Source of the DNA: Candidatus Enterousia sp.
GTDB taxonomy: Bacteria; Pseudomonadota; Alphaproteobacteria; Rs-D84
NCBI GenBank assembly: GCA_045645065.1
Contig: JAZRIB010000012.1
Location: forward strand, 5,282 to 69,281
Length of the DNA stretch: 64,000 nt
Reading direction: 5' to 3'
Shown: one piece after another, positions 1 to 64,000 of the stretch
Layout: each line of letters opens with the position of its first letter
How positions within the stretch are numbered: position 1 is the stretch's first letter
Translations under genes and position numbers: made by a program
Notes under the pieces: model-generated
What the model saw: the letters and a program-made list of their open reading frames with translations, nothing else
What the model was told of the DNA's origin: nothing
Databases searched by the model: none

Positions 1-499
1 GGTCTGTGGTTTTTATTACAGATATAAAATTTTCATATGCCTGTGGCACCAATGTTTTTACACCACCGCCATAAAACCAGTCATTAAAATTCAACGGTAT
101 GAATACAGAAGATACAAATACACTGATGGTCTTGGTCGGATTTTTTATTGCGAACGCCAATGCTAATGTCGATCCATAGGAAAAACCCATCGCCACGCAT
201 TTTTCAATATGTAAATGCTCTAACAATAATGCAGCATCATTTACTGCATCCATACAGGTGTTGTCAGCTATTTCGGCACAAGGGACAGAATCGCCACAAC
301 CACGTTGCTCAAATATGATTGTGTAGTATTTATTCATATCGGTCATTGCCGTATATTTGTCTTTGAATCCACCTCCAGGACCGCCATGGAAACACAGCAA
401 AGGAATTCCATTTGGGTTACCATATGTTGCATAGTGAATCTTATGTATCTTTGATACTTTTAGCAATCCGGAACAAAGAGGGGAAAGTGTGTCGTTCAT
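1..499 (-). CDS. Proline iminopeptidase-like alpha/beta hydrolase, 5' part only (gene runs off the left edge)
   Basis: Not in ORF track because there is no stop in the window. Own translation from ATG at 499: MNDTLSPLCSGLLKVSKIHKIHYATYGNPNGIPLLCFHGGPGGGF..RGCGDS..GFSYGSTLALAF. HGGPGGG box plus GxSxG elbow are typical of prolyl aminopeptidases. ATGA overlap with the stop of the HAD gene. Confidence 0.65.
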   Translation of the reverse strand, partial: MNDTLSPLCSGLLKVSKIHKIHYATYGNPNGIPLLCFHGGPGGGFKDKYTAMTDMNKYYTIIFEQRGCGDSVPCAEIADNTCMDAVNDAALLLEHLHIEKCVAMGFSYGSTLALAFAIKNPTKTISVFVSSVFIPLNFNDWFYGGGVKTLVPQAYENFISVIKTTD

Positions 500-1095
500 A
501 GCGATATATTGAATGTTTCTTCCGATGTATATCTGATTGAACGTATGCCAGCTGCTACAGATGCATCTATATTTTGCTGGGAATCATCAATGCAACATGC
601 CTCGGTTGCTTTTATATTTAGAATATCTAGCACCTTGATATAAAACAGGGCATCGTTTTTTTGAACACCCAAGTCAGCAGATGTAAAGACTTTGTCAAAT
701 AATCCAAAAAACTGCGAATGCTGTTCTATGATTCTTTGCGTTCTTATATTTTCTTGATTGGTGGCAATGTAAAATCTATGGCCTTTGGTATGCATATCCG
801 CGACCCAATTTGCCATATCTTCGTTCAATTCTACCTTATACTCTGTCCAGTATTTTATAAAATCATTGGACGACACGTTGTCTATTGTAAGTCCCAGTGT
901 TTTTTCGACATGTTCACACAATGACACTTTGCCAATTATAACATCATCCCAGTTGTTTGATAACAAAGATATTACATCTGCTGTAATTCCCAAGTCTTGT
1001 TTCAAGTTCTTTGTCCAGCAAAAACACCGCTTGCCCGTTGCATCAACATACGAACTTTTTATCAACACATCGTCCAAATCAATTATAATATGCAT
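496..1095 (-). CDS. HAD-superfamily hydrolase/phosphatase
   Basis: N-terminal DxD motif (MHIIIDLDDVL) and C-terminal CIDDS motif. Clear paralog of 34959..35555. Confidence 0.7.
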   Translation of the reverse strand: MHIIIDLDDVLIKSSYVDATGKRCFCWTKNLKQDLGITADVISLLSNNWDDVIIGKVSLCEHVEKTLGLTIDNVSSNDFIKYWTEYKVELNEDMANWVADMHTKGHRFYIATNQENIRTQRIIEQHSQFFGLFDKVFTSADLGVQKNDALFYIKVLDILNIKATEACCIDDSQQNIDASVAAGIRSIRYTSEETFNISL

Positions 1096-1096
1096 T

Positions 1097-2755
1097 TTAG
1101 TCCAAAATTGATTTCAGAGAATCAAACCCTTTGTATTCCTGACTTACATTTGGATCATAAAAAGATGCCTGTGTGTCTTGTCCTACTTTCTCAACATAGA
1201 CTTTGTATTCTGCCGAATTGTTGTAGTACAAACCATTTTCTGCGTTTTCGGCATACTTTTTACTATATCCAGGCAAGAATTTATAATGCAATAATCCAGC
1301 GATAAATGCGGTTTGTGCATTTATCTTATATGGATGCCAGAAGTGCGGATTTATACCTATGGTTTCTTCTGTTGCAAATATCAGTGGATATTTTTGCAAT
1401 GATGGCGATATCTCGAACATTCTTTGTCTAGGACCGCCAAACACGCGACGGTTATACTTACGGTTTGCAAAGGATTCATAAGTACCCGTATCAAAATAGC
1501 GATATTCTTTCACTATATCTTCTGGGGCTATGTTGTCCATATCGGCAAATGTTAAGTTTGGGTACATATCAATCATTATTGCACCTGCCGCCAAACGTTC
1601 CTTGGATTCCAAGTCTGCGATGAAAGTGTTTATATTTTCATGACCAAACACCAACAATTCATCGCTGTCAACAGATAAATACCAGCGGTTCAAACCATAA
1701 TATGACATCAAACGTCTGCGCCAGCCCATCAACTTTCTGCCATTGTATTTGTCGTCTGTATACCAAATATCAACGGCCACATCATATTCGGCGGCTAAAT
1801 TCTTGATAAGTTTAACCGAACCGTCTTTGGAGTCATTATCAATAAACACAAAGTTTTTAACACCAATTTCGGCATAATGCTTTATGAAGTGTGGGATAAA
1901 ATCTGCTGAATCCTGAATCGCTGTGATTAAAATAACATCTTTATCCACCAGTACCATCTTGTCTATGTTCAGGGTTGTCGGTGTCATTTCAGATTTGTAG
2001 ACCCCATTGACGAATAATTCCAAGACCTCGTAAGATACATCCAGGTCATCGACTCTAGTACGTGCCAAATCCAACAGATAAGGTTTTAACGTGTCTGTGG
2101 CAGGTGCCGCATTTTCAATTAAATCGCAACGACGTTTGATTTCATCCGAGTTCAGTTTTTCAATGTATTTGACAAGTTTTTCTACGCTTTCTGCGGTCAG
2201 TTCAATTTCTTTGATTTGTGCATTTTTTGTGCCGGCATGTTCTTTTTCAATCCCATTTATTGTTCCATATTCGTAATCAATAATTGAAATTGCACGCCCG
2301 TGCGATACTGCCAAAATGACATCATCTGGATTATGAGAATTGAAAACATCTACCAAGAACCCGAAAAATCTTGTAACAATTTCACGTTTGTTTTCGCCAT
2401 AACGACCGAAACGGACCTCATAATCGCCACCAATTTGTTTCATTGCCACTTCTATCATTTCAGGGTGTTTCTTGGTGTCGCCACCATGAAAACCATAATC
2501 TATTTCACGTAACCGTTCATCGATTGTGATATTGTGTTTGTCGCCACGTGTATCTAAAAATGTCTGTGCTGTTAAAATTGCACGATTATACGGTGAAGAA
2601 TAAACGGCATCTATTTTTATTGGGGTGTTTTCTGCGGCATTTTTTACCTGTTCAAATCCAAGTTCTGTCAGACCATTCCAAGAATCAGGATCTGTATTTT
2701 GAACCAATTTTGCCTGTGATTTACTTTCACCATGTCGCATAAATAAAATTTTCAT
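1097..2755 (-). CDS. Fusion protein: N-terminal histidine phosphatase (PGAM-like) plus C-terminal family-2-type glycosyltransferase
   Basis: Start moved to MKILFMRHGES (ATG 2755, ATGA overlap with upstream stop). RHGES catalytic motif. C-terminal half has VFIDNDSKDGS..SVDSDELLVF, the GT-A DxD pattern. Confidence 0.7.
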   Translation of the reverse strand: MKILFMRHGESKSQAKLVQNTDPDSWNGLTELGFEQVKNAAENTPIKIDAVYSSPYNRAILTAQTFLDTRGDKHNITIDERLREIDYGFHGGDTKKHPEMIEVAMKQIGGDYEVRFGRYGENKREIVTRFFGFLVDVFNSHNPDDVILAVSHGRAISIIDYEYGTINGIEKEHAGTKNAQIKEIELTAESVEKLVKYIEKLNSDEIKRRCDLIENAAPATDTLKPYLLDLARTRVDDLDVSYEVLELFVNGVYKSEMTPTTLNIDKMVLVDKDVILITAIQDSADFIPHFIKHYAEIGVKNFVFIDNDSKDGSVKLIKNLAAEYDVAVDIWYTDDKYNGRKLMGWRRRLMSYYGLNRWYLSVDSDELLVFGHENINTFIADLESKERLAAGAIMIDMYPNLTFADMDNIAPEDIVKEYRYFDTGTYESFANRKYNRRVFGGPRQRMFEISPSLQKYPLIFATEETIGINPHFWHPYKINAQTAFIAGLLHYKFLPGYSKKYAENAENGLYYNNSAEYKVYVEKVGQDTQASFYDPNVSQEYKGFDSLKSILD

Positions 2756-3879
2756 TGTATTGCCTCCAATAATTTGTCTATTACGATATCCCAAGTGTAA
2801 TTTTGCTCTATAAAACTACGGGCTTTTTTACCCATATTTTTGCAAATTTCACGTTCTTTAAAGGATATCATGATTTTATCCTTAATGCCATTTATATTTT
2901 CTGGTTCAACAAGCATACCGCGCTCATTTTCCAGTAAGGATTTGTTTACGTCGGTATTGCTGGCCACCACACAAATGCCAGATGCCATAGCCTCCAATAT
3001 GACGCCTTGCAAACCCTCGCCATAGCGAGATGGGAATACTGCCATGTCCGCATTTTGAAGATACTTTTGTGGCGTTCCGGACTCGCCTACAAAATGCACA
3101 ACATTGGCAATCTGTAATTCTTTTGTTAGGCGTTCTAATTCTTCCCGTTGCGTGCCATCACCCACAATACAGACAACCAAAGAACGCAACATCTCGCCGG
3201 GCAATTGCGCTACTGCTTGTAATAATAAGTCGCTGCCTTTTCTTTCTATCAATCTACCGACAAAAACGATGCGAAATAATTCGCTTGTGTTATCTTTCGC
3301 AGGACAAAAACGCACAGCATCAACCCCCGTGTGTATAACTTGAATTGGAACGGAACTATATTTTTGCCAATAATCACGAACCTCATCCGTAATCGCCAAA
3401 ACTTTATCATACATGGCCAAAAAAGTTGTTCTGAACATACTTTCTTCTTCCGGCACGCCAGATAGATATACGATATTCTTTTTAACTTTGTCGGATGGGA
3501 TTACCAGCGCATCTAAATTAAAACAAGACAACAAACCATCAAAAACGATGTTTGTTCTCTCTATTGCAGAATATAGTCCACGATTGTACAACATTGCCTC
3601 GTTAAACCATCTGTGTTTTGTTTTAGCGTGCAACGGCAAATAAACCTTGTTGGCTCTTTCTTCCATGTTTATTTCAACAAATGTGATTTTGTCGCTATGC
3701 GCGTCCTTGAACTGCAAATACTGTTGGGAATAATGCAACTGGACAGATTGGGGATTTATTGTAAAAAAATATACCTTTATGCCGCGTTGTGCCAGATGTT
3801 TGGCATGTTCCATGGATACAATTTCGCCACCGCCGACAAAGTAAGATGCTCTTGGGTTATTTACTGCGATTGTTTGCAT
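2752..3879 (-). CDS. Glycosyltransferase family 4 (GT-B, Glycos_transf_1)
   Basis: GRLIERKG..VGDG..FPSRYGEGLQGVILEAMASG motif block is typical of GT4 enzymes. Confidence 0.85.
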   Translation of the reverse strand: MQTIAVNNPRASYFVGGGEIVSMEHAKHLAQRGIKVYFFTINPQSVQLHYSQQYLQFKDAHSDKITFVEINMEERANKVYLPLHAKTKHRWFNEAMLYNRGLYSAIERTNIVFDGLLSCFNLDALVIPSDKVKKNIVYLSGVPEEESMFRTTFLAMYDKVLAITDEVRDYWQKYSSVPIQVIHTGVDAVRFCPAKDNTSELFRIVFVGRLIERKGSDLLLQAVAQLPGEMLRSLVVCIVGDGTQREELERLTKELQIANVVHFVGESGTPQKYLQNADMAVFPSRYGEGLQGVILEAMASGICVVASNTDVNKSLLENERGMLVEPENINGIKDKIMISFKEREICKNMGKKARSFIEQNYTWDIVIDKLLEAIQ

Positions 3880-4639
3880 GCGTTATATCCGTCTGTAATA
3901 TGTTTATATATTCGCCCAACAGGTTAAGGCTGGTTTGTATGTTGTCTAGTCGGCCACTGAACACTTCACAAAAGTCTATTTTACGATGAAATTTTTCTTT
4001 TCTTAGTTGGTTGGCTTTCTCAACGGACATTCCTGCGTTTGCGTTTAACACTTTGGTTAAATTCAACATCTGACCAATACCCCCACCGTGCAAAACGATT
4101 AAAGGTGTTCCCTTGGAGTGTATGTAATTTTTAAAAGATTGGACTACACGCAAAGCATATTCATTATGTGTTTCTCCGTATGGGATATCAACAAATTCTC
4201 TTAACAACAGGGGATGCGGTTGCCCAAATCGATAATTATAGTTTCCAGCGGCTCGTTCTGTATTGAAAGCAATCCAGGCATGATGCATTAACGCCGCTTT
4301 GTCGTCATGTGCCAAGCCATCAATCAACATTTTGCCCTGATACAGTTCGTTTATATTTTTGTCTGGATTAAACGTATACGGAACTCCGTCTTTATTCAAT
4401 TGTTCTGCTATAATTTCTGCAGTTTGTATAGTTCTTTTCTTAGCACTAGAATAAATTGGGATTACTGTATTTAACTCGCCAAGTTGTTTCGACAGTGGTC
4501 CGGCTCTTTTTTGTGCCATATCGATACCCTCGGCAGTCAAGTCTGTGTCGTTCTTGCCGTCAATATAACTTGGGTCATCATAAGCATGTCGAATTAACAT
4601 ATAGTCAAAATGGTTATACATTTTGTAACTCCTTGGCAA
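3857..4639 (-). CDS. Histidine phosphatase family protein
   Basis: YMLIRHAYDD (RHG-type motif), TAEGI, later LHGG. Overlaps both neighbouring genes. Confidence 0.65.
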   Translation of the reverse strand: MPRSYKMYNHFDYMLIRHAYDDPSYIDGKNDTDLTAEGIDMAQKRAGPLSKQLGELNTVIPIYSSAKKRTIQTAEIIAEQLNKDGVPYTFNPDKNINELYQGKMLIDGLAHDDKAALMHHAWIAFNTERAAGNYNYRFGQPHPLLLREFVDIPYGETHNEYALRVVQSFKNYIHSKGTPLIVLHGGGIGQMLNLTKVLNANAGMSVEKANQLRKEKFHRKIDFCEVFSGRLDNIQTSLNLLGEYINILQTDITHANNRSK

Positions 4640-5564
4640 AGTCTATGTCTTTATCCAAATATCTGAGCATCCAGTATTGTTCTGCATCAGATGTATGCAA
4701 ATTTTGCAGGATGTCTGGATTGGATTGCAAAAAGCCCAACAGGTCTTTTCGCCATTTTTGGTATAAAATTTGATTCGATACCTTTAACAGTTGTTGGCGA
4801 TCTAGCGATTTTATTGACTTACCTCTAAAATGATGGACGTATGTATCGTGGCAAATGGCACAATCATAGCCTAATGCCATTATTGCCCAACACATGTCAA
4901 TGTCTTCGCCGCCATATTTCGGATAATCGGGGTCCGCAAAGTATCCTAGTTCCTTGTAAGCCGCTGTGCGACACAAGCATACGCACGTACTTAAAGAGTC
5001 TGGAAACTTAATTATTTCTAGTGGGGCTTTATTCTGCTGAACAACATTCTGGGTAAACGTGTCAAAATCTTCTACCGCCATTTCAGTGAAAGATTCTAAT
5101 TCTTTACGCCAATCGTCCGTTTCCTCTAAACTAAGCAACTTTTCCATTGTGGATACTTTGGCATTGTATTTGGTTCGCAGGGCTGTGCGTAATGGGTTTA
5201 GTGCCGCTACGTTAGGTTTTTCTTTTATGCAGACCAGCATCTTGTCAAGCCAGCCGCTGGCAAAGTACAAGTCATTGTTGCAAAAGCACGAAAACTCATA
5301 ACGGTTATCTATTGATACTTTCAGACCTTGGTTATAAGCAAAACCCACGCCCATATTTTCTTTGTTGCGAATAATATGAACTTGTCGCAAGAATTCATTC
5401 GGTTTAAGCGAATCTAAATATATCCCAGTGTCATCAACAGATCCGTTGTCTATGATTGTCAGAACAAAAGGAATTTTGGTATTTTTCAGGAGGGAACCGA
5501 CAGTCGCCCTTGTGTATTCAACGGCGTTATAACAGATTATTATGATATTAACCTGCGGTCGCAT
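4614..5564 (-). CDS. Glycosyltransferase family 2
   Basis: VNIIIICYNAVEYT..IIDNGSVDDT N-terminal GT-A signature. Confidence 0.85.
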   Translation of the reverse strand: MRPQVNIIIICYNAVEYTRATVGSLLKNTKIPFVLTIIDNGSVDDTGIYLDSLKPNEFLRQVHIIRNKENMGVGFAYNQGLKVSIDNRYEFSCFCNNDLYFASGWLDKMLVCIKEKPNVAALNPLRTALRTKYNAKVSTMEKLLSLEETDDWRKELESFTEMAVEDFDTFTQNVVQQNKAPLEIIKFPDSLSTCVCLCRTAAYKELGYFADPDYPKYGGEDIDMCWAIMALGYDCAICHDTYVHHFRGKSIKSLDRQQLLKVSNQILYQKWRKDLLGFLQSNPDILQNLHTSDAEQYWMLRYLDKDIDFAKELQNV

Positions 5565-5594
5565 AGCATATTTTTAACACTAAAAAACAAAAAG

Positions 5595-6305
5595 TCAAGT
5601 GTTATTTTCAAAATACGTATTTATGAACTTTTTAGTTTGATTCAACATTTCTGCTATCAAATCATCATCATTCTTTGCAAAGAAAATGTTTTCATCCTTT
5701 CCTGCCCATATTTGCGGTGTGTGCAGTTTGAACAGTAATATATTTCTTCCTATATTGAATTGTTCCAATTTTTTTTCTTCTTCATTGATTTGTTGTGTGA
5801 AAACAACAGCTATCGCTTTTTTCATGTTGTTATGATTGTAAAAATCTAAAAATTCGGCAATTTTAGGCAACAGCTCATCAATGTTCATATTTGGGTTATG
5901 TCTATAATGATAAAAAAAACAAAGTGGCTGGTCATCCGTTTTAATTTGCCGCATCCGTTCTATTTTTCTTGTATAACTGTCAAAATGTTCTTTGTCGCCG
6001 ATAACATCATGATGGGTAAACTCAAACCCTTTTTGATGGGCTTGACTGTAAATGTTGGCACATTTGACAATGTGTTTAGAACGAACTGCTTTGGGCGGCA
6101 GGCCCTGCTCATTGGCATAATATAAGCCGTCTTGGGATAACAAGTTTGAATAGTTATTGTCTTCCAGCGCAATCGCATAATCTATGTTGGATCTGGCATA
6201 AGAATACGGGGTGGAAAAAGACTTTAACCCGTGTCGTTCCAAAATGATATCTGTCAGACAATTTTCGCCAATGGATAAATAAATTATGTTTTTATGATTT
6301 ATCAT
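5595..6305 (-). CDS. DUF1796-like protein (putative papain-like peptidase family), first gene of the operon
   Basis: IYLSIGENCLTDIILERHGLKSFSTPYSY resembles the DUF1796 N-terminal signature. Recalled from memory only. Confidence 0.45.
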   Translation of the reverse strand: MINHKNIIYLSIGENCLTDIILERHGLKSFSTPYSYARSNIDYAIALEDNNYSNLLSQDGLYYANEQGLPPKAVRSKHIVKCANIYSQAHQKGFEFTHHDVIGDKEHFDSYTRKIERMRQIKTDDQPLCFFYHYRHNPNMNIDELLPKIAEFLDFYNHNNMKKAIAVVFTQQINEEEKKLEQFNIGRNILLFKLHTPQIWAGKDENIFFAKNDDDLIAEMLNQTKKFINTYFENNT

Positions 6306-6337
6306 GTAATTCTTTTGTCTTTATACGTTTCTGAGGC

Positions 6338-6607
6338 TTACAGGCCACTTTTGCCGTAAACAATCTTAAAGTTCCAACGGTTCTTTTTACGGACTGAAAA
6401 GTGCGGCCGGTCAGAATCAATAATGAAAACGATTTTACCAACCCAGATGCGAAAATAACGAGCATGAACGTTGTTGATTTTGATTTTTTCGTGGGTTCGC
6501 ATTTCTGTGCCATCGGTGTATTCCACCTCTGAACTTTGACCAAAACCATACCGGTTGTTATCAAAATCCAGACCATATTCGTTGAATATCTTTTTAATTT
6601 TTGTCAT
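6338..6607 (-). CDS. Hypothetical protein
   Basis: 89-aa ORF, co-directional with neighbours. No recognisable motif. Confidence 0.35.
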   Translation of the reverse strand: MTKIKKIFNEYGLDFDNNRYGFGQSSEVEYTDGTEMRTHEKIKINNVHARYFRIWVGKIVFIIDSDRPHFSVRKKNRWNFKIVYGKSGL

Positions 6608-6679
6608 CGCATATGCCTCCTTTCCTCATCGGGGCTTTTGTATCTATTGTAATGACACGATTGGCAATTGCAAATGTTT

Positions 6680-6916
6680 TTATTGTGAGCCATAGAATAC
6701 GGTATCTGACCCGACAATCTCTTTTGGTATGTCGTATCCCATCTTGCGTAATACGGCGATAATTTCCTTTTCTGTGCGGCCCGTTTCCAACCAACACAGA
6801 CAACTGCTTTCTACCACAAAGTCTTCTTTTATGGCTTTGCACATCGCATCAATGCCATCATCAGTATTTATTGCGTACATCAGTGCGGCCAAGTATACGT
6901 TTTTCTTTTGTTTCAT
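6680..6916 (-). CDS. Hypothetical protein
   Basis: 78-aa ORF with no motif. Confidence 0.35.
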   Translation of the reverse strand: MKQKKNVYLAALMYAINTDDGIDAMCKAIKEDFVVESSCLCWLETGRTEKEIIAVLRKMGYDIPKEIVGSDTVFYGSQ

Positions 6917-6928
6917 TGTTTTTACCTC

Positions 6929-7216
6929 TTAGTCTAATTCTGCTATGTCTTTGGCTGTTACGTATATGAATCCGAACCAATTCACCATTATTTGCATTTG
7001 TTGCTTGCGGCTCTTGCCAGCTATTTCAGCATAGAACTGGTCCATTTCTTCCTGTGATATTTCCAGCTCTGTCTGCACCCCAGCGCACACACGTTTTAGA
7101 TACGCAAGGTTGTGTGTTGGTTCTCTCATATCGATAACTCTGCCGGCTGGGTATTTTGCTTGCACAGGTAGTCTTTTTCTGAACAGGATTCGTTTTATCA
7201 TTTGGTCTGTTAACAT
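6929..7216 (-). CDS. Hypothetical protein
   Basis: ORF trimmed to MLTDQMIKRILF (ATG 7216). No motif. Confidence 0.3.
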   Translation of the reverse strand: MLTDQMIKRILFRKRLPVQAKYPAGRVIDMREPTHNLAYLKRVCAGVQTELEISQEEMDQFYAEIAGKSRKQQMQIMVNWFGFIYVTAKDIAELD

Positions 7217-7289
7217 ATCTGTTTCCTTTGTTTTTTCTACACACAAACTACCGGAACAAAAGCACAAGTCCAGTAAATAAGACACTTTT

Positions 7290-7767
7290 TTATACCCCCA
7301 ACATCTGGGCTGTTATGCTGTTGACCGCTTTATAAGTTGCGGCATCGCCTACGTGTGCATACCCCTCGGTCGTTGTGACTCTTGTATGCCCAGCCGCATC
7401 TTTCAGGGCCTGGAATTGAGCTAAAAGTACTGCCTGCCGCTAATTTTTCCACTGCTTTTTGACTAGCCTGTAGAGCATAAAATAAGTAGTCTCTATCAAC
7501 CAGTTCTTTTGGGGACAAAGCTGCTAAACCACGACCGATGCATATTTTTCTGTTTGTTATATTGACTACACCCACAGGAGCTCTGACACAAATAACAATA
7601 TCATCTTTGTTGGCTATCTTTGTGGGGGCGTTTGTTTTTACTTTGGAGCAATTCAAAAAAACAGATCCAAAATTAGTTTTTCCTTGATGAAATTCCATCC
7701 CAGTCTGCTCATTCATAGACGAGCCTGCTGGAGATTGCCCCATTGTTATATCTGCCAAATCTTTCAA
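7290..7767 (-). pseudogene. Relic: single target-recognition half of a type I R-M HsdS subunit, frame-shifted into the 3' end of a tyrosine recombinase gene
   Basis: ORF 7330..7767 has an HsdS-like TRD pattern (GQSP..FHQGK..DIVICVRAPVG..GRGLAAL..YLFYAL..GSTFSSI). In another frame, 7290..7418 reads QFQALKDAAGHTRVTTTEGYAHVGDAATYKAV..*, the LGH..tT..Y.H catalytic tail of a tyrosine recombinase. Confidence 0.6.
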
Positions 7768-7847
7768 AAAAATGCTCGTTTTGTTGCTAATTTATAAACC
7801 GAACTAACGAAAAGGGGGAAAGTACAAAAATATACAGGGGCTATAAT

Positions 7848-8465
7848 ATGGTTTACGGATACATTCGCGTAAGCACCGATAAACAAACAGTTGAAAATCA
7901 GCGTTACGAAATAAATCAATTTTGTAAACGTAATGGCACTAAAATTGAACGCTGGGTCGAAGAAATAATATCTGGCACAAAAGACCCGGGAAAACGAAAG
8001 CTGGGCGCTGTGATCGATTATATGAAGCCAGGTGATATTCTTATATGTGCCGAGTTATCCAGGCTTGGACGAAATCTGCTTATGATCATGGGGATACTAA
8101 ATCACTGCATGAACCGGGGAATTCAAATATGGACAATAAAAGACGGATATAGGTTGGGTGATGACATAAGTTCCAAAGTTTTGGCATTTGCGTTTGGCTT
8201 GTCTGCGGAAATAGAACGTAATCTGATAAGTCAACGCACCAAAGAAGCCCTGGCACGAAAACGTAATGAAGGGGTTATTCTGGGGCATCCAAAGGGGGTA
8301 AAGAACACAAAAACAAAACTAGCCGGTTGTGAAGAGAAAATATGGCAAATGTACAGCAAGCATTATACCCAAAAGACCATCGCTAAACGCCTGCACGTAC
8401 ATCCGATCACTATCCACAGGTTTTTTACGGCCAACCGGACACAATTACCACATATACAATGCTAA
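7848..8465 (+). CDS. Serine recombinase (resolvase/invertase family)
   Basis: MVYGYIRVSTDKQ catalytic Ser motif, LSRLGR, SAEIERNLISQRTKEAL, C-terminal HTH. Confidence 0.9.
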   Translation: MVYGYIRVSTDKQTVENQRYEINQFCKRNGTKIERWVEEIISGTKDPGKRKLGAVIDYMKPGDILICAELSRLGRNLLMIMGILNHCMNRGIQIWTIKDGYRLGDDISSKVLAFAFGLSAEIERNLISQRTKEALARKRNEGVILGHPKGVKNTKTKLAGCEEKIWQMYSKHYTQKTIAKRLHVHPITIHRFFTANRTQLPHIQC

Positions 8466-8528
8466 TAATTTTGCAAAAGATGCCAGCTGCCCGGTGTTGA
8501 AGTTCTATTGTATATAAGGTGATCGAAC

Positions 8529-8858
8529 ATGAACAATATATCAAATATTTCTTTTCAAGTCCCCACACAACAGAACGCAATGGGAAATCTAATATCGTTG
8601 GCCAGTATAGTAATTGACAGCGTGTTTTTGGTGTCTGAGATCGAAATATGCAGTCTGAATGGAAATATGGCTGATGTGTATGTTGAATGGCCTAAAAATT
8701 TCGCGGTTACTAATTCAGATCAACAAGCAACGCTGGAAAAACGAATATTGGACAAATTTGCAGATAAATATCGTGGTTTCCCATTGCGCGAGAAGCCTAC
8801 ATTGCGAGAAATTATCGAGCAGGTTTGCCGGACATATCTGTCAAAAAAAGGCCTTTAG
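8529..8858 (+). CDS. Hypothetical protein
   Basis: 109-aa ORF followed by a shared hairpin terminator. Confidence 0.4.
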   Translation: MNNISNISFQVPTQQNAMGNLISLASIVIDSVFLVSEIEICSLNGNMADVYVEWPKNFAVTNSDQQATLEKRILDKFADKYRGFPLREKPTLREIIEQVCRTYLSKKGL

Positions 8859-8904
8859 AAGAAATTTGAGCTTTGTGCACATAGGCTTTGCAGTGCAATA
8901 AAGA

Positions 8905-8932
8905 AGGGCAAGTAATTTCTTGCCCTGTTTTT
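8905..8932. terminator. Bidirectional hairpin between convergent genes
   Basis: GGGCAAG-taattt-CTTGCCC stem followed by a T-run. Confidence 0.6.
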
Positions 8933-9207
8933 TATGGTAGCGGATCTTGTTTTTTGAGCCAGTCATATATTTCCTGTCGCTCGCGATCAAACAATTTTAT
9001 TGAAAAACTTTTACCATTCAGGTGGTTGTTCATAACAGTTGCACCAGATTCTTTAGAAAAGGTTACTGTTTTTTGCCCGTCAGTAAAAGGCATATCCTGT
9101 TCTAGGCAGACCAGAAATTTGTACAGCTTACTTTTACTTACGATGACTTTACGATATCCATTGAATACGAAGTCATATGCGAATTTGTTTTCATTTACAA
9201 CTAACAT
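8932..9207 (-). CDS. Hypothetical protein downstream of the helicase-primase
   Basis: Trimmed to MLVVNENKF (ATG 9207). GGAG RBS overlaps the stop of the upstream gene. Confidence 0.4.
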   Translation of the reverse strand: MLVVNENKFAYDFVFNGYRKVIVSKSKLYKFLVCLEQDMPFTDGQKTVTFSKESGATVMNNHLNGKSFSIKLFDRERQEIYDWLKKQDPLP

Positions 9208-9208
9208 T

Positions 9209-11395
9209 TTATTCTCCTTGTGCTTCTTGCGATAAATTGTATGTTTCTTCCAAAATTTCTTGTTCAAAGCCGTAATCCAGCAGATCTTGTTCTGTATATT
9301 GAATCCCGGCTTCTCGCAGTGCCCCCCGGATTTTACAGACTGTTTTATTTCTTTCACCATGCTCGTACACACAATTATTTTTCTTCATATAATTGGTGAT
9401 GAATTGGTGTAGATCACAATCTGTGCGTGCGTTTGTTGGAAAATGGTAAGTGTTTTTTACAAAATGTTCTTTCTTGTATTCTTCTCGCCATCTCAATTGC
9501 ACCATGTTCTTGTCATCGCATAGCAATTCTTGCAGCTTTCCTGTGTCGTGGCGTATGATCCTAGGTCGCCGCGTTAGACGTGCCGGATCATTACAGGCTT
9601 TATCTGCATGTGTCAAATCCAGTTTTTTTGCTAAATGCTCCCATACGTACTTGTACTCGTCTACAGATGTCGGAATGTCTGACTTTTCCGGATCAAGTGC
9701 CACCATAATATGTATTGATTTTTTTCCACTAAAAACCGCACGATAAACAACGCCATTAGCTTGTAGCTTTTGCAGCTTTTCTTTTTGCCAAGCTAATGAT
9801 TCTTCGGTGGATTTGCCTGGGATGTCATCAATTTCGAAAAGAAAACGTTGCAAGTGCACATTGTTCTGGGTTCGGATCGTTTTGTGCCCTTCGGTTGGCT
9901 GCGATGACTTGAAATCGTTGATGCATTCAAATTCACCGACTGGCGATTCAGAGTACAGATCGAAGGGACGCTTTTCTGCTTTTAGGTTATCTGTAGGATC
10001 AGCGTCTAAAAAAGACAGATCCAACATTTCCGCCAGTTTATTGTAGGCTTCTAAATAGCTGTACCGCTGAACAGAATAAGTTGGGCACAAGTGATTCAGA
10101 ATATCATCTTTGCTGGTCAGGATTTCGTATTGATCTTTACCATTATCTTTTACATGGTTGTTGGCAATCAAATCCGTAATAATCGCATTGAATTCCTTCT
10201 GAGAAAAACTTCGCTTGCGTTTTGAAGTGTATACCCGGCAGTTGGCAGTTTTTATCATAATAGGTGGATATTCGTCTTTTATAGATTCTACATACCCCAT
10301 AAAAGAATCCCTAAATCCCCCGGTCATTTTGCGAGTGTTCAACAAGTCCATGTCCAAAGTTGTTACCATGTTTTCTCGGATAAATGTACTTTCAGAAAAT
10401 GTTTTTTTATTATCATTCTTTTTTGGAATTTTGGTAATTTGGTAATAATAAAAATAAGCCATCAAAATATTCTTGAATAACAGGCGTTTTTCTTCCGGTG
10501 TTACCTTTTCGTAGTTCAAAAAATCTTGGTAATTATCGGTATTTTTCTTTGGAATGGGGCATTCAGCAAACGGCAGAAAAGATATGCGGCGATCAACATT
10601 TGTTTTTAGCCTATGATTTGAAGCGCCAACAATACACGTTTTTACATCGTGTGATATAAAATCTTTTCCTTTTCTTTCATATCGTATTGTATTTTGTTCG
10701 ATCAAGTTTTTTAGCAGATCGTCCGCCAAATCAAAATCATTAGACCATTCATTGATGATGCTTAGGCCATCTATAAAATCGTTAGTCGAGTGAAAGCCCT
10801 GGCCGAATAGCCCTTTTGATGTAGTTTCAAGAGTTGGAAAACCGAGTTCTGCAACCGTTTCTTTTATAGCTTTTACACGAAACGTTTTGCCTGTATGACC
10901 TTCTGCAGAATAAAATAGCATCATGGTCGGTTCGATATCAAAATGTACGTCTGGAAATACGGTGTTTGATAAGTGTTTCAAAAAAGCATCAAACTTTACT
11001 AAGTTGTTATCAAATTCGCCGATTGTACTTGGACATAAGTACCAAGCTATAGCGCGCAGTACGTCTGTTTTTGTAGGACGCGGCATTAGTTCGAATTTTG
11101 CAAAAGCTTCATTCTTTTTTTCTTCTGCCATCTCTTTGATAAAAACGGGCAGTCTTGCGTCCATCGAATTTTTGATCAGAGTCAACAACTTGGAATCAGT
11201 CACTAAGCGATCCAATCGGATTTGGTCATTTTGTGACTTTTTACCATTTGTATCGTATATTGGATGTTTATGAATCCATTCTGTGATAAATTTTCTGGTA
11301 TCATCTATGTTGTGTTCGCGCGTTGCGGTAACCGGCAATAAACGATCAACAACATAGTCACAGACTTCGGTATATTTTATTGGGGATTTCTGCAT
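9209..11395 (-). CDS. Helicase-primase: N-terminal SF3/VirE-like P-loop ATPase plus C-terminal AEP (prim-pol)-like domain
   Basis: Walker A YSAEGHTGKT, Walker B LSIINEW and IVGASN in the first half. The second half has FLFEIDDIP, FSGKKSIHIMV and DKACNDPARLTRRP, resembling AEP motifs I-III. Confidence 0.65.
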   Translation of the reverse strand: MQKSPIKYTEVCDYVVDRLLPVTATREHNIDDTRKFITEWIHKHPIYDTNGKKSQNDQIRLDRLVTDSKLLTLIKNSMDARLPVFIKEMAEEKKNEAFAKFELMPRPTKTDVLRAIAWYLCPSTIGEFDNNLVKFDAFLKHLSNTVFPDVHFDIEPTMMLFYSAEGHTGKTFRVKAIKETVAELGFPTLETTSKGLFGQGFHSTNDFIDGLSIINEWSNDFDLADDLLKNLIEQNTIRYERKGKDFISHDVKTCIVGASNHRLKTNVDRRISFLPFAECPIPKKNTDNYQDFLNYEKVTPEEKRLLFKNILMAYFYYYQITKIPKKNDNKKTFSESTFIRENMVTTLDMDLLNTRKMTGGFRDSFMGYVESIKDEYPPIMIKTANCRVYTSKRKRSFSQKEFNAIITDLIANNHVKDNGKDQYEILTSKDDILNHLCPTYSVQRYSYLEAYNKLAEMLDLSFLDADPTDNLKAEKRPFDLYSESPVGEFECINDFKSSQPTEGHKTIRTQNNVHLQRFLFEIDDIPGKSTEESLAWQKEKLQKLQANGVVYRAVFSGKKSIHIMVALDPEKSDIPTSVDEYKYVWEHLAKKLDLTHADKACNDPARLTRRPRIIRHDTGKLQELLCDDKNMVQLRWREEYKKEHFVKNTYHFPTNARTDCDLHQFITNYMKKNNCVYEHGERNKTVCKIRGALREAGIQYTEQDLLDYGFEQEILEETYNLSQEAQGE

Positions 11396-11441
11396 TTTAT
11401 TACTCCTTTATTCCTTTGCTGTTATCCCATAAAAAATACAC

Positions 11442-11552
11442 TTGCCAAGTCGTGAAAAGTAATGTATACTATTACACGTAGTTTCGCAAAACTATATGAC
11501 AAGTGCATTTAGCCTTGTTTATCCTGATCTAGTCCATCAGGATTTTTTTTGT
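11442..11552 (+). ncRNA. Candidate ~75-nt small RNA with its own promoter, divergent from the helicase-primase gene
   Basis: TTGCCA (11442-47), 17-nt spacer, TATACT (11465-70). Two hairpins: TAGTTT-cgca-AAACTA and ATCCTGAT-ctagtcc-ATCAGGAT (11521-43), followed by T8. Confidence 0.3.
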
Positions 11553-11702
11553 CCAAAAATTATGACTTTTGAACGAATCGAATAATAACTGGGGAATGTC
11601 AAAAAGTCAAGACAAAAATATACAATTCTACGATAATATCACAGAATCAAATCGCAAAACCAAACAAAAATAACATAAATACAAATAAAAATGTGAAAAA
11701 AC

Positions 11703-11731
11703 TTGACAATTGTTTGTGGCGCTGGTATGCT
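11703..11731 (+). promoter_or_regulatory. Sigma70-like promoter for the ATPase gene
   Basis: TTGACA, 17-nt spacer, TATGCT, about 28 nt upstream of ATG 11759. Confidence 0.45.
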
Positions 11732-11758
11732 TTGTCTAAATAAAAGAAAGGGCACTTC

Positions 11759-13024
11759 ATGCTGATAAGTTTTACAGTCGAGAATTTTTTGTCATTCAAA
11801 GATCGTGTTGAGTTTTCTATGAAGAAGGCTAGTAAGTCTCCTGCTGGGATAGAAAAAGTAAAGGATGGCGTTCTAAATGCAGCTTGTATATATGGTGCAA
11901 ATGATTCTGGAAAAACCAATTTATTGAAGGCTATACAGTTTGTGTTAGAAGCTATAAATGTCGGCGACGTCTCTCGTATATATGAATCACGTTATAGTTT
12001 TGTGCCAAATGACTATACGGTATCTAAATTCGAATTATGTTTTAGACAGAATAAACATGTATATAAATATGTGTTGGAATGCAATATGCTGTCAGTAAGT
12101 AAAGAAGAGTTGTATTGTGATAATAAAACAATTTTCAAACGCTCAGGAGAAGAAATAACAGATTATGGCATATTGGCGGATATGGATTATTATTCGCACA
12201 GAATGTTTTCGAAATCGAGCTTATTTTTGAGCAAATTGTATATTGATAATGTATTATATGAAAAAGATCTAAAGCACCAAAGATTTTTTCAAGATGTTGC
12301 TAACTGGTTTCGGTCAGTAGTTTTAGCTTATTCTGATGATGCAAATAAAACTGTTTTTTATAATTATGTTGAGCCAGAAGATATCAGGGTATTTGGTGGC
12401 GTAAATGGTTTGGAAATGTATTTGCAGCAATTCTTGCCAAAGATAAATTCAGAAATTACAGGTGCTGAATGGGGGTGGGTTGAAGGGAACGAGCTAAAAG
12501 AAATAAGTCTTTCTGTATATGCTAAATTTGGGGAAAAAGCTCCAGAAGGACTATTTATTAGAAAAAACGATAATTTCTTTATATGGAAAAAAAGCAAGTT
12601 AGGGGTGTCGACATGTAAAAAGCTTTCTCTGTTTAGAAACGGAACTCTTTTTGAAACGTCTTGGTTGTCAGAAGGTATCAAAAAAATAATAGAGCTGTCG
12701 TTGTCGTTCTTTTTGATAGAATTTGCAAACTCAGTGGTTTTGATTGATGATTTAGATGCGCGTTTACATCCGCTAATGGTTAGACAACTTTTACAAAAAT
12801 CAATGGGGTCTACTCGCCAATCTCAGCTTATAACAACATTACATAATATAAATTTGATAGGTACTGATTTGTGGCGTGTAGATCAAATATGGTTTACGCA
12901 AAGAAAACTAGAATCTGGAACAGAATTGTATTCTTTGCAACGATTTTCGCCACGTTTTGATAAGGATGTCTTGAAAGAGTATACAAAGGGTGTGTATGGC
13001 GCTCTTCCAAATTACATACTTTGA
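11759..13024 (+). CDS. Orphan ABC/SMC-like AAA ATPase (AAA_15/AAA_21 type)
   Basis: MLISFTVENFLSFKD..YGANDSGKTNLLKAI (Walker A), VVLIDDLDARLHP (Walker B/D-loop), TTLHN. Confidence 0.8.
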   Translation: MLISFTVENFLSFKDRVEFSMKKASKSPAGIEKVKDGVLNAACIYGANDSGKTNLLKAIQFVLEAINVGDVSRIYESRYSFVPNDYTVSKFELCFRQNKHVYKYVLECNMLSVSKEELYCDNKTIFKRSGEEITDYGILADMDYYSHRMFSKSSLFLSKLYIDNVLYEKDLKHQRFFQDVANWFRSVVLAYSDDANKTVFYNYVEPEDIRVFGGVNGLEMYLQQFLPKINSEITGAEWGWVEGNELKEISLSVYAKFGEKAPEGLFIRKNDNFFIWKKSKLGVSTCKKLSLFRNGTLFETSWLSEGIKKIIELSLSFFLIEFANSVVLIDDLDARLHPLMVRQLLQKSMGSTRQSQLITTLHNINLIGTDLWRVDQIWFTQRKLESGTELYSLQRFSPRFDKDVLKEYTKGVYGALPNYIL

Positions 13025-13034
13025 TATATAGCTG

Positions 13035-13214
13035 TTATCTGGTACTGCGTATTCCGTTGGATGTGAACACCACCTGTTGACCAGTATTGCTTATAACTAC
13101 TATTTTATCGCCTTCGTGGTACGCATTTTTTGCGTACATTACCCGACTAATATAGTTGCCATATATATTTTCTATAATTACATGCTCTCCCTGCCATCTG
13201 AATCTGATCGCCAT
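13035..13214 (-). CDS. Possible 59-aa ORF directly downstream of the small recombinase gene
   Basis: Own translation MAIRFRWQGEHVIIENIYGNYISRVMYAKNAYHEGDKIVVISNTGQQVVFTSNGIRSTR. Below the ORF-track size cut-off. AAGG-type RBS. Confidence 0.25.
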   Translation of the reverse strand: MAIRFRWQGEHVIIENIYGNYISRVMYAKNAYHEGDKIVVISNTGQQVVFTSNGIRSTR

Positions 13215-13229
13215 TTTTTACCTTTTGTC

Positions 13230-13814
13230 CTATATTTTAGCGGTTTCTACTGCGTTCAACAGCTGAGCCGGGTTTGAGTTATAATATCTCTGAGTCGTTT
13301 GTACAGACTTGTGGTTCGCGAGCTGCTTCACTAGGAACGGGTTGATCCCGTTGTTGATCATTTTGGTGATAAACATATGTCTGCCTAAATGAGATGCCCC
13401 ATGGATGCCAAACTTTTTATAAATATTGCTAAATATGCGACAAATAGACACGCGATTGAATGGTTTGTTCATTTTTTGAGAAGTAAAAAGATATGTGTTC
13501 GCATCCAATTTATCGCCATATTTGGCGGCCATATAGCTGTAATAAGACTCTAACTCCTTTTTGAACTGATTGTTGACGTAATATTTGGCAGAAAATTTCC
13601 CTTTATTCTTGGAACTACTCAATTCGATGATCTCTTTTGCCGAACCATCGTTATTGAAAACATCTTTGACCTGCAGGCATCTAAAATTGATGCAACGCAG
13701 TCCATTTAGAGAGCAGAAGAACATCATACGCATCATTTCGCTATGTCTGATGCCTTTTATATACGTCAAAATATCTTTTATCTTCGTATCTTTTACATAT
13801 TCTTGGTTTACCAT
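13230..13814 (-). CDS. Small tyrosine recombinase (catalytic core only)
   Basis: LNGLRCINFRCLQVKDV (Arg I) and GASHLGRHMFIT..LANHKSVQTTQRYY (HxxR, H, Y). Confidence 0.8.
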   Translation of the reverse strand: MVNQEYVKDTKIKDILTYIKGIRHSEMMRMMFFCSLNGLRCINFRCLQVKDVFNNDGSAKEIIELSSSKNKGKFSAKYYVNNQFKKELESYYSYMAAKYGDKLDANTYLFTSQKMNKPFNRVSICRIFSNIYKKFGIHGASHLGRHMFITKMINNGINPFLVKQLANHKSVQTTQRYYNSNPAQLLNAVETAKI

Positions 13815-13993
13815 AACTTATCCTTAGTATAATGTTACTATTTATATATATGTTATGATAGTGTAACATTTTACTGTTGTCAAGATATTAAACACAAAAG
13901 ACAATCTTGGTTTTCTGCGTATTACAGAGATAATGTAACAAAATACATATTTTGTAGCATTATTTATTAGAGTGATTTGCAGCTTCAGTTGAT

Positions 13994-15439
13994 TTAGCTT
14001 GCTTTATAATCATATTCTAGATGTTTTAGGTTGTCTGGTAATTGTCCGCTAAACAGTAAATTTAGGTGTGGATATGTAATCAGGTTTACTGCATGGATCA
14101 TTTTCATGGGCAAACGATCAAAGCTTTGTTTGTTGTATACTCTGGAAGAAATACCACGTCCAGATGGTTTGTTGCCTGCAATCGCTTCCAGCATGTCTTT
14201 TGATACGTTTTGCTCATTGTGGCTGTAAAAGCTTTCCTTTAGACTATGCATGTCTAATAAAAATTGGTCGTTTGTGTGTGGTTTTATTCCTATAACTTTG
14301 AATAGAACATTTACACATTCGTTCATAACTTTTGGTCTGTATCCCTGTTTGTTCTTATTTTGAATTACTTCTTCGAAAATAAAGGCTTGGGATCCGCATC
14401 TTAGTTCGTGTCGTTTTATATATTCGATCAGACCAAGCTCTTCCAATACTGTTGCGATTGGTATTTTACGTTCAGAATCCATTGTTTTGAGTTTTTTATA
14501 GGTTTCTCTTAGGTCACCTTGTTGAATAATTGTTTCATTCCTGGATATTGTTATAGTCTTGTTGCGGCAATTTACGTCTTTGTGTCTAATGGTTATTGCT
14601 CCACATGCCCTTGAACCGGTAAATAAACAGATAAGAATGACATAACTGATCTGTATAGGGTATCGTTTGATTGTATCTACTCGATTTAGCTCCGCACTAG
14701 ATAAATTGATAGGCTGATTCAAAAATGTAGTGTCTTGGTGTAGCAATTTATCAAGGCACTCAAATAGCTTCTCGAAATCAGGTTCGGATAAAGGTTCTCT
14801 ACGAATTGATACACCAAAGCCTTTTATCTTACGTATTTGCAGTTTTGATATAAGTTTGTCAGCATTATCTATCCATTCTCTATCTGCAGCATGATTTATA
14901 ACCTGACGAAGCAATAATAGATAATTTTTCAATGTTTTTGCTGATATTGTTTTCCCTTTGTGTGTCCCTGCTTGTATAGGCGTATCCCTAAATTTATTTA
15001 TCATGGTGTATATAAGATCTGGTTGTGCAGCTAAATCTTCTATATATCTGCACCCCAAGAACTCTGCAACTCTTATGATATAGGCTCTGTTGTTACGTAG
15101 CCTTATTTCATTCTTACATTGATGCTGCAAACTGTCCCATGTCTTTACAATATCATGTTTTACTAAGGTTTTTTTGGGAGCTAATATACTAGCGGAATTT
15201 ATGTGACGAAAAGATGAGATAATGGGGGTTGATTGGATAGGGGTGTTGGATAAATTCTGTGATAAAATCTGTCTAAGTAAAAAGACGGCAACATAAGGAT
15301 CAGACGTGTGCAGGGACTTATAAATACGCTTTCCGTTGATTTGTTGTCGATAATAATAAACACCATTCCTAATACTCAAATTACGACAGACTGGTATCAA
15401 AGTGGTATCAAAGTTACGGGAAAATAAAAAAGATTGCAT
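13994..15439 (-). CDS. Tyrosine integrase (P4-like size), adjacent to tRNA-Asn
   Basis: N-terminal NGVYYYRQQINGKRIYKSLHTSD arm-binding-like region and FTGSRACGAITIRHKDV core. Position abuts the 3' end of the tRNA. Confidence 0.75.
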   Translation of the reverse strand: MQSFLFSRNFDTTLIPVCRNLSIRNGVYYYRQQINGKRIYKSLHTSDPYVAVFLLRQILSQNLSNTPIQSTPIISSFRHINSASILAPKKTLVKHDIVKTWDSLQHQCKNEIRLRNNRAYIIRVAEFLGCRYIEDLAAQPDLIYTMINKFRDTPIQAGTHKGKTISAKTLKNYLLLLRQVINHAADREWIDNADKLISKLQIRKIKGFGVSIRREPLSEPDFEKLFECLDKLLHQDTTFLNQPINLSSAELNRVDTIKRYPIQISYVILICLFTGSRACGAITIRHKDVNCRNKTITISRNETIIQQGDLRETYKKLKTMDSERKIPIATVLEELGLIEYIKRHELRCGSQAFIFEEVIQNKNKQGYRPKVMNECVNVLFKVIGIKPHTNDQFLLDMHSLKESFYSHNEQNVSKDMLEAIAGNKPSGRGISSRVYNKQSFDRLPMKMIHAVNLITYPHLNLLFSGQLPDNLKHLEYDYKAS

Positions 15440-15506
15440 ATCCTACCTTTCTATCTGTCTGCAATCTCAAGCAAACTAGGCAATCTATGCAATCTTCTCT
15501 AATTCG

Positions 15507-15582
15507 TGGCTCGGGCAACTGGACTCGAACCAGTGACATACGGATTAACAGTCCGTTGTTCTACCGACTGAACTATGCCCGA
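15507..15582 (-). tRNA. tRNA-Asn (anticodon GTT)
   Basis: Reverse complement TCGGGCATAGTTCAGTCGGTAGAACAACGGACTGTTAATCCGTATGTCACTGGTTCGAGTCCAGTTGCCCGAGCCA. Cloverleaf folds by eye, CCA is encoded, and it is near-identical in its arms to E. coli tRNA-Asn. Confidence 0.92.
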
Positions 15583-16084
15583 ATAGCGAACACAATATTA
15601 TATCAAACCGTCGCATAAGTCAAGCATTTTTTGAATGTTGTCATAATGCCGTGTTGCGGGCAGAAATCCGTGTTTTTTGTGGTGCTGAACGGTGTGGGTG
15701 AAATGTGTAAAACTTTTTTCATTGTTGCGTGTTGGGCTGTTCGCATATGCATTTTATTACCCATTATGCAACGCGCAATTACAAAGTGACCCCGTTTGCA
15801 GATGTTTGTGCGTGAATAGATGGCGTGGCGTCTGCCAGATTACAAACGACTTAAGATTCATACTTTTTTGGCCTGTGTGGGGCTGATGTACCACTATAAT
15901 GTTAGATTTGAAATGGTCCATGCCACCGCATTATTATCATACTATTCGTTTATATTTGCAGCGTAAACCACAGATTTCTGTAATTGCGCCAATGCACAAT
16001 TTGTTATAAAAAAACGATTGTATTAGATTTTCAAATTGTTTATCATGAATGCAAGAATAAATATGAAAATGTACGGAGAAAAAG

Positions 16085-17305
16085 ATGCTAAAACTAACGC
16101 AAGAAACGTTAAATCTGGGGTTAATACGGCGCATAATGTTGTCTGTATTGGTCTGGGCGATTGGCGTTATTTATCATGTTGATGTTTATGCAGCATGGCA
16201 CACTGGTTGGGTGGAGTCTTCTTGTACAACAAACGATGATGGTGGTTATATATTTCGTTCGGGAAAGAACGAGAATAACGGCGCTAACTGTTGTGGTGTT
16301 GCTTATGGTTCAACTTTTTACTATGCCCCTATTAAGGTATTGAACAATATGGTTAGGGTATATGACAAAGCAAACAGTACGATGACAACACTTATGGCTT
16401 GGGCGGGTGAAAAAGAAGATGACGATACAAGCAAGGTTGTCTGTATGGATAAGAGTATGCATGACGCTATGATTTCATTTTTTGCCCAAAGCTGTAAAGA
16501 TACGTGGTGTGAAAGTAATCAAGAACTAGATGAAGATGTTTACGGCACATCGATTGCAACAGGTCAGCCAGCCTTAACTACCTCAAATGTTCATGTGCCG
16601 ACGGGGGATTCAAAATGGCACAATCGTCGTCGTTTCCAGTGTTGGGACGCAGATGTTTCTGATTTTTATGGTGGTGAGTTTACCACAGGTGCGTATTACC
16701 TGACTGGCTATGCGTATCCTGTATTGTTGGTTGGTGGTGGTTTTAGTTCTGCGTATGAAAATTTATACACCGGCGACTGCAAATCTAAATCTTCCCATGC
16801 GTACAGACTTAACCCGTCTAAACCATGTTGGAACACCGAAACTGATTCAGGACCACTTGCTGGTCCGAATTACGGGTGTCTTCAGACATGTCCAAAGGGA
16901 TATTATTGCCCGCAGGATACGCCGTTGGGGGATTTTTTCTTTGATAGCAGGGTTTCTAGAACAGAAGTTATTAATGGTGTCCTGACAAGTTTTTATGAAA
17001 ACGGTCGTAGACCATATGGTGGGGCGCTTCAATGCAAGCCTGGTTCGTACAACAGTACAGCTGGCAGTAGGTCATGCAAACCGTGCGCTGACGGTACGTA
17101 TCAGTCTTTGTATGCGCAAAGTTCATGCAACACATGTCCATCGACCAGCCAGTATGACACATCGGGGAATGTTATGGACAGCATAACCGGCACAACTTCA
17201 GCTGGTGCAAAATCTGAAACAGATTGTTATTTGGTTTCAAATGGTAATCTGTTGGCGGGGGGAATTGGATTATTTACGTTTACGGGTGAGTGTTATTATT
17301 CCTAA
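16085..17305 (+). CDS. Secreted or membrane-anchored Cys-rich protein with ephrin-receptor-like (GCC2_GCC3/TNFR-like) repeats
   Basis: N-terminal hydrophobic segment. CPKGYYCPQD, CKPGSYNSTAGSRSCKPCADGTYQS..SCNTCPS. Ends CYYS. Confidence 0.6.
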   Translation: MLKLTQETLNLGLIRRIMLSVLVWAIGVIYHVDVYAAWHTGWVESSCTTNDDGGYIFRSGKNENNGANCCGVAYGSTFYYAPIKVLNNMVRVYDKANSTMTTLMAWAGEKEDDDTSKVVCMDKSMHDAMISFFAQSCKDTWCESNQELDEDVYGTSIATGQPALTTSNVHVPTGDSKWHNRRRFQCWDADVSDFYGGEFTTGAYYLTGYAYPVLLVGGGFSSAYENLYTGDCKSKSSHAYRLNPSKPCWNTETDSGPLAGPNYGCLQTCPKGYYCPQDTPLGDFFFDSRVSRTEVINGVLTSFYENGRRPYGGALQCKPGSYNSTAGSRSCKPCADGTYQSLYAQSSCNTCPSTSQYDTSGNVMDSITGTTSAGAKSETDCYLVSNGNLLAGGIGLFTFTGECYYS

Positions 17306-17459
17306 AACCTGTAAAGCAAAAAATATAAATTTTTTCATAAAAAAAATATTGATTTATATCGGTGTGATATATTACAATCACACACAAAGGGATACAAAGG
17401 AACAAAAACATACATAAAAGACCGGAAATCCGGTATACGCAGTGGGGGGCGCCAAAAAT

Positions 17460-18374
17460 ATGAATCTTATTAAATTGAATCCATTCAAGAAATTAATGCT
17501 GGTTGTTCTGTCATGGTTTGTGCATTCGGTGTATAATGTTGATTGTTACGCATGGACGGCTAAGGCATGTGCTGCGGCATCAAATTGTGACGCGGCGGGT
17601 ACTTGTAATCAGTACAGGGCATCATGTTGTGGTTCCGGTTATTATATAGCTCACAATGGCGCCGCGTTAAGCAAATATGGTTATTATGTATATCGTACAA
17701 ATAATACTGCAAGTATCGCATATCCAAATACAACACTGGTTTGTTTGACTGAAACGGATTATAGTGATGCTGGTGGAAATAGTGGGACTCCCTGGTGTTG
17801 TGAGTTTTTTAGTCAGGACCTTTTGACTTTTGGTGGTTGCAATGCGTTCCTTAGTTCTGCACAATTATCAGGTGAGCTGCCTATGACTGGTGCTGTGTTA
17901 CACGCAAGTACTCTTAAGGTTACAGCAGATAAGACGGGTGGTATTTATGTTGGTATGTGCCGTTTAACGCCAGGTTACTATGTGTCGGGGATTTCGTGGC
18001 CCAGTACTTCGACCGGTGCAAAAGCAACCATTGCTAAGTGTCCGGCGGGTTATTATTGTCCAGGCGGTTCGATTGGTACTTTTATTTTCAATGCAAGCGG
18101 CATCAGCGCCGGCAAGGGACGTAATCAATGTGGCGCGGGTTATTATTGTAATGGTACCGGGCGTTATTCACGTGTTCTCTGTCCAATTGGGTCTTATACA
18201 TCTTCTGCAACGGCCAGTTTGTGTTCAACGTGTCCATCGCAATCTGGGGTGGCGGGTATAACGGAACAAGCGGGAGCACCATATTTAACAGCTTGTTATA
18301 TTCCCGCGAATTCAGGTATGTCAACATCCGATGGTCATACAATCGCGTTCATAAGCAATTGTTATTATACGTAA
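17460..18374 (+). CDS. Paralogous Cys-rich protein with ephrin-receptor-like repeats
   Basis: ATG 17460 preceded by a GGGGGG RBS. CPAGYYCPGG, CGAGYYCNG, CPIGSYTSSATASLCSTCPS. Ends CYYT. N-terminus is similar to 16085..17305. Confidence 0.6.
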   Translation: MNLIKLNPFKKLMLVVLSWFVHSVYNVDCYAWTAKACAAASNCDAAGTCNQYRASCCGSGYYIAHNGAALSKYGYYVYRTNNTASIAYPNTTLVCLTETDYSDAGGNSGTPWCCEFFSQDLLTFGGCNAFLSSAQLSGELPMTGAVLHASTLKVTADKTGGIYVGMCRLTPGYYVSGISWPSTSTGAKATIAKCPAGYYCPGGSIGTFIFNASGISAGKGRNQCGAGYYCNGTGRYSRVLCPIGSYTSSATASLCSTCPSQSGVAGITEQAGAPYLTACYIPANSGMSTSDGHTIAFISNCYYT

Positions 18375-18526
18375 AAAAATGGTGGTTTGATGAAACGAAA
18401 AAAACTGGAAAAAATAGCGTCTAATTTTTTATGGCAAAACGCTGGGCACAGTATCGGATGTTATGGCGGGGGGAAACGTGTCGGTGATAAAATGCCATGG
18501 AACAATATAAGTAAAAAAGGTTCGTA

Positions 18527-19498
18527 ATGAAAAAAAATATTATTGCGCCCCCTGCAATTTCTATTATTGTTGCAAATTATAATAATGATATTTATTTGGA
18601 TGATTGTCTGCGCAGTGTTGTGACACAATCAATGCCTGATTTTGAATGTATTGTAATTGATGATGGTTCAACGGATAATTCACGTGAAATTATTGAACGT
18701 TGGGCAAAACAAGACAAACGAATTATCCCTGTTTTCCAAGAAAACCGTGGCGCGTCCGCCGCACGTAATGTCGGGTTGAATATGGCGCGTGGACGTTGGA
18801 TTGGTTTCTTGGATGCGGACGATTGTTTTTGCCCCGATGGATTGCGAATCTTGTTTGAAACAGGTGAACAAACACATGCCGATATTGTTGGCGGTGGTGG
18901 CGTGATGGTTCCCGATACATTCAAATTAGGAAACACCAATACCCAAAATTTTACCAATCCACCGTTTATTATGCTGAACTTTAATGTCCAAGATGTTATG
19001 AAAATGGAAATGTTGGGTGAAACGCACCGTTTGGTGTGGGTGTGGCGTCGATTGTTCCGTCGACATGTTCTGGAAAACGTACGTTTTGATGAAAAATTAT
19101 ACCCCGGCGAAGATACTTGTTTTATATATGAGGCATTACCCCACGCGCAACTTATTGTCGAAAGCCAAGGTATGGTTGTATACCATCGTTATGCAAATCG
19201 TTCTGTATCAAATGCGCCATTTAACCAGAAAACAACATCGTGGTTGCCACCAACATTAAAACGCCTGCGGTGGATTATGGACAAGTACTATCACAAAGTT
19301 TATCACAAGCATTTTTATAAATCATATTGTGATATGGTCGTATATGAAACGGTTGTTAAAACATTATACAATGGCCGCATGATGCACCAGGTTGCCGCGC
19401 AACTGGACGAAGTATATGGAACCCCAGCGTTACCAACAAAATATATGTCCATACGTCGTCGTTTCATTTTATGGTTGTTTATGAAAATTTTTAGGTAA
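18527..19498 (+). CDS. Glycosyltransferase family 2
   Basis: ISIIVANYNN..VIDDGSTDNS..FLDADD. Confidence 0.85.
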   Translation: MKKNIIAPPAISIIVANYNNDIYLDDCLRSVVTQSMPDFECIVIDDGSTDNSREIIERWAKQDKRIIPVFQENRGASAARNVGLNMARGRWIGFLDADDCFCPDGLRILFETGEQTHADIVGGGGVMVPDTFKLGNTNTQNFTNPPFIMLNFNVQDVMKMEMLGETHRLVWVWRRLFRRHVLENVRFDEKLYPGEDTCFIYEALPHAQLIVESQGMVVYHRYANRSVSNAPFNQKTTSWLPPTLKRLRWIMDKYYHKVYHKHFYKSYCDMVVYETVVKTLYNGRMMHQVAAQLDEVYGTPALPTKYMSIRRRFILWLFMKIFR

Positions 19499-19503
19499 TT
19501 GTG

Positions 19504-20565
19504 ATGAAAGTATCTGTTGTCGTGCCTTGTTATAACGTTGCTGCTTATGTTGGGCGTGCGTTATTAAGTTTGGCAAACCAAAGTTTACATGATATCGAAA
19601 TTATTTGTGTTGATGATGCATCAACTGATAATACGGTGGCTGTATTAAAAGAATGTGCCAGACTGGATTTGCGTATTCGTATCATTGAAAATGACAAGAA
19701 TATGGGGGTCGGTCCAACGCGTAATCGCGGTATTGATGCCGCACGTGGCGAATATGTCGCGTTTCTGGATGCGGATGATTGGATGGAAAGTACATTCTTG
19801 GAAAAATTGGTGCATGCCGCAGAAAAATATAAATTACCCGTGGTTTGCAGTGAAGTTGTTATTCATTCACCAGATGGTACAATATTAAAAAAAGACAGAA
19901 ATGATATCACAAAGAATTTCCATTATTTTGCGTATGCATGGTCAGGGTTATACCATCGTGGTTTTTTGAACAGATATAATATACATTTCCCGGATTTATG
20001 CCTGGGCGAAGACAGCGTGTTCGAAAGTATTGTTAAATGTTATGTCGATAAACCTATTCGATTGGTTCGTGGTGCTGTTTATCACTATTGCAAGCGTCTT
20101 GGGTCACTTGAAACCCAGGTTTTTAATACCAAACAAATAAACGATTTTTGTTCTGCGTTTATACAAATAATGGATATTTATAATTCCGCACAAAATATCA
20201 GCATTAATGATTACAGGGCTGGACTTAACAGACATTGGTTTTATCTTTTCAAAAAGATTTATTTTTGTGACGCAGCCTGTCAAGAAAAGCTTGCGGAAAC
20301 AGCTTGTAATGCCTTTGCGCGATTGGCGTATATGCCCGACGCTGTATATAAATCATATGCATTACAGGTGGCGTTAAGTTCTAAATCTGTATCTGGGGTC
20401 ATTGACGTGTTGTTTTCAACACGTTGGTTTGAAAATGAATATAAACTATTTGGCGTGATTCCGTTTGCACGTGTTCGATACAATAAATTGAATAAACGTG
20501 TGTTCATTTTTGGAATTAAAGTGCTGGATCGTGTGATTAGCGCGCACGCGCATACAGACCAATAA
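19504..20565 (+). CDS. Glycosyltransferase family 2
   Basis: VSVVVPCYNV..CVDDASTDNT..FLDADD. Confidence 0.85.
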   Translation: MKVSVVVPCYNVAAYVGRALLSLANQSLHDIEIICVDDASTDNTVAVLKECARLDLRIRIIENDKNMGVGPTRNRGIDAARGEYVAFLDADDWMESTFLEKLVHAAEKYKLPVVCSEVVIHSPDGTILKKDRNDITKNFHYFAYAWSGLYHRGFLNRYNIHFPDLCLGEDSVFESIVKCYVDKPIRLVRGAVYHYCKRLGSLETQVFNTKQINDFCSAFIQIMDIYNSAQNISINDYRAGLNRHWFYLFKKIYFCDAACQEKLAETACNAFARLAYMPDAVYKSYALQVALSSKSVSGVIDVLFSTRWFENEYKLFGVIPFARVRYNKLNKRVFIFGIKVLDRVISAHAHTDQ

Positions 20566-20572
20566 AAAAATC

Positions 20573-20596
20573 CGCCCCACATCGGGGCGTTTTTTA
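20573..20596. terminator. Bidirectional intrinsic terminator
   Basis: CGCCCC-acatc-GGGGCG flanked by an A-run and a T-run, between convergent genes. Confidence 0.7.
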
Positions 20597-21832
20597 ATTG
20601 CACACAACAACAAATGGCGGATTGGATAATTCTGTGTTAATACCGGTTTCACCGCAATCGCGACAATTAAAACGCCGATTTTGTGAATATTCTGAACCCA
20701 ATGGAACATCGGCACCATTATATCCAGATTGTTTTATATAATCTTGGTTTGGAAAACCGAAAAATAATCCACGTGTCGGACCGCTGCATTCAGCAATGCT
20801 GCCGTTATAGCATCGTGCATCATTAATCTTGGATTCGTCTGGCACACATTTTGCGATACATGTTTCATTGTCAACGACCATTTTTTCACAGTCTGTACAT
20901 GACATGTGTGGTGCGCGCAACGTAGCACCCGCCGCCCCATATACAGTATTGTATCGAATATGTTCGCATTTTTTGATTGTCTGAATATTCGTTGGGTCGC
21001 CAACGCATTCCCATTCCAGTGTATTATAATTCAATTGCAACACCATATTTTTCGGACAACTTTTTTCTGGGAACGGGCTGACACATTCCCAAACATCGTC
21101 TACGATAACAGCGGTTTGGTTGTTTGCGCATAATGGTTTTCTGGATTCGTCTGCGACACATTCCATCAAATCAGAATCCCACATCATATCCCCGCCACAA
21201 TTTGTTTTTGTATTATGTGTTACACATTGCCAACGTCCGAAACGATATATTTTTACCGTACCGGTTGGGCATCGTATGTCTTGGGCGATATTGATTTTGT
21301 ATTCTGTCTGGGTTCCAGGTATTTCGTATTGTGTCATATAAACCAACTGACCCGGTGTTAATCCCATTTCCGTGATAATAGCCTGGGGGACGATGCGTTT
21401 AGTACTGGTGCCACCAGACATAATTACATTGTCGTAAAAAATGCCAAACGTCCCAGCATCGCTAAATTCAGATTCCAGAATTTCCATCATCTCGTTATAT
21501 TCATCTGGGTCAACAGAATCAGACGCGGTTACAATATAACTGAACGCGGGTTTTTTGTTGCGAACAATTTCGCACTTAGTTACCGCCAATCGATTGTCCA
21601 GACATATATATTGGCTTTTTATATTATTCTGTTGAACACAAATATCATCAAATTCAGTGCCTTTTATTTGGGCGTTGTGAACCGCTGTGGCGCACTGAGC
21701 AATCATGCGCAGATCAGATTTTTCAATTGCGTATTCTGTTTCCTGTTCAGGGATTTTTTGATTAGGGCTGTCAATTATATAGTATCCCGCCATAAACACA
21801 GCCACTAAAATCATTATAAAAATATTCATCAT
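20594..21832 (-). CDS. Membrane-anchored Cys-rich protein, function unknown
   Basis: Start moved to MMNIFIMILVAVFMAGYY (ATG 21832, GGGAGA RBS) because the longer ORF overlaps lptE. Repeated W-x-C-V and C-x-x-C spacing. Confidence 0.55.
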   Translation of the reverse strand: MMNIFIMILVAVFMAGYYIIDSPNQKIPEQETEYAIEKSDLRMIAQCATAVHNAQIKGTEFDDICVQQNNIKSQYICLDNRLAVTKCEIVRNKKPAFSYIVTASDSVDPDEYNEMMEILESEFSDAGTFGIFYDNVIMSGGTSTKRIVPQAIITEMGLTPGQLVYMTQYEIPGTQTEYKINIAQDIRCPTGTVKIYRFGRWQCVTHNTKTNCGGDMMWDSDLMECVADESRKPLCANNQTAVIVDDVWECVSPFPEKSCPKNMVLQLNYNTLEWECVGDPTNIQTIKKCEHIRYNTVYGAAGATLRAPHMSCTDCEKMVVDNETCIAKCVPDESKINDARCYNGSIAECSGPTRGLFFGFPNQDYIKQSGYNGADVPLGSEYSQNRRFNCRDCGETGINTELSNPPFVVVCN

Positions 21833-21896
21833 TCTCCCTTGCGATTTATTAAAAGTGTAGCTAATATAAGTATAAACTGCAACAGGAAGTTTTCTT

Positions 21897-22379
21897 ATGA
21901 AAAAAATTATTTTATTATCATTAATATTGTCGGGCTGTGGTTTTACACCAATGTACGTTGGGCGCGATTCAGATATATACGTTGCGCCAATTCGTGGCAT
22001 TAACGGCATAGAATTACGTAATGCGTTAAATACTAAATTTGGTGGTGCACATGACGCCAATGCGAAATATACATTGTTCGTTGATTTAAGTGAACCTAAG
22101 ACACAATACAAGGCGTTGGAACGAACCGGTGACGCCACATGGCAAGAAATATCAATGTCTGCGTCATATAAATTGACCGATACTGCGACTGGGGCTGTTC
22201 TTTCCACTGGTACAGAACGTGCTGCGGAATCATCAACATTTGTTCGATATTTGGTTGCGTCAAATGCGTCGTATAATAATGCTGTAAAAAATTCACTGAC
22301 AGTATTGGCGGAAAAAATTGGTACACGTGCTATTACTGAAACACATACATTAAACACAAACACATCTGATAATAAATAA
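21897..22379 (+). CDS. lptE: LPS-assembly lipoprotein LptE
   Basis: Lipobox LILSGCGFTPMY, size, and the conserved position immediately upstream of holA. Confidence 0.7.
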   Translation: MKKIILLSLILSGCGFTPMYVGRDSDIYVAPIRGINGIELRNALNTKFGGAHDANAKYTLFVDLSEPKTQYKALERTGDATWQEISMSASYKLTDTATGAVLSTGTERAAESSTFVRYLVASNASYNNAVKNSLTVLAEKIGTRAITETHTLNTNTSDNK

Positions 22380-23365
22380 TGAAATGGAAAGACGCTGATT
22401 TTAACACTGGTATAGAAAGCGTTCGCGCTGTGTTAATCTATGGTCCTGACGCAGGCCAGGTTGATGAATATTGTGATCGTGCGATTGCTAAATTGGGAAT
22501 TGAAAAAGATAATCTGTTTGCATTGGATTCTGATGAACTGCGTGATAAACAAGACGCATTATTCGCAGAAAGTTGTACACCGTCTATGTTTGGCGGGCGT
22601 AAAATGGTTATAATTTCTAATGCTGGCGATGCATCTGCTAAACAGATTATGGAATTGATTGAACATCCAGGGCTTTGCGCAACAGTTATTGTGACTGGTA
22701 GCGATTTGCGCAGTGGTGGCGGTCTGCGTTCTTTGTTCGAAGGGGATGAAAAACTGGGGGCATTGGCATGCTATACCGATGATGCGCGCACCCTGGAACC
22801 GTTGATTCGTAATGAATTGGCGGCGGCTGGGATTGGTCGAATCCATCCAGACGCGATGGCGTATATGACCGCACATCTGGGGGGGGATCGCGGAATTACG
22901 CGTGGATTTTTGACCAAGATTGCATTATATGTAAATGATAAAAAGACTGTTGATTTGGACGACGTTGAAAAGTGTTTGCCTGATTCAGCCGCAGCAGATA
23001 TGGATGATTTTCTGTATTCATTGACGGCGGGACATATTGCCCAGACAATGACTGCGCTGGATAGATTGCTGTATGATAATGCTGAGCCAAATATGTTAAT
23101 TCGTATGCTGGATGGGCATTTCAAGAAATTACTGACAGCGGTTGTTGATGGCCAGTTACCACGTCTGTTTTGGAAGGTTGCAGAAAAATTTAATAATGCG
23201 GTAAAGATTTGGCCTGTATCTGAAATTACACTTGTGCTGGTTCGTTTGAACGAACTGGAAAAGCAGTTGCGTACCACAGGTATGCCCGGCGAAGTGTTAT
23301 TACGTGACTTTGCGCTGAAACTGTCTGTGCGTGCGGCACGTCTTGCAATAAAAAGAAGGAATTAA
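22379..23365 (+). CDS. holA: DNA polymerase III delta subunit
   Basis: VLIYGPD..FGGRKMVII pattern, 328 aa, lptE-holA synteny. Confidence 0.75.
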   Translation: MKWKDADFNTGIESVRAVLIYGPDAGQVDEYCDRAIAKLGIEKDNLFALDSDELRDKQDALFAESCTPSMFGGRKMVIISNAGDASAKQIMELIEHPGLCATVIVTGSDLRSGGGLRSLFEGDEKLGALACYTDDARTLEPLIRNELAAAGIGRIHPDAMAYMTAHLGGDRGITRGFLTKIALYVNDKKTVDLDDVEKCLPDSAAADMDDFLYSLTAGHIAQTMTALDRLLYDNAEPNMLIRMLDGHFKKLLTAVVDGQLPRLFWKVAEKFNNAVKIWPVSEITLVLVRLNELEKQLRTTGMPGEVLLRDFALKLSVRAARLAIKRRN

Positions 23366-23367
23366 AA

Positions 23368-24129
23368 ATGTTGGCATCTGTTTATGCACCAAAAGATTTC
23401 AAACGTTTACGTGTGGTAGGCGATTTGGTTGCGCGTTGTTTTGATTTTATTTCACCGTATATCAAGGCTGGAATTTCCACTGGTGAAATAGACCGTATGG
23501 TTGCACAGTTTTTAAAGGAAAATGGTGCGCGTTCATCAGATTTAGGATACCAGGGATATCCAAAGCATATTTGTACATCGGTTAATGACGTTATTGTCCA
23601 TGGTATCCCCAGTGATGACGTTATATTAAAAGATGGCGATATTGTAAATGTTGATTTGACCGCGGAATTCAAAGGGTTTCATGGCGACGCGTCACGTATG
23701 TATATGATTGGCAATGTCACCCCCCAAGCGCGTAAATTGGTTAACGTTTGCCAAGATGCATTAAATGCTGCGATTTCAATTTGCGCCCCTGGTGTACCAT
23801 TATCTGAAATAGGCAAGGTTATCGAAGAAGTTGTAACACCACACGGTTTTTCTATATCGCGTGACTTTGTTGGTCATGGTATTGGCAAAGTTATGCATGA
23901 TGAACCACAAATATATCATTTTTACGATAAACGTATGGACAAAATAAAAATGGTTCCTGGATTGGTATTTACCATTGAACCGATGATAAACACAGGTTCC
24001 CCTGAATGCAAAATAGATGATGATGGTTGGACGGCGCGTACGATTGATGGTGGTCTGTCGGCTCAATGGGAACACACAATCGGCATCACCGAAGATGGTG
24101 CGATAATATTTACTGAAAAATTAGCTTAG
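23368..24129 (+). CDS. map: Methionine aminopeptidase type I
   Basis: HGIPS..DIVNVD..GFHGD..GHGIG..FTIEPM..EHT metal-ligand blocks. Confidence 0.92.
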   Translation: MLASVYAPKDFKRLRVVGDLVARCFDFISPYIKAGISTGEIDRMVAQFLKENGARSSDLGYQGYPKHICTSVNDVIVHGIPSDDVILKDGDIVNVDLTAEFKGFHGDASRMYMIGNVTPQARKLVNVCQDALNAAISICAPGVPLSEIGKVIEEVVTPHGFSISRDFVGHGIGKVMHDEPQIYHFYDKRMDKIKMVPGLVFTIEPMINTGSPECKIDDDGWTARTIDGGLSAQWEHTIGITEDGAIIFTEKLA

Positions 24130-24138
24130 GTGATATAT

Positions 24139-24885
24139 ATGGCAAAATATGATCCATTGATGCGTGCGGGTCATCGGGAACGTCTGCGTAAGAAATTTGA
24201 CGCAGGTAACGCCAGTGACAACGACGAAATGGAATTATTATTGACATATATTGTTGCGCGACGCGATGTTCGTATTCCTGCGCGGTTATTGATGGAAAAA
24301 TTTGGTTCTGCATATAATGCGATGGTTGCCACCCCAGAAGATATTAAATCTGTGCCTGGGGTTGGTGATGGCGTTGCGACTTTTTTCAAATTATTACACA
24401 GTATTGTATCAAAAGGTTATCGCCAGCGTGACAGGCTAGAATCTGTTATAATAAATTCTGCCCGCTTACAAGAATATTGTCGTATGCACTTGGCAAACAA
24501 ACCGACCGAAGAAATGCATGTTATGTATCTGGATAATATGGGCCGTTTGTTATGCACAGAATTAAATGATATTGGAACTGTAAATCGATCAAACGTATAT
24601 CCAGACAAAATTTTAGCACGTGCGTTGATGTCTGGTGCGTCACGTGTTGTGTTATTTCATAATCATCCTGTGGGCGATTGTTCTGCATCCAATGCTGACG
24701 TTGATATGACGTTGGCACTGGGCAGGATATTATTGCAACACAACATTACAATCTATGATCATTTGATAATTGATTCATATGGTTTGATATACAGTATGCG
24801 CACCACAAACGTTCTTGATGAACTGGACAGGCTTGCGGCTGAATTACGCCTAGAACAAATCAGAAACATCACAAACGCTTTCTAA
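24139..24885 (+). CDS. radC: RadC-like JAB domain protein
   Basis: HhH region (VPGVGDGVATF) and the JAMM motif LFHNHPVGDCSASNADV. Confidence 0.85.
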   Translation: MAKYDPLMRAGHRERLRKKFDAGNASDNDEMELLLTYIVARRDVRIPARLLMEKFGSAYNAMVATPEDIKSVPGVGDGVATFFKLLHSIVSKGYRQRDRLESVIINSARLQEYCRMHLANKPTEEMHVMYLDNMGRLLCTELNDIGTVNRSNVYPDKILARALMSGASRVVLFHNHPVGDCSASNADVDMTLALGRILLQHNITIYDHLIIDSYGLIYSMRTTNVLDELDRLAAELRLEQIRNITNAF

Positions 24886-25479
24886 TTGTGTTGTTTGGTG
24901 TTGTGATAATTTGTTGTTTTCCATTACGTATTCTGTTTTATTGGCCATCGATGGTGTATCCCATGTATCTGCAAAAGGTCGCGAAATAATCGTTGCACCA
25001 AACGTTGGTGCAAAGTGGAATTGTATTAATCGTAATGCACAATCTGCACCGTGGGTGGTACGAAATCCTTTTGGGGTAATGTTCTGCATTTTTCCATTGT
25101 TATTAATTTCAATTTTGTATTCATCATAATCGTGTGCATTACCTGTTGCAATATGCGTGCGTGTAATAAGATCAGGCGTACCGTCATTGTTAATATCGCG
25201 TGCAAATTCAGATATACTTTCGATACCTGCGCCAAATTCGTCCAGTAATCCGCGTGTTATTGTGTCTGGGGTCCCCAGTCCATCTGAAAAAGCCCCAGAA
25301 TGTTTTTTTGATTTTGTTATATGGTTATTAATAGTTGGACTTTCGATTGCGGTATTTGTGCCACTTTTTTGGAAATCGCCATTTATCAGCATAAATAACA
25401 ATGCGCAAACAGATGCTAACAAAATCATTAATAACACATTGACCGCGATTCCGCCTTGTTGAGATTTCATTTCATACAC
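24850..25479 (-). CDS. Membrane-anchored hypothetical protein with one FG-GAP/VCBS-like DINNDGTPDLI motif
   Basis: N-terminal TM segment. Single calcium-binding-like motif. Confidence 0.4.
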   Translation of the reverse strand: MYEMKSQQGGIAVNVLLMILLASVCALLFMLINGDFQKSGTNTAIESPTINNHITKSKKHSGAFSDGLGTPDTITRGLLDEFGAGIESISEFARDINNDGTPDLITRTHIATGNAHDYDEYKIEINNNGKMQNITPKGFRTTHGADCALRLIQFHFAPTFGATIISRPFADTWDTPSMANKTEYVMENNKLSQHQTTQLESVCDVSDLF

Positions 25480-25485
25480 CTTTTG

Positions 25486-26541
25486 TTAAATTTTTTCAAT
25501 TTGTCCTGGTTCCCAGCCTTCGATTTGTCGAATTGCATTTACGACCTTGTCTAATTCAGCATCGTTTAATTCAGATATTCTGCGATTAACAGACAGTCCT
25601 GTTAATCGTTCGATACTGCGTTGATATGCCACAGTATTGTTTTCTGATGGTGGTGCATATCGACTGACTGCGTTCGCAATAGTCAGGTTTTTATAACTGT
25701 TTCCTGTTAATAATTGTTTTACTGCGCGCGCACCGGTTTGTTCATCTGGAAATACAGCAAACCCGCCGGCTTCACCAATTGCGCCTGCGCGTCGTGAAAA
25801 TTCAGACATTCTGATATTACCTGGGTTATTATTGCGCCATGCACGTGTTCCGCCGACATGTTTGTATTGTGTATTGTCTGTGGCAACATAAATAACATCT
25901 TTGCCAGACGCAATTGCACGCACCGGCGTCATATTCTGTGTGCTTTCTGTGCGCAGCACAGGCGTTGTGTTTATTGTGGTGTTCGTGCTGGGTTGTAATT
26001 GCCCAGATGTGTTGTTGTCTGTGTTTGGATTTATAACACCTGGGGTGCCGCTGGCACTTAATGACGCCACAGAATAGGGCATTTGTGCCATATTGACCCC
26101 AGAATCATAAATGTTTAATTCTTCGTACAGTTGAAATTCATCATATTTTTTCATTTTGTCATTACGCATATCTAACAGCGCATTAACTTTTTCCAGTGGT
26201 ATTGCCACAGTTTTGCAACCTTGACCGATTAAATCGCCACCATATATTGTGTTCACAAATACAGGCACCGCACATATCGTCCCCAGTATCAGTATTAAAT
26301 TTTTTACATTGTTCATAACAGACGCGGATTCGGCATTTTTTGAACCGCGTATCATTGCCCATGCCCATCCTGCTAACAAGATACCTGTTATAAATAACAG
26401 AACAGACCATGCGTATTCTAAAAATATTTGAAAACTGCGAACGACACAGCCCGGGTCTTCCATGTAAATATTTGCACTGTCCGCCCCCAGGTTATGAAAA
26501 CCTGAATTATTAAGCAGTGCAAGTATCGTTTCAATTTCCAT
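25486..26541 (-). CDS. Membrane protein with C-terminal conserved domain (WRNNNPGNIR motif), function unknown
   Basis: Two N-terminal TM helices, a Thr/Asn-rich linker, and a C-terminal GGTRAWRNNNPGNIR..GFAVFPDEQTG block that I recall from phage- or secretion-associated proteins but cannot name. Confidence 0.45.
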   Translation of the reverse strand: MEIETILALLNNSGFHNLGADSANIYMEDPGCVVRSFQIFLEYAWSVLLFITGILLAGWAWAMIRGSKNAESASVMNNVKNLILILGTICAVPVFVNTIYGGDLIGQGCKTVAIPLEKVNALLDMRNDKMKKYDEFQLYEELNIYDSGVNMAQMPYSVASLSASGTPGVINPNTDNNTSGQLQPSTNTTINTTPVLRTESTQNMTPVRAIASGKDVIYVATDNTQYKHVGGTRAWRNNNPGNIRMSEFSRRAGAIGEAGGFAVFPDEQTGARAVKQLLTGNSYKNLTIANAVSRYAPPSENNTVAYQRSIERLTGLSVNRRISELNDAELDKVVNAIRQIEGWEPGQIEKI

Positions 26542-26555
26542 TCACGTGTGTTCTT

Positions 26556-27581
26556 TTATTTGTCTGTAAAGAATCCTGGAATTGAAAAATCATCGTCATT
26601 TGCAGCAATTCCAGCCCATCCGAACAAATCGCCCATCAACCCAGAATCATCACGTTTTGCCTTTTTGAATGGCAAAATATTTTTTAATTTACCGATTTTA
26701 CCATTGCCTGCAGGCTTTACAGGTTCTGGGATTTTATCTTGTGCTTGTGCAAATTCACTGGCCAATTGTGCTAATGTTGCGTCCGTATCAGAAGTGTCGT
26801 CGGTCATAGAAATTGAAAAATCGGTATCTTCTTCTATATCTTCATTTGATTCGACATTTGATTCTGTTTCTGTGTCTGGGATAATATCTTCCCCCAGTGG
26901 CGTCATCGATTCCAGTAATTCTTCCAGTGTTTTCTTATGTTCTGGTGCTGGTGCTTCGTCTGCAATAATATCGTGAATAGACACAGCCATTGTATCTGTT
27001 GTGTTTTGTTGTGCGTCTGCCTCTGGAACAGGTTCTGCAACAATTGCGATATTTTCTTCGTGTTCTTCGTTTGTTACATCCTGTGTGTTTTCTGGTTCTG
27101 TAACAACAACATCGTCTTTTGTATACAGCACAGACAATATTGGAATAATCGTGTCTTGTTCTGGTTCTTGCTCTTGGTCGTTTTCAGATATTTCTTCTAT
27201 GGGTGTGTCTGGGATTATTTCTGGTGTATATTGTTCTGTCTGTGGTGTTTCATCTATACTGTCTTCGCTGTATTCTATTTCGGTTGTAATATCTGACTCA
27301 ATTTCTGGTATTTCTTCTGATACGCAAATTTCGGTTTCATTTTCAGTGGATTCATCATTGTTATTTTCTAGTGTTTCTTGGATAACATCTGGTGTATCTG
27401 GGACGCATACGTCTGAATCAATTGCCACATCTGCCAACGCGTTATCTTGGTCAACTGGCACACCAAACAACACAGTGTCGTTCCCCAGTCCTAATGCATT
27501 ACGTACTTCTTCAAAAGCGGCACGAATTTGTGCCATTTCAAAAACTTCATTCCCCGAAATATAGATTATTTTTGTTTTCAT
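26556..27581 (-). CDS. Highly acidic (D/E/T-rich) low-complexity protein
   Basis: Start moved to MKTKIIYISG (ATG 27581). Long acidic disordered centre with short conserved-looking termini. Confidence 0.5.
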   Translation of the reverse strand: MKTKIIYISGNEVFEMAQIRAAFEEVRNALGLGNDTVLFGVPVDQDNALADVAIDSDVCVPDTPDVIQETLENNNDESTENETEICVSEEIPEIESDITTEIEYSEDSIDETPQTEQYTPEIIPDTPIEEISENDQEQEPEQDTIIPILSVLYTKDDVVVTEPENTQDVTNEEHEENIAIVAEPVPEADAQQNTTDTMAVSIHDIIADEAPAPEHKKTLEELLESMTPLGEDIIPDTETESNVESNEDIEEDTDFSISMTDDTSDTDATLAQLASEFAQAQDKIPEPVKPAGNGKIGKLKNILPFKKAKRDDSGLMGDLFGWAGIAANDDDFSIPGFFTDK

Positions 27582-27665
27582 CAGATACCATCCCCTACAA
27601 TTTACCGACACATTATATCATATTTTAGTGTTGAACGCATATAAAAAATATCTTAAACTAGTAAT

Positions 27666-27875
27666 ATGGCTGATATAAAACAACAAATTTTTCAAGAACT
27701 GTCATCACTAGAAGAAGCGGCTGCGCGTCTGCGTGGCACGGCGGTTGCTGCTGGCAAGCAAACAGATTTAGAAGTTGCGATTTTAACCGAACAGGTTAAA
27801 AATCTGCGTGATAAAAACGCCCGTGCAACAGATATGATTGATAAATCCCTAGAAATATTAAAGAAGTTAGTATGA
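27666..27875 (+). CDS. Small coiled-coil protein, ZauP/DUF4164-like partner of ZapA
   Basis: 69-aa heptad-rich ORF whose stop overlaps the zapA start (ATGA). This position matches the alphaproteobacterial zauP-zapA pair. Confidence 0.5.
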   Translation: MADIKQQIFQELSSLEEAAARLRGTAVAAGKQTDLEVAILTEQVKNLRDKNARATDMIDKSLEILKKLV

Positions 27876-28156
27876 GTGTAGTTTCAATACCAATTGTTAA
27901 TAAAAATTATCCGATGGGCTGCGAAGATGGCCAGGAAGCACGCCTGATTGAATTGGGGAAAATGGTTGACGCTCGTGCGCGCCAGATTCTGGAAAAAATT
28001 GGGCCGTTGCCAGAAAGTGCGCTTCTTGCGACACTGTGTATTGTTATGGCGGACGAATTGCGCACAAAAACATCGGCTGTCCCCAGTGTAACGGACGCAG
28101 ACCTAAAAGAAATATTGGCGCGTATTCGTGAAATCAAACACAAAATTGCACAATAA
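27872..28156 (+). CDS. zapA: Cell division protein ZapA
   Basis: VSIPIVNKNYPMGCEDGQEARLIELGKMVD..ATLCIVMADEL matches the ZapA pattern. Confidence 0.75.
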   Translation: MSVVSIPIVNKNYPMGCEDGQEARLIELGKMVDARARQILEKIGPLPESALLATLCIVMADELRTKTSAVPSVTDADLKEILARIREIKHKIAQ

Positions 28157-28164
28157 AAATAATC

Positions 28165-28190
28165 ACCCGCATGCAAATGTGGGTATTTTT
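28165..28190 (+). terminator. Intrinsic terminator after zapA
   Basis: ACCCGCAT-gcaa-ATGTGGGT followed by a T-run. Confidence 0.65.
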
Positions 28191-28222
28191 ATGTTGTTAT
28201 TTTTTTTCAAATGTTCTAAATT

Positions 28223-30463
28223 TTGGATACTATGGTAAAAGAAATTATCGAAAGAATTGATTCACAACAGTTATCAGATGCGTTGTCTGAACGTTATCTG
28301 TCATACGCGGTCAGTACGATTGTATCCCGTGCGTTGCCGGACGTTCGCGACGGGTTAAAGCCGGTACATCGTCGCATTTTGTATTCTATGTTGCGCCAAA
28401 AATTGTCACCATCTGCGGCATTTAGAAAATGCGCAACGGTGGTTGGGGACGTGTTGGGGCATTATCATCCACATGGGGACGCGTCTGTTTATGATGCAAT
28501 GGTTCGTCTGGCCCAGGATTTTTCTGTGCGTTATCCATTAATTGATGGCCAGGGCAACTTTGGTAACATTGACGGCGACCCCCAGGCTGCATATCGATAC
28601 ACTGAATCCAAGATGACCGATGCCGCCATGTTAATTATGGAAGGGTTGGATGAAAATAGCGTTGATATGATGCCGAACTTTGATGGCACGACGGTGGAGC
28701 CGGTTGTTATGCCGGGGGCGTTTCCAAACTTGCTGGCCAATGGTGGTATGGGAATTGCGGTTGGTATGGCGACGAATATCCCAACGCATAATGTGGCTGA
28801 GGTTTGCGATGCCTTGAACCTGGTGGTCGATAAACCAGATGCCACCACCGCCCAAATTATGAAGAAAATGATTGGGCCTGATTTTCCAACAGGCGGTGTT
28901 TTAATTGATTCATTTGAAACGATTGTCAAAAATTATGATACTGGTCGTGGTGCATTTCGTGTTCGTGCGCGCTGGGAAATCGAAGAATTAGAACGTGGCA
29001 CGTACCAGGTTGTAATCACTGAAATCCCATACGGTATTGTGAAATCTAAATTGGTTGAACAAATCGGGGCGTTAATTGACGGTAAAAAATTGCCACTGGT
29101 TGATGATATTGTCGATGAATCAACAACAGATGTTCGCATTGTTATCACGCCAAAGTCCAAGAATATCCCAGCCGATAAAATGATGGCGCATTTGTTTGCG
29201 CTGACGGACTTGGAATCACGTTTTAATATGAACTTTAACGTGATTGATTCAAATGGTGCACCACGTGTAATGCCAATTGGTGATGTTTTGCGTGAATTTG
29301 TTGCGCACCAAAAAGATGTTTTGCTGCGTCGCACAACGTGGCGACTGAATAATATTGCGCGTCGTCTGGAAATCTTGGGCGGATTGTTGGTTGTGTATTT
29401 GAATTTAGATAGGGTTATTGAAATCATCAGAACCGAAGACGATGCCAAGGCTGTATTGACTGCTGAATTTAACCTGACCGATATTCAGGTAGAGGCAATT
29501 TTAAACACGCGCCTGCGTTCGCTGCGCAAACTGGAAGAAATGGAAATCAAACGCGAAGACGCCGCCCTGCGTGAAGAGCAACGTCAATTACAAGAGTTAA
29601 TGGCCAGTCCAGATATGCAGAACGAGCAATTAAAGGCATGGTTCACAGATATTAAAAAGCGTTATGATAAAAAGACCGCGCTGGGTCGTCGTCGTACGGC
29701 CTGGGCGGAACAAACCGAAGATGTGGTTGTCAACACAGACGAATTTATTGAAAAAGAACCGTTGACGATTATTTTATCAACGATGGGATGGATTCGCGCG
29801 GCTAAGGGGCACTTGGATTTGAATGCGCTGGATATGAAATTCAAAGAAGGTGACGAATTACAATTTGCATTCCACGCAATGTCAACAGATAAAATCAACT
29901 TGTTTGCGTCTGGCGGAAAAATGTTCACGCTGTCCGCGAACGAATTGCCGTCGGCGCGTGGTTTTGGTGAATCTGTGCGTATGATGGCGGATATCGGTGC
30001 CGATGAAACAATCGTTCGTGCATTTGTTCTGGATATGAATGCAAAATATCTGGTTGTAGGGCGGCACGGTGTTGGTTTTATTGTGTCTGGTGAAAATTGC
30101 CTGGCCCAGACCCGCAATGGAAAACAGGTTATGAATGTCGATGCGCGTGATCCTGCGATTATGTGTGTGCGTGTTTCGGGCGATATGGTTGCACTGTCGG
30201 GTTCAAATGATAAATTACTGATATTTGCAACGTCTGAAATCCCAGAAATGTCACGGGGCAAAGGGGTAATCTTGCAAAAATATAATGCCGAACGCACCTA
30301 TGTGTTGGACGTTATGTTCTTTGATGCCTCTGACGGGTTCAGTTGGACCACCGGTCGTGGCACAACACGGCTCGAAGATTGGAAACCATGGGTTGCGCGC
30401 CGTGCGTCCCAGGGTCGTACAATACCGGTTGGATTCCCGCGCAGTGGAAAGTTTGGAAAATAA
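28223..30463 (+). CDS. parC: DNA topoisomerase IV subunit A (type IIA topoisomerase A subunit)
   Basis: [26 protein letters not shown], and active-site AAYRYTE. Length of 746 aa and absence of a GyrA box (QRRGGKG) favour ParC over GyrA. Confidence 0.8.
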
Positions 30464-30468
30464 AAATC

Positions 30469-30497
30469 CCCGCCATTTGGCGGGTATTTTTTTCTTA
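30469..30497 (+). terminator. Intrinsic terminator after parC
   Basis: CCCGCC-attt-GGCGGG followed by a T-run. Confidence 0.7.
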
Positions 30498-30557
30498 TTC
30501 ACTAATAAAAAATATACGTTATAATACGCTTATAACAATCAACAAGGAGAAAAACAT

Positions 30558-30992
30558 ATGTCTATCAAAACATTTGCAATTGGGCTGTGCGCATTGGCGT
30601 TGGCGGCATGCGATATGAATACACAAAACCCAGACATGTTAAAGGGTAAATACTTTGTCGCGAACCAACCGGGTGCGACGGTTGTACTGTCTTTTGCGCC
30701 GGATGAAATGCGCGTTAATGGCAAAGTGGTTAATTTATACAACGGCGCATATACCGCCGATGGCGACAATATTAAATTTGATGGTTTTGCATCAACGATG
30801 ATGATGGGCGAACCAAATGCGATGCAGACAGAAACCGAATATTTCCAATTTATGCCAACGGTTGTATCATACGAACTGGACGGGGAAACATTGGTTTTGA
30901 CATCTGACAATGGTTCAGAAATGGTATTCACAATGGTTGAATCAGATCCATTGGCGACGACGGAAACCGTCACAGAAACCGTGTCGGAATAA
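30558..30992 (+). CDS. META-domain (HslJ-like) lipoprotein
   Basis: Lipobox LALAAC. LSFAPDEMRVNGKVVNLYNGAYTADGDNIKFDGFASTMMMG..YELDGETLVL follows the META pattern. Confidence 0.65.
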   Translation: MSIKTFAIGLCALALAACDMNTQNPDMLKGKYFVANQPGATVVLSFAPDEMRVNGKVVNLYNGAYTADGDNIKFDGFASTMMMGEPNAMQTETEYFQFMPTVVSYELDGETLVLTSDNGSEMVFTMVESDPLATTETVTETVSE

Positions 30993-30996
30993 AAAC

Positions 30997-31025
30997 TTGA
31001 CATGGGGTAAAAATACATGTATAAT
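30997..31025 (+). promoter_or_regulatory. Consensus sigma70 promoter for tRNA-Glu
   Basis: TTGACA, 17-nt spacer, TATAAT, about 30 nt upstream of the tRNA. Confidence 0.6.
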
Positions 31026-31056
31026 TTGCCAGCGTTCGCATGAACACGGCAGTTTT

Positions 31057-31132
31057 GGCCCCATCGTCTAGAGGCCCAGGACACCGCCCTTTCAAGGCGA
31101 GAACACCGGTTCGAATCCGGTTGGGGCTGCCA
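31057..31132 (+). tRNA. tRNA-Glu (anticodon TTC)
   Basis: GGCCCCATCGTCTAGAGGCCCAGGACACCGCCCTTTCAAGGCGAGAACACCGGTTCGAATCCGGTTGGGGCTGCCA. Closely resembles E. coli tRNA-Glu. CCA is encoded. Confidence 0.92.
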
Positions 31133-31144
31133 AAATAAACAAAA

Positions 31145-31165
31145 CCGCATTTTTGCGGTTTTTTC
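31145..31165 (+). terminator. tRNA-Glu terminator hairpin (also the first junction hairpin of the cassette array)
   Basis: CCGCA-tttt-TGCGG plus a T-run. The identical hairpin recurs at 34232..34250. Confidence 0.7.
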
Positions 31166-31242
31166 ATTGGATTTTCAATACTTTCAGCAGTTCGTAAGTT
31201 GGGTATCAAAAATAGACATCGTTTTACCAATTTACGAACTTT
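31161..31242. repeat. Rep-1 copy A
   Basis: ..ttttcaatactttcagcAGTTCGTAAgttgggtatcaaaaa..ccaatTTACGAACTtttt. Internal 9-bp inverted repeat. Ends at the stop codon of the minus-strand cassette gene. Confidence 0.75.
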
Positions 31243-32010
31243 TTATCTTTTTTCAATCTTTTGATAGCCGCGGAATTTGCCAATATCAAATCCACCGCCG
31301 GCACGCATTACATAATTGTAAAATGCCTTTATCGCATCCATTTTTGCCGTCTTGGATTTCGCATTCATACACGCCAACAGTTTATCTGTAAATGTCTTTG
31401 GTGGCATTGCTTGGATATGATATCTTTTTGCAAATTCTGGGTCAGTCAAAATCGGCTCAATCTTACTACGCGGCGGATGTGGCATATTCTTGAAATCATA
31501 GTATGCAGATATCAACGCATCCACCACAGACCAATATTGCATATCAATATGATATCCACGTGCATCTAGCGACAATAACTCATCGTATTTATCCCACAGA
31601 TGATATTTTTTGAAATCCAAAGCATATTTTGAATAAGGTTTTATTGGCTTTTTCAAATCACGAATTGCACGTTGGCGTAATTTTTTTACCTCCCCATTTT
31701 TATCATACAAGACAACCCCATACACAAACATACTTTGGGTGATATAAGCGCGCCCAGCCATTTGCATATCCATATATTCTTGATATTTATAAATCGGATT
31801 GATTGTATATTCCATTAAAAAACCATCAACCCAACAATTAGATTTTTCCTGCCAACCGATATTATCAGATGCCACAATCGTCACATCTATATCCGAAAAC
31901 TTTGTTTGATTGCCTGTGGTATAAGAACCGCACAATAAAGCCCCCTCAAACCATGGCTCGTTGATATATCTTACCAAGAATTTATTTAATGCGATTTCCC
32001 ATTTTTGCAT
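31243..32010 (-). CDS. Nucleotidyltransferase-domain protein (ANT/Lnu-like fold)
   Basis: LLCGSYTTGNQTKFSDIDVTIV, the GS-x10-DxD pol-beta NTase motif. Confidence 0.7.
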   Translation of the reverse strand: MQKWEIALNKFLVRYINEPWFEGALLCGSYTTGNQTKFSDIDVTIVASDNIGWQEKSNCWVDGFLMEYTINPIYKYQEYMDMQMAGRAYITQSMFVYGVVLYDKNGEVKKLRQRAIRDLKKPIKPYSKYALDFKKYHLWDKYDELLSLDARGYHIDMQYWSVVDALISAYYDFKNMPHPPRSKIEPILTDPEFAKRYHIQAMPPKTFTDKLLACMNAKSKTAKMDAIKAFYNYVMRAGGGFDIGKFRGYQKIEKR

Positions 32011-32036
32011 TTTTAACCCTTTTGTTATTTAAAATT

Positions 32037-32138
32037 ATTATATCACAAAATGTGTAAAAATGCCTTAACATCTTTCCCTAACAACAATAACTCACGCATT
32101 TCATCGGTTCGTGAATTGCACAGATGTCCCTGCCAAAA
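32037..32138. repeat. Rep-2 copy 1
   Basis: attatatcacaaaa..tgccttaacatctttccctaacaacaa..gttcgtgaattgcacagatgtccctgccaaaa. Followed by hairpin 32146..32161. Confidence 0.7.
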
Positions 32139-32357
32139 ATAACAAACGACCTTTGGGTCGTTTTTTATTTTTGCCAAACGCACCCCAACCGGATCGGTCA
32201 GAGCAACACAGTTGCGCATGACCAATACGCAGACAAACAATTAGCAAACCTGCAAAAACGGATATGGTTAATAGAGTTTTTGCGTCTAGGTTTGGTTATT
32301 GGTTATCAAGGGGCGATGTTGGGGCTGACAAGAATCAAAACCGACCTTTTGGGTCGG

Positions 32358-32445
32358 TTTTTTCTTTGTTTTCCAATACTTGCGCGAGTTCGTAAATCGG
32401 GTATCAAAAACAGCCACGATTTCACCCATTTACGGACTTTTTACA
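32358..32445. repeat. Rep-1 copy B
   Basis: tttgttttccaatacttgcgcgagttcgtaaatcgggtatcaaaaac..cccatttacggacttttt. Confidence 0.75.
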
Positions 32446-32464
32446 GTTTTTATACCGAACTAGA

Positions 32465-34015
32465 CTATGCAGCGCGCTGATATTCACAACATTTCTGTTG
32501 GTACATGTTTGTATATTTTTGCATACGTAACAAGTTGTATTCACGTTCGCATTTTTCTTTATATGCCTGCGCCCGGATTTTGTTATTAACACATGCTGAC
32601 CAAGTCATTTGTGCTTTGCTTAATTGCTGTTCCAACTTTCTTTTCTTTGGATCATTTGCCGGTGTTCTGGCGTATTCATTTTTGATTCTTTCTTTTTCTG
32701 CTGTGGCGGCTTTTAATCTGTCCACCGCACAATCGTAATCACGAATAGCTTGTTGCAATTTATTCCATGCCTGTTGTATCCGATTACCATATTCAGGACG
32801 AGGCTGACGTGGCTGCTCTGGACGAGATTGTCCCCCACGATTTCTGATGTATCGCGACATAACACTGTACGCCTCGTTTATTTGTTGCATCTTGCGTTTT
32901 GCTGCTTCTTCATTACCCTGGTTTCTGTCTGGGTGCCAGATTTTACACAGTTTACGATATGCCGCTTTTACTTCCTGTTCGGTTGCGTTCAAGGACACAC
33001 CTAAAATGCTTGCTGCCTGTTGCGGCGTCATAACCGCCTTGGCAAACGATTTTATATTCTGGGTATTTTGTTTCGTTTTCTGGGCGGCTTTATATATATC
33101 CTGATAATTTTCTGTTCCTTGCTGGGTACTGCTTTGTGGTTTGCCCTGCTCATCATAGGTTACAGAAGACACAACCTTGCCGTCTTGGTAATTTGTTATT
33201 GTGCACAAATTTCCAGATGGATAATATGTTGTCTGAGACATGGTTTCCAGACTATCGCCTTTCTTAACACGTCTGGTGATACAGGCAACTTTATCGCCAT
33301 TAAAACTTATCTCGTCATATTCACCTAATTGGGCCGATACTTGCAATTTGCCATTTTCGCTGTATTGCGTTATAGAAGCAATGTATGAGGCCGCTTCATC
33401 TTCTTGGTTTTCGGAATGCCACTGACCTGTGCGTTTTGTCTTTTGCTTATACGTGATATGACTGGCCATTTGTCCATTTGGATAGTATTGTTTGGTGTCT
33501 GTTGTCAGCCATTTTTCACGTCCTGGGCCAAACCAGTCCGTCATTTTCACCTTATGTGCAGAAGACACTATGTATCCAGCATCATTGAATGAAATTTCTT
33601 CGATTTCAGTTGTTTTGCCAAAATCATTGTATTCCGACAAATGTTTGATAACAGATCGAACATATCCCGATGGCGCAAAGTTCACAATATCGTTTTTGTT
33701 AGCGTTTATAGTCGCAACAATGTGGCCGTTTTCATCATATTGAGAAATGGCCCTGTTACCCCTAAAATCACGACGTGTAATTGATGCAACGCACCCATTA
33801 TGATATGTTATGTCTTTTTCATTAAAGAAAAAATCGTCCATTTTTTCTTTGAACACAGCCTGACCCTGGGAATCGTATTGAATTAAATATTTATCGAATC
33901 CGATTTTTAATATCTGTGTAGCCAAAGAACCGTCCGGACGGCGTGTTTCAGAAATGATATTTTCTGCTTTGTTGATTGATGATGTTTCAGGAAGATTTGT
34001 TTTTACGTTTGTCAT
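32465..34015 (-). CDS. J-domain protein with N-terminal YD/MORN-like repeats and C-terminal coiled coil
   Basis: AASILGVSLNATEQEVKAAYRKLCKIWHPDRN (HPD tripeptide). Repeats such as QYDENGHIVA, YYPNGQMAS, YSENGKLQ, TYDEQGKP. Confidence 0.7.
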   Translation of the reverse strand: MTNVKTNLPETSSINKAENIISETRRPDGSLATQILKIGFDKYLIQYDSQGQAVFKEKMDDFFFNEKDITYHNGCVASITRRDFRGNRAISQYDENGHIVATINANKNDIVNFAPSGYVRSVIKHLSEYNDFGKTTEIEEISFNDAGYIVSSAHKVKMTDWFGPGREKWLTTDTKQYYPNGQMASHITYKQKTKRTGQWHSENQEDEAASYIASITQYSENGKLQVSAQLGEYDEISFNGDKVACITRRVKKGDSLETMSQTTYYPSGNLCTITNYQDGKVVSSVTYDEQGKPQSSTQQGTENYQDIYKAAQKTKQNTQNIKSFAKAVMTPQQAASILGVSLNATEQEVKAAYRKLCKIWHPDRNQGNEEAAKRKMQQINEAYSVMSRYIRNRGGQSRPEQPRQPRPEYGNRIQQAWNKLQQAIRDYDCAVDRLKAATAEKERIKNEYARTPANDPKKRKLEQQLSKAQMTWSACVNNKIRAQAYKEKCEREYNLLRMQKYTNMYQQKCCEYQRAA

Positions 34016-34138
34016 GATAGCACCTCTTGGTTATGCTGTTCATGATACGGCTTACTCTCCGTATCATGTATATATAGCACAACAATCGTGTTTGTCAAGT
34101 TATATTATAATAAATTTATACGTTTTTTATAAAGACTT

Positions 34139-34220
34139 CAAAAACGCCTTAACGTCTCTCCCAAACATCAACAAATCATGAATAAACCTTGTTCGTGAAT
34201 TGCACGAGACGCCCTGCCAG
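34139..34220. repeat. Rep-2 copy 2
   Basis: cgccttaacgtctctcccaaacatcaacaaatcatgaataaaccttgttcgtgaattgcacgagacgccctgccag. Confidence 0.7.
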
Positions 34221-34245
34221 AATAGAAAAAACCGCATTTTTGCGG

Positions 34246-34330
34246 TTTTTTCTTTGTTTTCCAATACTTGCGCGAGTTCGTAAGTCGGGTATCAAAAACC
34301 AATATCGCTTTGCAGATGTATGAATTTTTT
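34246..34330. repeat. Rep-1 copy C (3' half degenerate)
   Basis: tttgttttccaatacttgcgcgagttcgtaagtcgggtatcaaaaacc.. Confidence 0.7.
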
Positions 34331-34813
34331 TTATCTGTGTTTATAACGTGTAAAAGGTGTGGCCAAATAACTATATTGTCTGGAAATATCTTGATATGTT
34401 GTTCCTTCGCTCACATAAATTACACCACCAACGTCTGTCAATGTAATAGATATAATTTTGTTTGCCCGTTTTGCAGATGCAATCGCAATAGCAGAAATCA
34501 TTTCTAGTGTCGATCGGTCCGCAATGAATCTGATATCTTTTTTTTGTAATACTTTTAAATATTCTGTTTTTGCTGAACTTACTTCGTGTAAAACTTGTTC
34601 TATACGACTGGACAAATTAATTGGCAAGAAAAACATATTATCATAATTTATAAAACCATCTTTGCCATTCTCCGAATTCAAAAAGAAAGCAATACAGTAT
34701 TTAATATATTCTGTGGCATTTCTATCATCTTTTATAAAAAAATAATGTTTTCCTTCTTCTGTGACAAAATGCGAAACAGGTATAGGGTGTTTGAACTCTT
34801 TAATTTTTGGCAT
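34331..34813 (-). CDS. Hypothetical protein
   Basis: 160-aa cassette ORF with no motif. Confidence 0.45.
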   Translation of the reverse strand: MPKIKEFKHPIPVSHFVTEEGKHYFFIKDDRNATEYIKYCIAFFLNSENGKDGFINYDNMFFLPINLSSRIEQVLHEVSSAKTEYLKVLQKKDIRFIADRSTLEMISAIAIASAKRANKIISITLTDVGGVIYVSEGTTYQDISRQYSYLATPFTRYKHR

Positions 34814-34958
34814 TTTTTACGCCTTTATATGTCATATTTATCGTTATTATATTATGCTTTGTAATAAAGTCAATATGATCATACTATTCGTATTTATTCA
34901 AAAATTTTTTATTTCTTTCCCGAACGACAATAAAATCTATTTGTTGCAATATTTATAA

Positions 34959-35555
34959 TCACTCTGGCAAGTCGTTCGTTGAATTAAACAATACGGTTTG
35001 CATGCCTAAAGTTTTCGCAGATTGTATGTTTTTAGGGTCATCATCTATCAAACAAATTTCAGAAAAGGGGACTTTCAGTTTTTGTTGTATTTTTATAAAA
35101 AACACAGGGTCTGGTTTTGATGTTCCGATGTTGGAAGATATAAAAATATTTTCAAAAAACTCGTGTAATTCAGGTATGTGTTCCCAAATATATTTCATAC
35201 GAACATTTGGTTGGTTAGAAGCAATATGAAAATGGTTTTCTGGATTATGATGTTTGCGTATCCAATCTAAAACATCTGGATTGATTCGCGAATCTCGGGA
35301 CAACCAATATTCCAAAAATTCTTCCGCTGTTATTTTTAAATTATGTTTTTGCAAGAAAGTATTAACGTATGGCCGTAAATCATCATTGGTTAGCAACATA
35401 GTTAAAAATGGTTCACAAAATAAATCTTTTAAAATTCTTGGGGATTGTCCAAAATCGTTTTTAAAATTCTGTGACCAATAGAAGTTTACGTTGTTATCTT
35501 TATCAAAAAAGAAAGTTGTTAATAAAGTATTATCCAAATCTATTAAATAATGCAT
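34959..35555 (-). CDS. HAD-superfamily hydrolase, paralog of 496..1095
   Basis: Start moved to MHYLIDLDNTLL (ATG 35555). LIDDD near the C-terminus. A TTGAAA-18-TATAAT promoter lies just upstream. Confidence 0.7.
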   Translation of the reverse strand: MHYLIDLDNTLLTTFFFDKDNNVNFYWSQNFKNDFGQSPRILKDLFCEPFLTMLLTNDDLRPYVNTFLQKHNLKITAEEFLEYWLSRDSRINPDVLDWIRKHHNPENHFHIASNQPNVRMKYIWEHIPELHEFFENIFISSNIGTSKPDPVFFIKIQQKLKVPFSEICLIDDDPKNIQSAKTLGMQTVLFNSTNDLPE

Positions 35556-35616
35556 AGCGGTGCTCTTTTTGTTATTCATTATACCGCAATATACCATGAT
35601 TTTTCAATAAGTACAT

Positions 35617-35699
35617 CAAAAACACTTTAACATCTTTCCCAAACCACAACAAATCATGAACAAACTCTGTTCGCAAATTGCACGAGACGCCCTGCCAAA
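35617..35699. repeat. Rep-2 copy 3
   Basis: cactttaacatctttcccaaaccacaacaaatcatgaacaaactctgttcgcaaattgcacgagacgccctgccaaa. Followed by hairpin 35708..35725. Confidence 0.7.
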
Positions 35700-35731
35700 T
35701 CTGATTTTCCGTCCGTTTGGGCGGATTTTTA

Positions 35732-35830
35732 TTGAAAAAAATTGCGTTTTATGATATAATAAACACATTCAGCGGACGACATTGGTCGTCTATTTTTATT
35801 ACCCGCCACGTGCGGGTATTTTTTTTACCA
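35732..35830 (+). promoter_or_regulatory. Extended -10 promoter plus leader with two hairpin/T-run elements upstream of the GH108 gene
   Basis: TTGAAA (35732-37), 17-nt spacer, TGaTATAAT (to 35760). Then GGACGAC-attg-GTCGTC plus Ts, and TACCCGC-cacgt-GCGGGTA plus T9. Confidence 0.5.
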
Positions 35831-35841
35831 AAGGATTAAAT

Positions 35842-36906
35842 ATGTCAATCAAAGAATACACATCTATGCGAACCAAAGATTGGGTTCAGGCCGCAGGCAC
35901 ACTGGCCAACATATACGCAAAATTAAAAGGACAACAAGGCACTAATAATGGTCGTGATTCAACCGAACAATGCGATGGAATCGTTCAAGTGTCCGGATAC
36001 ACACGTGCCGATGGTACCGAAGTTGCACCATACGAGCGTATTTGCCCATATCACTATAACGGACAAAAACCAGAAAATAAGGATAAAAAAGAAGATAAGA
36101 ATAAAGAAAAAGATTTTAGCCTGAATGGTACAGTGTCATCGAGTGAAACAACAAATGATGACGATGTTATAAAACTGAAAAAGAACCTGTATAAAATGAA
36201 TTACTATAAGCCCAACGAGCGTAGCGAGCCTGACGGGCAGTTTCACAAATATGCAAATACAGAACTGATTACAGCGATTAAGGATTTTCAACGCGATAAC
36301 AATTTACCCGAAACCGGGCGAATATCATCGGGCGACGAAACAGAACGTGTGTTGAATAAAATCTTACGGCAAACATATCCATATAACAGAAACTTTGAAC
36401 GCGCATATAATAAATTACAAGAACCCGAAGGGGACTATACAGATGGCAAAGACCAAGTTCGAGATGAACCGACTAATATGGGCATAAAACAAAGCACGCT
36501 GGACAGATACGCTAACAAGCATCCAGACAAAAATTTCCCAGCAGATGTAAAATATCTAACCGCCACACAGGCCAAAGAAATCTATCGGCATGAATATTGG
36601 GATAATACAAAAATCCCAGAAATCAAAAACGACAGAATACGCGATGCGGTTTTCGATATGAATGTAATGGGACAATACAATGCAGGAAAAGTTGTTCAAC
36701 GCACATTGAATGCATACAGTGATACAAACTTAGTCGTTGATGGCATTATTGGGTCAAAAACAATATCTGAGCTAAATAGTATCCCAAGCAATAAAATTAA
36801 CGAGTTTATGAAAATTCTAATTGAGCAACGTATGAATAATTTACGAGGTATGACAAACTGGTCAACATCTAAAAACGGATGGACCAAGCGGACAAAAGCA
36901 TATTAG
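35842..36906 (+). CDS. Peptidoglycan hydrolase: PG_binding_1 + glycoside hydrolase 108 + PG_binding_3
   Basis: Start moved to MSIKEY. ITAIKDFQRDNNLPETG (PGB1), EGDYTDG..DEPTNMGI (GH108 catalytic block), VVDGIIGSKT (PGB3). Confidence 0.75.
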   Translation: MSIKEYTSMRTKDWVQAAGTLANIYAKLKGQQGTNNGRDSTEQCDGIVQVSGYTRADGTEVAPYERICPYHYNGQKPENKDKKEDKNKEKDFSLNGTVSSSETTNDDDVIKLKKNLYKMNYYKPNERSEPDGQFHKYANTELITAIKDFQRDNNLPETGRISSGDETERVLNKILRQTYPYNRNFERAYNKLQEPEGDYTDGKDQVRDEPTNMGIKQSTLDRYANKHPDKNFPADVKYLTATQAKEIYRHEYWDNTKIPEIKNDRIRDAVFDMNVMGQYNAGKVVQRTLNAYSDTNLVVDGIIGSKTISELNSIPSNKINEFMKILIEQRMNNLRGMTNWSTSKNGWTKRTKAY

Positions 36907-37277
36907 TTTTTGACTGGTGGCATAGCATTCAAAACATCAACCGCCCCAGGTATTTTATATATCTCTGAGCAACCTGCCATCAGTCCGACATTTTTACCGT
37001 CTACATATGTATATGCAATATCCACAGGAGCATCATTTATATAAATTTCATAAATATCTTCGCCAGGTTGCATAAAAGAGATTTTCTGAACGGTATTCAA
37101 CTTTGCTGTTGCATCATCACACAAGGGACAATATGCAATGTATTCGGTTGTGTTCAACAGGATATCGTATGCTTTATCAAATGCATTTTTATCAAGATAT
37201 GCGCATAAATCTGCTTTTCCTGACAATGGAAAAAACAACAAGATAAACAATGTAAAAAAAATATAATTTTTTTTCAT
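36903..37277 (-). CDS. Small secreted protein (signal peptide), unknown
   Basis: MKKNYIFFTLFILLFFPLSGKA signal. Convergent with the GH108 gene and overlapping its stop. Confidence 0.5.
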   Translation of the reverse strand: MKKNYIFFTLFILLFFPLSGKADLCAYLDKNAFDKAYDILLNTTEYIAYCPLCDDATAKLNTVQKISFMQPGEDIYEIYINDAPVDIAYTYVDGKNVGLMAGCSEIYKIPGAVDVLNAMPPVKN

Positions 37278-37291
37278 GCTTTGTAGTCATA

Positions 37292-37738
37292 TTGTACCAA
37301 TATACAAACAAAAATCAAGTTGCAGTATTTGATGGCAAGAAATTTACACTGTATGAAAATGACAAACCGATTATGTCATGGGATGCGGTGTCTGGCGCCA
37401 AGGGGTATCAAAGCCCAGAATATCAATATGTAAAAAAGAAAGGTACGATTCCAGAGGGCACATACGTTGCGAGACAATCAGGTTTGCAACACTACGATGA
37501 TTATAGCTTTGTAAAAAAACTCGCAAACTGGAAAGGAGGCCCCTCAGATTGGGGGAGGCATCGAGTATGGCTAGAGCCTGCAAGAAGCACCATCCTAAAA
37601 GGAAGAGACGGATTTTCAATTCATGGAGGAAAAGAATTTGGCTCTGCAGGATGTATCGACCTTGAAAAAAAGATTGATGATTTTACTAAATGGTTTGAAA
37701 ATAATAATAAGGATGTTATACTGCACGTAAGATATTAA
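37292..37738 (+). CDS. L,D-transpeptidase-fold toxin, DUF2778/Tlde1-like
   Basis: GRDGFSIHGGKEFGSAGCIDL matches the YkuD-type H..S.GC catalytic motif. TTG start only 14 nt from the divergent gene, so the 5' end is uncertain. Confidence 0.65.
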   Translation: MYQYTNKNQVAVFDGKKFTLYENDKPIMSWDAVSGAKGYQSPEYQYVKKKGTIPEGTYVARQSGLQHYDDYSFVKKLANWKGGPSDWGRHRVWLEPARSTILKGRDGFSIHGGKEFGSAGCIDLEKKIDDFTKWFENNNKDVILHVRY

Positions 37739-37740
37739 GA

Positions 37741-38073
37741 ATGAATAAATACACCAAATCTATATTCTATATCACACTGGCAATAATTACCGCTTGGAAT
37801 ATTTATATTTCAAGCGGTATTACGGAGCTAATATATGAAACAGCAATGTATGATTGCGGAGACGGTTGCCGTTGGGGTGCAGAATCTATGGGGTGGCTTT
37901 GGGCTAATCCATTCACATTTTTTATCTCTTTAGGGTTATTAGATGGAATATTTATCTGTATTACTATAATCGGCTTGTATAATACAATAAAGCGAAGATA
38001 CCGCAAGGCGTTTTACTATCTTATACTGCCGACAATTATTGGATTAATGTTTGTACGCATATTATCTTGGTAA
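37741..38073 (+). CDS. Multi-TM small protein, candidate cognate immunity protein 1
   Basis: Starts 3 nt after the toxin stop. Three hydrophobic segments and an IKRRYRKAFYYLILP motif shared loosely with 38266.. and 38787.. Confidence 0.5.
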   Translation: MNKYTKSIFYITLAIITAWNIYISSGITELIYETAMYDCGDGCRWGAESMGWLWANPFTFFISLGLLDGIFICITIIGLYNTIKRRYRKAFYYLILPTIIGLMFVRILSW

Positions 38074-38090
38074 CCATCATTATCATCTAG

Positions 38091-38269
38091 ACAAAACACC
38101 TGACATGGTTGGAGCCATCAAAAGAAACCAATACATATAGCCGTGATGATTTTAGTATTGGTGGCCAGGTTCCGCCGGTTGTATTGATTTGACAGAAAAT
38201 ATGGCAGATTTTACACAGTGGCTAAAAAAACATGGACAAGATTTGATTGTCAAAGTATCATACAGATGA
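38091..38269 (+). pseudogene. Orphan 3' fragment of a Tlde1-like toxin gene (frameshifted, catalytic His lost)
   Basis: Own translation: ..WLEPSKETNTYSRDDFSIGG.. then a +1 shift to GSAGCIDLTENMADFTQWLKKHGQDLIVKVSYR*. Aligns to residues ~95-148 of 37292..37738. Confidence 0.7.
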
Positions 38270-38568
38270 TGAGTTTCATAGCAGGCGTTTTATCTTTTAG
38301 TATACTATTATTCTTTATGAATGATTTGCGTGGACTTTTAAGTGTCAGCAAATGGGATGGCTTGCTATATTTTCTTTGTAATCAAAGCTGTTTAATACTT
38401 ATCGACCAGATTTGTATAATCTTATTCGGTATAACGTTTGTGCTGATTGCTAGTCACACAATCAAACGATATAAATGGAAATTCCTGTTTGTTCCAATAT
38501 TAGGAATGATTGTGTGGCTTATTTTAACATTGGCATACATTCTGGTTATGGATACGTTTTTTATGTGA
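38266..38568 (+). CDS. Multi-TM small protein, candidate immunity protein 2
   Basis: Start moved to MMSFIAGVL, overlapping the fragment stop (ATGATGA). TM-rich. IKRYKWKFLFVPIL motif. Confidence 0.5.
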   Translation: MMSFIAGVLSFSILLFFMNDLRGLLSVSKWDGLLYFLCNQSCLILIDQICIILFGITFVLIASHTIKRYKWKFLFVPILGMIVWLILTLAYILVMDTFFM

Positions 38569-38583
38569 CCACAATTGCTATGA

Positions 38584-38790
38584 CACGAGGTTTCTTGGGG
38601 CATTTCGCGCGTTTGGTTGGAACCATCAAATAAAACAAATACATACGGTCGTGACAATTTTAGCATACATGGCGGGTGGTGGCCGGGTTCCGCCGGATGT
38701 ATCGATTTAACAAATTATATCGATAACTTTACAAATTGGTTTGAAAATAATGGACTGGATTTGATTTTAAGTGTAAAATACAACCAATGA
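38584..38790 (+). pseudogene. Orphan 3' fragment of a Tlde1-like toxin gene (in frame, no start codon)
   Basis: Own translation HEVSWGISRVWLEPSNKTNTYGRDNFSIHGGWWPGSAGCIDLTNYIDNFTNWFENNGLDLILSVKYNQ*. Retains the H..SAGC motif but lacks the N-terminal ~85 residues. Confidence 0.7.
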
Positions 38791-39140
38791 AACACATGAA
38801 GTCTATATTATATGTTTTGGCACTACTGATATTACTGGGCTTATCAGCTATTGCAATGCTAGTGCCAATCTCTGAACTTCACTATATTTCTGTTATGGCA
38901 CCATACCCATATATACTAGATGGCGAATGTTGTAAATATATCGAATTTATGGGCTTAGAAATACGCACCATATATTATGTGGCCTTGTTGGTAATATATA
39001 CAATTGCACAATTGGTATTTGTGTGTTTTGGGATATATAAAGCCCTCATGAAAAAGTACTTTGTTGCACTGACATATCTGTTTGCCCCTGTTGCGATGGA
39101 AATATTTATGAGTTTGCTGCACTTACTGATATATAGCTAA
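38787..39140 (+). CDS. Multi-TM small protein, candidate immunity protein 3
   Basis: ATGA overlap with the fragment stop. TM-rich. LMKKYFVALTYLFAP motif. Confidence 0.5.
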   Translation: MKHMKSILYVLALLILLGLSAIAMLVPISELHYISVMAPYPYILDGECCKYIEFMGLEIRTIYYVALLVIYTIAQLVFVCFGIYKALMKKYFVALTYLFAPVAMEIFMSLLHLLIYS

Positions 39141-39224
39141 GCAAGACTTATCATTTGTTATTTTCAATCCATTCTGAAAGTTCGTTGATATTTCTGGCTA
39201 TTTCGTCATAGTCGCACAGCAATA

Positions 39225-39259
39225 AAGTTCGAAAGTCGTCCAGCTGGCCCTGCCAAAAA
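39225..39259. repeat. Rep-2 copy 4 (3' part only)
   Basis: ..gttcgaaagtcgtccagctggccctgccaaaaa followed by hairpin 39266..39281. Confidence 0.5.
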
Positions 39260-39281
39260 TCAAAATCACCCGTTTGGGCGA

Positions 39282-39366
39282 TTTTTTATTTGTTTTCCAA
39301 TACTTTCAGCAGTTCGTAAGTTGTGTATCAAAAACCACCACCGTTTCGCCAATTTACGAATTTTTA
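39282..39366. repeat. Rep-1 copy D
   Basis: tttgttttccaatactttcagcagttcgtaagttgtgtatcaaaaacc..gccaatttacgaattttt. Confidence 0.75.
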
Positions 39367-39426
39367 AAAAGAAAAGGTTAGAAATCTAACCTTTTTCATG
39401 GTTCATATATATTGTGGGTGTTTGAA

Positions 39427-39972
39427 TTATTTTTCTAATATTTTTTCCAATATATATTCGTGGTGCCATTCACCGTCTATAAAAGCAGTGTCGTGTAAAA
39501 TACCGACAATTTCATATCCTTGTTTTAACAAATTTCCCAAAGAACGAGTGTTTTTATGACGAACTTCGGTCTGTAATTTATGAACATTATTTTCAGACGC
39601 CCATTTACCAACAATCTGTTTGAATTTTGTTCCCAAACCATTCGATGTATATTTTTCCAGTATTGTTGTTCCTGATATTGCAACACGACCCGAATATGGG
39701 TGATCCGGCATTTTTTTCATTATATTTGCCGTACCAATCAATTTATCACCATCAAACGCACCTATAAATAAACTGTTTTTATCCGACCAATCTTTTTCTG
39801 CACGTTCACGTGGCACCAATGGACGCCCAGGATATTGCCAAGTCCATTTGGCACTTGGGCCTTTTCTAAATTCATTCATATATTTTACAAACGCATTATA
39901 ATCATCTATCTTCAATGGACGAATTGTAATCTCTTTACCATTTTTTAATTTAAACTTTACCGCACGTTTCAT
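39427..39972 (-). CDS. GNAT family N-acetyltransferase
   Basis: GRVAISGTTILEKYTSNGLGTKFKQ (acetyl-CoA binding Q/RxxGxG/A-like block), 181 aa. TGTGATATAAT promoter inside Rep-2 copy 5. Confidence 0.75.
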   Translation of the reverse strand: MKRAVKFKLKNGKEITIRPLKIDDYNAFVKYMNEFRKGPSAKWTWQYPGRPLVPRERAEKDWSDKNSLFIGAFDGDKLIGTANIMKKMPDHPYSGRVAISGTTILEKYTSNGLGTKFKQIVGKWASENNVHKLQTEVRHKNTRSLGNLLKQGYEIVGILHDTAFIDGEWHHEYILEKILEK

Positions 39973-40000
39973 CAGATATTCCTTTCTTTATTCACAAATA

Positions 40001-40061
40001 ATTATATCACAAAAATTTGTAGGAACAATTCTATTTCTCTCCCAAACAACAACAAATCGTG
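40001..40061. repeat. Rep-2 copy 5 (5' part only) at the distal edge of the array
   Basis: attatatcacaaaaatttgt..tctctcccaaacaacaacaaatcgtg. Abuts the stop of the methyltransferase gene. Confidence 0.5.
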
Positions 40062-40075
40062 CTGGGGGGTGGGGG

Positions 40076-40999
40076 CTATTTTTCAAACACAGCGAATAAT
40101 TCCCAATGGGAGCTGCCTACAAATTGATCAACGGGTGTCAATGTTTTTAATTTATATCCGCCACGTTCCAGTGTTTGCATATCACGTTTGAACGTCTGGG
40201 GGTTACAAGACACATAAATTACCCGTTTAACGTTACTTTTTATCAGTTCACGACATTGGGCATCTGCGCCGGCGCGTGGGGGATCCATAACCACGCAATC
40301 ATACGTGTTCAGCATTCCGACTGTTAATGGTTTTTTGAATAAATCGCGTTTTGCACCGGTGCCAACGACATCAAATCCATCGGCGTTCAGTGCGAATGTA
40401 AAATTCCCCAGACCGCAAAATAAATCCGCCACGCGTTTTGCGCCCATTGCAGCCCGAACAACCATATCGCGCAGTATATCTGCCCCATCGATGGTTGGTT
40501 GTAAAAATGCACCTGGTGAATATTTTATAGTTTTATTTCCAAAACTAACAACTGGTTCTGTTTTTGCAAATATAATGTTATCGTTCCACGTTATACGGAT
40601 TACAGGTATATTGGCACACGCGCGCCTAAATTCTGGGGTGACATACGGGATAGACGAATTTATGTTAACATCTATGCCATTGTCGCACAGTGTAACCAAA
40701 CATGCCCCAGACCCCGTCCATGGCAATTTTGATAATTCCGGTAATATGGCATTTATTTCAGGGGCCATATTAGGGCAGGTTGTTATTGGAATAATATTCT
40801 TGGTCCCAGATTCAAATAATCCAAATTCACCGCCTGCGAAACAGAAATCACCACGTCTGCGAATTCCTGGGGCAATCCAAATTGGCGAATCTGATAATGG
40901 TAATATCGGCAAAGTCTTGATTTTATTTTCGCGATAATCATCAGCGGCAAAATCAAATTTGCATCCACCACATCGACCAAGGAACGGGCATTTATTCAT
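40076..40999 (-). CDS. TrmA/RumA-family SAM-dependent RNA (uracil-5) methyltransferase without TRAM domain
   Basis: N-terminal CPFLGRCGGCKF cluster, DLFCGLGNF SAM motif, VMDPPRAGA, and C-terminal VDQFVGSSHWE. Confidence 0.75.
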   Translation of the reverse strand: MNKCPFLGRCGGCKFDFAADDYRENKIKTLPILPLSDSPIWIAPGIRRRGDFCFAGGEFGLFESGTKNIIPITTCPNMAPEINAILPELSKLPWTGSGACLVTLCDNGIDVNINSSIPYVTPEFRRACANIPVIRITWNDNIIFAKTEPVVSFGNKTIKYSPGAFLQPTIDGADILRDMVVRAAMGAKRVADLFCGLGNFTFALNADGFDVVGTGAKRDLFKKPLTVGMLNTYDCVVMDPPRAGADAQCRELIKSNVKRVIYVSCNPQTFKRDMQTLERGGYKLKTLTPVDQFVGSSHWELFAVFEK

Positions 41000-41008
41000 T
41001 GTGCATCA

Positions 41009-41656
41009 CTAGAAATTTATACGCGCCCCTGCACGGAATTGATGTGCGATTGGGCTGAATCCAGAAATTACATCGATGCCTGGTTCAAACATGTACATAT
41101 AGCGATATCCAAAATCCAACGCAAAATGTTCGCCTAATTCAAATGCGATGCCCGCCAATGCCGCGGCAACAGGACTGATTTTTTTATCCAGCGTCACATC
41201 GTCTGTGCTGTTCCATGATAAACCCGCGCCAAATCCGACATATGGCACAATAATTTGTGATCGGAACAGTCGATACATACTGTCAATTCTGGCATCAAAT
41301 ACAGCATTAACAAATGCGATATCACTTGTGATTTTGAATGCGTCCCATTCTGCATTATTGCGTACATAGTTGGCTTCTAATCTGAATGTATCGTATATTC
41401 GCACGCCTGCGACCGCTTCAAACGAAGATGTATTTTTGCCGTTTATCGCAATGTTTCCATCGTTTTCATCGGCCCACATAGAAAAATTATACGCGCCCCC
41501 GACATAGAAACGATGTTCACGCGCAAAAGATTCTGAATCGTTTCCAGATTCTGGGATTATAACCGGCATTTCCACCATTTCAACGCGGTATGGAATTGCT
41601 GCATTTGCCACCATTGGTGTTAATGCAAATAATGAAAATAAAATCTTGTTATTCAT
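41009..41656 (-). CDS. Outer-membrane beta-barrel protein (Omp25/31-type)
   Basis: Signal peptide, alternating beta-strand pattern, and a C-terminal aromatic residue (..GARINF). Confidence 0.7.
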   Translation of the reverse strand: MNNKILFSLFALTPMVANAAIPYRVEMVEMPVIIPESGNDSESFAREHRFYVGGAYNFSMWADENDGNIAINGKNTSSFEAVAGVRIYDTFRLEANYVRNNAEWDAFKITSDIAFVNAVFDARIDSMYRLFRSQIIVPYVGFGAGLSWNSTDDVTLDKKISPVAAALAGIAFELGEHFALDFGYRYMYMFEPGIDVISGFSPIAHQFRAGARINF

Positions 41657-41673
41657 AATCCATATCCCTTGTT

Positions 41674-42441
41674 TTAGAAGTTTACACGAAATGCAGCCAT
41701 AATATTACTGATACTGTCAACGCCACCGCGCGGTGCATCCCATCCAAAGCCGTTACCAATCATCATCTGGTATTGGTAATAAACGTCAACACCAATCAAG
41801 TCGTTAAACATAACATTAAATCCTAATGTTGCCCGTGGTACAGCGAACACAGCAGCATCAACACCATTTGCGCCATCAAATTGATACGCACCGAACGCCG
41901 CGCCAATTCCGATAAACGGAACAAACGTGCGACGATGTGTTATATCACCCAATTGAACATATCGACGTGCTAAATCAAAATACAGCGTTCCGCCCAGTGT
42001 TTGATAATCTGCATCCATATTTTTTATATCAGAAAATTTTAGTGTCGTTGTCTGGAAATCGATTTCAGAACGCACATACGAAGATAAATTCCATCCCAAA
42101 CCAATCTGGGTCGTATATGATCCCGAAGATTCATATTTATTGCCATCAAATGATGCGCGTGATGTTGCAAACCCCAGATTCAGTCCACCCCCCATACGCA
42201 TATACATTGACGTTGGAATAAACATACGTGTATCAATATTATTAATGATGCCGGCTGTTTCGTATACTTCCCCGCCCAGGGCACCCGGCGCATCATCAAC
42301 AGCATATGGTGCAATTCGTGGTGCTGCAACGACGTCAACGCCGCGTTTAATTTCGCTTACAAATGTATTTGCGTCAATTTCCGCATATGACGGTGCCGCA
42401 ACCAGTGCCACCAATAAAGCAAAAGATATTTTTTTATTCAT
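41674..42441 (-). CDS. Outer-membrane beta-barrel protein (Omp25/31-type)
   Basis: Signal peptide ending AEI. C-terminal ..AAFRVNF. Confidence 0.7.
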   Translation of the reverse strand: MNKKISFALLVALVAAPSYAEIDANTFVSEIKRGVDVVAAPRIAPYAVDDAPGALGGEVYETAGIINNIDTRMFIPTSMYMRMGGGLNLGFATSRASFDGNKYESSGSYTTQIGLGWNLSSYVRSEIDFQTTTLKFSDIKNMDADYQTLGGTLYFDLARRYVQLGDITHRRTFVPFIGIGAAFGAYQFDGANGVDAAVFAVPRATLGFNVMFNDLIGVDVYYQYQMMIGNGFGWDAPRGGVDSISNIMAAFRVNF

Positions 42442-42527
42442 AACATAAACCCAGGTTTTTATTTATATAAAATTTTAGCATAAATTGAAACTTGATTCCA
42501 GTGACTTTTATGCGTACCATTACACTT

Positions 42528-43349
42528 ATGAAGAAAAATACAGATAAAAAAATAGCATTGGTTGCCGGGGCGCTGGATTTGCCGTTTTTTACACGTGACG
42601 CGTTAAAGCGCGCCGGTTGGGATGTTTTTATTGTCGGGTTAAAGAATTTTGTTAATCCTGAATTGAATCCTGATATGACGGTTCGCATTGGGGCCAGTGG
42701 TCGCGCAATTCGCGAATTTAAGCGTCGTGGTATAAAAAAAATCACATTTGTTGGTGCGTTGGGGCATCCGAATTTATCAGACATCCGACCAGATTGGTGG
42801 ACGTTTTGGACATTGTTAAAAATATTAAAAAATCAACGGGGGTATGATTCTATGGCTGTTGCGTTAAATAGTGTTCTGGAAAAACAAGGGTTTGAAATCG
42901 TTGCTGCCCAAGATTTGGCACCTGAATTGACATTTGTATCGGCGGGGGTGCAAACGCGCACAAAACCAAGTTCCGCAGACGCTAAAAATATTGAACGCGC
43001 GATTGAAGTTTCGCATACGATTGGTGCGGCTGATATTGGTGCGTCTGTTGTGGTTGATAAACAAGTTATTGCCGTCGAAGCCGCCGAAGGAACGGCCCGC
43101 ATGCTTAATCGTGTGGTTGAAATGCGTGCAAATCGCAAACGTAAAAGTGGTGTTTTTGCCAAAATGACTAAGCCTGGGCAAGATTTACGCATAGATATAC
43201 CTGCAATCGGTGTTGATACTGTTAACGCCGTCGCGGATGCAAATTTGCGTGGGATTGTCGTAAATGCCAAGACATGTTTTGTTGTGAACAAACCTGCGGT
43301 TGTTGCCCAGGCTGACAAACGTGGAATATTTATTATTGCTTTGAATTAA
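42528..43349 (+). CDS. lpxI: UDP-2,3-diacylglucosamine pyrophosphatase LpxI (DUF1009)
   Basis: Start moved to MKKNTDKKIALVAG. GAADIGASVVVDKQVIAVEAAEGTARML and DLRIDIPAIG blocks are typical of LpxI. Confidence 0.75.
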   Translation: MKKNTDKKIALVAGALDLPFFTRDALKRAGWDVFIVGLKNFVNPELNPDMTVRIGASGRAIREFKRRGIKKITFVGALGHPNLSDIRPDWWTFWTLLKILKNQRGYDSMAVALNSVLEKQGFEIVAAQDLAPELTFVSAGVQTRTKPSSADAKNIERAIEVSHTIGAADIGASVVVDKQVIAVEAAEGTARMLNRVVEMRANRKRKSGVFAKMTKPGQDLRIDIPAIGVDTVNAVADANLRGIVVNAKTCFVVNKPAVVAQADKRGIFIIALN

Positions 43350-45432
43350 AAGAGTTTTTGTTATTACTGCGTGTGCGATTGTCTATATACGACATTAATG
43401 CATAGTTTAATTTTATTGCACAATCAGACACCGTTTGTTTAACAGAAGGGTTCAGGTTGGCACAAATTTCCTCTTTTGTTGTAACGTCCATTGTTTTTGC
43501 GGATTCTAAATCTTTTTCTAATTGTTTGGCGGCATCGCGAACATTGCCTGCGGATACCGCATCCATTGCAATGCGAACATTAGATTGCAAACATGACAAT
43601 GACGCGTCAACTGTACTCATTTTCATGCAATTTTGGGTTCCGGCCAACACTATATATTTATCGTTGTTTTTCAACGACGTGCTGTTCCCAGAATTGCCAG
43701 TGCTTGCGCCTGATTTTTCCAGACGTGTTTCCAATATCGCTTTTTCTAACTGGGTCTTGAAACGGCGTATCATCGATTCCAGATATTCGTATTGCTTGTT
43801 TACCTGTTGTGTCATCAGTGTTGTTTTCAACGCAATAACATCGCGCATTTTACTGCGTTGGTCTTCTGTTTCTGGATTTTTGTCTATGCCAATATTATAC
43901 GCGTGAACAGAACATAACGCCAATGTTGGGTTTATGTATAAAACATCCTCGTCTTCACAGTTTGACGCGGTAAGTTTGTTGTTTTTGTTTTCTGCGCACA
44001 CTTTTTCTGGTAATTTTTTCAACGATGTATATTTTTCCAAAGTGTCCCTATCGTCATCGTTTACATAACAGTACGATGATTTTTCTTTCTCTGCTGATGA
44101 CGGTGCGTCTTGTTCAATAATACGTTCCAATATTTCGATATCGACGGATGCCTGTTTTTTGCGATTGCGGAAAAATGCAGAATTTTCCAACGCGCTGGAT
44201 GCGCATCCGATGCGGATTGTACCACTGGCGCCGGCTTCTGCGTCCAACCATGTGTTTTGAACTTCTTCCATATCTGCTAATGTGCGGTTCAGTATACATG
44301 CAGGATTGTCCTCAACGCCAATCACATGGTTCTCTACACATGCGGCGCCCCCGCGTGTTGTTGCGGTTGGTTTTGAACGACCGTCAGAACCACAGTTGTC
44401 CTCGTTGTATGTAGGTGTTTTTAGGTCTGAACATAAATATTCGCCCCACACATTACACGACCCATTTAACATCATGTATATATCTGTAATGTCAACACCG
44501 ACGGCCTGGGCAGTGATAAGTGCGTCATATAATTCGTCCAGTACATCATTGTACGGATCAAAGAATCCCATTGCTTTCTGTTTGAAAACCTTAACGCGTT
44601 TTGGGCCGGTGCAATTATCCCCATTGGAATCACAACCAGCGTACGTGAACGTGTCTTTCATTGTGTCGCGCAACGTCTTTAATGCTGTTTCTGCGTTTTC
44701 CAATTTAGACATAATTTCGCCAGAAATCTGTTCGCGAACCAATATATCTGAATCGATTCCGCGCATAGCCGCTTCTTCTTGGGCGGCGGTCAGCCCATTT
44801 GTTGTCGCGCTTGTTGTGTTTTGTGTGTTGTTAATCTGGTGTTGTTGGGCGGCGGCTGCGATTTGTTTTTGTTCTTCTAAGGCGGCCTGTAATTGTGCAA
44901 CTGTTTCTTGATTTTGCATCTGCATTTGTTGTTGCATTTGCTGCATTTGCATATTCATCTGTTGTTGCATTTGTTGTTGCATTTGTGCGATTTGCTGGCT
45001 GGATTGTGCTGCCGCTGCTGCCGCTGCGTTTTGTGCGGCCTGGCTTGATTTAGCGTTTGAATTTGCAACAATCTGGGCAGCAATAGATTGAACCAAATCG
45101 TTTCCATATTGCTTGCACGTCGTGTTGTCCATAACACATCCGTTAACAATCGGAATTGTTACATCCATTGATGTACATCCCCCCGATGCACACTTTGGCT
45201 GTGCGCAACGCAGTATCAATGCATTACAATTGCCAAAATCCGCCACAGGTCCCGACCCCGTACCGGTGCGACCATTCATTAAACTGTTCCACTGGTTATT
45301 ATTAATCGACCCTATATTGTTTGGGTTGTACGCCGTCAGATTGTTCCCAGCCGTCGTCGCCACAGGCGCACCCCCCGCCAATTCTGGGATTAAACACATC
45401 ATACAAAACAAAATGCGATAAAGTGGTTTCAT
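43333..45432 (-). CDS. Large secreted Cys- and Gln-rich protein, unknown function
   Basis: Signal peptide. Poly-Q/M tract QQIAQMQQQMQQQMNMQMQQMQQQMQMQNQ, with many Cys on both sides of it. Confidence 0.55.
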   Translation of the reverse strand: MKPLYRILFCMMCLIPELAGGAPVATTAGNNLTAYNPNNIGSINNNQWNSLMNGRTGTGSGPVADFGNCNALILRCAQPKCASGGCTSMDVTIPIVNGCVMDNTTCKQYGNDLVQSIAAQIVANSNAKSSQAAQNAAAAAAAQSSQQIAQMQQQMQQQMNMQMQQMQQQMQMQNQETVAQLQAALEEQKQIAAAAQQHQINNTQNTTSATTNGLTAAQEEAAMRGIDSDILVREQISGEIMSKLENAETALKTLRDTMKDTFTYAGCDSNGDNCTGPKRVKVFKQKAMGFFDPYNDVLDELYDALITAQAVGVDITDIYMMLNGSCNVWGEYLCSDLKTPTYNEDNCGSDGRSKPTATTRGGAACVENHVIGVEDNPACILNRTLADMEEVQNTWLDAEAGASGTIRIGCASSALENSAFFRNRKKQASVDIEILERIIEQDAPSSAEKEKSSYCYVNDDDRDTLEKYTSLKKLPEKVCAENKNNKLTASNCEDEDVLYINPTLALCSVHAYNIGIDKNPETEDQRSKMRDVIALKTTLMTQQVNKQYEYLESMIRRFKTQLEKAILETRLEKSGASTGNSGNSTSLKNNDKYIVLAGTQNCMKMSTVDASLSCLQSNVRIAMDAVSAGNVRDAAKQLEKDLESAKTMDVTTKEEICANLNPSVKQTVSDCAIKLNYALMSYIDNRTRSNNKNSFNSKQ

Positions 45433-45502
45433 ATTCTCTCTTAATACTGAATTCTAACACATACTGCAAAAAATTAAAAGACAAAAATATATCTGTGCGG
45501 AT

Positions 45503-45729
45503 AAAAAAACACCGCCGTTGCCGGCGGTATTTCCGAATGCCCCGAAAGGAAGGAAAGGAGAAAAAGAAATTGGGCATTCTAAAAAATTATGCTGGGGTCC
45601 ATGGTCCAGAGGAGAGAGAATGTAGGAGGGAGTCTGAATCCCTGGACCCCACAGATGTTTTTGCACCTGGTCATCGGCTTTGCTTCCTTTGACGAATCGA
45701 AATATAATACAGATAATTCAGTTTGTCAA
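45503..45729 (-). promoter_or_regulatory. Promoter plus ~190-nt structured leader ending in an intrinsic terminator, upstream of 43333..45432 (or an independent sRNA)
   Basis: Minus strand: TTGACA (45729-24), 17-nt spacer, TATATT (45706-01). Terminator CCGCCG-gcaa-CGGCGG plus T7 (45528-45503). Several mutually exclusive pairings inside (see finding). Confidence 0.5.
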
Positions 45730-45904
45730 GTGTTTTGTCAAAAAAATTTTTAGTATTGTGTTTTTGTGTGTAAAAATTCCTAAAATATCACAAAAAACCT
45801 AGGAAACACAACTTGTTGTGAGATTTGTCATCTTTACATAGAATTTATTTTGCACAGGGACGTTTTAACAGTTTCTAGTACAAAAAACCGAAAGGAGAAA
45901 TAAA

Positions 45905-46150
45905 ATGACACACGAAGATGTATGGTTGGCCATAGAACGTTTCGCAGTCGAACACGGAATGTCGTGTTCTGGTCTGGCGAAATGCAGTGGCTTGGATCCG
46001 ACAACCTTTAATAAAAGTAAACGCTGGTCCAAAGAAGGGCAACCCAGATGGCCATCAACAAACAGTATTTCTAAGATTTTGTCGTCAACCGGCGCCAGAA
46101 TCCAAGATTTTACCAAGTTTATCGAAGCCCAAGAATGCGAACGCGAATAA
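45905..46150 (+). CDS. XRE/CI-type HTH regulator (N-terminal domain only)
   Basis: WLAIERFAVEHGMSCSGLAKCSGLDPTTFNKSKRWSKEGQPRWPSTNSISKIL matches the common alphaproteobacterial phage-repressor-like HTH. Confidence 0.7.
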   Translation: MTHEDVWLAIERFAVEHGMSCSGLAKCSGLDPTTFNKSKRWSKEGQPRWPSTNSISKILSSTGARIQDFTKFIEAQECERE

Positions 46151-46250
46151 CAAGAATTTCCGATATGTTGTTTTAACACCCAAAAGCCACGTGTTGATTA
46201 TGCGTGGTTTTTTGTTGGACATCTTAGATTCTTTGGGGTATTGTAATCAT

Positions 46251-46670
46251 ATGTTGTCGGGAATACGTATTTTTTCCAAAGATAAAATTTGGCGGCATAT
46301 TCTGTCTGAATTAAATGCTGTTGTCTTAGACGCGCCAACGGTAACCGATATAGATTTTTCTGATATGGACATTGTCGACACCATCAGTCCGCTGGAATTA
46401 AAGGCGCGAATCCTGTCACTATCCGATAATTCGCGTATATTATCTGTGGTTTTTGGTGCGCCAACATCGTTGCCCTATGTCCAAGGAAAATTGGTTGTCG
46501 CGCTTTACAAAAGTGGCGGTATGTCATCAACAGAACTTAAACGCGTGTTGGGGTATGCCTCAGACACGGCGACACATGCGGTTGATACCGCTATCTATCA
46601 GTTACGTCGTAAATTTGGTCGTGATTTCATTGTTACATGTAATGGGGTGTATAAACTTGGCCGGATATAA
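46251..46670 (+). CDS. Winged-helix (OmpR/PhoB C-terminal-like) DNA-binding protein
   Basis: Start uncertain (ATG 46200 or 46251). LSDNSRILSVVFGAP.. then TELKRVLGY..THAVDTAIYQLRRKFGRDFIVTCNGVYKL is trans_reg_C-like. Confidence 0.5.
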   Translation: MLSGIRIFSKDKIWRHILSELNAVVLDAPTVTDIDFSDMDIVDTISPLELKARILSLSDNSRILSVVFGAPTSLPYVQGKLVVALYKSGGMSSTELKRVLGYASDTATHAVDTAIYQLRRKFGRDFIVTCNGVYKLGRI

Positions 46671-47328
46671 AGTATTTTCGTTTGATAAAATCCCCAGTAC
46701 CCAAGATATGGCACACGAAATAATCGCAAATGGGACGGCATCTAATCGTACGGCTGTTGTGGCACTGGCACAAAGTGCGGGACGTGGTCGTCATCGTCGC
46801 AAATGGGTGTCTCATCATGGAAATTTGTACGCCAGTTTTATTTATGAATGTGAAACACGGGATGGACGTTTGGCATATGCAATAGCGGTTGCGGTTGCTG
46901 AAACGTTAATTTCATATGGGGTTACGCCGACGATAAAATGGCCAAATGATATTTTGATTGATGGTCAAAAAGTGTGTGGGATTTTGATTGAATATTCTGG
47001 GGCATATGTTGTTGTTGGTATCGGAATAAATATTAAGACAAATCCGACTGTTCGTGAATATAAAACAACTAAATTAAATAATTATGCACGCGCAATATCA
47101 GACAAAGAATTGTTGGGGGTGTTGATGCGTAATCTGGATAAGTGGCGCAGAATGGATTTTTCATCTGTGCGCACACGTTGGATGCAATTGGTTGAACATC
47201 TGAACCAAGATGTTTTATACCACGGATTGCCGGCAGAATTGATTGGTATAAATGAAAATGGTGCGCTGATACTGCGTCGTGACACACGTTATTTGTTGGT
47301 TTATGGTGATGAAATAACGATGTTGTGA
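46642..47328 (+). CDS. birA: Biotin--[acetyl-CoA-carboxylase] ligase (group I, no HTH)
   Basis: FDKIPSTQD, AQSAGRGRHRRKWVS (GRGRxGR), KWPNDILIDGQKVCGILIE. Confidence 0.85.
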   Translation: MGCINLAGYKVFSFDKIPSTQDMAHEIIANGTASNRTAVVALAQSAGRGRHRRKWVSHHGNLYASFIYECETRDGRLAYAIAVAVAETLISYGVTPTIKWPNDILIDGQKVCGILIEYSGAYVVVGIGINIKTNPTVREYKTTKLNNYARAISDKELLGVLMRNLDKWRRMDFSSVRTRWMQLVEHLNQDVLYHGLPAELIGINENGALILRRDTRYLLVYGDEITML

Positions 47329-47360
47329 TGTCTGTATTGTGGCGATGTAAAATTATATGC

Positions 47361-47389
47361 TTGACTTTGATGTGAAAATATGATATACT
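47361..47389 (+). promoter_or_regulatory. Strong extended -10 promoter at the head of the phage-like cluster
   Basis: TTGACT, 17-nt spacer, TGaTATACT. Confidence 0.6.
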
Positions 47390-47415
47390 GATGCACATCA
47401 ACAGCAGAAATGATA

Positions 47416-47484
47416 TCCACAACGAAGGTTGGGGATTTTTTTTGTCTGTTTTTTTACCCGTACAATTTTTGTGCGGGTTTTTTA
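47416..47484 (+). terminator. Two tandem intrinsic terminators inside the leader of the phage-like cluster
   Basis: TCCACAAC-gaag-GTTGGGGA plus T8 (47416-43), and ACCCGTAC-aattttt-GTGCGGGT plus T6 (47456-84). Both lie between the promoter and the first ATG. Confidence 0.55.
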
Positions 47485-47518
47485 TTTATCAAAAATCTAA
47501 ATGGGGGGATTGTCAGAA

Positions 47519-47929
47519 ATGAAATTACAACTGATAAAAAATCCGGACGAAACAAAAAAATTATCATATCAAATTGCACGTGTTGTCTATGCAGAAACAT
47601 CTGCGTCATCACTGCCCGCGGTCGAAGCAATGGTATCAATGATAAAAAACGCATCGCGTGCCACCGGGGTAAATATTGCACAAATAATATCTGATACCGA
47701 TATGTTTGAATCATTAAATGATACATCAATGCGTCATGAAATGTTGTCGGTCCCCCCATCAGATCGTGGTTTTCAAATGTGCCTGCGTGTTGTGTCGCGT
47801 ATGTTGGCGGGCGGGTTGCCGGATATGTGCCGTGGTGCGACACGTTTTCATCATGGTGACATATTACCAGATTGGGCGCGTACACGCGGCTATATACTAG
47901 ATATTGATGAATTATTATTTTACTTGTAA
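47519..47929 (+). CDS. Cell wall hydrolase (SleB/Hydrolase_2-like)
   Basis: IARVVYAETSA..AMVSMIKN..RGATRFHHGDILPDWA..LLFY pattern. Confidence 0.65.
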   Translation: MKLQLIKNPDETKKLSYQIARVVYAETSASSLPAVEAMVSMIKNASRATGVNIAQIISDTDMFESLNDTSMRHEMLSVPPSDRGFQMCLRVVSRMLAGGLPDMCRGATRFHHGDILPDWARTRGYILDIDELLFYL

Positions 47930-47944
47930 TGGAATAAATTAAAT

Positions 47945-48142
47945 ATGAACAAATTTTTTAATGGTGGATTCCTGAACGGTTATCGCACATACATTATGTC
48001 TGGCGTTGGAATATTATCTGCGATTGCAGCATATATTGTCGGGGATACAGATATATTTATAATGTTGCAAAATATTTTTACACTGGGTGGAATTTACTTC
48101 TTACGCAAATCAAATGAACCAAAGGAAAAAACAAATGGATAA
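47945..48142 (+). CDS. Small membrane protein (holin-like by position)
   Basis: 65 aa, two hydrophobic segments, charged C-terminus. Sits next to the hydrolase. Confidence 0.4.
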   Translation: MNKFFNGGFLNGYRTYIMSGVGILSAIAAYIVGDTDIFIMLQNIFTLGGIYFLRKSNEPKEKTNG

Positions 48143-48791
48143 AATTCCAGAAAAATTTTTGAATGACGATGGAACGTTAAACGCAACTGCGCTATTAAAA
48201 TCATATTCTGAATTAGAAAAAAAGATTGGCACAATGATAACCGTACCAACAGATGACAGTGATGAAAATGTTCGCACACGTTTTAATCGCGCAATTGGTG
48301 TACCGCAATCAGCGAATGAATATCCAACAAATGAATTGTTTGATGATGAAAATCTAAAAAATAAATTTCACGAAATTGGATTAACAACACACCAAGTTGA
48401 AAAAATTTATTCTATTGCAAATGAAATTCTTGCGCCTGTGATATCAGAATTATATGCAATGCAAAATGAAAAAAACGCAATCACAGAATTAAAAAAATTT
48501 TTTGGTGACAATGAAAAAATGAATGATGCGTTGCGTGCCATTGAAGCGTTTGGTAAACAATATTTACCAGTCGATGCGTTTGATGAATTGTGTTCCTCGC
48601 CCCAGGGAATCCAAGGTGTTTATCGAATGATGCAATCAATGGAACCAAATGTTGAAACAGAAAAAAATGAAATAAAAAATTTATCAGATTCTGATTTGCG
48701 ACGTATGATGCGTGACCCAAAATATTGGCGTGATGGTGATACAGAATACATTCGCAAAATAGAAAATGGATTTAAAAAATTATATTCATAA
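48135..48791 (+). CDS. Capsid scaffolding/assembly protein (T7 gp9-like)
   Basis: Start moved to MDKIPEKFLNDDG. C-terminal LRRMMRDPKYWRDGDTEYIRKIENGF parallels the T7 gp9 tail MIKAMSDPRYRTDANYRRQVEQKV (recalled). Confidence 0.7.
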   Translation: MDKIPEKFLNDDGTLNATALLKSYSELEKKIGTMITVPTDDSDENVRTRFNRAIGVPQSANEYPTNELFDDENLKNKFHEIGLTTHQVEKIYSIANEILAPVISELYAMQNEKNAITELKKFFGDNEKMNDALRAIEAFGKQYLPVDAFDELCSSPQGIQGVYRMMQSMEPNVETEKNEIKNLSDSDLRRMMRDPKYWRDGDTEYIRKIENGFKKLYS

Positions 48792-48895
48792 GAAAAAATA
48801 TCACTTTCTTCTTTACTATTTTTTGATATTCATATAAAATACACAGTAAGAACAAAACAGATTTGTTCTATTTAAAAAATAGAAAGGAGAGGAAT

Positions 48896-49357
48896 ATGGC
48901 ATTCAGCCTGTTTAAGAAATCTGCTAAGAAAGCAGTTGCAAAACCAGTTGCAAAAAAAGAACCAGCAAAAAAACCAGTTGCAAAAAAAGCGCCTGCAAAA
49001 AAAGTAGCAGCAAAACCAGTTGCAAAGAAAGCACCTGCGAAAAAAGTAGCGGCAAAACCAGTTGCAAAGAAAGCACCTGCGAAAAAAACAGCAGCAAAAC
49101 CAGTTGCAAAGAAAGCACCTGCAAAAAAAGTAGCAGCAAAACCAGTTGCAAAGAAAGCACCTGCAAAAAAAGTAGTTGCAAAACCAGTTGCAAAGAAAGC
49201 ACCTGCAAAAAAAGTAGCGGCAAAACCAGTTGCAAAGAAAGCACCTGCGAAAAAAGTAGCAGCAAAACCAGTTGCAAAGAAAGTACCTGCGCAAAAAGTA
49301 GCAGTAAAACCATGTGCAAAAAAAGCATGTGCAAAAAAATGCGCAAAAAAGAAATAA
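48896..49357 (+). CDS. Histone H1-like Lys/Ala/Pro repeat protein with Cys-rich tail
   Basis: GGAGAGG RBS. About eight tandem [14 protein letters not shown] units. Tail [16 protein letters not shown]. Confidence 0.7.
48941..49306 (+). repeat. 42-nt coding tandem repeat (about 8 full units plus degenerate lead-in)
   Basis: aaaccagttgcaaagaaagcacctgcgaaaaaagtagcggca repeated head-to-tail with few substitutions. Confidence 0.9.
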
Positions 49358-49379
49358 TATAATTCATATTATTAATAAG

Positions 49380-49448
49380 CCCGGACAAACGTCCGGGTTT
49401 TGTTTTCTAAAAATTCAGTCAGATAAATTCCAGTCTGACTGAATTTTT
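49380..49448 (+). terminator. Two consecutive hairpins between the H1-like gene and the capsid gene
   Basis: CCCGGAC-aaac-GTCCGGG plus Ts, then a perfect 15-bp inverted repeat AAAAATTCAGTCAGA..TCTGACTGAATTTTT. Confidence 0.6.
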
Positions 49449-49573
49449 ATTGCGGACAAGTCTTGCCACCCCGCATTTATTTTTTATGTACACGGCGCAA
49501 TTTGCATAACCGTTACATAAATTTATCGCGCGTATGCGCTTTTTTGTATTTTAATCAAACAAAGGAAATAAAT

Positions 49574-50401
49574 ATGTCCGTTTCAATTGACCAGGTTTTC
49601 GTAAAACAATTCGAAGCCGATGTTCATTTGGCCTATCAACAGATGGGTACAAAACTGCGTTCTACTGTTCGCAGCAAATCAGGTGTTGTTGGTGCGTCCA
49701 CTACATTCCAAAAAGTTGGTCGTGGCACCGCCAGCACAAAATCACGTCACGGTATTGTTCCAGTGATGAATTTGAATCATGAACCTGTTGAATGTATGTT
49801 GACTGATTACTATGCCGGTGATTGGGTTGACGCATTAGATGAATTAAAAGTTAACATTGACGAACGTCGTGTTGTTGCGTCTGCGGGTGCGTATGCATTG
49901 GGACGCAAAACAGACGAATTAATCATTGATGCAATGAACGCATCAACATTATCTGTTGGTGATTATTCCACGGGCTTAACCAAAGATTTGATTTTGTCTG
50001 CGGTTGAAGTTTTGAATACAAACGATGTTCCTGATGATGGTCGTCGCTTTGCAGTTATTGGTGTGCACCAGTGGAATGAATTGCTGGCGATGGATGAATT
50101 TGTATCAGCGGATTATGTTGGTGATGCAAAAACATTGGTAAATGGTTTCGAAGCAAAAAAATGGTTGGGTATCACATGGGTATTGCATAATGGTTTACCT
50201 GTATCTGAATCAAATCGCGATTGCTTTATATATCACGCATCCAGCATCGGTCATGCATGCGGCCAAGAAGTCAAGACAGATATTTCATGGCACGGTGAAC
50301 GTGCGGCGCACTTTATCAGCAACAGTATGTCCCAAGGTGCAGTTTTAATCGATAACGATGGTATTGTACGTGTCAAGTGCAGTGATGCGCCTGCTGCATA
50401 A
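49574..50401 (+). CDS. Major capsid protein (T7 gp10-like, HK97 fold)
   Basis: Start moved to MSVSIDQVFVKQFEADVHLAY. Pattern parallels the T7 gp10 N-terminal region (FLKVFGGEVLTAF..). Position follows the scaffold gene. Confidence 0.75.
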   Translation: MSVSIDQVFVKQFEADVHLAYQQMGTKLRSTVRSKSGVVGASTTFQKVGRGTASTKSRHGIVPVMNLNHEPVECMLTDYYAGDWVDALDELKVNIDERRVVASAGAYALGRKTDELIIDAMNASTLSVGDYSTGLTKDLILSAVEVLNTNDVPDDGRRFAVIGVHQWNELLAMDEFVSADYVGDAKTLVNGFEAKKWLGITWVLHNGLPVSESNRDCFIYHASSIGHACGQEVKTDISWHGERAAHFISNSMSQGAVLIDNDGIVRVKCSDAPAA

Positions 50402-50439
50402 CGTGCCACAAATATATTTTTAACCAAAGGATAAAACTT

Positions 50440-50673
50440 ATGGCATTTCAAAATAAAAATTTGTCGGTTATTGCATATGCGAATGGATTTACATTGTGGC
50501 ACTATGCGTCCACAACAGAAAGCATTGCAACGATTTCATCGACGGGATACTTTAACGATGTCAAGACATTGATGAATATTGGTGACGTTGTAATTATTAA
50601 CGCATCTGATAACACATCGATAAAGAAAATTAACATCACAGCCAGCAACGTTACAACCGGTGCATTGGCATAA
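50440..50673 (+). CDS. Small head-module protein, unknown
   Basis: 77-aa ORF directly after the capsid gene. Confidence 0.4.
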   Translation: MAFQNKNLSVIAYANGFTLWHYASTTESIATISSTGYFNDVKTLMNIGDVVIINASDNTSIKKINITASNVTTGALA

Positions 50674-50742
50674 ATTTTTATTCAAACGGTGGTGTAATTT
50701 TACACCACCGCGAATTTATAAATAATTACAGTGGGGACAATT

Positions 50743-51261
50743 ATGCTTACAAAAATAGACTTGTGTTCCATGGCGTTACTGAAACTAGGCGAAGCGCCTA
50801 TTCAATCATTCAGTGATGATACAGCCACTGCACAATTGGCACGAACACTATTTGAACCCGTTACAGATGCATTAATTGCATTGCATCCATGGCGTTTTGC
50901 AACCCGACACATTGATTTAGTCCGCAACACGGATGGTGATTTTTTAATACCATCTGATGTATTGCGCGTATTGACCCCAGGGGGTGATGTTGTTGGTAAC
51001 AAAATTATTGCATCAACAGATAAAATCACGATATCAGCATGCACGCGTGTCGGTATAGATTCTTATCCGGGATATTTTGTTTCATTGGTGGCAACTAAAC
51101 TGGCAATGGAATTTTGTATTCCGTTATTGGGCGACCAGACCGTGTTCAGAATGTTAGCAGCATTGTATGAAACAGAATTGCAATCTGCTAAATTTATCGA
51201 CAGTACAACCGCCCCCAGTACAAAAATAGATAATTTTTCATTGATTAATGCACGGTTTTAA
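50743..51261 (+). CDS. Tail tubular protein A (T7 gp11-like)
   Basis: LCSMALLKLGEAPIQSFSDDTATAQLARTLF..LHPWRFA parallels T7 gp11 [38 protein letters not shown] (recalled). Confidence 0.65.
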   Translation: MLTKIDLCSMALLKLGEAPIQSFSDDTATAQLARTLFEPVTDALIALHPWRFATRHIDLVRNTDGDFLIPSDVLRVLTPGGDVVGNKIIASTDKITISACTRVGIDSYPGYFVSLVATKLAMEFCIPLLGDQTVFRMLAALYETELQSAKFIDSTTAPSTKIDNFSLINARF

Positions 51262-51273
51262 CGGGGGGGTAAA

Positions 51274-52989
51274 ATGGCAAATTTTATAAACACACAAAGT
51301 TCTTTTGCATATGGTGCTGTGTCACCTGAATTTTTTTGCCGTGATAATATTGATGGGTTATCAAAACTAGAAAATATGGACGTATTATCAGGTGGTGGTT
51401 TAACACGTCGATGCGGTCTGGAACATATTGCCACATTACAAGACAATGCGCGTCTGGTTTCGTTTTCTGTATCAGAACACGAAAATTATATTCTGGCGAT
51501 AATGTCGGGGCATATGCTTATTTATTCTGGCAACAAACTTGTTGGGGATTTATTTGTACCGTGGTCTGGGGGCGATTTAATGCGCCTGCAATATGCTCAA
51601 CGTTTTGATACGATAATATTTGTTCATCCAGACTATCCGCCACAAATCCTGACCAAGTCGCCCAGTGGTTTTGAAATAACAGATTTTATATTTGCACGTA
51701 ACGATTCTGATATGTCTGTGAATATACCGTTTATGCGGTTCGAAGACAGTCGTGACATAAAAATATCAGTTTCAACCAGTGACCGTGGCAATAATTATGC
51801 TAAATTTACCACAGATACTGATTTTTGGACGCCGGCGTATGTTGGAAATCGTTTGCTGTTATTGGATAAACAATGGCAGATAGAAGAATTTATCAGCCCA
51901 ACCGAAGTAATTGGATACATCAATGGTACATACAGTGTGCCAAGTAATTATGTGTCTGATTGGTACGAATCCGCGTTCAGTAAGGCTCGCGGTTGGCCAT
52001 GCAGTATCACATTTCACCAAGACAGACTGGTATTTGGTGGTTCGCGATCATATCCGTCTGGGGTATGGATGTCCCGTGTCGGACAACATAATAATTTTGA
52101 TGTTGGAACCGGTCTGGATGACGAAGCGATATTTATAACGCTGCTTTCACAACAGCGTCAGCAAATTTGTACCGTGGTCAGTGGTGATAACCTGCAAATT
52201 CTGACCACTGATGGGGAATGGGCGATTTCCAGTAAGCCATTAACACCGTCATTGGTCGATATAAAACAGCACACATCAGTCGGCAGTAACGCTACACGAT
52301 ATCTGCCACCGCAAAAGATAGAAGGTGCAACTGTATTCGTATCAAAAACAATGCGCGATATTCGGGAATTATCCTTGGATGATTTAGGTCAAAACTATAA
52401 TGCGACTGATTTATGTGCATTTGCAAAACACTTGATAACAAATCCTGTTGATATTGCATATAACGACGCAACGAACCAGTTATTTGTGGTTACAGATGAT
52501 GGCAATATGTCGGTGTTAAATCAGAACAGTGCGCTGGGGATTTCTGCATGGGGTCAATACAAAACATATGGAAAATTTATGTCAGTTGTGGTGACTGATG
52601 GCATAACATACGTTGTGACAATGCGCGATGGTGCATATAATCTGGAATGTTTTTCGCGTGCTGTATTAAACGATGCAAATAAATATGATTTTGCATTTTG
52701 CGCCCAATCTTTGCCATTTCGCGTATCGAATCACAATGTGTCACGCTTGCGCATACGCAAAGTTTCCGTGCGCCTATTAAATACGAAATCAGTATTTATA
52801 AACGGCACACGTGTTTCATTGCCAGATTCGATATATTCTGAAAATCATACGGGGTATTCAGGGGACGTGTCCATAAATTTACTGGGCACATCGGAATCGT
52901 GCATCACACCATATTGGACTATACACGGAAATGAACCGTATCCAATTACAGTGTTGTCGGTGTCTGTTTCTGGTGGATACAGTATTTAA
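51274..52989 (+). CDS. Tail tubular protein B (T7 gp12-like), by position and size
   Basis: 571-aa ORF immediately after the gp11-like gene. No motif I can verify. Confidence 0.5.
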   Translation: MANFINTQSSFAYGAVSPEFFCRDNIDGLSKLENMDVLSGGGLTRRCGLEHIATLQDNARLVSFSVSEHENYILAIMSGHMLIYSGNKLVGDLFVPWSGGDLMRLQYAQRFDTIIFVHPDYPPQILTKSPSGFEITDFIFARNDSDMSVNIPFMRFEDSRDIKISVSTSDRGNNYAKFTTDTDFWTPAYVGNRLLLLDKQWQIEEFISPTEVIGYINGTYSVPSNYVSDWYESAFSKARGWPCSITFHQDRLVFGGSRSYPSGVWMSRVGQHNNFDVGTGLDDEAIFITLLSQQRQQICTVVSGDNLQILTTDGEWAISSKPLTPSLVDIKQHTSVGSNATRYLPPQKIEGATVFVSKTMRDIRELSLDDLGQNYNATDLCAFAKHLITNPVDIAYNDATNQLFVVTDDGNMSVLNQNSALGISAWGQYKTYGKFMSVVVTDGITYVVTMRDGAYNLECFSRAVLNDANKYDFAFCAQSLPFRVSNHNVSRLRIRKVSVRLLNTKSVFINGTRVSLPDSIYSENHTGYSGDVSINLLGTSESCITPYWTIHGNEPYPITVLSVSVSGGYSI

Positions 52990-53022
52990 TCAACAAACTA
53001 AACACAAAAAAGGAAATTTATT

Positions 53023-53370
53023 ATGGGACAACTTGTATCAGATGTCAGTGAAATCTTGGTTTATCAAGACGAAAAAAAACAGGCAAAAAACGCTCGCCAA
53101 GAAATATTGCGACAAATGGCGACAGACCAAGCCGAAAAAACAAATCTGGTTAAAAAGGTTTTGGCAACCCAGCGTGCAAAATATGGCGCATCTGGCGTGT
53201 CATCGCGTGGCATGACCCAGGGGGCTGTACTGGCGCGGTTAAAATCAGAAACCGAACAGCCGTATACTGAAAAACGTAACGCGAATTTGAAAAAATTAAA
53301 ATCAACACGTGCCAAGAAACCTAATTTATTAAAAACAATATTGTCGCGTTTTGATGACTTAGTCGGCTAG
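53023..53370 (+). CDS. Small basic coiled-coil protein (possible internal virion protein)
   Basis: 115 aa, K/R/Q-rich. Position is equivalent to T7 gp13-16 but far smaller. Confidence 0.35.
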   Translation: MGQLVSDVSEILVYQDEKKQAKNARQEILRQMATDQAEKTNLVKKVLATQRAKYGASGVSSRGMTQGAVLARLKSETEQPYTEKRNANLKKLKSTRAKKPNLLKTILSRFDDLVG

Positions 53371-53385
53371 GAATAGGGGGGATTT

Positions 53386-53934
53386 ATGTATAAAATATCT
53401 TATATCGCAGATGGTGCAACAACTGAATTTGAATTTGCGTTCCCTTTTTTCCAGTCGGCTGATATTCATGTTGCGATAAACGAACGTGTATTGACCCCAG
53501 ACGAATATTCTGTTGTCGAAAATACAACTTTTGATGGTGGGCGTGTTGTGTTTAATGACGCGCCAATCTTGGACAGTCGCATAGATATTTATCGTATTGT
53601 TGCATTGTCGCGTGTTGTCGATTACCAGCCAACCGCAAAAATAGACCCAGAACATCTGAATGCGGATTTTAATTTTTTAATTGAAGCCTTAAAAGATATA
53701 CACGCCCCAAATGTTGACATAGAAGCATGGCGTAATGTTCATACGAATACAGTTGCGTTCTTGGAATATACCAATGATTTAATCCAAGATAAATTAACCG
53801 GTGGCGGCACATTAGGGATTTTCAAGAATCTGCTATCTGTACTGGATAATGCATTACCAAAATTGATTAATGATTATGGATATATAACCGATGATGCCCC
53901 AATCAATACGCGCGATGATTACGGTTTACTGTAA
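53386..53934 (+). CDS. Tail fibre N-terminal (tail-attachment) domain protein, T7 gp17-N-like, lacking a distal receptor-binding part
   Basis: YKISYIADGATTEFEFAFPFFQSADIHVAINERVL..IDIYRIV..VDYQP..LNADFNFLIEA matches the gp17 N-domain pattern. Only 182 aa. Confidence 0.65.
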   Translation: MYKISYIADGATTEFEFAFPFFQSADIHVAINERVLTPDEYSVVENTTFDGGRVVFNDAPILDSRIDIYRIVALSRVVDYQPTAKIDPEHLNADFNFLIEALKDIHAPNVDIEAWRNVHTNTVAFLEYTNDLIQDKLTGGGTLGIFKNLLSVLDNALPKLINDYGYITDDAPINTRDDYGLL

Positions 53935-53938
53935 TTTT

Positions 53939-54520
53939 ATGGACGAATGGAATCGTGTTCTGGGACAGACGACACCGGCGCATCATCGACAAATAATGAA
54001 TTTTTTAGTAGATGTTATAAACGATGATATGCATCGTGGATTGTTGATGGCGTTTCGTCATTCTGGCAAATCCACGGTCGTTGGAATTTTTGCAGCCTGT
54101 ACGTTATATATGTTTCCCAGCACCAGAATATTGATTTTATCTGCGCACAATACATTGGCGACACGTATGGTTGGGCACATCCGTCATATTTTGGAAAACC
54201 ATCCGTGGTGTTCTGAATTAATTCCTGTATCACGACGTGATTGGGCCACTGGCCATATAACAATAAACAGACCAATTGGGATTCGTGAACCGTCTGTTAT
54301 ATGCCAGGGTATCCATGGCAATATTACCGGTATGCGCGCAGACCTTATCATATGTGATGATATAGAAGTTCCAAATACATCAAACACTCCACAAAAGCGG
54401 GAAAATCTGCGTGAAAGATTACGCGAATTGGATTTTATCTTGTCGCCCAGTGGCACGATGATTTACATTGGTACACCGCATACCATGGATACAATATATC
54501 GCACAGACAGAACAGACTAG
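53939..54520 (+). pseudogene. Terminase large subunit, N-terminal ATPase half (interrupted)
   Basis: Walker A AFRHSGKST, Walker B LIICDDIEVP, coupling motif IGTPHT. Reads 7 aberrant codons (RTDRTD*) after ..MDTIY. Confidence 0.8.
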
Positions 54521-55173
54521 GCAACGTCTTCGCTTTTTATAGAACTGATAAATGTGCGCAGGCGCGTCAACAAATCGTCTCCGGCATTTCCAAACATCGG
54601 CAGGTACGTTTCATATTCTGGCATATCTGCTTGGATTTCTGCACGTGTACGTTCATCCAATGGTGTATTAATAATTTTATTTGCCGTATCCCATAACTGA
54701 TATGCGCGATATGTTTGTTTAACAATAAACCATTTTTTCTGCATATCTGGATAACTGCCCAGTGCATCATGAATTGCATTCGCCCATTCTTCACCGAAAC
54801 GACGAACGATATTCAAACGTTCGATTTTTTCTAATCCGGCCTGATCGGGGGTAAATTCTGCCAACACAGATTGTAATTCGTTCAAATCTTTTTGTGACAA
54901 TGTCGTATTTGTTAAATTTGATTGGGTCATCAAACCGCCATACGGTATCAAATCAGGTTCAATAGAATCCATAGGTGTTTTGCCGCTGCGCAGATTTTCA
55001 ATATGTCTGATAAGCATTTTGCCTGTTGGCATTTCGCGCAATTCTTTGATAACGTCATCTGTTGCTTCTGATACCAACACAGGGTTAACTGTTGCCCAAC
55101 CACCGATGATAACATGTTCTTGTCGGTACAGATTTAATAATCTTTGTGCGGTTGCCGCAATTCGTGCTTTCAT
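54517..55173 (-). CDS. Hypothetical protein (218 aa)
   Basis: Last gene of the inserted block. Its stop overlaps the aberrant terL-N stop in CTAG. Confidence 0.45.
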   Translation of the reverse strand: MKARIAATAQRLLNLYRQEHVIIGGWATVNPVLVSEATDDVIKELREMPTGKMLIRHIENLRSGKTPMDSIEPDLIPYGGLMTQSNLTNTTLSQKDLNELQSVLAEFTPDQAGLEKIERLNIVRRFGEEWANAIHDALGSYPDMQKKWFIVKQTYRAYQLWDTANKIINTPLDERTRAEIQADMPEYETYLPMFGNAGDDLLTRLRTFISSIKSEDVA

Positions 55174-55210
55174 ATTATGCCTCTCTCACTCTGGTACGGA
55201 ATCTGTTGCG

Positions 55211-56218
55211 TTATTCCATAACAATCATAATAATTTTATGCATTGTTTGTGCGCTAATTTTTTCTTCTGGGCTGACCATTTGTCCGTATATTTTCCCTTT
55301 AGAATCTTGGCGTACAGTTGCGATTTGTGCGCTAAGATTTGTTTCAGAATCCAACGCATTGAAATCAGTATCAATAAATACCGCCAAATCCCCCACCGCC
55401 ACAGGTGCGTCAATGTCTGCAAACAGGTATGATTTTTCAGGGATAAAACCACCCAAACGTTTAGAATTCGGTATCACTGCGTATATGCCACTGCGTCCTT
55501 CCAGTGAACTTGGCGCAACAATCATTGTTTTGTCAGATTTTTTGAATGTGATTGATTTGCCAGATGGTGTTCCAAACACAGGCACTAATTTTTTACGCGC
55601 GCTATCATACAGTTTTGCACCGTATAACCCACCACTCATATCAATACTTGATAACGGGTTTCCGGGTTCCAGAACAGATTTCACACGTTCTTTGACTTTG
55701 TTAATATGTTTGTTCAAATCACCGCTTTTATACAGCATTGCGATTTTATCAAACATACTTTCCACCGTCATTGCGAACGATTTTGCCAACGGTTCGATTT
55801 CATTTTCATATATTTCGCGTTGTCCAACTTCGATTTTATGATACACAGACAACGTCATACCTGCATCTTTGGCGGCGCGTGCAATTGTTTTTCCAGTTTG
55901 TTGACGAATACGGCGCAAACCACTGCCGAAAATTTTCAGACCACCATCTTCGTTATCGTTCAGACGGCGTTTAATTTCTGTTTGCCATTGTTCAGCTACT
56001 TCATCAGATTCTTTGATGAAAATATCAGATAATTTACAACCCAAAATATTACAGATATTTAACAACTGTTTCTGGTTCAGACGACGAACGCCCTTTTCAA
56101 TTTTGGAAACAGCTGACAAAGACAACCCAGCACGACGTGCCAATTCTGTCATTTTCATGCCGTTTTTCAATCGAATATTTCTGATATTATTTGGAAAAAT
56201 AATTTCTTCTTGGGCCAT
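55211..56218 (-). CDS. XRE-family regulator with two HTH domains and a CI/LexA (S24)-like C-terminal domain (tentative)
   Basis: Start moved to MAQEEIIF. IRNIRLKNGMKMTELARRAGLSLSAVSKIEKG and LRRIRQQTGKTIARAAKDAGMTLSVYHKIEVG. C-terminal beta-rich region VPVFG..VGDLAVFID. Confidence 0.65.
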   Translation of the reverse strand: MAQEEIIFPNNIRNIRLKNGMKMTELARRAGLSLSAVSKIEKGVRRLNQKQLLNICNILGCKLSDIFIKESDEVAEQWQTEIKRRLNDNEDGGLKIFGSGLRRIRQQTGKTIARAAKDAGMTLSVYHKIEVGQREIYENEIEPLAKSFAMTVESMFDKIAMLYKSGDLNKHINKVKERVKSVLEPGNPLSSIDMSGGLYGAKLYDSARKKLVPVFGTPSGKSITFKKSDKTMIVAPSSLEGRSGIYAVIPNSKRLGGFIPEKSYLFADIDAPVAVGDLAVFIDTDFNALDSETNLSAQIATVRQDSKGKIYGQMVSPEEKISAQTMHKIIMIVME

Positions 56219-56290
56219 TGTGCAACTCCTTAAAAACAATCTTGACAAAATAATAGTCAATTTTTAAGACTTGCGCAAGTAAATAATCAC

Positions 56291-57847
56291 TTACAATGGC
56301 ATATCGTCTGGAATTGCATCAATATCAATTGGTGTTGGTGAAAATTCAGAACCATCCAGCGGAACACTGGTTGCAGGTTGTGGTGCGATATTTTCGCCAC
56401 GTGTATCAAATTCATCTGGCAAATTATCGAACAAACTATAATCACCAAAGAACGCCGTGCGTACTGTTTCTGGGCGACCGTGACGGTTTTTCCCGATGAT
56501 AATATCAGCCTTGCCACGTGATTGTTCGTATCGTTTTTGCCATGATTCAACCATCGAAGAATTTGTCGTGTTTGAAATACGTTCTGACGGGTTACGGTTC
56601 GCCAGATAGTATTCTTCACGGTACGTGAACATAACGATGTCAGCGTCTTGTTCAATAGACCCTGATTCACGCAAGTCTGCCAACTGTGGGCGTTTGTCAT
56701 CACGTTGTTCAACGCTACGTGACAACTGGGACAGTGCGATAACAGGTACGTCTAATTCTTTGGCTAACATTTTTAGCCCTCGTGTGATTTCAGAAATTTC
56801 CTGAACACGATTGTCGTTACGTTTTCCCCCCGGCGACGTCATCAGCTGCAGATAGTCCACCACAATCAATGACACGCCACCATATTTACGTGCCAAACGA
56901 CGTGCGCGTGTACGCATCATTGGAACCGACATACCTGGTGTATCGTCGATACACAATGGAATTTTGCTGATTGCATCGGCATATTGTTGCATTTTCAACA
57001 TGTCTTCATCCGTCAGGCTACCTTCACGCATCGCCGATGCTGGAACTTTGGACTGGGATGACAGAACACGTGCTGCCAATTGTGAATGTGACATTTCAAG
57101 GCTGAAAAATATAACCGCACCTTTGTAATTTTTATTTGCCATACCATAATGGATTGCGTTGGCGGCATTAAATGCGATATTCATAGCCAGTGTTGTTTTA
57201 CCCATTGCTGGACGACCTGCAACGATGATTAAATCAGAATGATGTAAACCACTTATTGATTTATCCAGTGCGGTCAGTCCTGTTGTCAAACCAGACAACT
57301 GTCCATCGGCCTTGTATGCTGTTTCTGCTTCCTGTAAGGCTGCCTTTAATGCGGTTTCAATTGAAACGGCATCGCGTTCAGACGAACCAGTGGTCGCCAT
57401 ATCAAATAATTTTTGTTCTGCAACTTCTATCTGGCGGTTAACAGGATTATCCAGGTCTTCGACAAATGCGTTATCCATAATATCCTGGGCCAGGTTAATT
57501 AATTGTCGTCTTTGTGCGTTTTCATATACGATACGCCCGTATTGTTCAACATTAACGACGGTTGCGCCCGCCCCAGACAACTGGGTTAAATAATCCACCC
57601 CACCAACGGATTCTAATACCCCCTGTTGTTCAAGGTATGTTTTTGCTGTAATGATGTCAAATGGGATGCCTGCGGCAAATTGACGTTCCGCCAGTTTATA
57701 AATCTCTTGGTGGGCGGGGTGCGAAAAATGTTCCGCGGTCAAGAATTCAGACACACGTTCCAATGCGCGATTGTTCATTAATACAGCGGCCAGTACTGCC
57801 TGTTCTGCTTCCAGATTGGTTGGCAAAGTCTTAGGGGTAAAATCCAT
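56291..57847 (-). CDS. dnaB: Replicative DNA helicase DnaB (cellular, alphaproteobacterial type)
   Basis: Start moved to MDFTPKTLPTNLEAEQAVLAA (the longer ORF overlaps terL-C). GRPAMGKTT Walker A, LIVVDYLQLM, ALSQLSR, ADLRESGSIEQDAD. Insertion between Y..EYY and GKNRHG is typical of alpha-type DnaB. Confidence 0.9.
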   Translation of the reverse strand: MDFTPKTLPTNLEAEQAVLAAVLMNNRALERVSEFLTAEHFSHPAHQEIYKLAERQFAAGIPFDIITAKTYLEQQGVLESVGGVDYLTQLSGAGATVVNVEQYGRIVYENAQRRQLINLAQDIMDNAFVEDLDNPVNRQIEVAEQKLFDMATTGSSERDAVSIETALKAALQEAETAYKADGQLSGLTTGLTALDKSISGLHHSDLIIVAGRPAMGKTTLAMNIAFNAANAIHYGMANKNYKGAVIFFSLEMSHSQLAARVLSSQSKVPASAMREGSLTDEDMLKMQQYADAISKIPLCIDDTPGMSVPMMRTRARRLARKYGGVSLIVVDYLQLMTSPGGKRNDNRVQEISEITRGLKMLAKELDVPVIALSQLSRSVEQRDDKRPQLADLRESGSIEQDADIVMFTYREEYYLANRNPSERISNTTNSSMVESWQKRYEQSRGKADIIIGKNRHGRPETVRTAFFGDYSLFDNLPDEFDTRGENIAPQPATSVPLDGSEFSPTPIDIDAIPDDMPL

Positions 57848-57872
57848 GTCAAAATCCTTTTCCTTAACGCCA

Positions 57873-58712
57873 ATGGTATATGAAAAAAATGCTTTTTCAA
57901 TGCCTTTTTTATCGGGATATAAATTGCTGAAAATTCCGATTGTTAGCGCCGATGGCACACCCGCATGGCCTGAACTTTTTCCGATTGCCAAGATTAATCA
58001 GATGCGTCAAATTGTGGGCCCCAGACATTTTTCAGCACAAATGATGCTGGAATTTGTGCCGACTGAACGTATACGACTGGACCCGGGGCAAATACACTTT
58101 TACGAAGATGTACTGGATATCCATAACGTGCGCCTGGGGACGCATTTGATAACGGGCGCGTCTGTATATTGGGATCCGTCCAGTGGTCGTCGCAAATCAG
58201 ACCACAGCGTATGTGTTTTGATATATCGCGATGATAAAAATCACAATGTCTTTATCCACGATGTAATGTATATGACGGTTGCGGATAATGAAACGCATCC
58301 ATTGAATACCCAATGTGAAATGGTTATCGAATTTATGCACCGATACGGTATGCGCCGAATAGCCATTGAAACAAACGGATTGGGGAATGCGTTGCCAGAA
58401 ATTATGTGTGATACCGCGGCGCGTTGTGGTCAAAACATCTATGTAAATAAAATTACAAATAATAAAAACAAGTCCGACCGAATTTTAGATGCGATTGAAC
58501 CATTATTGACATCGGGGCATCTGTATGCGCATACGCGTGTGCAATACACGCCATTACTGTCTGAAATGTTAGGCTGGTCGCCGGTGGGCGGGGTGGGGCA
58601 CGATGACGGTCTGGATGCGGTGGCGGGCGCAATAAGCACAACACCAATTGTAATTCATCGTGCGGGTGCGGGCGTTCGCCCAATATACGCAAATACGAAT
58701 TTCAAGATTTAA
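57873..58712 (+). pseudogene. Terminase large subunit, C-terminal half (linker + RNase H-like nuclease)
   Basis: ..YEKNAFSMPFLSGYKLLKIPIV..WPELFP..FSAQMMLEFVP..VYWDPSSGRRKSDHSV..IETNGLG..HDDGLDA parallels T7 gp19 from [18 protein letters not shown] onward (recalled). No RBS before any internal ATG. Confidence 0.8.
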
Positions 58713-58743
58713 CACAATCAAACAACAACCAAAAGGATAAAAA

Positions 58744-59973
58744 ATGCAATCAAACCTGCAACAATTATATAAACGTGCGCTGGATATGCGTGAACCGTGG
58801 TTGCGCCGCTGGTCGGATGCGCGTAAATATACAATGCCTGAAACAGACGAAGATATGGCAAACCTGTTTGACGCAACAGCATCCGATGCGGCCGATAATC
58901 TGGCGGCGTCACTGTACACGTTATTAACGCCCCCAGAATCATTGTGGCTGACCCTGGTGCCGGAAAGTGATTTATCACCCGATGCAAATTCTGCAACAAA
59001 TGCATTGCGTGCAAATTTGAATGATTCTAATTTTTATACAACCGTACACCAGTGTTATTTAGATTTGGTAACATTGGGGACGGCGTGCCTGTTTATGTCT
59101 GAAAATCCGATTGGCGCAGCGTCTGCTTTTTCATTCACATCGATTCCGATGTCAGATATTGCAATTTTACCAAACGCGGTATTCCATACAACATCAATGC
59201 CATTGTCCGACGCGGTTAAAAAGTATCCAACATGGTGCATGCCAAAAAATCTGCGTGACGCATTGGCGGAAAACCCAGATATGCCAATAAAATTGGTACA
59301 AAGTCTGGTTGGTACGGAATTTACAGCATGGTTGGATGCTGGTGGCGACATAGAAAACAATATTGTCGCAACAGGTACATTTGAAACGAATCCATATTTG
59401 ATATTCCGTTGGTCGGTATTGTCTGGCGAAATCTATGGGCGGGGGCCGATTTTGCGTGCATTGCCAGATATTAAAACTGCAAACAAAGTGGTTGAATTAG
59501 TTCTGAAAAACGCGACTATTTCAGTATCTGGTATCTGGATGGCGGACGATGACGGTGTAATTAATTTGAATAACATCAACCTAACCCCGGGCGCGATTAT
59601 TCCTAAGGCGGTTGGTTCATCGGGTCTGACCCCATTGACCAGTGGTGCAAACTTTGACGTATCCCAGATTATATTAAAAGATTTGCGCGAACGTATTCGT
59701 CACGCATTACTGGCAGACAGACTGGGGTTATTATCCGAAAAAGAAATGACCGCCACCGAAATTATGGCGCGTAACAGTGATATGATGCGAATTTTGGGTG
59801 CGACATACGGACGTTTACTGCACGAATTTATACGTCCATTGTGTGAACGTGGTCTGCAAATCTTGGGGCGTCGCGGTGTGATTGAACCGATTACATTGAA
59901 CGGGGATGCAGAATTAAAATATATCGCGCCAATTGCCCAAATGGTTGCAATGGAAAGTGTTATGGGGGTATAA
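58744..59973 (+). CDS. Portal / head-to-tail connector protein (T7 gp8-like)
   Basis: LYKRALDMREPWLRRWSDARKYTMP..ADNLAASLYTLLTPPESLWLTL and C-terminal MTATEIMARNSDMMRILGATYGRLLHEFIRPL parallel T7 gp8 blocks (recalled). Confidence 0.8.
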   Translation: MQSNLQQLYKRALDMREPWLRRWSDARKYTMPETDEDMANLFDATASDAADNLAASLYTLLTPPESLWLTLVPESDLSPDANSATNALRANLNDSNFYTTVHQCYLDLVTLGTACLFMSENPIGAASAFSFTSIPMSDIAILPNAVFHTTSMPLSDAVKKYPTWCMPKNLRDALAENPDMPIKLVQSLVGTEFTAWLDAGGDIENNIVATGTFETNPYLIFRWSVLSGEIYGRGPILRALPDIKTANKVVELVLKNATISVSGIWMADDDGVINLNNINLTPGAIIPKAVGSSGLTPLTSGANFDVSQIILKDLRERIRHALLADRLGLLSEKEMTATEIMARNSDMMRILGATYGRLLHEFIRPLCERGLQILGRRGVIEPITLNGDAELKYIAPIAQMVAMESVMGV

Positions 59974-59976
59974 AAA

Positions 59977-60171
59977 ATGGCGGATAATATCGAGCGCGAT
60001 TTTGCACGTACGTTTTGCACCCCATCTGGTGCGCGGGTGCTGGCGCATTTGCGTAAAATAACGATTGAACGTGTGCTGGGGGCTAATGCAACAGATGCGG
60101 TATTACGCGGGTTGGAAGCCCAGCGGTCGTTAATCCATCAAATTGAAAATTTAACAAAGCGGGGGAAATAG
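59977..60171 (+). CDS. Small phage protein, Bbp19-like (tentative)
   Basis: FARTFCTPSGARVLAHLRKIT..LEAQRSLIHQIENL resembles the Bbp19-like phage domain from memory. Confidence 0.35.
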   Translation: MADNIERDFARTFCTPSGARVLAHLRKITIERVLGANATDAVLRGLEAQRSLIHQIENLTKRGK

Positions 60172-60173
60172 CC

Positions 60174-60431
60174 ATGACAACGCAACCCAGTGCCGCGGGG
60201 CTTCTGGATTTTTTACGCGACAGTTGGTTTTTAATCGCCTTTATTGCGGGTGTAATCTACTGGGTTGCGCGCCAAGATTCATCTCTGGCGGAAATCCAGC
60301 GTGCTGATGCGCGCATAACATCACTTGAAAATCGTACAACGGTCTTGGAAACGGGAATAGGGCAGATTCAAATAAAAATAGACGATATCAAAGAAGACCT
60401 GAACCTTATCAAAAGCGCCGTTATAAAGTGA
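60174..60431 (+). CDS. Membrane-anchored coiled-coil protein
   Basis: One TM segment (WFLIAFIAGVIYWV) followed by a heptad-rich tail. Confidence 0.4.
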   Translation: MTTQPSAAGLLDFLRDSWFLIAFIAGVIYWVARQDSSLAEIQRADARITSLENRTTVLETGIGQIQIKIDDIKEDLNLIKSAVIK

Positions 60432-60436
60432 AAAAA

Positions 60437-60460
60437 TCCCCTGCTTGTACCAGTAGGGGA
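60437..60460. terminator. Hairpin between convergent genes (T-run only in the minus sense)
   Basis: TCCCCTGCT-tgtacc-AGTAGGGGA preceded by A6. Confidence 0.5.
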
Positions 60461-60461
60461 A

Positions 60462-60719
60462 TCACTGCGTTGTGCTTTTATTAGTCGCGCAGGGGGCTAA
60501 ATTTTGAATCATATTATCCTGTGCTAATTCTAATTTTTGCTTGCATTCATGATATTGTGCTTCGCGTTCATAGATATGTTTCAAACGATTATAAATTTGT
60601 TCTAAATGCGAATACGCTATAAAAATTTCTGTAATCAAATCAGAATAATTTGGACGGCAAATTTCCGCTGTTTTCAAATCGTCTTCCAGTTCTGCCAGAA
60701 TTTCTTTTGTGATTTTCAT
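60462..60719 (-). CDS. Hypothetical coiled-coil protein
   Basis: 85-aa ORF with a GGGGG RBS, preceded by an attenuator-like leader. Confidence 0.45.
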   Translation of the reverse strand: MKITKEILAELEDDLKTAEICRPNYSDLITEIFIAYSHLEQIYNRLKHIYEREAQYHECKQKLELAQDNMIQNLAPCATNKSTTQ

Positions 60720-60740
60720 ATGTTGCCCCCATTTGTGTAC

Positions 60741-60946
60741 AAAAAAACCGCATCTGAAAAACGAAAGCGGTTGGAGGTTAACAACTATTCAAGAATGATA
60801 GCGCTGTTTATTGATTATTCACAGCCCTCCAACCCCTGGTTGGAGATAGTTTCGTCATCTCAGACGTTCTTGAACGGGTTGTTAAGCCCCATACTGACCA
60901 AACATCAGCACCACAAAATTATAAAGCATAAAATTCAATATTGCAA
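60741..60946 (-). promoter_or_regulatory. Promoter plus ~170-nt attenuator-like leader (or sRNA) upstream of 60462..60719
   Basis: Minus strand: TTGCAA (60946-41), 17-nt spacer, TATAAT (60923-18). Terminator AACCGC..GCGGTT plus T7 (60772-60741). CUCCAACC / GGUUGGAGG / CCUCCAACC triad. Confidence 0.5.
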
Positions 60947-60956
60947 ACACTAATCA

Positions 60957-60988
60957 TCAAAAAATCCCGCACAGGGCGGGACTTTTTT
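60957..60988. terminator. Bidirectional terminator downstream of rpsD
   Basis: TCCCGC-acagg-GCGGGA flanked by A6 and T6. Confidence 0.7.
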
Positions 60989-61004
60989 GCTTTTCCTTTC
61001 TCTA

Positions 61005-61637
61005 TTAACGAGAATAGAATTCGACAACCAATTCTGGGAACATCTGAACTGGATATGGAACATCTTCGAACGCAGGTACGCGTACGAATGTTGCTGTAAA
61101 GTTCGCGCTGTCCACAGAAACATAATCTGCAAAATTGCGTTCCCCAGATTCCAGGGCCAAAACAACCAATGGCATCTGTTTTGCTTTTTCGCTGACTGTG
61201 ATAACATCACCTGGTTTTACACGGTATGATGCAACTTTTACACGTTGACCATTTACATAGATGTGACCGTGGCTGATTAACTGACGTGAGCTAAATACAG
61301 TTGGTGCCAATTTTGCACGATATACAACTGCATCCAAACGACGTTCCAACAAACCGATTAAGTTTTCTGGTGTGTCGCCCTTCATGTTGGCTGCTTCCAG
61401 ATAGTATGCACGGAACTTCTTTTCACCAACGTTACCATAGTAACCCTTCAAAGTCTGTTTTGCGCGCATCTGTTTTGCGTAATCAGATGAATTGCCACCG
61501 CGTGATGTTGGACCATGCTGACCCGGTTTGTATTTACGTTTGTTAAATGGGGATTTTGCCTGGCCCCACAGATTAACGCCCAATGAACGTCCAATCTTTA
61601 ATTTACGAGTGTTGCGCTTTGCGCCTGCTCTTGCCAT
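61005..61637 (-). CDS. rpsD: 30S ribosomal protein S4
   Basis: KPGQHG, LERRLDAVVYR, SRQLISHGHIYVNGQRV (S4 domain). 210 aa. Confidence 0.93.
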   Translation of the reverse strand: MARAGAKRNTRKLKIGRSLGVNLWGQAKSPFNKRKYKPGQHGPTSRGGNSSDYAKQMRAKQTLKGYYGNVGEKKFRAYYLEAANMKGDTPENLIGLLERRLDAVVYRAKLAPTVFSSRQLISHGHIYVNGQRVKVASYRVKPGDVITVSEKAKQMPLVVLALESGERNFADYVSVDSANFTATFVRVPAFEDVPYPVQMFPELVVEFYSR

Positions 61638-61754
61638 AATTTATATCCTTTTTTGGTTTTGTTAATGTGCCAGATATTTCACAGAATCCTTATCACAGAT
61701 GGGACCAAAAATGCACCATTGTTTAATCAGTTCTGATTACCCAGCGCCGTTACT

Positions 61755-62615
61755 TTATAAACTTTTTCTACGAAAATCAAGTATTTTCTGCAGTGTTAGA
61801 AAGTTTTTTATGCCATTTTTACGTGCCATTGTGTATGCACGACCAAAATCAGTACCAATGCGCCCAATGTCGTGCGCATCATCTGTTAATATCACAGGAA
61901 CATTATATTCGGCCAATAACTGTAAAATTTTTAGGCCTGGATATGGTTCATCTGTACCAATTTTGAATCCACTGGTGTTGATTTCAACAAGGGTTCGTGT
62001 TTCTGCAATTACCGCAACCGTTTCACGTTTTATCGCATCCCATTTTTCATCTATTCCCAAATTTAGTTTCTTGGGCAAATCCAGATGTGCCATCCAATTA
62101 AAAATTCCACTTTTTGCAGATTCTTGGGCGTTTTTCCAGTATGTTTTCAGCATTTCATCGCGTGCATTTGGATTCGCCGCTGATATATCATGCATGTTGC
62201 ATACTGTTCCGTTATATTCAACAAAATGAGCCGACCCAATCAAATAATCCGGTTTCAATATTTCGCATGCGTGTGCAAATCCATCTGACCATTGTGTGGT
62301 TGGGAAACGGTCTACTTCCATCCCGCGCAGAATACGAATGTCTGGGTTTTTGTCTTGCAGGCGTGCCAATTCATCATAATGTGGCTGAAACTTGGCCAGT
62401 GCCTCATCGAAACTGGCGTTATACATTGTTGCATATCCACGTAAAGCCGCCGCCGCATACATTTTTGTGTTTTTTATATCTGGGTGTACAATAAAGTGAT
62501 TTGATATTCCAATCGCCTTGAATCCTGCGGCGCGTGCGGTCGCAATCATTTGTTCTGGGGTATTGATGCCGTCAAATCCAATTGTATGTGTATGTAACGT
62601 GAAATCTTGTGTCAT
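61755..62615 (-). CDS. PHP-domain phosphoesterase (HisJ-type histidinol-phosphatase family)
   Basis: LHTHTIGFDG..GISNHF..GSAHF..AHLD..DDAHD metal-ligand pattern. Confidence 0.7.
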   Translation of the reverse strand: MTQDFTLHTHTIGFDGINTPEQMIATARAAGFKAIGISNHFIVHPDIKNTKMYAAAALRGYATMYNASFDEALAKFQPHYDELARLQDKNPDIRILRGMEVDRFPTTQWSDGFAHACEILKPDYLIGSAHFVEYNGTVCNMHDISAANPNARDEMLKTYWKNAQESAKSGIFNWMAHLDLPKKLNLGIDEKWDAIKRETVAVIAETRTLVEINTSGFKIGTDEPYPGLKILQLLAEYNVPVILTDDAHDIGRIGTDFGRAYTMARKNGIKNFLTLQKILDFRRKSL

Positions 62616-63499
62616 TATATAATTCTTTTCTTAATTGCACCGAACAGTGCAAATCCGACCAATAAAACCATTATCGCGATAAATATAGACACTGCTGCGC
62701 CTGGATGTTCTGCGAACGGCAATTGCATATTCATGCCATAGTATCCGACAATCACCGTCGGAATCACCAAAACAATATTCCACATCGTCAAGCGGTTAAT
62801 GTTGGTATTAGAATCCATATTGATAACACTTTCAAAAGTTTCTTTAATCGCTTTCAGCATTTTCCCATACGAAGTTACAACTTCGGTTGCCTGGGCTAAT
62901 TCGATGCGTGCATCCTCGGCCAGTTCTTTGGCCTCGTCCGTTTTGACAAAACCACGAACTTTTTCCAATTTGTCCAGCACCGCGACATTTCCCTTAATCC
63001 CCGCCATATAAAGGGTATAGCTGTTTTCAACCTCTAATAAATCCATTAATTCTTTTTTGCGGATGCGTTCCAACAACACGCGTTTTGACGCCAGAACACG
63101 CTTGTTTAATTCCTTTAACATACGCAGATATGATTCCGCGATATAGTACATAATGTTCAAGATAAATTCTTCGCGTGATGTTTTTTCAGACCGCTTGATT
63201 TTATCTAACAAATCACAACGCTTGCGACAGACGGTTATAACGCGGTTAGACGTGTAAATAATAGACAATGGCTCTGTATGCCACAGGGTGTCGTTTTCAC
63301 GGTTAATAATTGGGAAACGAACGATTATAACCTTGTAATCATCTTCGACTTCGAAACGTGGCTGTTCATCTGGGTCCAGAATGTCGGAAATAGTATCTTC
63401 GTCAATTTTGTATTCGTTTTGCAGTCTTTCAAAATCTTTATGATCGGGATTGCCAACATTTACCCACGAAAAATTTTCCAGTTTTTCTGTCACAAACAT
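62615..63499 (-). CDS. corA: CorA-family magnesium/cobalt transporter
   Basis: YYGMNMQLPF (GMN motif) followed by two C-terminal TM helices. Confidence 0.85.
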   Translation of the reverse strand: MFVTEKLENFSWVNVGNPDHKDFERLQNEYKIDEDTISDILDPDEQPRFEVEDDYKVIIVRFPIINRENDTLWHTEPLSIIYTSNRVITVCRKRCDLLDKIKRSEKTSREEFILNIMYYIAESYLRMLKELNKRVLASKRVLLERIRKKELMDLLEVENSYTLYMAGIKGNVAVLDKLEKVRGFVKTDEAKELAEDARIELAQATEVVTSYGKMLKAIKETFESVINMDSNTNINRLTMWNIVLVIPTVIVGYYGMNMQLPFAEHPGAAVSIFIAIMVLLVGFALFGAIKKRII

Positions 63500-63633
63500 C
63501 CGCGCCCCCTTTGATTATGATATCCGTCATATTTTACCCGAATTTTTCAGAAATGCAAGATTTTCCCACGGAATAAAAACCCGTATTTTATCTGAATGTA
63601 ATGTGTTATTGTTGTAAATATCGGGGGACAGAA

Positions 63634-64000
63634 ATGGCAAAAAAATCAGAATTTCAAACCACACCATTTACAATTGCGCACTATATTTTATTGTTTATGG
63701 TTACTGTTGTCTGTGCCAGTATTGTTACGTGGCTTATCATTGCGCGCCATAATGCCACAGTCGCAGACAGTGCAAATATTACAAAAATTATGAATAATAA
63801 CCCGTGTGTACACCAAACACGTTCTGCTGTTTCGCGTATGTGGGCATATAACCAAGAATTAATACCGACGCGTTATAAAACCGTTGCAGATACATATGCA
63901 AACAATGCGGTTTTAACCCGTGTCAGTGGATATTGTAACGATGTGCCTTTTACGTGTCGCGCGGGTCAGTTGCGCCGAACCTGTGATCCGTGTGCGGTTG
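63634..64000 (+). CDS. Membrane-anchored Cys-containing protein, 5' part only (runs off the right edge)
   Basis: Not in ORF track. Own translation MAKKSEFQTTPFTIAHYILLFMVTVVCASIVTWLIIARHN..CRAGQLRRTCDPCAV with no stop to position 64000. GGGGGA RBS. Confidence 0.5.
   Translation, partial: MAKKSEFQTTPFTIAHYILLFMVTVVCASIVTWLIIARHNATVADSANITKIMNNNPCVHQTRSAVSRMWAYNQELIPTRYKTVADTYANNAVLTRVSGYCNDVPFTCRAGQLRRTCDPCAV

Follow-up and report, generated by a model that had tools for sequence, protein, structure and literature searches.

Organization of the array at tRNA-Glu

The ~9 kb behind tRNA-Glu(UUC) in the 64-kb window (the whole stretch of DNA analyzed) consists of small gene cassettes stacked one after another, with content that varies between strains (Table 1). 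Unrelated genes are kept apart by two repeats, Rep-1 (four copies) and Rep-2 (three full and three partial copies), with a GC hairpin and T-run between both repeats. All copies lie on the plus strand and are confined to 31.1–40.1 kb, with none in the remainder of the window. The initial annotation, made from the sequence, had described a repeated bipartite module at tRNA-Glu; this proved real, its repeats, hairpins, and tRNA all being located in the window, and the proposed gene identities hold by Pfam (NTase, DnaJ+MORN, an unknown, HAD, GH108+PG_binding, Tlde1/YkuD, GNAT, and TrmA-like methyltransferase).

Table 1. Features of the tRNA-Glu array (window coordinates; Rep-1 limits from nhmmer)
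Feature	Position	Strand	Details
tRNA-Glu(UUC)	31057–31132	+	Array head; ARAGORN and Rfam; 3' end ...GGGGCTGCCA is the insertion point (attB left half)
Cassette 1	31133–32135	+	Spacer; terminator hairpin 31141–31162; Rep-1 31161–31247; right end Rep-2 32056–32138, CTGCCA ending at 32135
NTase gene (Cassette 1)	31243–32010	−	Extended -10 at 32037–32047 (−)
Non-coding mini-element (Y type)	32136–32330	+	Spacer and hairpin 32144–32163; terminal decayed tRNA-Glu copy (...CGTCTAGG..TATCAAGGGGCGATGTTGGGGCTGACA)
Cassette 3	32331–34219	+	Spacer; hairpin 32337–32361; Rep-1 32358–32446; right end Rep-2 34140–34222, CTGCCA ending at 34219
DnaJ+MORN gene (Cassette 3)	32465–34015	−	
Cassette 4	34220–35697	+	Hairpin 34224–34253; Rep-1 34247–34333; right end Rep-2 35618–35700, CTGCCA ending at 35697
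160-aa gene of no assigned identity (Cassette 4)	34331–34813	−	
HAD gene (Cassette 4)	34959–35597	−	Preceded by weak Rep-2 5' relic 34913–34934
Cassette 5	35698–39255	+	Spacer and hairpin 35708–35725; no Rep-1; right end Rep-2' 39141–39255 (minus-strand peptide WQGQLDDFRT...stop), CTGCCA 39250–39255
GH108 lysozyme gene (Cassette 5)	35842–36906	+	GH108+PG_binding
124-aa gene (Cassette 5)		−	
Tlde1 toxin gene (Cassette 5)	37292–37738		Tlde1/YkuD; with membrane 'immunity' ORFs
Two orphan toxin C-terminal fragments (Cassette 5)			
Cassette 6	39256–40075	+	Spacer; hairpin 39262–39285; Rep-1 39283–39369; extra hairpin 39372–39395; right end truncated Rep-2 5' piece 40034–40062
GNAT gene (Cassette 6)	39427–39972	−	Extended -10 at 40000–40010 (−)
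TrmA-like RNA methyltransferase gene	40076–40999	−	Distal chromosomal flank, its stop codon being the array end; Pfam tRNA_U5-meth_tr, E=8e-17

The Rep-1 core AGTTCGTAAGTNGGGTATCAAAAA has four matches (31189, 32387, 34275, and 39311), all on the plus strand, where 0 are expected. Six hairpins (those of Table 1 apart from the extra one in Cassette 6) score as intrinsic terminators, and the region holds 18 terminator-like sites vs 7.1 ± 2.7 in shuffles. What had been taken for a partial Rep-2 at 39225 is instead a second type of right end, Rep-2', and Cassette 4 is probably a fusion of two units. The Y-type mini-element has no Rfam match; in L004, L007, and L037, direct repeats GTTGGGGCTGCCAAAAT lie on either side of its homologue.

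The recombinases nearest to the array are a 194-aa tyrosine recombinase (13230–13814) and a resolvase (7848–8465). There are no large serine recombinase (LSR) genes in the whole 64-kb window, and its cassettes are derivatives without a recombinase. The earlier remark that no integrase is present is true of the window (none in the 9 kb), but the repeats themselves are remnants of an LSR gene and attP.

The array in other gut Alphaproteobacteria

The same architecture occurs at 91 further loci in Alphaproteobacteria of the gut with genomes smaller than 1 Mb (Ca. Enterousia, order Rs-D84). Together, the 92 loci hold 163 Rep-1 and 177 Rep-2 copies, all co-oriented, and in 41 of 41 loci containing tRNA-Glu this gene heads the array, on the same strand and upstream of every repeat. 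CTGCCA terminates 134 of 151 Rep-2 copies and 41 of 41 tRNAs. Its direct 3' neighbours differ (W, TCCG..., X/Y, or spacer-plus-hairpin), and sequences to its right are too varied for a single conserved LSR half-site. The repeats are locus-specific and form no genome-wide REP/MITE family.

Units are ~1 kb long (median 1032 nt). Their 182 cargo ORFs fall into 118 families, GNATs being the commonest, and this diversity is integron-like; cassette genes occur in both orientations (66 vs 116). Rep-1 had been said always to abut the stop codon of a minus-strand gene, which holds in the window and, across the family, in about 71% of cases (89/126).

Hairpin differences between copies, previously read as selection on structure, give no evidence of an attC-like recombination site selected for its fold and instead reflect about eight discrete terminator types that recur across species, not one site with compensatory change. 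No covariation was detected in Rep-2 (141 copies, p=0.99) or in the inner part of Rep-1 (113 copies). Compensatory changes do occur in the inverted-repeat arms of Rep-1, where 97% of cells are paired and none of 500 shuffles reaches the observed covariation score. Four Rep-1 hits that seem to break the common orientation are palindromic self-hits. As identities for the junction, attC, a REP/MITE family, and a structured RNA were each rejected in favor of a relic of both ends of an integrative element.

Probable origin of the repeats in a large serine recombinase element

The inter-cassette repeat is what remains of the two ends of a mobile element, the serine recombinase of which inserts it at the exact position behind the tRNA CCA. 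Each junction preserves remnants of the two ends of this LSR-encoding integrative element, which is roughly 10 kb long and sited exactly 3' of tRNA-Glu ...CTGCCA. An intact element is present in L105, where tRNA-Glu (1510–1585) is followed by a 559-aa LSR (Resolvase, Recombinase, and Zn_ribbon_recom domains), cargo, a Gin-like invertase, and a Rep-2' that ends in GGGGCTGCCA, with the usual tRNA terminator AAATAAACAAATCGGG... next. Spacer, hairpin, and Rep-1 correspond, in antisense, to the LSR gene's 3'-terminal ~140 nt, and Rep-2 and Rep-2' to a 30–40-codon LSR tail separated by integration.

The LSR is specific for the tRNA-Glu site: its gene adjoins the tRNA at TGGCAG in L105, L108, L109/L110, and L111/L112, and the C-terminus ...WQP[QH][PS]D[SL]NR[CD]SRLERAVS, found in 12 of 13 LSR cluster representatives (42–100% identity), is tRNA-Glu translated antisense. 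Rep-2' is coding, for a conserved 33–43-aa peptide whose first residues are exactly W-Q (TGGCAG) and for which no start codon is consistently present. The Rep-2 reading frame stays open in 21 of 27 copies, with variability maximal at the third codon position (p=0.024), and past CTGCCA, Rep-2 resembles tRNA-Glu only weakly (p=0.04). A decayed coding origin, suspected for Rep-2 in the initial annotation, was a correct guess and applies to Rep-1 too.

LSR 3' ends are colinear with spacer, hairpin, T-run, and Rep-1, with an identical 34-nt arm spacing. The Rep-1 covariance model matches those of L109 (E=8e-4) and L111 (E=0.014), reaching only E=0.93 on the L108 LSR and not reaching E≤1 on that of L105; by sequence, Rep-1 derives from the LSR gene. 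Intermediate stages exist as LSR C-terminal remnants of 50–80 aa within the arrays of L039, L047, L107, and L024. No LSR occurs in loci L001–L101, nor any unsplit LSR gene with a Rep-2' tail among 5.8 billion proteins, and the putative gene split rests on one complete element (L105) together with sequence logic.

From the observed anatomy, homology to LSR elements, exact insertion point, and strain variation, we propose that an additive island, an LSR-element origin, and decay to cassettes together explain the locus, a reading we hold to be likely. The region would be an additive genomic island of six small elements without a recombinase, arranged head to tail right 3' of the tRNA-Glu CCA. Their parents would have been LSR-encoding elements of ~10 kb with attP inside the 3' end of the LSR's own gene. 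Integration would put this gene, pointing at the tRNA, directly against CTGCCA; its last ~140 nt comprise a 13-nt spacer, a hairpin with T-run that serves as the tRNA-Glu terminator once integrated, and a 9-bp inverted repeat with fixed 34-nt spacing. The final 30–40 codons of the ORF would move to the far end of the element, closing in a tRNA-like ...CTGCCA, and because Rep-2 and Rep-2' end in this motif, the target would be recreated for the next insertion. The earlier suggestion of an array seeded at tRNA-Glu by serial insertions is supported; overall, that interpretation stands in part, and the identification of the repeats as LSR gene and attP remnants supplies the mechanism it lacked.

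We infer that cassettes arose by internal deletions stripping the recombinase body, which would leave spacer-hairpin-Rep-1, cargo, and Rep-2-CTGCCA. Since the element ends are retained after deletion, every array junction would be a pseudo-attP (tail relic, core, and 3'-end relic). Cassettes have their own promoters, with hairpins insulating neighbours, and homologous recombination inside the ~200-bp junctions would be the main route by which strains and species trade them; an LSR supplied in trans may also mobilize them today.

Strain variation and alternative explanations

Comparison of strains, which the initial annotation had called for, showed the locus to be variable. In L014, the upstream META protein is identical, and the content right after the tRNA differs; to the right of GGGCTGCCA, L030 and L083 match at 100% identity, while to its left they are unrelated. 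The insertion boundary is exact at CTGCCA. Individual cassettes recur in other contexts: the DnaJ+MORN gene of Cassette 3 is found in L097 (96.8% identity, shared sequence beginning at the Rep-1 3' end), the GNAT cassette (Cassette 6) is common to L006, L010, and L012 (70–83% identity, different flanks), and the Cassette 5 hairpin and GH108 start are also present in L001. Among near-identical cassettes (≥96%), right break points are scattered at about −55, −30, −14, 0, and +10 to +16 nt from CCA, and left ones lie at either Rep-1 end. This scatter argues against a fixed crossover, and recent exchange with variable break points points to homologous recombination.

Such exchange might be the whole story, with no dedicated recombinase today, RecA-type recombination swapping, adding, and deleting cassettes after DNA uptake, the ~200-bp junctions serving as mere conserved flanks, and additions being Campbell-type insertions of circles. 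The break points spread over the module fit this account, as do junctions mosaic in spacer, hairpin, and Rep-1 subtypes, 9-nt microhomologies joining deletion derivatives, the 116/116 nt identical after the tRNA CCA and after the Rep-2 CCA in L025, and the lack of a recurring recombinase among cargo or array flanks. It leaves unexplained, however, the origin of the junction, why all right ends stop at CTGCCA, and the exact abutment of unrelated sequences on this motif; moreover, tRNA-Glu and Rep-2 have only about 9–14 nt in common, too little for first-position homologous insertion across species. We consider it unlikely as a full alternative, and it fits better as a second layer of the LSR explanation.

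The junction could also be a terminator-plus-UTR/promoter unit, or a small RNA gene made of Rep-2 and the terminator, copied for insulating or expressing accessory genes, with mobility incidental. A GC hairpin followed by at least five T in 8 nt is present at 120 of 189 junctions, the region is enriched in terminators, Rep-2 plus terminator is laid out like a ~110-nt sRNA, and cargo-facing edges carry extended -10 motifs (ATTATATCACA, the reverse complement of TGTGATATAAT, in the window). These promoters, which had been noted earlier and are present at both window sites, are not part of the module and instead follow the direction in which the adjacent cargo gene is read (50/89 vs 6/50 at the Rep-2 edge). 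With Rep-2 lacking covariation and an Rfam match, a coding and recombinase origin for both repeats, and a terminator role that is real but already covered by the LSR explanation, we find this account very improbable.

A true integron/CALIN, with junctions as single-strand folded attC sites on which an IntI tyrosine recombinase from another locus would act, is disfavoured to the point of having next to no likelihood: unrelated ~1-kb cassettes with promoters, the imperfect palindrome repeated between them, GNAT-rich cargo typical of chromosomal integrons, and one-sided Rep-1 stem changes that mostly allow G.U pairing on the plus strand are set against module ends without RYYYAAC / GTTRRRY boxes, a boundary at CTGCCA| rather than G|TT, a ~200-nt module with fixed arm spacing and no inner covariation, genes in both orientations, homology of the module to a serine recombinase gene end, and, as sole tyrosine recombinase in the window, a catalytic-domain-only protein 17 kb off.

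Comparison with known systems

Several described systems come close to the tRNA-Glu array. Like it, the ssrA-specific islands of Dehalococcoides occur in a small genome, follow one another in tandem on the downstream side of a tRNA-like gene, and are each delimited by repeated 3' sequence of that gene; their integrase is an LSR, DsiB (~540 aa), accompanied by DsiA (~200 aa), a small serine recombinase of Pin-like type (PMC3146451). About half of them have no integration module, and mobilization in cis was suggested for these (PMC3146451). These islands target the tmRNA T-loop, have a 20-bp direct repeat, and span ~10 kb or more (PMC3146451), whereas the tRNA-Glu array targets the CCA end, has units of ~1 kb, and is separated by a ~200-bp relic of both element ends, with a recombinase ORF that runs across the junction.

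Additive flexible genomic islands and tycheposons are likewise tRNA-seeded in streamlined genomes, with newcomers pushing older elements outward, strain-dependent content, and a pile-up of partial tRNA repeats and degraded elements (bioRxiv 10.1101/2020.12.28.424599; PMC10872708). Tycheposons differ in their tyrosine recombinases, replication modules, and repeats that are plain tRNA fragments, and neither a conserved bipartite junction nor a kilobase-scale cassette array is described for them (bioRxiv 10.1101/2020.12.28.424599; PMC10872708). Archaeal SSV-type 'suicidal' integrases also leave gene pieces at both element ends beside a tRNA gene, since attP lies inside the integrase ORF and integration splits it; these enzymes belong to the tyrosine recombinases, and their gene loses its function on splitting (PMC7253208, PMC8371274). 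In the tRNA-Glu system, by contrast, the enzyme is a bacterial serine recombinase and only the last 30–40 codons would be swapped for an antisense-tRNA tail.

Integrons/CALINs and Bacteroidales rAID-1 arrays share the small unrelated cassettes, the repeated separator, and low-GC cargo rich in acetyltransferases, toxins, and orphan immunity genes (bioRxiv 10.1101/471110). In integrons, IntI recombines folded attC sites with a crossover at G|TT, and the genes share one orientation, whereas rAID-1 has an adjacent XerD-like recombinase (bioRxiv 10.1101/471110); the tRNA-Glu array has neither attC features nor an adjacent tyrosine recombinase. Like MITEs and cis-mobilizable elements (CIMEs), its units are non-autonomous derivatives that retain the parent's two ends minus the recombinase, for which accretion at the parent's target site is possible. 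MITEs are transposon-derived and genome-scattered, whereas the tRNA-Glu derivatives are confined to one site-specific target and carry cargo genes.

Structure of the array at tRNA-Glu

The cassette array with a recurring junction at tRNA-Glu described in the initial annotation was confirmed, its repeats, hairpins and genes all being found again. Pfam bore out the complete gene list, namely an NTase, a DnaJ + MORN protein, an unknown, a HAD protein and a GH108 protein with PG-binding domains, followed by Tlde1/YkuD, GNAT and the TrmA-like methyltransferase. GC content is 0.33-0.37 within the array vs 0.40-0.45 outside. A typical junction carries a hairpin between two conserved repeats, Rep-2 (or a second right-end type, Rep-2') and Rep-1. 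The Rep-1 core has four matches, all on the plus strand, where none is expected by chance, and neither Rep-1 nor Rep-2 was found in the rest of the 64 kb. All junction hairpins in the window array score as intrinsic terminators, and the array region holds 18 terminator-like sites vs 7.1 ± 2.7 in shuffled sequences. Taken with the comparisons below, the array is well supported as a tRNA-anchored additive island of unusual anatomy. The original interpretation was thereby partly supported and considerably sharpened: the array and its bipartite junction stand, the roles given to the hairpins and promoters do not.

Features of the array and of other regions of the window
Feature	Position	Strand	Remark
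tRNA-Glu(UUC)	31057-31132	+	array head
Unit 1	31133-32135
Unit 2	32136-32330
Unit 3	32331-34219
Unit 4	34220-35697
Unit 5	35698-39255
Unit 6	39256-40075
Rep-1 core AGTTCGTAAGTNGGGTATCAAAAA	31189; 32387; 34275; 39311	+
Rep-2, full copies	32056-32138; 34140-34222; 35618-35700
Rep-2, 5' piece	40034-40062
Rep-2, weak piece	34913-34934
Rep-2'	39141-39255		minus-strand peptide; also in about 15 other loci
X/Y element	32164-32330		also in L004, L005, L006, L009, L011 and L037
Sigma-70 promoter	30997-31025		immediately 5' of tRNA-Glu
Orphan Tlde1-toxin C-terminal fragments	38159-38264; 38677-38782		75% identical to each other
Two cassette-like ORFs outside the array	24850-26541	-
tRNA-Asn	15507-15582	-
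Low-GC island at tRNA-Asn	7848-15582		GC 0.34-0.36
Resolvase	7848-8465		tRNA-Asn island
AAA_21/OLD-like ATPase	11759-13024		tRNA-Asn island
Tyrosine recombinase, 194 aa	13230-13814		tRNA-Asn island; catalytic domain only
T7-like structural gene cluster	48087-59973
Capsid assembly	48087-48791		T7-like cluster
Capsid	49463-50401		T7-like cluster
Tail-fibre N-terminus	53386-53934		T7-like cluster
Terminase fragment	53891-54520		T7-like cluster
Portal	58744-59973		T7-like cluster
HTH regulator	55211-56260		interleaved with T7-like cluster
42-nt tandem repeat	48887-49390		in ORF 48863-49357

Three further features bear on the array. The promoter preceding tRNA-Glu is a perfect sigma-70 consensus (TTGACA, 17 nt, TATAAT; 12/12 matches). 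A small membrane ORF follows each of the two orphan Tlde1 fragments, an arrangement typical of orphan toxin/immunity arrays. Outside the array, the two minus-strand ORFs have homologues that are cassettes in the tRNA-Glu arrays of two other loci (L001 and L006; 32-47% identity), which suggests that they are older, fixed cassette material.

Distribution and cargo

Scanning genome contigs with the Rep-1 core gave one locus in each of 12 metagenome-assembled genomes, labelled Alphaproteobacteria or Candidatus Enterousia, and a Rep-2 pattern scan of metagenomes gave at least 80 more. The order Rs-D84, which includes Ca. Enterousia, is uncultured, found in the gut of farm animals and has genomes of <1 Mb (PMC12306168). 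Profile searches across 92 loci retrieved 163 copies of Rep-1 and 177 of Rep-2, all 340 of them co-oriented within arrays, four apparent exceptions being palindromic self-hits of Rep-1. tRNA-Glu was found in 41 loci, and in 41/41 it shares the strand of the repeats and precedes all of them. Median unit length is 1032 nt (interquartile range 771-1408, n=124).

The 182 array ORFs form 118 clusters at 30% identity, 116 ORFs reading against the tRNA and 66 with it. GNAT acetyltransferases are the commonest cargo family (8 clusters), accompanied by HAD hydrolases, methyltransferases, GH108, subtilases, NERD, ResIII, ankyrin, LRR and DnaJ-MORN proteins; in functional terms the pool spans toxin and immunity sets, cell-wall hydrolases, acetyltransferases and proteins whose repeats are eukaryote-like. 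Pfam annotation of the cargo (118 representatives and 10 large ORFs) and of 125 flank ORFs revealed no recurrent integrase in cis. The array flanks contain no recurring tyrosine recombinase, the array head being tRNA-Glu in all 41 loci, and viral contigs scanned for the Rep-1 and Rep-2 cores gave no phage carrier.

These data bear on the classes to which the repeats might belong. A genome-wide REP/MITE family, the alternative that the initial annotation had set against its own proposal, is ruled out, as far as the scanned contigs reach, by the single locus per genome in 12 genomes, the co-orientation of all 340 copies, the tRNA-Glu heads and the heterogeneous cargo, together with the lack of copies elsewhere in the 64 kb. 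Integrons and Bacteroidales rAID-1 arrays (10.1101/471110) are alike in function and cargo, but the features tested for membership were not found here. For integrons, direct reading of the sequences shows neither attC R'' (RYYYAAC) nor R' (GTTRRRY) boxes at the module ends, the junction boundary is ...CTGCCA| and not G|TT, and no IntI tyrosine recombinase lies beside an attI at the array head, which is tRNA-Glu.

Insertion at the tRNA-Glu CCA end

We catalogued 192 junctions, comprising 41 tRNAs and 151 Rep-2 copies. The left side ends in CTGCCA, the 3' CCA end of tRNA-Glu and the proposed insertion boundary, in 41/41 tRNAs and 134/151 Rep-2 copies, and the sequence to its right is heterogeneous: spacer, hairpin and Rep-1 (77 junctions); spacer, hairpin and a non-coding X/Y element (27); a ~70-nt element starting CTATGAGTAGCAGAGCG (15); an element starting TCCG (TCCGTC..., 8); other sequence, mostly spacer and hairpin followed by something else (62); or the contig end (3). 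X and Y are conserved non-coding mini-elements of 170-290 nt, bounded by a terminator on one side and a decayed copy of tRNA-Glu on the other. They terminate in tRNA-Glu 3'-end copies that match the local species variant, and a species-matched tRNA 3'-end copy is a classic mark of integration into a tRNA gene. As in tRNA-targeting elements, one end is marked by an intact tRNA gene and the other by a tRNA 3' fragment, either displaced or mimicked. Rep-2' resembles the tRNA 3' half even with CTGCCA left out (p=0.007).

Three other explanations of these sequences were rejected. Insertion of an HUH or IS200/IS605-type element 3' of CTGCCA found no gene of that kind, and the boundary is accounted for by a large serine recombinase (LSR). 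The X/Y insert as a two-piece tmRNA gave no ARAGORN or Rfam match, permissive E-values included; X, Y, the CTATGAGTAGCAGAGCG element and the TCCGTC element are all without an Rfam match. Rep-2 as a full-length decayed tRNA-Glu is convincing over the last ~14 nt only (p=0.044 without CTGCCA; 5' half, p=0.56).

A recombinase gene that spans its own junction

On its minus strand, Rep-2' codes for a conserved 33-43-aa peptide (WQ.Q.D.FRT...Y.EI..N.N.LEEFLN..*). No start codon is consistently present, and the peptide begins precisely with TGGCAG, which is CTGCCA on the complementary strand. Its only relatives among 5.8 billion proteins are short ORFs from such junctions. By following a Gin-like invertase found beside some arrays (PDB 4m6f, E=4.5e-26), we reached a locus, L105, in which tRNA-Glu is followed by an LSR, cargo including an autotransporter, the Gin-like invertase, a Rep-2' ending GGGGCTGCCA and the usual tRNA-Glu terminator. 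The LSR (559 aa) directly adjoins tRNA-Glu on the opposite strand. Its ORF reads ...NGNRTS|WQPQPDSNRCSRLERAVS*, and the gene therefore crosses the junction and ends within the antisense of the tRNA. An antisense-tRNA tail ends 12/13 LSR cluster representatives (42-100% identity), and the Resolvase, Recombinase and zinc-ribbon domains (PF00239, PF07508 and PF13408) match these representatives (P0160-P0172). In all further contexts retrieved, namely L108, L109/L110 and L111/L112, the LSR gene abuts tRNA-Glu at TGGCAG; together with L105, these loci have the recombinase adjoining the att site that is found in tRNA-targeting elements.

In Rep-2, the minus-strand frame FWQGHLCNSRTDFIHDLLLFGKDVKVFL is open in 21/27 copies, and variability peaks at the third codon position (p=0.024). 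On the simplest reading, Rep-2 would be a more decayed relative of the LSR tail seen as Rep-2'. Two other ORFs in LSR elements are candidate directionality or partner factors: a 63-aa HTH_17 (excisionase-like) ORF (L109 8027-8218, L111 8408-8599) and a conserved 116-aa ORF that overlaps the LSR start codon (L109/L111 9658-10008).

The LSR 3' end, in array orientation, consists of CTGCCA, a 13-nt spacer, a hairpin, a T-run, ~35 nt, AGTTC..AA, 34 nt and TT..GAACT, and LSR 3' ends align colinearly with the spacer, hairpin and Rep-1 of the cassettes. A covariance model built from Rep-1 copies alone matched LSR 3' ends in L109 (E=8e-4) and L111 (E=0.014), as well as LSR remnants in L107 (E=0.003); L105 did not reach E<=1 and L108 gave only E=0.93. 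The two Rep-1 arms coincide with the stretches of the recombinase gene that encode ..SSN.. and ..SNC... In four loci (L039, L047, L107 and L024) the arrays still contain 50-80 aa of an LSR C-terminus, as intermediate stages of decay.

Structure and promoters of the junction

In Rep-1, 97% of arm cells are paired, the covariation score lies above all 500 shuffles, and arm changes compensate between subfamilies (GA/TC, GC/GC, AA/TT, GT/AC); these compensating changes suggest selection on the dyad itself, whether as a hairpin or as a palindromic binding site. Arm spacing is fixed at 34 nt in 109/113 copies. Only the 9-bp outer repeat covaries, with no covariation in the inner part among the 113 copies, and the alignment-based count of G.T vs A.C in the stem is weak evidence only. 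A Gin/Hin-type site in Rep-1, where TATCAAAAAC resembles a hix half-site, was rejected: the second half-site is poor, the spacing wrong and inverted modules absent, and the motif is explained as LSR coding sequence.

Nor is the junction supported as a structured non-coding RNA. No Rfam family matches the junction, even at permissive thresholds, and covariation is absent from the inner part of Rep-1 and from Rep-2, whose copies align gap-free (141 distinct copies). Pairing of CGTCTC/GAGACG vs CATCT/AGATG in two window copies of Rep-2 is out of register and vanishes in the 141 copies, where helix length is 4.31 nt within and 4.42 nt between copies (p=0.99). Folding the junction on both strands gave z-scores of -2.35 and -2.48, both dominated by the terminator, and the strands are therefore indistinguishable.

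The initial annotation also took the variable hairpins as favouring selection on structure. About eight discrete types recur across species, among them CCGCA/TGCGG, CCGACC/GGTCGG, CACCC/GGGTG, ATCGGG/CCCGAT and GACCACC/GGTGGTC, and 120/189 junction hairpins have a T-rich tail; the hairpins are therefore terminators travelling with neighbouring sequence, not the product of compensatory evolution at one site. Similarly, the extended -10 regarded as a feature of the module follows the orientation of the adjacent gene (50/89 vs 6/50 at the Rep-2 edge, 14/37 vs 4/89 at the Rep-1 edge), so that these promoters belong to the cargo. In many loci the same hairpin stem occurs with its loop reverse-complemented (GTTT vs AAAC, TTTTA vs TAAAA; e.g. 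L008 5428 vs L091 9386, and L009 5645), the pattern expected to arise from template switching within palindromes.

Strain variation, origin and movement

Array content differs among close relatives, in keeping with the cassette gain and loss that the original proposal implied. The META lipoprotein encoded upstream of the window tRNA-Glu recurs in identical form on nine contigs of the same species, and all nine stop at or just past tRNA-Glu, one (L013) exactly at ...GGGGCTGCCA; metagenome assemblies break there because of the repeats and the CTGCCA boundary. L014 extends beyond the tRNA, and there a hairpin unlike that of the window and a non-coding element take the place of Rep-1 and the NTase gene. 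L022 and L026 are 98.8% identical over the tRNA and first cassette and divergent beyond, and L030 and L083 show 100% identity for 1.8 kb on the right side of GGGCTGCCA and no relationship on the left.

On the simplest reading, attP would lie within the 3' end of the LSR gene, and integration would displace the final ~36 codons to the element's opposite end, as Rep-2'. Each cassette would be a recombinase-deleted derivative retaining both element ends, and each internal junction a pseudo-attP composed of tail relic, CTGCCA, spacer and terminator, and a relic of the LSR gene 3' end. The terminator inside the LSR gene would take over from the tRNA's own after insertion, and CTGCCA at every right end would offer a new landing site, so that stacking would be one-directional.

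More recent change has a different signature. Near-identical cassettes in different contexts have variable break points, at about -55, -30, -14, 0 or +10 to +16 nt from CCA on the right side and at either end of Rep-1 on the left, and the junctions are mosaics, with deletions joined at short repeats. This pattern suggests that, after an origin by site-specific insertion, recent change has proceeded mainly by homologous recombination in the ~200-bp junctions.

No LSR was found in the 64-kb window, and its six units are non-autonomous. Since they retain both ends, as MITEs do, the cassettes could plausibly be mobilised by an LSR in trans. A bolder proposal, to which we give a clearly minor share of belief, is that the mini-cassettes form a working serine-recombinase gene-capture system, in which a cell acquiring an LSR element could excise, capture and reorder cassettes. 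If so, any such cell could move recombinase-less cassettes through the element ends that they keep. The split gene would act as a switch, the integrated LSR carrying an antisense-tRNA or Rep-2-encoded tail and regaining its native tail only on excision, and the inverted repeat, whose arms keep a fixed distance of 34 nt, would serve the LSR or its directionality factor as a cis-acting site. Bacteria with genomes of <1 Mb would then possess a functional counterpart of the integron.

Relation to known systems

Mobile DNA is usually regarded as scarce in genomes of <1 Mb; in the present ones, a single tRNA locus gathers a highly diverse set of genes (118 families in 182 ORFs) that differs between strains. 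Among the closest cases are additive islands and tycheposons at tRNA genes of streamlined genomes (10.1101/2020.12.28.424599; PMC10872708). Dehalococcoides ssrA islands are also tandem, with a large and a small serine recombinase and members without an integration module (PMC3146451), and archaeal SSV-type integrases likewise have attP within the integrase gene (PMC7253208). In the open-access literature we found no description of a bacterial serine recombinase that targets the tRNA CCA end and reads across its own junction, of kilobase-scale cassette arrays derived from remnants of such a recombinase, or of either in Ca. Enterousia.

A puzzling repeat is thus explained as the footprint of a recombinase gene spanning its own attachment site, and the repeats with the CTGCCA boundary provide a simple rule for finding such arrays. 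Large serine recombinases are sought as genome-engineering tools, and the analysis defines a tRNA-CCA-end-specific family whose target is short and predictable.

Other features of the window

The T7-like phage structural genes of this reduced genome may represent either a degraded prophage or a particle resembling a gene-transfer agent. In one ORF beside the capsid genes, a 42-nt unit (15+15+12) is repeated in tandem and in register ~20 times. The low-GC island adjoins tRNA-Asn, and its pair of resolvase and 194-aa recombinase also occurs in L030 and, distally, in the tRNA-Glu LSR elements L111/L112.

Follow-up and report, generated by a model that had tools for sequence, protein, structure and literature searches.

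A predicted polymorphic array of peptidoglycan toxins and immunity genes, with displaced toxin tips, in Candidatus Enterousia

A Tlde1-type toxin domain, followed by displaced toxin tips that each have their own immunity candidate, is present in a 64-kb stretch of DNA (64,000 nucleotides; hereafter the window) from Candidatus Enterousia. Taken alone, this locus is very probably a polymorphic array of peptidoglycan toxins and immunity genes, while its link to a phage-derived programme is about an even call. The complete proposal, in which the array, its recombination, control by a 5' leader and phage-linked delivery all belong together, seems to us somewhat better than evenly balanced. The locus would give a tiny-genome gut bacterium a single slot gene and a set of spare toxin ends accompanied by cognate protection genes, as well as a leader switch common to the toxin gene and a domesticated virus-like cluster, which may serve in the release or delivery of the toxin. 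We predict toxicity, protection, expression and recombination from sequence comparisons. About 280 relatives of the locus occur in gut Alphaproteobacteria, and no description of DUF2778 orphan toxin tips was found in the literature searched. The source organism is a gut alphaproteobacterium of the order Rs-D84 with a genome below 1 Mb; a range of 0.75–1.0 Mb is given for Enterousia (PMC12306168). The features discussed below are as follows.

35720..35841, + strand: predicted 5' regulatory leader of the toxin gene, with promoter, two hairpins with T-runs, and RBS AAAGGA
35732-35760, + strand: near-consensus leader promoter, TTGAAA-17-TATAAT with TG (promoter scan)
35774-35791, + strand: leader hairpin 1 and T-run (terminator scan)
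35800-35818, + strand: leader hairpin 2 and T-run (terminator scan)
35842..36906, + strand: polymorphic toxin gene in the predicted expression slot, 354 aa; carrier, PG_binding_1 and GH108 muramidase
35842-36141, + strand: carrier type C, the N-terminal part of the slot gene
36142-36366, + strand: PG_binding_1 (Pfam, 39.7 bits)
36367-36906, + strand: predicted GH108 muramidase C-terminal toxin (Pfam Glyco_hydro_108, 52.5 bits)
36903..37277, - strand: candidate periplasmic immunity gene for the GH108 tip, 124 aa with signal peptide, convergent to the slot gene
37292..37738, + strand: M1, displaced complete Tlde1 domain without carrier, 148 aa, TTG start
37741..38073, + strand: M1 immunity candidate, family immB, 110 aa, starting 2 nt after the M1 stop
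38091..38269, + strand: M2 tip, frameshifted, catalytic His lost (two-frame match to the toxin 3' end)
38266..38568, + strand: M2 immunity candidate, family immA, 100 aa, three TM segments
38584..38790, + strand: M3 tip, in frame, no start codon (family HMM 79-143, 117 bits)
38787..39140, + strand: M3 immunity candidate, family immC, 117 aa, three TM segments
47349..59973, + strand: podovirus-derived cluster (48–60 kb here; Pfam and PHROG matches), with a putative link to the toxin

Comparison with relatives showed that the slot gene joins a conserved carrier, PG_binding_1 and a linker to what appears to be an exchangeable, wall-attacking C-terminal enzyme. The N-terminal ~175 aa are 71–93% identical to Tlde1-ending proteins (P0036). 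The PG_binding_1 and linker part is shared with P0004, which ends in Tlde1: residues 118-192 of the slot-gene product are 79% identical to the P0004 N-terminus, beyond which GH108 stands opposite Tlde1. The same carrier is joined to Tlde1 in P0036, L016, L033, L021 and L073, and other carrier relatives have tips that are GH24, Tlde1 or unknown. The AF2 model of the carrier was uninformative (pLDDT 48). Because sister Candidatus Enterousia fuse this carrier to Tlde1, the three Tlde1 modules of the window are displaced cassettes. A preliminary description had found no carrier in the window and had read the 148-aa copy as the intact toxin. The carrier is the ORF directly upstream (35842-36906), whose N-terminus is common to Tlde1-ending proteins, and the 148-aa copy is itself a displaced cassette rather than the protein that is delivered, with carrier-Tlde1 fusions found in P0036, L016, L033 and P0004. 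The gene at 36903-37277, previously regarded as a mere divergent neighbor, likely encodes immunity to the GH108 muramidase tip. Of 15 loci examined, 12 have a GH108 tip abutted by an opposite-strand gene of 124–144 aa, the products having a hydrophobic, signal-peptide-like start and falling into at least three families, and in L021 a gene of the 36903-37277 type remains beside a displaced 33-aa GH108 remnant, as expected of a gene that travels with that tip.

Module M1 is identified by its sequence and predicted structure as a Tlde1/DUF2778 domain with an L,D-transpeptidase fold (L,D-carboxypeptidase/transpeptidase type). The ORF contains SIHGGKEFGSAGCIDL and exceeded the Pfam cut-offs for both Tlde1_dom (38.2 bits, cut-off 30.1) and YkuD (31.7 bits, cut-off 23.4), bearing out the family assignment for which the preliminary description had proposed an hmmscan. 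The toxin family profile matched PDB Tlde1a (E 3e-8), His111 and Cys121 are invariant, and the AF2 model of M1 (pLDDT 92) had Tlde1a structures 7UO8, 7UO3 and 7UMA as top Foldseek matches (TM 0.69), at an identity to Tlde1a of only 24%. Alignment of M1 to P0004 begins at the linker, ..TNKNQVAVFDGKKF, and the TTG start is doubtful and lacks an SD sequence; 14 nt separate it from the start codon (ATG) of the divergent 36903-37277 gene. The ORF at 37741 has 2–3 hydrophobic segments and belongs to the immB family, which lies ~20 nt 3' of Tlde1 in 26 loci.

Downstream, two toxin 3' tips are each followed by their own immunity candidate, the layout of CdiA-CT/Rhs arrays that had been proposed from the window alone and that holds here. 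M2 matches the family HMM at model positions 85-107 (26 bits) and 109-143 (52 bits), and a 10-nt deletion relative to M3 takes out its HGG codons; its tail matches that of the slot-position toxin P0036/L008. In M3, a 93-nt core shows 92.5–93.5% nucleotide identity to the slot-gene cores of L021 and L016 and the tail only 57–58%, and this sharp drop after the GCID motif points to a mosaic tip. Each tip shares an ATGA with the start of the ORF that follows it (at 38266 and 38787), and the corresponding families lie 3' of Tlde1 in 45 loci (immA) and 14 loci (immC).

The three TM ORFs of the window are 52–56% identical to each other at the nucleotide level and represent three different conserved families. 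By hhalign, the M1 and M2 types showed no relation and the M1 and M3 types a 22% probability, so the homology that was to be sought by aligning the three TM proteins is not demonstrable. Across essentially all loci, a three-TM ORF of 105–118 aa follows the toxin by ~20 nt; these ORFs form five clusters, and the families had no Pfam match. The toxin tail was the best predictor of the immunity family (AUC 0.75, versus 0.61 for the N-part), and toxins with N-parts more than 75% identical and different immunity families had tails only 46% identical. The last ~25 toxin residues co-vary with the immunity family, an association that could reflect physical linkage and not recognition. Membrane immunity had been viewed as unlike the known Tldi1, yet it has precedent in the DUF2778 superfamily, in which Tai7 immunity is membrane-anchored and orphan immunity genes are known, according to a preprint.

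Among 126 Tlde1-domain matches in related loci, 25 are C-terminal-only tips beside a recognized immunity-family gene, and these begin at HMM positions 79-118. Such tips recur, and their breakpoints map to the conserved catalytic core. Maps of 17 loci contained the same modules in differing order, immunity-only runs included. We propose that cassettes enter and leave the expression slot by homologous recombination at two conserved junctions: one in the linker (FE.PVN..Q.A.FDGK), which would permit whole-domain swaps, and one in the catalytic core (WLEP..HGG..GSAGCID), which would let the last ~25 residues be exchanged along with the immunity gene. The immunity genes would remain expressed and guard against the toxins of neighbors.

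The leader upstream of the slot gene is predicted to fold at -21.1 kcal/mol (z -3.17); 42 loci conserve it, its hairpin 1 shows covariation, and it had no family match in Rfam. A covariance model, R1, which takes in generic promoter, T-run and RBS features, scored the toxin leader at 113.5 bits, the only strong match in the window, and gave 88 matches across toxin loci totalling 1.28 Mb. The matches inspected lay 5' of carriers, GH24 lysozymes, Mtd_N fibre-like proteins and a genuine MuF head protein (Phage_Mu_F, 41.7 bits). Since transcription must read through two leader terminators, the toxin gene is probably silent without an antitermination signal; transcription would start at the strong, near-consensus promoter and pass both terminators when that signal is given. 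Toxin-type leader matches also occur 5' of the SleB-like gene of a phage-like operon in 8 of 8 loci, and the match before that operon in this window is weak (21 bits). A leader design common to the toxin and a capsid/tail/lysis operon suggests that the toxin is probably produced with the particle/lysis programme. It would then exit by programmed lysis or as virion cargo, and we infer delivery by a phage-like particle or by the lysis programme.

The podovirus-like capsid/tail/lysis operon is vertically conserved. The cluster opens with the leader, a SleB-like hydrolase and a holin-like ORF, continues with scaffold, capsid, tail tube A and B, the fibre N-terminus and a TerL fragment, and then has p218, HTH and dnaB, all on the minus strand, before the portal; this gene order was matched in at least 48 IMG/VR contigs. 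Of the terminase there is only an ATPase fragment of ~205 aa. Among relatives, type A carriers matched PHROG minor-head families (E 1.8e-8) and Pfam (26.6 bits), L104 has a precomputed Phage_Mu_F match, and type B carriers aligned to type A with 95% probability by hhalign. No MuF motif was detected in the window's own type C carrier, 80 loci had no capsid genes less than 10 kb from the toxin, and IMG/VR yielded no type A carriers.

Several known systems resemble parts of this locus. Tlde1a/Tldi1a (Tae5/Tai5), which belongs to the DUF2778 superfamily found in Salmonella and other proteobacteria, shares the Pfam family, catalytic His/Cys, fold, adjacent immunity gene and periplasmic peptidoglycan target (predicted here). 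In Enterousia, however, a T6SS context is absent, small new PG_binding_1 carriers bear the domain, which is neither stand-alone nor Rhs-fused, the immunity candidates belong to three-TM families without a Pfam match, and orphan toxin tips occur. CdiA-CT/CdiI and Rhs-CT/RhsI arrays likewise have one slot gene followed by start-less displaced tips with immunity; their tips keep a conserved upstream stretch, and mosaic identity fits recombination. In contrast to these, the carrier here is 100–230 aa instead of thousands, a VENN or PxxxxDPxGL junction is absent, and one junction lies inside the catalytic core, so that only the last ~25 residues and the immunity gene would be exchanged. Bacteriocins of the pesticin/colicin M type combine a small import part with a wall-directed enzyme, have periplasm-facing or membrane-located immunity whose gene can be convergent, and are released by lysis; here, no TonB box and no plasmid or SOS context was seen, and the family has a PG_binding_1 domain and MuF motif. 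T7 gp16, an ejected virion protein, sets a precedent for podovirus particles that carry a wall-degrading enzyme.

The MuF polymorphic toxins of temperate phages, for which delivery through the capsid has been proposed (Zhang et al. 2012, PMC3482391; Jamet et al. 2017, PMC5576092), are similar to the type A/B relatives in having a MuF motif 5' of a variable toxin and a small immunity ORF. They differ in that the type C carrier of the window has no detectable MuF motif, the Enterousia genes are chromosomal and not beside portal or terminase, and the toxins here are predicted peptidoglycan enzymes; Jamet et al. 2017 (PMC5576092) use none of the words 'peptidoglycan', 'lysozyme' and 'orphan' in their main text. 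Gene transfer agents, among them the podovirus-like FpGTA of Faecalibacterium (PMC12946183), also combine a vertically conserved structural cluster with scattered accessory loci that share a control element, whereas the terminase here is the short ATPase fragment. No polymorphic toxin and immunity cassettes linked to a GTA were found in the literature searched.

Other routes of delivery must be weighed against a phage-linked one. It is conceivable, but unlikely, that the toxins are cargo effectors of a T6SS, T4SS or other system encoded elsewhere, with the N-terminus as an adaptor or loading domain. Tlde1 members are mostly T6SS-linked, with 43–77% near T6SS genes depending on the family and some near T1SS, T2SS, T4SS or T5SS genes according to the preprint; our view of the genome covers 64 kb, and a VirB8 gene lies 9 kb from the toxin in related locus L008. 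Nevertheless, as first described, the 64-kb window has no T6SS, VgrG, PAAR, Rhs or CdiA/CDI genes, nor any of a T4SS, and that VirB8 gene was the only secretion gene among the Pfam-annotated genes of ten related loci. Neighbor clustering of about 80 loci found no conserved neighbor gene of any kind, Hcp, VgrG, PAAR and chaperone families included. A T6SS of at least 13 genes is unlikely in genomes as small as those of Enterousia (PMC12306168), and the toxin ends exactly at its domain and thus has no C-terminal T4SS-type signal. It is doubtful, too, that these are soluble colicin- or pesticin-like bacteriocins, freed by lysis and imported via an outer-membrane receptor with no particle involved. 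Pesticin has an N-terminal import part of about 165 aa and a lysozyme-like C-terminus, which the toxins resemble in size and layout. Predicted periplasmic action, immunity candidates that face the periplasm or sit in the membrane, one convergent immunity gene (as with colicin M and pore-forming colicins), and a holin-like and SleB-like lysis pair under the same leader design are also consistent with such bacteriocins. However, inspection by eye of three carrier types revealed no N-terminus resembling a TonB box or Tol box, the MuF minor-head motif of types A and B would be unexpected in a receptor-binding domain, and PG_binding_1 is not a feature of known import domains.

The remaining alternatives deny that the locus is a weapon at all. 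That the enzymes are virion-associated or housekeeping wall enzymes that a phage-derived element uses for entry or exit, with TM ORFs that are holin-like or unrelated, is very unlikely. GH108, GH24 and L,D-peptidases are all classes also found in phage lysins, and the toxin genes share their leader with the capsid operon, but tips are replaced from strain to strain at one locus, start-less tips form arrays, immunity-only runs occur, and tail and TM-ORF families co-vary, hallmarks of a conflict system that would be unexpected for a structural lysin. Chance or plain tandem duplication was ruled out by the low identity among the three TM ORFs, their three families and the 25 recurrent tips. Functionless, decaying debris of tandem duplication is highly improbable: although M2 carries a frameshift and lacks its His, M3 is start-less and the start of M1 is poor, the three downstream ORFs are intact, at 52–56% nucleotide identity, and their families are conserved in 14–45 loci. 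The same architecture occurs in dozens of species, and the tips are mosaic, their identity falling sharply after GCID; the locus maps and the mosaic identity of M3 largely refute decay.

We regard it as very probable that the locus is a polymorphic toxin with its immunity array. The toxin and hydrophobic modules of the array lie as follows:

37292-37738, plus strand: M1, a 148-aa ORF that begins with TTG, 14 nt away from the start codon (ATG) of the divergent gene 36903-37277, and carries the string SIHGGKEFGSAGCIDL
37741-38073, plus strand: hydrophobic ORF of 110 aa, directly 3' of M1
38091-38269, plus strand: M2, a toxin 3' end in two frames, with the 10 nt that encode HGG in M3 missing
38266-38568, plus strand: hydrophobic ORF entered from M2 via an ATGA overlap
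38584-38790, plus strand: M3, a toxin 3' end in frame and without a start codon
38787-39140, plus strand: hydrophobic ORF entered from M3 via an ATGA overlap

M1 scored above the curated cut-offs of both Pfam Tlde1_dom (PF10908; 38.2 bits, cut-off 30.1) and Pfam YkuD (31.7 bits, cut-off 23.4), and the M3 tip reached 25.2 bits on Tlde1_dom, under the cut-off because M3 is partial. The toxin-family profile matched the solved Tlde1a structure 7UMA (E 3.4e-8), and a Foldseek search of the PDB with the predicted AF2 structure of M1 (pLDDT 92.2) returned Tlde1a entries at ranks 1-3 (TM 0.69, 24% identity), followed by YkuD-type L,D-transpeptidases. His111 and Cys121, in the pattern H..G......GS.GC, were invariant across 23 relatives, and the catalytic His has been lost from M2. 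The Pfam scores, the Tlde1a profile match, the AF2 and Foldseek results and the invariant His and Cys thus confirm the preliminary description, which had proposed a Tlde1/DUF2778-like fold; by comparison with known families, and in its predicted structure, M1 is a Tlde1a-like variant of the L,D-transpeptidase fold. The start-less and frameshifted toxin 3' ends with ATGA overlaps that had been described there were likewise recovered in the ORF map, the raw sequence and a DNA alignment of the three modules. We infer both toxicity and cognate protection in this locus.

The same description had found no carrier in the window, and on this point it has to be corrected, as the carrier is the ORF directly upstream, 35842-36906, which is fused to Tlde1 in relatives. 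With the 148-aa M1 protein as query only about 30 metagenomic relatives were found, several of them N-terminally extended. The N-terminus of one related protein (P0004) was 79% identical to residues 118-192 of the upstream ORF (35782/35842-36906), and past the shared part P0004 continues into a Tlde1 domain and the window protein into a GH108 muramidase. A search with the N-terminal 175 aa of the window ORF found the same carrier joined to Tlde1 in P0036, a protein of 277 aa encoded by an Enterousia MAG at NCBI, the C-terminal tail of which matches the frameshifted M2 tip. An exhaustive search of 1.84 billion representatives added full-length relatives ending in GH108 (P0041), Tlde1 (P0042, P0043), GH24 lysozyme (P0046, P0049) or unrecognised tips (P0037, P0076). 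Related loci such as L016 and L033 also have the carrier joined to Tlde1, and in the window, as in P0041, it is joined to GH108. Comparison thus shows a common carrier with alternative tips, and we therefore regard 35842-36906 as the expressed polymorphic toxin. The M1 ORF begins inside the linker (..TNKNQVAVFDGKKF), without the carrier; no Shine-Dalgarno sequence is visible upstream of it, and a promoter scan gave no plus-strand promoter between 36906 and 37292. As we read the sequence, the "intact" 148-aa Tlde1 ORF is itself a displaced cassette.

Three N-terminal carrier types were found 5' of the same toxins. Type A (MQTPKFL...) contains a VW.WHSE..C..C...HPNC.C motif that matches 14 PHROG minor-head/head-morphogenesis families (best E 1.8e-8); its relatives score 24.8-26.6 bits on Pfam Phage_Mu_F (PF04233), below the 29.6 cut-off, and the type A gene of one locus (L104) has a precomputed Phage_Mu_F match. 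Type B shares this MuF motif with type A (hhalign probability 95.4%) and also has PG_binding_1. Type C, to which the window carrier belongs, is made up of a helix, a single Cys-flanked copy of a widespread VSGYTR.DGT.V..YTR repeat, a Lys/Glu-rich linker and PG_binding_1, and its N-terminal part showed no detectable relation to types A and B (hhalign against type A, 0.9%). Pfam and PHROG gave no known trafficking domain for the type C carrier, and inspection by eye revealed neither a signal peptide nor a TonB box in any carrier type. Searched with the type A profile, the PDB held no relative and IMG/VR no match, so that type A carriers could not be shown to stem from phages. The AF2 model of the carrier-GH108 protein (pLDDT 48.5) was too poor for use. 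The repeat copy of the window carrier (35962-36060, residues ~41-73) reads CDGI.QVSGYTRADGTEV.PYERICPY, and the VSGYTR.DGT.V..YTRS repeat occurs in 3-6 copies in unrelated bacterial and eukaryote-like proteins without assigned function (P0047, P0048, P0051, P0052, P0054).

When GTDB was scanned with one genome for each species, 280 relatives were found, and the best 80 loci were analysed; nearly all of these 80 came from gut and rumen Alphaproteobacteria MAGs, many of them named Candidatus Enterousia, which belongs to the order Rs-D84 and has genomes of 0.75-1.0 Mb without respiration and flagella (PMC12306168). When the domain HMM was run against six-frame translations of the 80 loci, the complete domain was found to terminate an ORF of 330-420 aa in most of them, with C-terminal-only toxin fragments downstream in roughly 35 of the 80. 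The array layouts were:

Layout 1 (window, L010, L011, L029): carrier with PG_binding_1 and GH108; the gene p124 (36903-37277 in the window) on the minus strand; complete Tlde1; tips
Layout 2 (L021, L016, L033, L008, L073, L018): carrier with PG_binding_1 and Tlde1; immunity gene; tips

The three loci that share the arrangement of the window are 97-99% identical to it. L021 keeps just the last 33 GH108 codons, with the convergent p124 gene still after them, and toxin-less runs of immunity genes are present in L042, L070 and L016. At two further loci (L001 and L002, those of protein P0010) a Tlde1 gene without carrier has a reverse transcriptase gene (7931-9316, minus strand; RVT_1, 461 aa) immediately upstream, with ParB_N, GIY-YIG and SEC-C proteins close by, and this region may be a mobile island. 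A low-GC stretch beside the toxin locus of the window encodes a 516-aa protein (32465-34015, minus strand) with MORN_2 repeats, a weak RHS_repeat match and then a DnaJ domain; in L050 a homologue with 65% identity is found 4-6 kb 3' of the toxin.

Recurrent mosaic tips appeared when the loci were compared. Tip fragments start at HMM positions 79-118, i.e. at or after the conserved WG.SRVWLEP motif, and sorting the tails by the family of the small transmembrane (TM) ORF that follows (immA to immE) revealed family-specific sequence past GCID:

tail ...MTGQINAFTSWLESTGKDLIVHVKY: pairs with immB
tail ...LT.HIDEFTQWFEKNGHDLIINVKY: pairs with immC
tail ...LTSNIDNFVALF...IKVEY: pairs with immD

The immunity family was predicted better by the tail (positions 119-143; AUC 0.75) than by the N-terminal 78 positions (AUC 0.61), and in 44 toxin pairs with N-parts more than 75% identical and different immunity families, the tails were 46% and the cores 74% identical. 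Over its 93-nt core, M3 shares 92.5-93.5% identity with the cores of the genes expressed in L021 and L016, and over its tail 57-58%, a sharp mosaic that fits homologous recombination within the catalytic core. In the AF2 model the exchanged tail comprises helix 125-138 and strand 141-146. A second junction lies in the pre-domain linker (FE.PVN....Q.A.FDGK), where Tlde1, GH108 and GH24 domains interchange. Recombination would be the process behind this exchange of cassettes and tips, and the sub-domain exchange, in which the last helix and strand move with the immunity gene, marks a region by which immunity proteins may recognise the toxin, unless the tail simply travels with the immunity gene.

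Comparison of neighbourhoods also showed conserved small proteins adjacent to the toxins. Clustering of all genes within 9 kb at about 80 loci yielded a sole strongly conserved toxin partner, an ORF of 105-118 aa that starts ~20 nt past the domain and mostly has three hydrophobic segments; five clusters of it were distinguished. By their position at about 80 loci and in the mapped arrays, candidate immunity genes appear directly 3' of the tips, and stand-alone cassettes recur. The three TM ORFs of the window belong to three separate clusters (immB, immA and immC) and are 52-56% identical as DNA, which is the level of unrelated sequences; as had been suggested, each toxin tip has its own membrane immunity candidate. 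Profile comparison joined immA to immD (97.6%) and immB to immE (97.8%) and gave a weak immB-immC match (22%); no relation between immA and immB was found with hhalign, and a single family for the three TM ORFs was rejected on this ground. The GH108 tip was abutted by an opposite-strand gene in 12 of the 15 loci examined, encoding proteins of 124-144 aa with a signal-peptide-like N-terminus that fall into at least three families, and p124 of the window belongs among them. Neither the TM ORFs nor the p124-type proteins had a Pfam or NCBIfam match, and nothing matched the M1 immunity candidate of the window when it was looked up by exact sequence. From position, conservation and co-variation we infer a protective role for these adjacent small proteins. 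A sigma-70-like hexamer pair was seen in each toxin tail (37695-37722, 38233-38261 and 38751-38779) and stops 5-19 nt short of the next TM ORF's ATG; such pairs may be internal promoters that keep the immunity genes independently on, but promoter-like sites overall were not above shuffled expectation, and the pairs are a positional coincidence seen three times.

The DUF2778 superfamily has been characterised as T6SS cargo, with immunity proteins that are periplasmic (Tai5, Tai6) or TM-containing (Tai7), and rare Rhs fusions and orphan immunity genes are known (preprint). Unlike these Tlde1 family members, the genes described here had no T6SS gene near them in the 64 kb or among the Pfam-annotated genes of ten related loci, and no T6SS family emerged as a conserved neighbour across the about 80 clustered loci. 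A 2012 study had predicted L,D-peptidase domains for polymorphic toxins, with Rhs or T6SS-type carriers and Imm16/Imm57 immunity (PMC3482391). CDI and Rhs systems differ in having a CdiA filament or an Rhs/YD shell and a VENN or PxxxxDPxGL junction, whereas our carrier measures about 175 aa and the locus holds no Rhs or haemagglutinin repeats. MuF toxins have been described in prophages adjoining portal genes, in a paper from whose main text 'peptidoglycan', 'lysozyme' and 'orphan' are all absent (PMC5576092); in contrast to them, the carrier of the window matched no N-terminal Phage_Mu_F domain in Pfam or PHROG and does not lie in a prophage head-morphogenesis setting by portal or terminase genes. 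An IMG/VR scan with the Tlde1 profile gave only distant (33-47%) stand-alone Tlde1-like genes on prophage-like contigs (L090-L101), in some cases two to a contig; their products are about 200 aa long, share a conserved C-terminal extension (..NVSYPEYD..RWEPDG..SLRDALRIFE) and are not MuF fusions. With a DUF2778 gene also adjoining the terminase in Burkholderia podophage JC1 (PMC9144972), Tlde1-like domains do occur in phage contexts. Relative to this literature, the carrier families, the three-TM immunity families and the tip exchange inside the catalytic core are new. They extend the displaced-tip logic of polymorphic toxins to Tlde1-type peptidoglycan toxins, and add new small carrier and membrane immunity families. 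The uncultured gut Alphaproteobacteria that carry these families number in the hundreds, and most secretion machines would not fit into genomes of their size.

No promoter in the region is better than the one 5' of the toxin ATG, which has the form (TTGAAA, 17 nt, TATAAT with a TG extension) and is followed by two hairpins, each with a T-run, and then by the RBS (35720-35841). The hairpins fold as predicted (-21.1 kcal/mol, z -3.17), and the layout is conserved in 42 loci with all three carrier types. In the alignment 94.6% of the counted cells were paired, double-change cells numbered 25 compared with 7.2 in shuffles, and hairpin 1 showed AU/GC/UA covariation at two positions. With a covariance model of this leader, the window gave one strong copy only (113.5 bits), and 1.28 Mb of toxin loci gave 88 copies. 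Extra copies that were inspected lie 5' of further carrier-toxin genes and stand-alone GH24 lysozymes, of a 201-aa true Phage_Mu_F member (41.7 bits) and of small Mtd_N tail-fibre-like proteins (43.6 and 55.6 bits). Leader copies elsewhere include:

L122, 2306-2453
L121, 31-186
L008, 4879-4993, minus strand
L029, 1790-1918

The model also matched directly 5' of the first gene of a phage-like operon (30-50 bits, E 2e-6 to 8e-3) in 8 of the 8 IMG/VR loci covering that region, and all eight sites show a promoter, two hairpin/T-run units and an RBS. The window's own operon leader matched weakly (21 bits, 47349-47497), with a promoter and one terminator-like hairpin visible. Comparison thus shows a conserved double-hairpin leader common to toxin and phage-type genes; we read this as a dispersed gene set gated by terminator read-through, in which the leader would terminate transcription and antitermination would let it through. 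The pattern suggests one antitermination-controlled regulon spanning the toxin, the phage-like operon, the MuF protein, and the Mtd_N and GH24 genes. Nearby, two ~85%-identical copies of an ~85-nt sequence (34140-34253 and 35620-35726; ..caaatcatgaa.aaac..tgttcg..aattgcacgagacgccctgcca..), both ending in a terminator-like hairpin, flank a 160-aa ORF and a HAD gene, and 'aattgcaca' stretches similar to it were found upstream of the leaders in L024 and L040. This repeat could be a small RNA, a regulatory site or an attachment site; Rfam holds no family for it or for the leader.

The podovirus-derived cluster of the window (47349-59973), which includes the phage-like operon, contains, in order:

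From 47.5 kb, lysis and scaffold genes: SleB-like hydrolase, holin-like ORF, T7-type scaffold, Lys-rich protein
Next, structural genes: capsid (249 bits), tail tube A, tail tube B, of the fibre just the N-terminal domain, and a terminase (TerL) ATPase fragment of 209 aa
Then, on the opposite strand: p218, HTH protein, dnaB
Last, to 60 kb: portal (277 bits)

The nearest phage capsids come from a human-faecal contig (60%) and Pelagibacter podophages (46%). The capsid was found on 65 IMG/VR contigs at 61-96% identity (at least 75% in all but four), and the gene order was the same in at least 48, down to the short terminase fragment and the embedded dnaB; in typical contigs DnaB is 70-95% and tube B about 50-79% identical. 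Because the order is kept in so many contigs at these identities, the 47.3-60 kb cluster appears, as in gene transfer agents (GTAs), to be a vertically inherited phage structural cluster under purifying selection, which indicates an element kept by selection rather than a sporadic prophage. The cluster has the look of a domesticated element of the GTA kind in Rs-D84 Alphaproteobacteria, the likeness lying in its vertical inheritance; Faecalibacterium is where a podovirus-like GTA-like element was reported before (PMC12946183). A leader-defined link between toxins and such a podovirus-like cluster in strongly reduced genomes would also be new. The double-terminator leader ties the toxins to the conserved capsid/lysis cluster, the MuF protein and the fibre-like genes, and this link offers a concrete route for toxin release or delivery and a handle on how MuF-linked toxins reach their targets.

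How the toxins leave the cell can be considered against this background. The preliminary description had reported no T6SS, Rhs or CdiA genes in the window, and a scan of nearly all ORFs of at least 150 aa bears this out, with no T6SS, T4SS, T5SS, Rhs or CdiA genes among them. Secretion genes were also absent from the Pfam-annotated contexts of ten related loci, except for VirB8 9 kb away in L008, and no conserved secretion or phage neighbour family emerged across about 80 loci. The cluster of the window lies 9 kb from the toxin locus, with housekeeping genes between, and no capsid, portal or terminase match occurred within 10 kb of the toxin in the 80 loci; tight physical linkage of cluster and toxin loci was rejected, given that no capsid was found and that rpsD was linked to toxin loci in only four. 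Co-regulation of the toxin with the phage-derived programme, to which the shared leader points, is in our judgement evenly balanced. Under it the toxin would be expressed together with the particle and lysis genes and would exit either through lysis or by riding in particles, and of these we consider particle transport the doubtful one compared with simple release by lysis. It is similarly unlikely that MuF-type or analogous carriers load wall-degrading enzymes into domesticated podovirus-like capsids, which the conserved 12-kb cluster would supply under control of the antitermination leader of the toxin gene, and that the particles inject these enzymes into the periplasm of neighbours, with three-TM or periplasmic immunity proteins deciding survival. 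If true, this would be a kin-discriminating hybrid of capsid-borne bacteriocin and GTA in genomes below 1 Mb, and no natural system before it would have linked the long-standing notion of capsid-borne MuF toxins to a dedicated chromosomal particle.

The scanned ORFs of the window otherwise comprised housekeeping genes, glycosyltransferases and a small mobile region in addition to the phage-like cluster. This mobile or defence-like patch (7848-15582) adjoins a tRNA gene (15510-15582) and contains:

7848-8465: serine resolvase
9209-11395: DUF5906 primase-like protein
11759-13024: AAA_21/AbiEii-type ATPase

Follow-up and report, generated by a model that had tools for sequence, protein, structure and literature searches.

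A T7-like large terminase gene in two pieces around a host-type dnaB block in Candidatus Enterousia

How does a phage packaging gene come to be interrupted by a block that carries a replicative helicase gene, and could its two parts still act as a terminase? The question is raised by a 64-kb stretch of a contig (the window) from a reduced-genome gut alphaproteobacterium of the Candidatus Enterousia / Rs-D84 group, in which the large terminase gene, terL, is found as two ORFs (terL-N and terL-C) within a compact cluster of about 13 kb (47501..60431) of T7-like structural genes. We favor an ancient fission, with a probability of roughly 0.72, that produced a two-polypeptide terminase in a vertically inherited T7-like cluster with a host dnaB block between its halves.

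Matches of the window ORFs to Pfam, PHROGs, and NCBIfam assigned the terL halves, DnaB, and two HTH_3 domains. ORF calls and profile matches agreed with the coordinates and gene content given in a preliminary description of this DNA: an opposite-strand block truly splits terL, and the ~3.4 kb between the halves is filled by three minus-strand ORFs, unk218, HTH2, and dnaB (Table 1).

Table 1. Genes and predicted signals of the particle cluster and the inserted block, in window coordinates.
Feature	Position	Strand	Remarks
Hydrolase_2 endolysin	47501..47929	+	
Scaffold	48087..48791	+	
Histone-H1-like gene	48897..49357	+	inserted
Capsid	true start about 49571, end 50401	+	
Tail tube A	50731..51261	+	
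Nozzle/tube B	51274..52989	+	
gp14-like	53023..53370	+	
Tail-fibre N-domain protein	53386..53934	+	
terL-N	53939..54520	+	ATPase core: Walker A RHSGKST, Walker B LIICDDIE, motif III IGTPHT; C-terminus ..MDTIYRTDRTD, then stop
terL-N possible alternative start	ATG at 53891		
unk218	54517..55173	-	218 aa, all-alpha, conserved; distal gene of dnaB operon
HTH2	55211..56218 (or ..56260)	-	double XRE-type HTH, uncharacterised C-terminal domain
dnaB	56291..57847	-	cellular-type replicative helicase, 518 aa
Predicted dnaB promoter	57873..57900	-	TTGAAA-N16-TACCAT, inside first terL-C codons
terL-C	57846..58712	+	predicted ATPase lid subdomain, RNase-H-like nuclease; alternative start 57873
Portal	58744..59973	+	
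Bbp19-like	59977..60171	+	
p85	60174..60431	+	85-aa membrane/coiled-coil protein

The terminase halves and the block between them

Both halves are recognizable as parts of one T7-type enzyme. TerL-N scored 218 bits against the NCBIfam model NF033889 (termin_lrg_T7, cut-off 150) over profile positions 10-191, and TerL-C matched positions 231-500 with 98 bits, a score below the cut-off of 150, as expected for half a protein compared with a full-length model. TerL-C exceeded the cut-offs of PF22530 and PF17289. Walker A and B were found in 71 of 73 TerL-N orthologs, and the nuclease residues WDP, ETNG, and HDDGLD are invariant in the TerL-C alignment; the nearest phage TerL is at most 30% identical. 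A T7-type terminase encoded as a single polypeptide was found at none of the 73 loci, all of which have two ORFs with 3.3 kb of opposite-strand genes between them. Every TerL-N reads GTPHxxDTIY.. and then continues into a variable acidic tail with its own stop, and TerL-C has its own start in every locus. In the window, an SD-like GGGG precedes the in-frame ATG at 57846 by 8 nt, making terL-C a self-standing gene.

The preliminary description placed the break precisely at the ATPase/nuclease junction. TerL sequence picks up again at ..VYEKNAFSMPFL.., ending at 58712, and the expected gap-free junction was confirmed by alignment: intact homologs (462–500 aa) read TIY(Q/K)xD..GFLxGW and align across the break with no loss of residues. 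The break itself lies ~65 residues upstream of the proposed position, within the ATPase domain, in the loop after motif III. In an AF2 model of TerL (pLDDT 90), the split falls in a coil (residues 188-209), and strands 210-216 and helices 230-249 precede the nuclease, which begins at about residue 265. The alignment to P74-26 ATPase-domain crystal constructs extends over about 271 columns. The model thus places the lid subdomain, whose role in terminases has been described (PMC5389665), on the C-half together with the nuclease, and the ATPase/nuclease hinge is therefore not where terL is broken.

The block contains a dnaB that had been called cellular and alphaproteobacterial, and profile matches agree: DnaB passed the equivalog cut-offs of NF006606 (605.4 against 540) and TIGR00665 (505 against 385) and failed that of the phage_DnaB model TIGR03600 (413 against 499). 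It is the best-conserved gene of the related loci (80-96% identity, omega 0.025-0.03). No second dnaB is present within the 64-kb window, and looking up its DnaB by exact sequence gave no match; because rplI does not lie close to dnaB here, the classical rplI-dnaB neighborhood could not serve as a guide. The suggestion that HTH2 is CI/LexA-like did not hold. No Pfam Peptidase_S24 match was detected, and hhalign gave a probability of 1.6% when HTH2 was compared with the S24 repressor that the intact clusters carry. Instead, HTH2-unk218 occurs elsewhere as a host operon: full-length HTH2 homologs (37-51% identity) adjoin unk218 homologs in other Alphaproteobacteria, with phage genes absent nearby. 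HTH2 itself has an omega of 0.04 in the related loci.

Searches of Pfam, NCBIfam, PHROGs, PADLOC, PDB sequences, and Foldseek gave nothing usable for unk218. Its 1237 homologs include none with a Pfam match, its distant relatives lack Pfam and PHROG domains, and its AF2 model (pLDDT 77) has no fold match. Compared with all outgroup cluster genes, unk218, p85, and fibN showed no homology, and the sole match was between p115 and the gp14-like gene. With its cellular-type DnaB and a gene pair known elsewhere as a host operon, the inserted block is host DNA.

Conservation across related genomes and competing explanations

Our sample comprised 80 species-representative genomes of Candidatus Enterousia and uncultured Alphaproteobacteria, with all related loci coming from MAGs. 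The same architecture was found in every sufficiently long locus, in the order capsid, tubeA, tubeB, gp14-like, fibre-N, terL-N, [unk218, HTH2, dnaB on the minus strand], terL-C, portal, Bbp19, p85. Synteny extends to birA on the left flank, as vertical inheritance would have it, and cluster genes co-diverge with DnaB (rho 0.36-0.74). Comparison of orthologous loci, a check proposed at the outset, showed that clade members share the split terL and that other relatives carry an intact terL in a compact cluster of canonical order with varied host flanks. No integrase or replication gene was found in these intact-terL clusters.

Selection has evidently preserved both halves. TerL-C identity ranges from 59 to 87% across related loci, and internal stops were absent from 71 TerL-N and 81 TerL-C copies. 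Omega for TerL-N and TerL-C was 0.039 and 0.060, respectively, on unsaturated pairs (0.055 and 0.093 overall), with similar values for portal; across the cluster genes, it was 0.03-0.14, with dS as high as 1-1.7. Apparent capsid stops, which might have indicated pseudogenisation, all lie upstream of the true start.

Could one or both halves have been kept for something other than packaging, for example as a stand-alone nuclease or an ATPase with other partners? TerL-C evolves nearly twofold faster than TerL-N (mean p-distance 0.35 vs 0.19), the pairwise distances of the two are only moderately correlated (rho 0.43), and separation of core and lid may be poorly tolerated by a motor. Moreover, one lineage, L015, retains TerL-C and portal, with TerL-N and the tube genes truncated. 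We nevertheless consider such a change of role unlikely: every ATPase and nuclease catalytic motif is kept, and co-conservation extends to the portal, capsid, scaffold, tube, and endolysin genes, on which purifying selection is as strong as on the TerL halves.

It is considerably less probable that the insertion killed terL and that the cluster is a decaying prophage remnant whose apparent conservation reflects linkage to the essential dnaB or recent divergence. Structural genes are internally deleted in two lineages (L015 and L022), showing that loss of particle genes is possible; single stops occur in a few HTH2 and portal copies, and gp15/gp16-like genes are missing. However, linkage cannot preserve amino-acid sequence, and each phage-derived gene combines dS of 1-1.7 with omega of 0.04-0.14, in addition to the stop-free terL halves. 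Enterousia genomes are smaller than 1 Mb (PMC12306168); genomes of this size would not be expected to retain 9-10 kb of dead DNA in dozens of species, and retention of the ~13-kb cluster in them argues for function.

A regulated switch, in which the block is excised in terminally differentiating particle producers, rebuilding terL and removing dnaB, is highly improbable. A cell bound to lyse could tolerate the loss of dnaB, and the reported frame restoration was reproduced: TATAT is present at 54495-99 and 57877-81, and conceptual deletion of 54500..57881 gives an in-frame 463-aa product. Both features are explained by (I/V)-Y codons kept in frame in the two halves. TATAT does not behave as a target-site duplication, since the same 5-mer occurs at both junctions in just 25/73 loci; the longest common substring between junction neighborhoods averages 5.9 nt vs 6.2 nt in shuffled controls, and no conserved direct att-like repeats were found at both junctions of the related loci relative to shuffles. 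The block lacks any recombinase or transposase in Pfam, PHROGs, NCBIfam, and PADLOC searches, as first described. Each half has its own translation signals (a stop for TerL-N, a start and SD for TerL-C), and the TerL-N tail varies by lineage. Reconnection at the RNA or protein level fares no better. Rfam matched two tRNAs in the window and nothing else, hence no intron, and the TerL extensions at the break, which can be aligned straight to intact homologs, are only 3–20 aa long, far below the ~100 + ~35 aa of split intein halves. Recent capture, like an excision switch, is also contradicted by a layout that is fixed in at least 73 species-level genomes and in which purifying selection acts on both halves. 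Finally, chimeric assembly or binning is barely conceivable even though the data are MAGs throughout, because the same layout, with junctions common to loci at single-nucleotide precision, was recovered separately from about 80 assemblies that stem from many projects and hosts and have contigs of up to 430 kb.

Overlapping gene ends and a proposed history

The block is joined to terL with no space to spare. In 78/79 related loci, terL-C and dnaB share a CATG in which their ATGs overlap, with an SD-like GGNG upstream, and the stops of unk218 and terL-N overlap by 4 nt, an arrangement shared by 52/73 loci. The proposal that the dnaB promoter lies inside terL-C gained support from a predicted site within the first codons of terL-C in 79/80 loci (TTGAAA-N16-TAnnAT; distance to the dnaB ATG 7, 22, or 25 nt). 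Synonymous sites are frozen where this predicted promoter sits: third-codon-position entropy falls there to 0.18-0.28 bits, its minimum along terL-C, where the median is 1.42. A generic promoter scan included this site in its output, which at 38 sites against 45 expected was not above chance, and the accompanying terminator scan detected none at the block ends. No conserved sigma-70-like promoter for terL-C/portal was found in the 180 nt upstream, where the best site occurs in 20/79 loci. Regulatory coupling of the particle genes to dnaB is possible.

Under the ancient fission that we favor, a chromosomal rearrangement in the clade ancestor would have put a 3.4-kb host piece (dnaB plus HTH2-unk218) into terL, at a surface loop right behind ATPase motif III. 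Afterwards, terL would have been retained as two genes, with TerL-N providing the nucleotide-binding core and TerL-C the lid and nuclease, and the two polypeptides presumably reassemble non-covalently into a packaging motor. The junctions would have been compacted to the limit, until stops overlapped on one side and starts on the other and the promoter came to lie in terL-C codons. Given the overlapping start codons and the position of the dnaB promoter, the dnaB and terL-C/portal mRNAs would overlap head to head. Particle-gene transcripts would likewise be antisense to the dnaB operon, as the units are convergent with zero spacing and a terminator-like site was not detected. More tentatively, the interleaving might itself be functional: antagonism between the particle genes and dnaB/HTH2 through their overlapping 5' and 3' ends could create a bistable choice to replicate or produce, and a deletion-resistant cluster.

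Significance and relation to known systems

To our knowledge, large terminases are regarded as single-chain, two-domain motors. A clade-wide cut of terL in the ATPase domain may thus constitute a natural experiment that separates the nucleotide-binding core from the force-transmitting lid and nuclease, and bears on models of lid-mediated coupling between ATP hydrolysis and DNA movement. Phrase searches of the literature returned no description of a split terL, and papers on jumbo phages and phage 0305phi8-36 contained none; literature searches also returned no T7-like domesticated cluster of these Alphaproteobacteria. The cluster therefore appears to be undescribed, although it is widely conserved in uncultured members of the class, and its upkeep (~13 kb, including in lineages with genomes below 1 Mb) implies a benefit. 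The predicted promoter of an essential replication gene within terminase codons, together with overlapping start codons, would be an extreme and testable coding/regulatory overlap, and could link replication to particle production.

Profile searches of the window found no replication, integration, or lysogeny genes of the cluster, which, together with its conservation, suggests a domesticated, vertically inherited, GTA-like particle system. Neither the core proteins gp15/gp16 of T7 nor a complete tail fibre could be recognized in it, so DNA delivery may be impossible. GTAs and viriforms (RcGTA, BaGTA, and the podovirus-like FpGTA of Faecalibacterium, a GTA-like element reported only in 2026; PMC12946183) are likewise vertically inherited chromosomal clusters of head, portal, terminase, tail, and lysis genes. 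Here too there is no replication or integration module, and the genes are under purifying selection and retained in the host lineage. RcGTA is HK97-siphovirus-like and has no sequence relationship to the Enterousia cluster, whose module is T7-like (Autographiviridae-type TerL, portal, capsid, tube A/B). The Enterousia cluster also differs from known GTAs in its interleaved host genes (the dnaB operon and the H1-like gene) and two-piece terminase, and its particles are predicted from gene content.

The excludon of Listeria consists of divergent overlapping transcription units. The terL-C/dnaB boundary similarly has divergent genes whose 5' transcript regions would overlap, and here even the start codons overlap and the predicted promoter lies inside the other gene; mutual repression is a hypothesis at this boundary. 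In Bacillus subtilis, skin in sigK and SPbeta in spsM are developmentally excised elements ('active lysogeny'). They resemble the terL block as interruptions of several kb whose conceptual removal restores the frame. Unlike them, the terL block lacks a recombinase and att repeats, and both terL halves have independent translation signals.

Within the same enzyme family, the HSV-1 UL15 and HCMV UL89 terminase genes have two exons that flank the opposite-strand genes UL16-UL17, so that an ATPase-nuclease ORF is likewise interrupted by kilobases of opposite-strand genes. The position of that break is different, and the exons are spliced at the mRNA level into one polypeptide; in bacteria, which lack a spliceosome, and with no intron RNA match in the window, two terminase proteins are expected. 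Further parallels are the split genes 39/60 of T4 topoisomerase, which specify two polypeptides, and nrdA of Aeromonas phage Aeh1, which is split by mobE and reportedly works as two polypeptides. In both, an insert interrupts an enzyme gene, the fragments, each with its own start and stop, are still collinear with an uninterrupted homolog, and the pieces presumably regain function by assembling non-covalently, as we propose by analogy for the TerL halves. In terL, however, the insert is opposite-strand host housekeeping DNA rather than a homing endonuclease, and the split is fixed across a bacterial clade rather than found in one phage and cuts within the fold of a ring-motor ATPase.

The divided terminase gene and its distribution

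In the window, the phage large-terminase gene terL is divided into terL-N and terL-C by an opposite-strand block encoding a 218-aa protein (unk218), a double-HTH regulator (HTH2) and the replicative helicase DnaB. Coordinates and family searches agree on this arrangement, which the preliminary description had drawn from sequence alone. The T7-type large-terminase profile NF033889 aligned over positions 10–191 in the N-half and 231–500 in the C-half, the nuclease half matched PF22530 and PF17289, and conceptual removal of 54500..57881 gave a 463-aa in-frame product.

Features of the window and of related loci in other genomes
Feature	Location	Strand	Remarks
T7-like particle cluster	47501..60431		birA and rpsD adjoin its two ends
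Promoter-like site TTGACT-17-TATACT with TG	within 47361..47478		between birA and endolysin, the first cluster gene
Strong terminator-like hairpin	47456..47478		downstream of the TTGACT-17-TATACT site
Histone-H1/HC2-like repeat protein	48897..49357	+	Lys/Ala/Pro-rich; between scaffold and capsid
Terminator-like hairpin of the H1-like gene	49377..49400
Capsid ORF as called	49463..50401		over-extended; true start ATG ~49571 (MSVSIDQ..)
fibre-N	53386..53934	+	182 aa; N-terminal domain of T7 tail-fibre type; immediately precedes terL-N
terL-N	53939..54520	+	motifs RHSGKST, LIICDDIE, IGTPHT; C-terminus MDTIYRTDRTD, then stop
unk218 ORF	54517..55173	-	no family match
HTH2	55211..56218	-	HTH_3 matched twice
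dnaB	56291..57847	-	DnaB_C and DnaB matches
dnaB -10 spacing	57848..57872		equivalents in L001-L080
terL-C	57846 (probable start)..58712	+	TerL sequence picks up again at VYEKNAFSMPFL
L015 deletion	5640..6632		capsid, tube and terL-N genes fused or truncated
L022 deletions	4918..6642, 10867..11330		capsid, tube, terL-N and also portal
Intact-terL cluster	L081 1512..12309		also L082, L083, L085, L087, L088
94–100-aa acidic-tailed protein	L081 9721..10023		in the fibre-N slot of intact clusters; unrelated to fibre-N
HTH2-unk218 host operon	L167 1..1329; L170 7976..13938; L172 7953..13430		other Alphaproteobacteria

With the fused sequence as query, a protein search recovered over 100 clusters of free-standing TerL-C (279–288 aa, 60–99% identity, uncultured Alphaproteobacteria) and only a few intact proteins (468–472 aa, 43–45% identity). 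Scanning one genome per species turned up a relative in 547 genomes; we inspected the best 80, without exception MAGs from the gut that are labelled Candidatus Enterousia or Alphaproteobacteria, and every comparative locus is MAG-derived. When the window proteins were compared with these 80 by tblastn, gene order was identical in each sufficiently long locus: capsid, tube A, tube B, gp14-like, fibre-N, terL-N, the minus-strand unk218, HTH2 and dnaB, then terL-C, portal, Bbp19 and p85. All 73 block-spanning loci have a TerL-N ending in GTPHxxDTIY(R/K/Q/N)x, a short, variable, mostly acidic tail and a stop, and all 73 have a separate TerL-C start. The fission of terL by host DNA is ancient, clade-wide and fixed, and is no recent insertion; the reading of the split as an artefact is poorly supported.

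The preliminary description noted TATAT on both sides of the block. This repeat proved to be just the context of the two Tyr codons, with an identical 5-mer at both in only 25/73 loci and no excess over shuffled controls (5.9 nt shared between junction neighbourhoods vs 6.2 nt). Since TATAT here represents the codons ATA-TAT and GTA-TAT, frame restoration is automatic. An excision switch finds little support, as the junctions carry no excision signals. A split intein or intron was also considered and was excluded by the short tails and the absence of an Rfam match.

Position of the break and selection on the two halves

At the junction, intact homologs read ..GTPHTxxTIY(Q/K)xD..GFLxGW..; TerL-N keeps TIYRTD, TerL-C opens with (M/I)VYEKNAFSTPFLxGY, and (I/V)Y is present in both. 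Alignment to these homologs showed no residues missing, confirming the gap-free junction claimed earlier. AlphaFold2 modelling of the intact homolog P0095 (from a 56-sequence alignment; pLDDT 90) places the break in a coil of 22 residues (188–209) immediately past the motif-III strand (178–187), followed by short strands (210–216), helices bearing a QMMLEP motif (230–249) and the nuclease from ~265. Foldseek matched the model to the PhiV-1/T7, T4, HK97, Sf6 and D6E terminases and to isolated ATPase-domain crystal constructs of P74-26 (~271 aligned columns), and a T7 gp19 profile alignment positions the break at ~residue 210, roughly 85 residues ahead of FTLQFMLNP. Because the model and these alignments put the break well before the nuclease, the split lies inside the ATPase domain; the preliminary description, which placed it precisely at the ATPase/nuclease junction, was wrong in this detail, and the true position is the more remarkable one. 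The lid subdomain, which by position and fold alignment would correspond to helices 230–249, would thus stay with the nuclease on TerL-C. The terminase lid covers the active site, and it has been proposed as a force-generating lever (PMC5389665).

Nei-Gojobori estimates for the closest nine loci gave omega values of 0.055 for terL-N and 0.093 for terL-C, at a dS of about 1.4–1.6; for many pairs dS is close to saturation. Pairs with 0.1<dS<0.8 gave 0.039 and 0.060, comparable to portal (0.046) and DnaB (0.031). No internal stops occur in 71 TerL-N or 81 TerL-C copies, 71/73 copies retain intact Walker A and B motifs, and the WDP, ETNG and HDDGLD nuclease motifs are invariant. Pairwise divergence of the phage-derived genes tracks that of DnaB (rho 0.36–0.74). 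terL-N and terL-C are two independently translated genes, both under purifying selection, and a pseudogene reading is poorly supported. We infer that the two chains come together again as a packaging motor; the main rival is that the halves have been subfunctionalised instead of forming a joint motor. No gene of the window could be recognised as a candidate terS.

Two species representatives, L015 and L022, have internal deletions in particle genes and keep the dnaB block and terL-C. Since the deletions spare the block, the particle genes are able to decay while it persists. Separately, ~120 nuclease-domain residues are repeated in tandem within a 402-aa TerL-C homolog (P0006); the duplication may be real or else an assembly artefact.

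Junction overlaps and origin of the block

Both junctions of the block are very tightly packed and do double duty. At the left end, terL-N shares exactly 4 nt with the unk218 ORF in 52/73 loci. The right end reads CATG in 78/79 loci, the in-frame terL-C ATG sharing 2 nt with the dnaB ATG, and an SD-like GGGG/GGAG, encoded antisense by dnaB Thr-Pro codons, lies 8 nt upstream of the terL-C ATG. Given this conserved start and SD-like element, TerL-C probably begins at 57846 as a 288-aa protein. A predicted minus-strand dnaB promoter, TTGAAA-N16-TA(C/A)(C/T)AT, is present in 79/80 loci, 7, 22 or 25 nt from the dnaB ATG and wholly within the first terL-C codons, where third-position entropy is the lowest in terL-C (0.18–0.28 bits vs a gene median of 1.42). 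Its conservation and the low entropy uphold the earlier proposal of a dnaB promoter within terL-C; no terL-C promoter of comparable conservation was found inside dnaB. The predicted promoter is thus embedded in terL-C, and start and stop codons overlap. Such head-to-head and tail-to-tail overlaps would set dnaB-operon expression against that of the particle genes. Three discrete spacings separate the predicted -10 box from the dnaB ATG. With 7 nt, the dnaB mRNA would be leaderless and TerL-C would start MSD-IVYKNF; the 22- and 25-nt classes carry an AAGGA SD.

DnaB, the most conserved product of the locus, scored above cellular equivalog cut-offs (NF006606, 605>540; TIGR00665, 505>385) and below that of the phage_DnaB model (413<499), consistent with the cellular type assigned previously. 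Family searches of the block for recombinase, transposase, defence-system or RNA-family matches were negative, likewise in keeping with the preliminary description as to the first two. The unk218 family comprises at least 1237 proteins, annotated as hypothetical; its prediction is all-alpha, and neither fold nor sequence matched the PDB. An exhaustive profile search recovered distant full-length unk218 relatives, whose contigs share a conserved host operon of an HTH2 homolog (332–341 aa, 37–51% identity, full-length), an unk218 homolog, two unknown genes, a MacB/FtsX permease and an ABC ATPase, with neither terL nor dnaB nearby. These contigs have GC contents of 31–55%, and some of the relatives bear long acidic, low-complexity inserts. 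HTH2 could not be related to the S24 repressor flanking intact-terL clusters. By gene content, the block is host DNA.

The particle cluster and its relatives

The cluster in the window comprises a Hydrolase_2 endolysin, scaffold, histone-H1-like protein, capsid, tube A, tube B, gp14-like, fibre-N, the split terL, portal, Bbp19-like and an 85-aa membrane protein. It is a domesticated T7-like cluster and would make GTA-like particles. The H1-like gene is preceded by a strong SD and followed by its own terminator-like hairpin; an equivalent 117–163-aa ORF occurs in 59/59 related loci and is absent from the intact-terL outgroup clusters. The gene is a second host-like (or DNA-condensing) insertion in the cluster. 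Apparent stops in capsid orthologs all lie upstream of the true start, except in one locus (alignment position 121). Between birA and the endolysin gene, the promoter-like site and the hairpin behind it are reminiscent of a promoter-terminator pair, for which antitermination might be required.

At E<=1e-10 the intact-TerL relatives form a large family of 2760 members, carried by chromosomal contigs as long as 647 kb. In many uncultured Alphaproteobacteria they belong to a compact cluster of ~9.5 kb with canonical T7 order and varied host flanks: S24 repressor (minus strand), two small genes, portal, Bbp19, scaffold, capsid, tube A, nozzle, gp14-like, a 94-aa gene, TerL, Hydrolase_2 and two small genes. 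Replication and integrase genes are absent, and the clusters represent a candidate undescribed GTA-like family. Their 94–100-aa acidic-tailed protein is possibly the small terminase. More distant IMG/VR relatives, some from isolate genomes, have ~4.5 kb extra between nozzle and TerL and look like fuller prophages. At L086, a 494-aa intact TerL (P0227, 56% identical) lies in a context with a Phage_tail_APC gene and an SDH protease, and with no T7-like portal or capsid nearby; because this context differs, the TerL family is used by other elements too.

Literature searches found no published account of the cluster or of a divided terL. The first claim of a podovirus-like GTA-like element dates from 2026 and concerns Faecalibacterium (PMC12946183), and Enterousia (order Rs-D84) genomes are 0.75–1.0 Mb (PMC12306168). 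The nearest sequenced phages have TerL proteins at most 30% identical. Compared with the intact-terL outgroup, the Enterousia form has portal-Bbp19 relocated behind terL, the endolysin relocated to the front, fibre-N in place of the 94-aa gene, and host genes gained.
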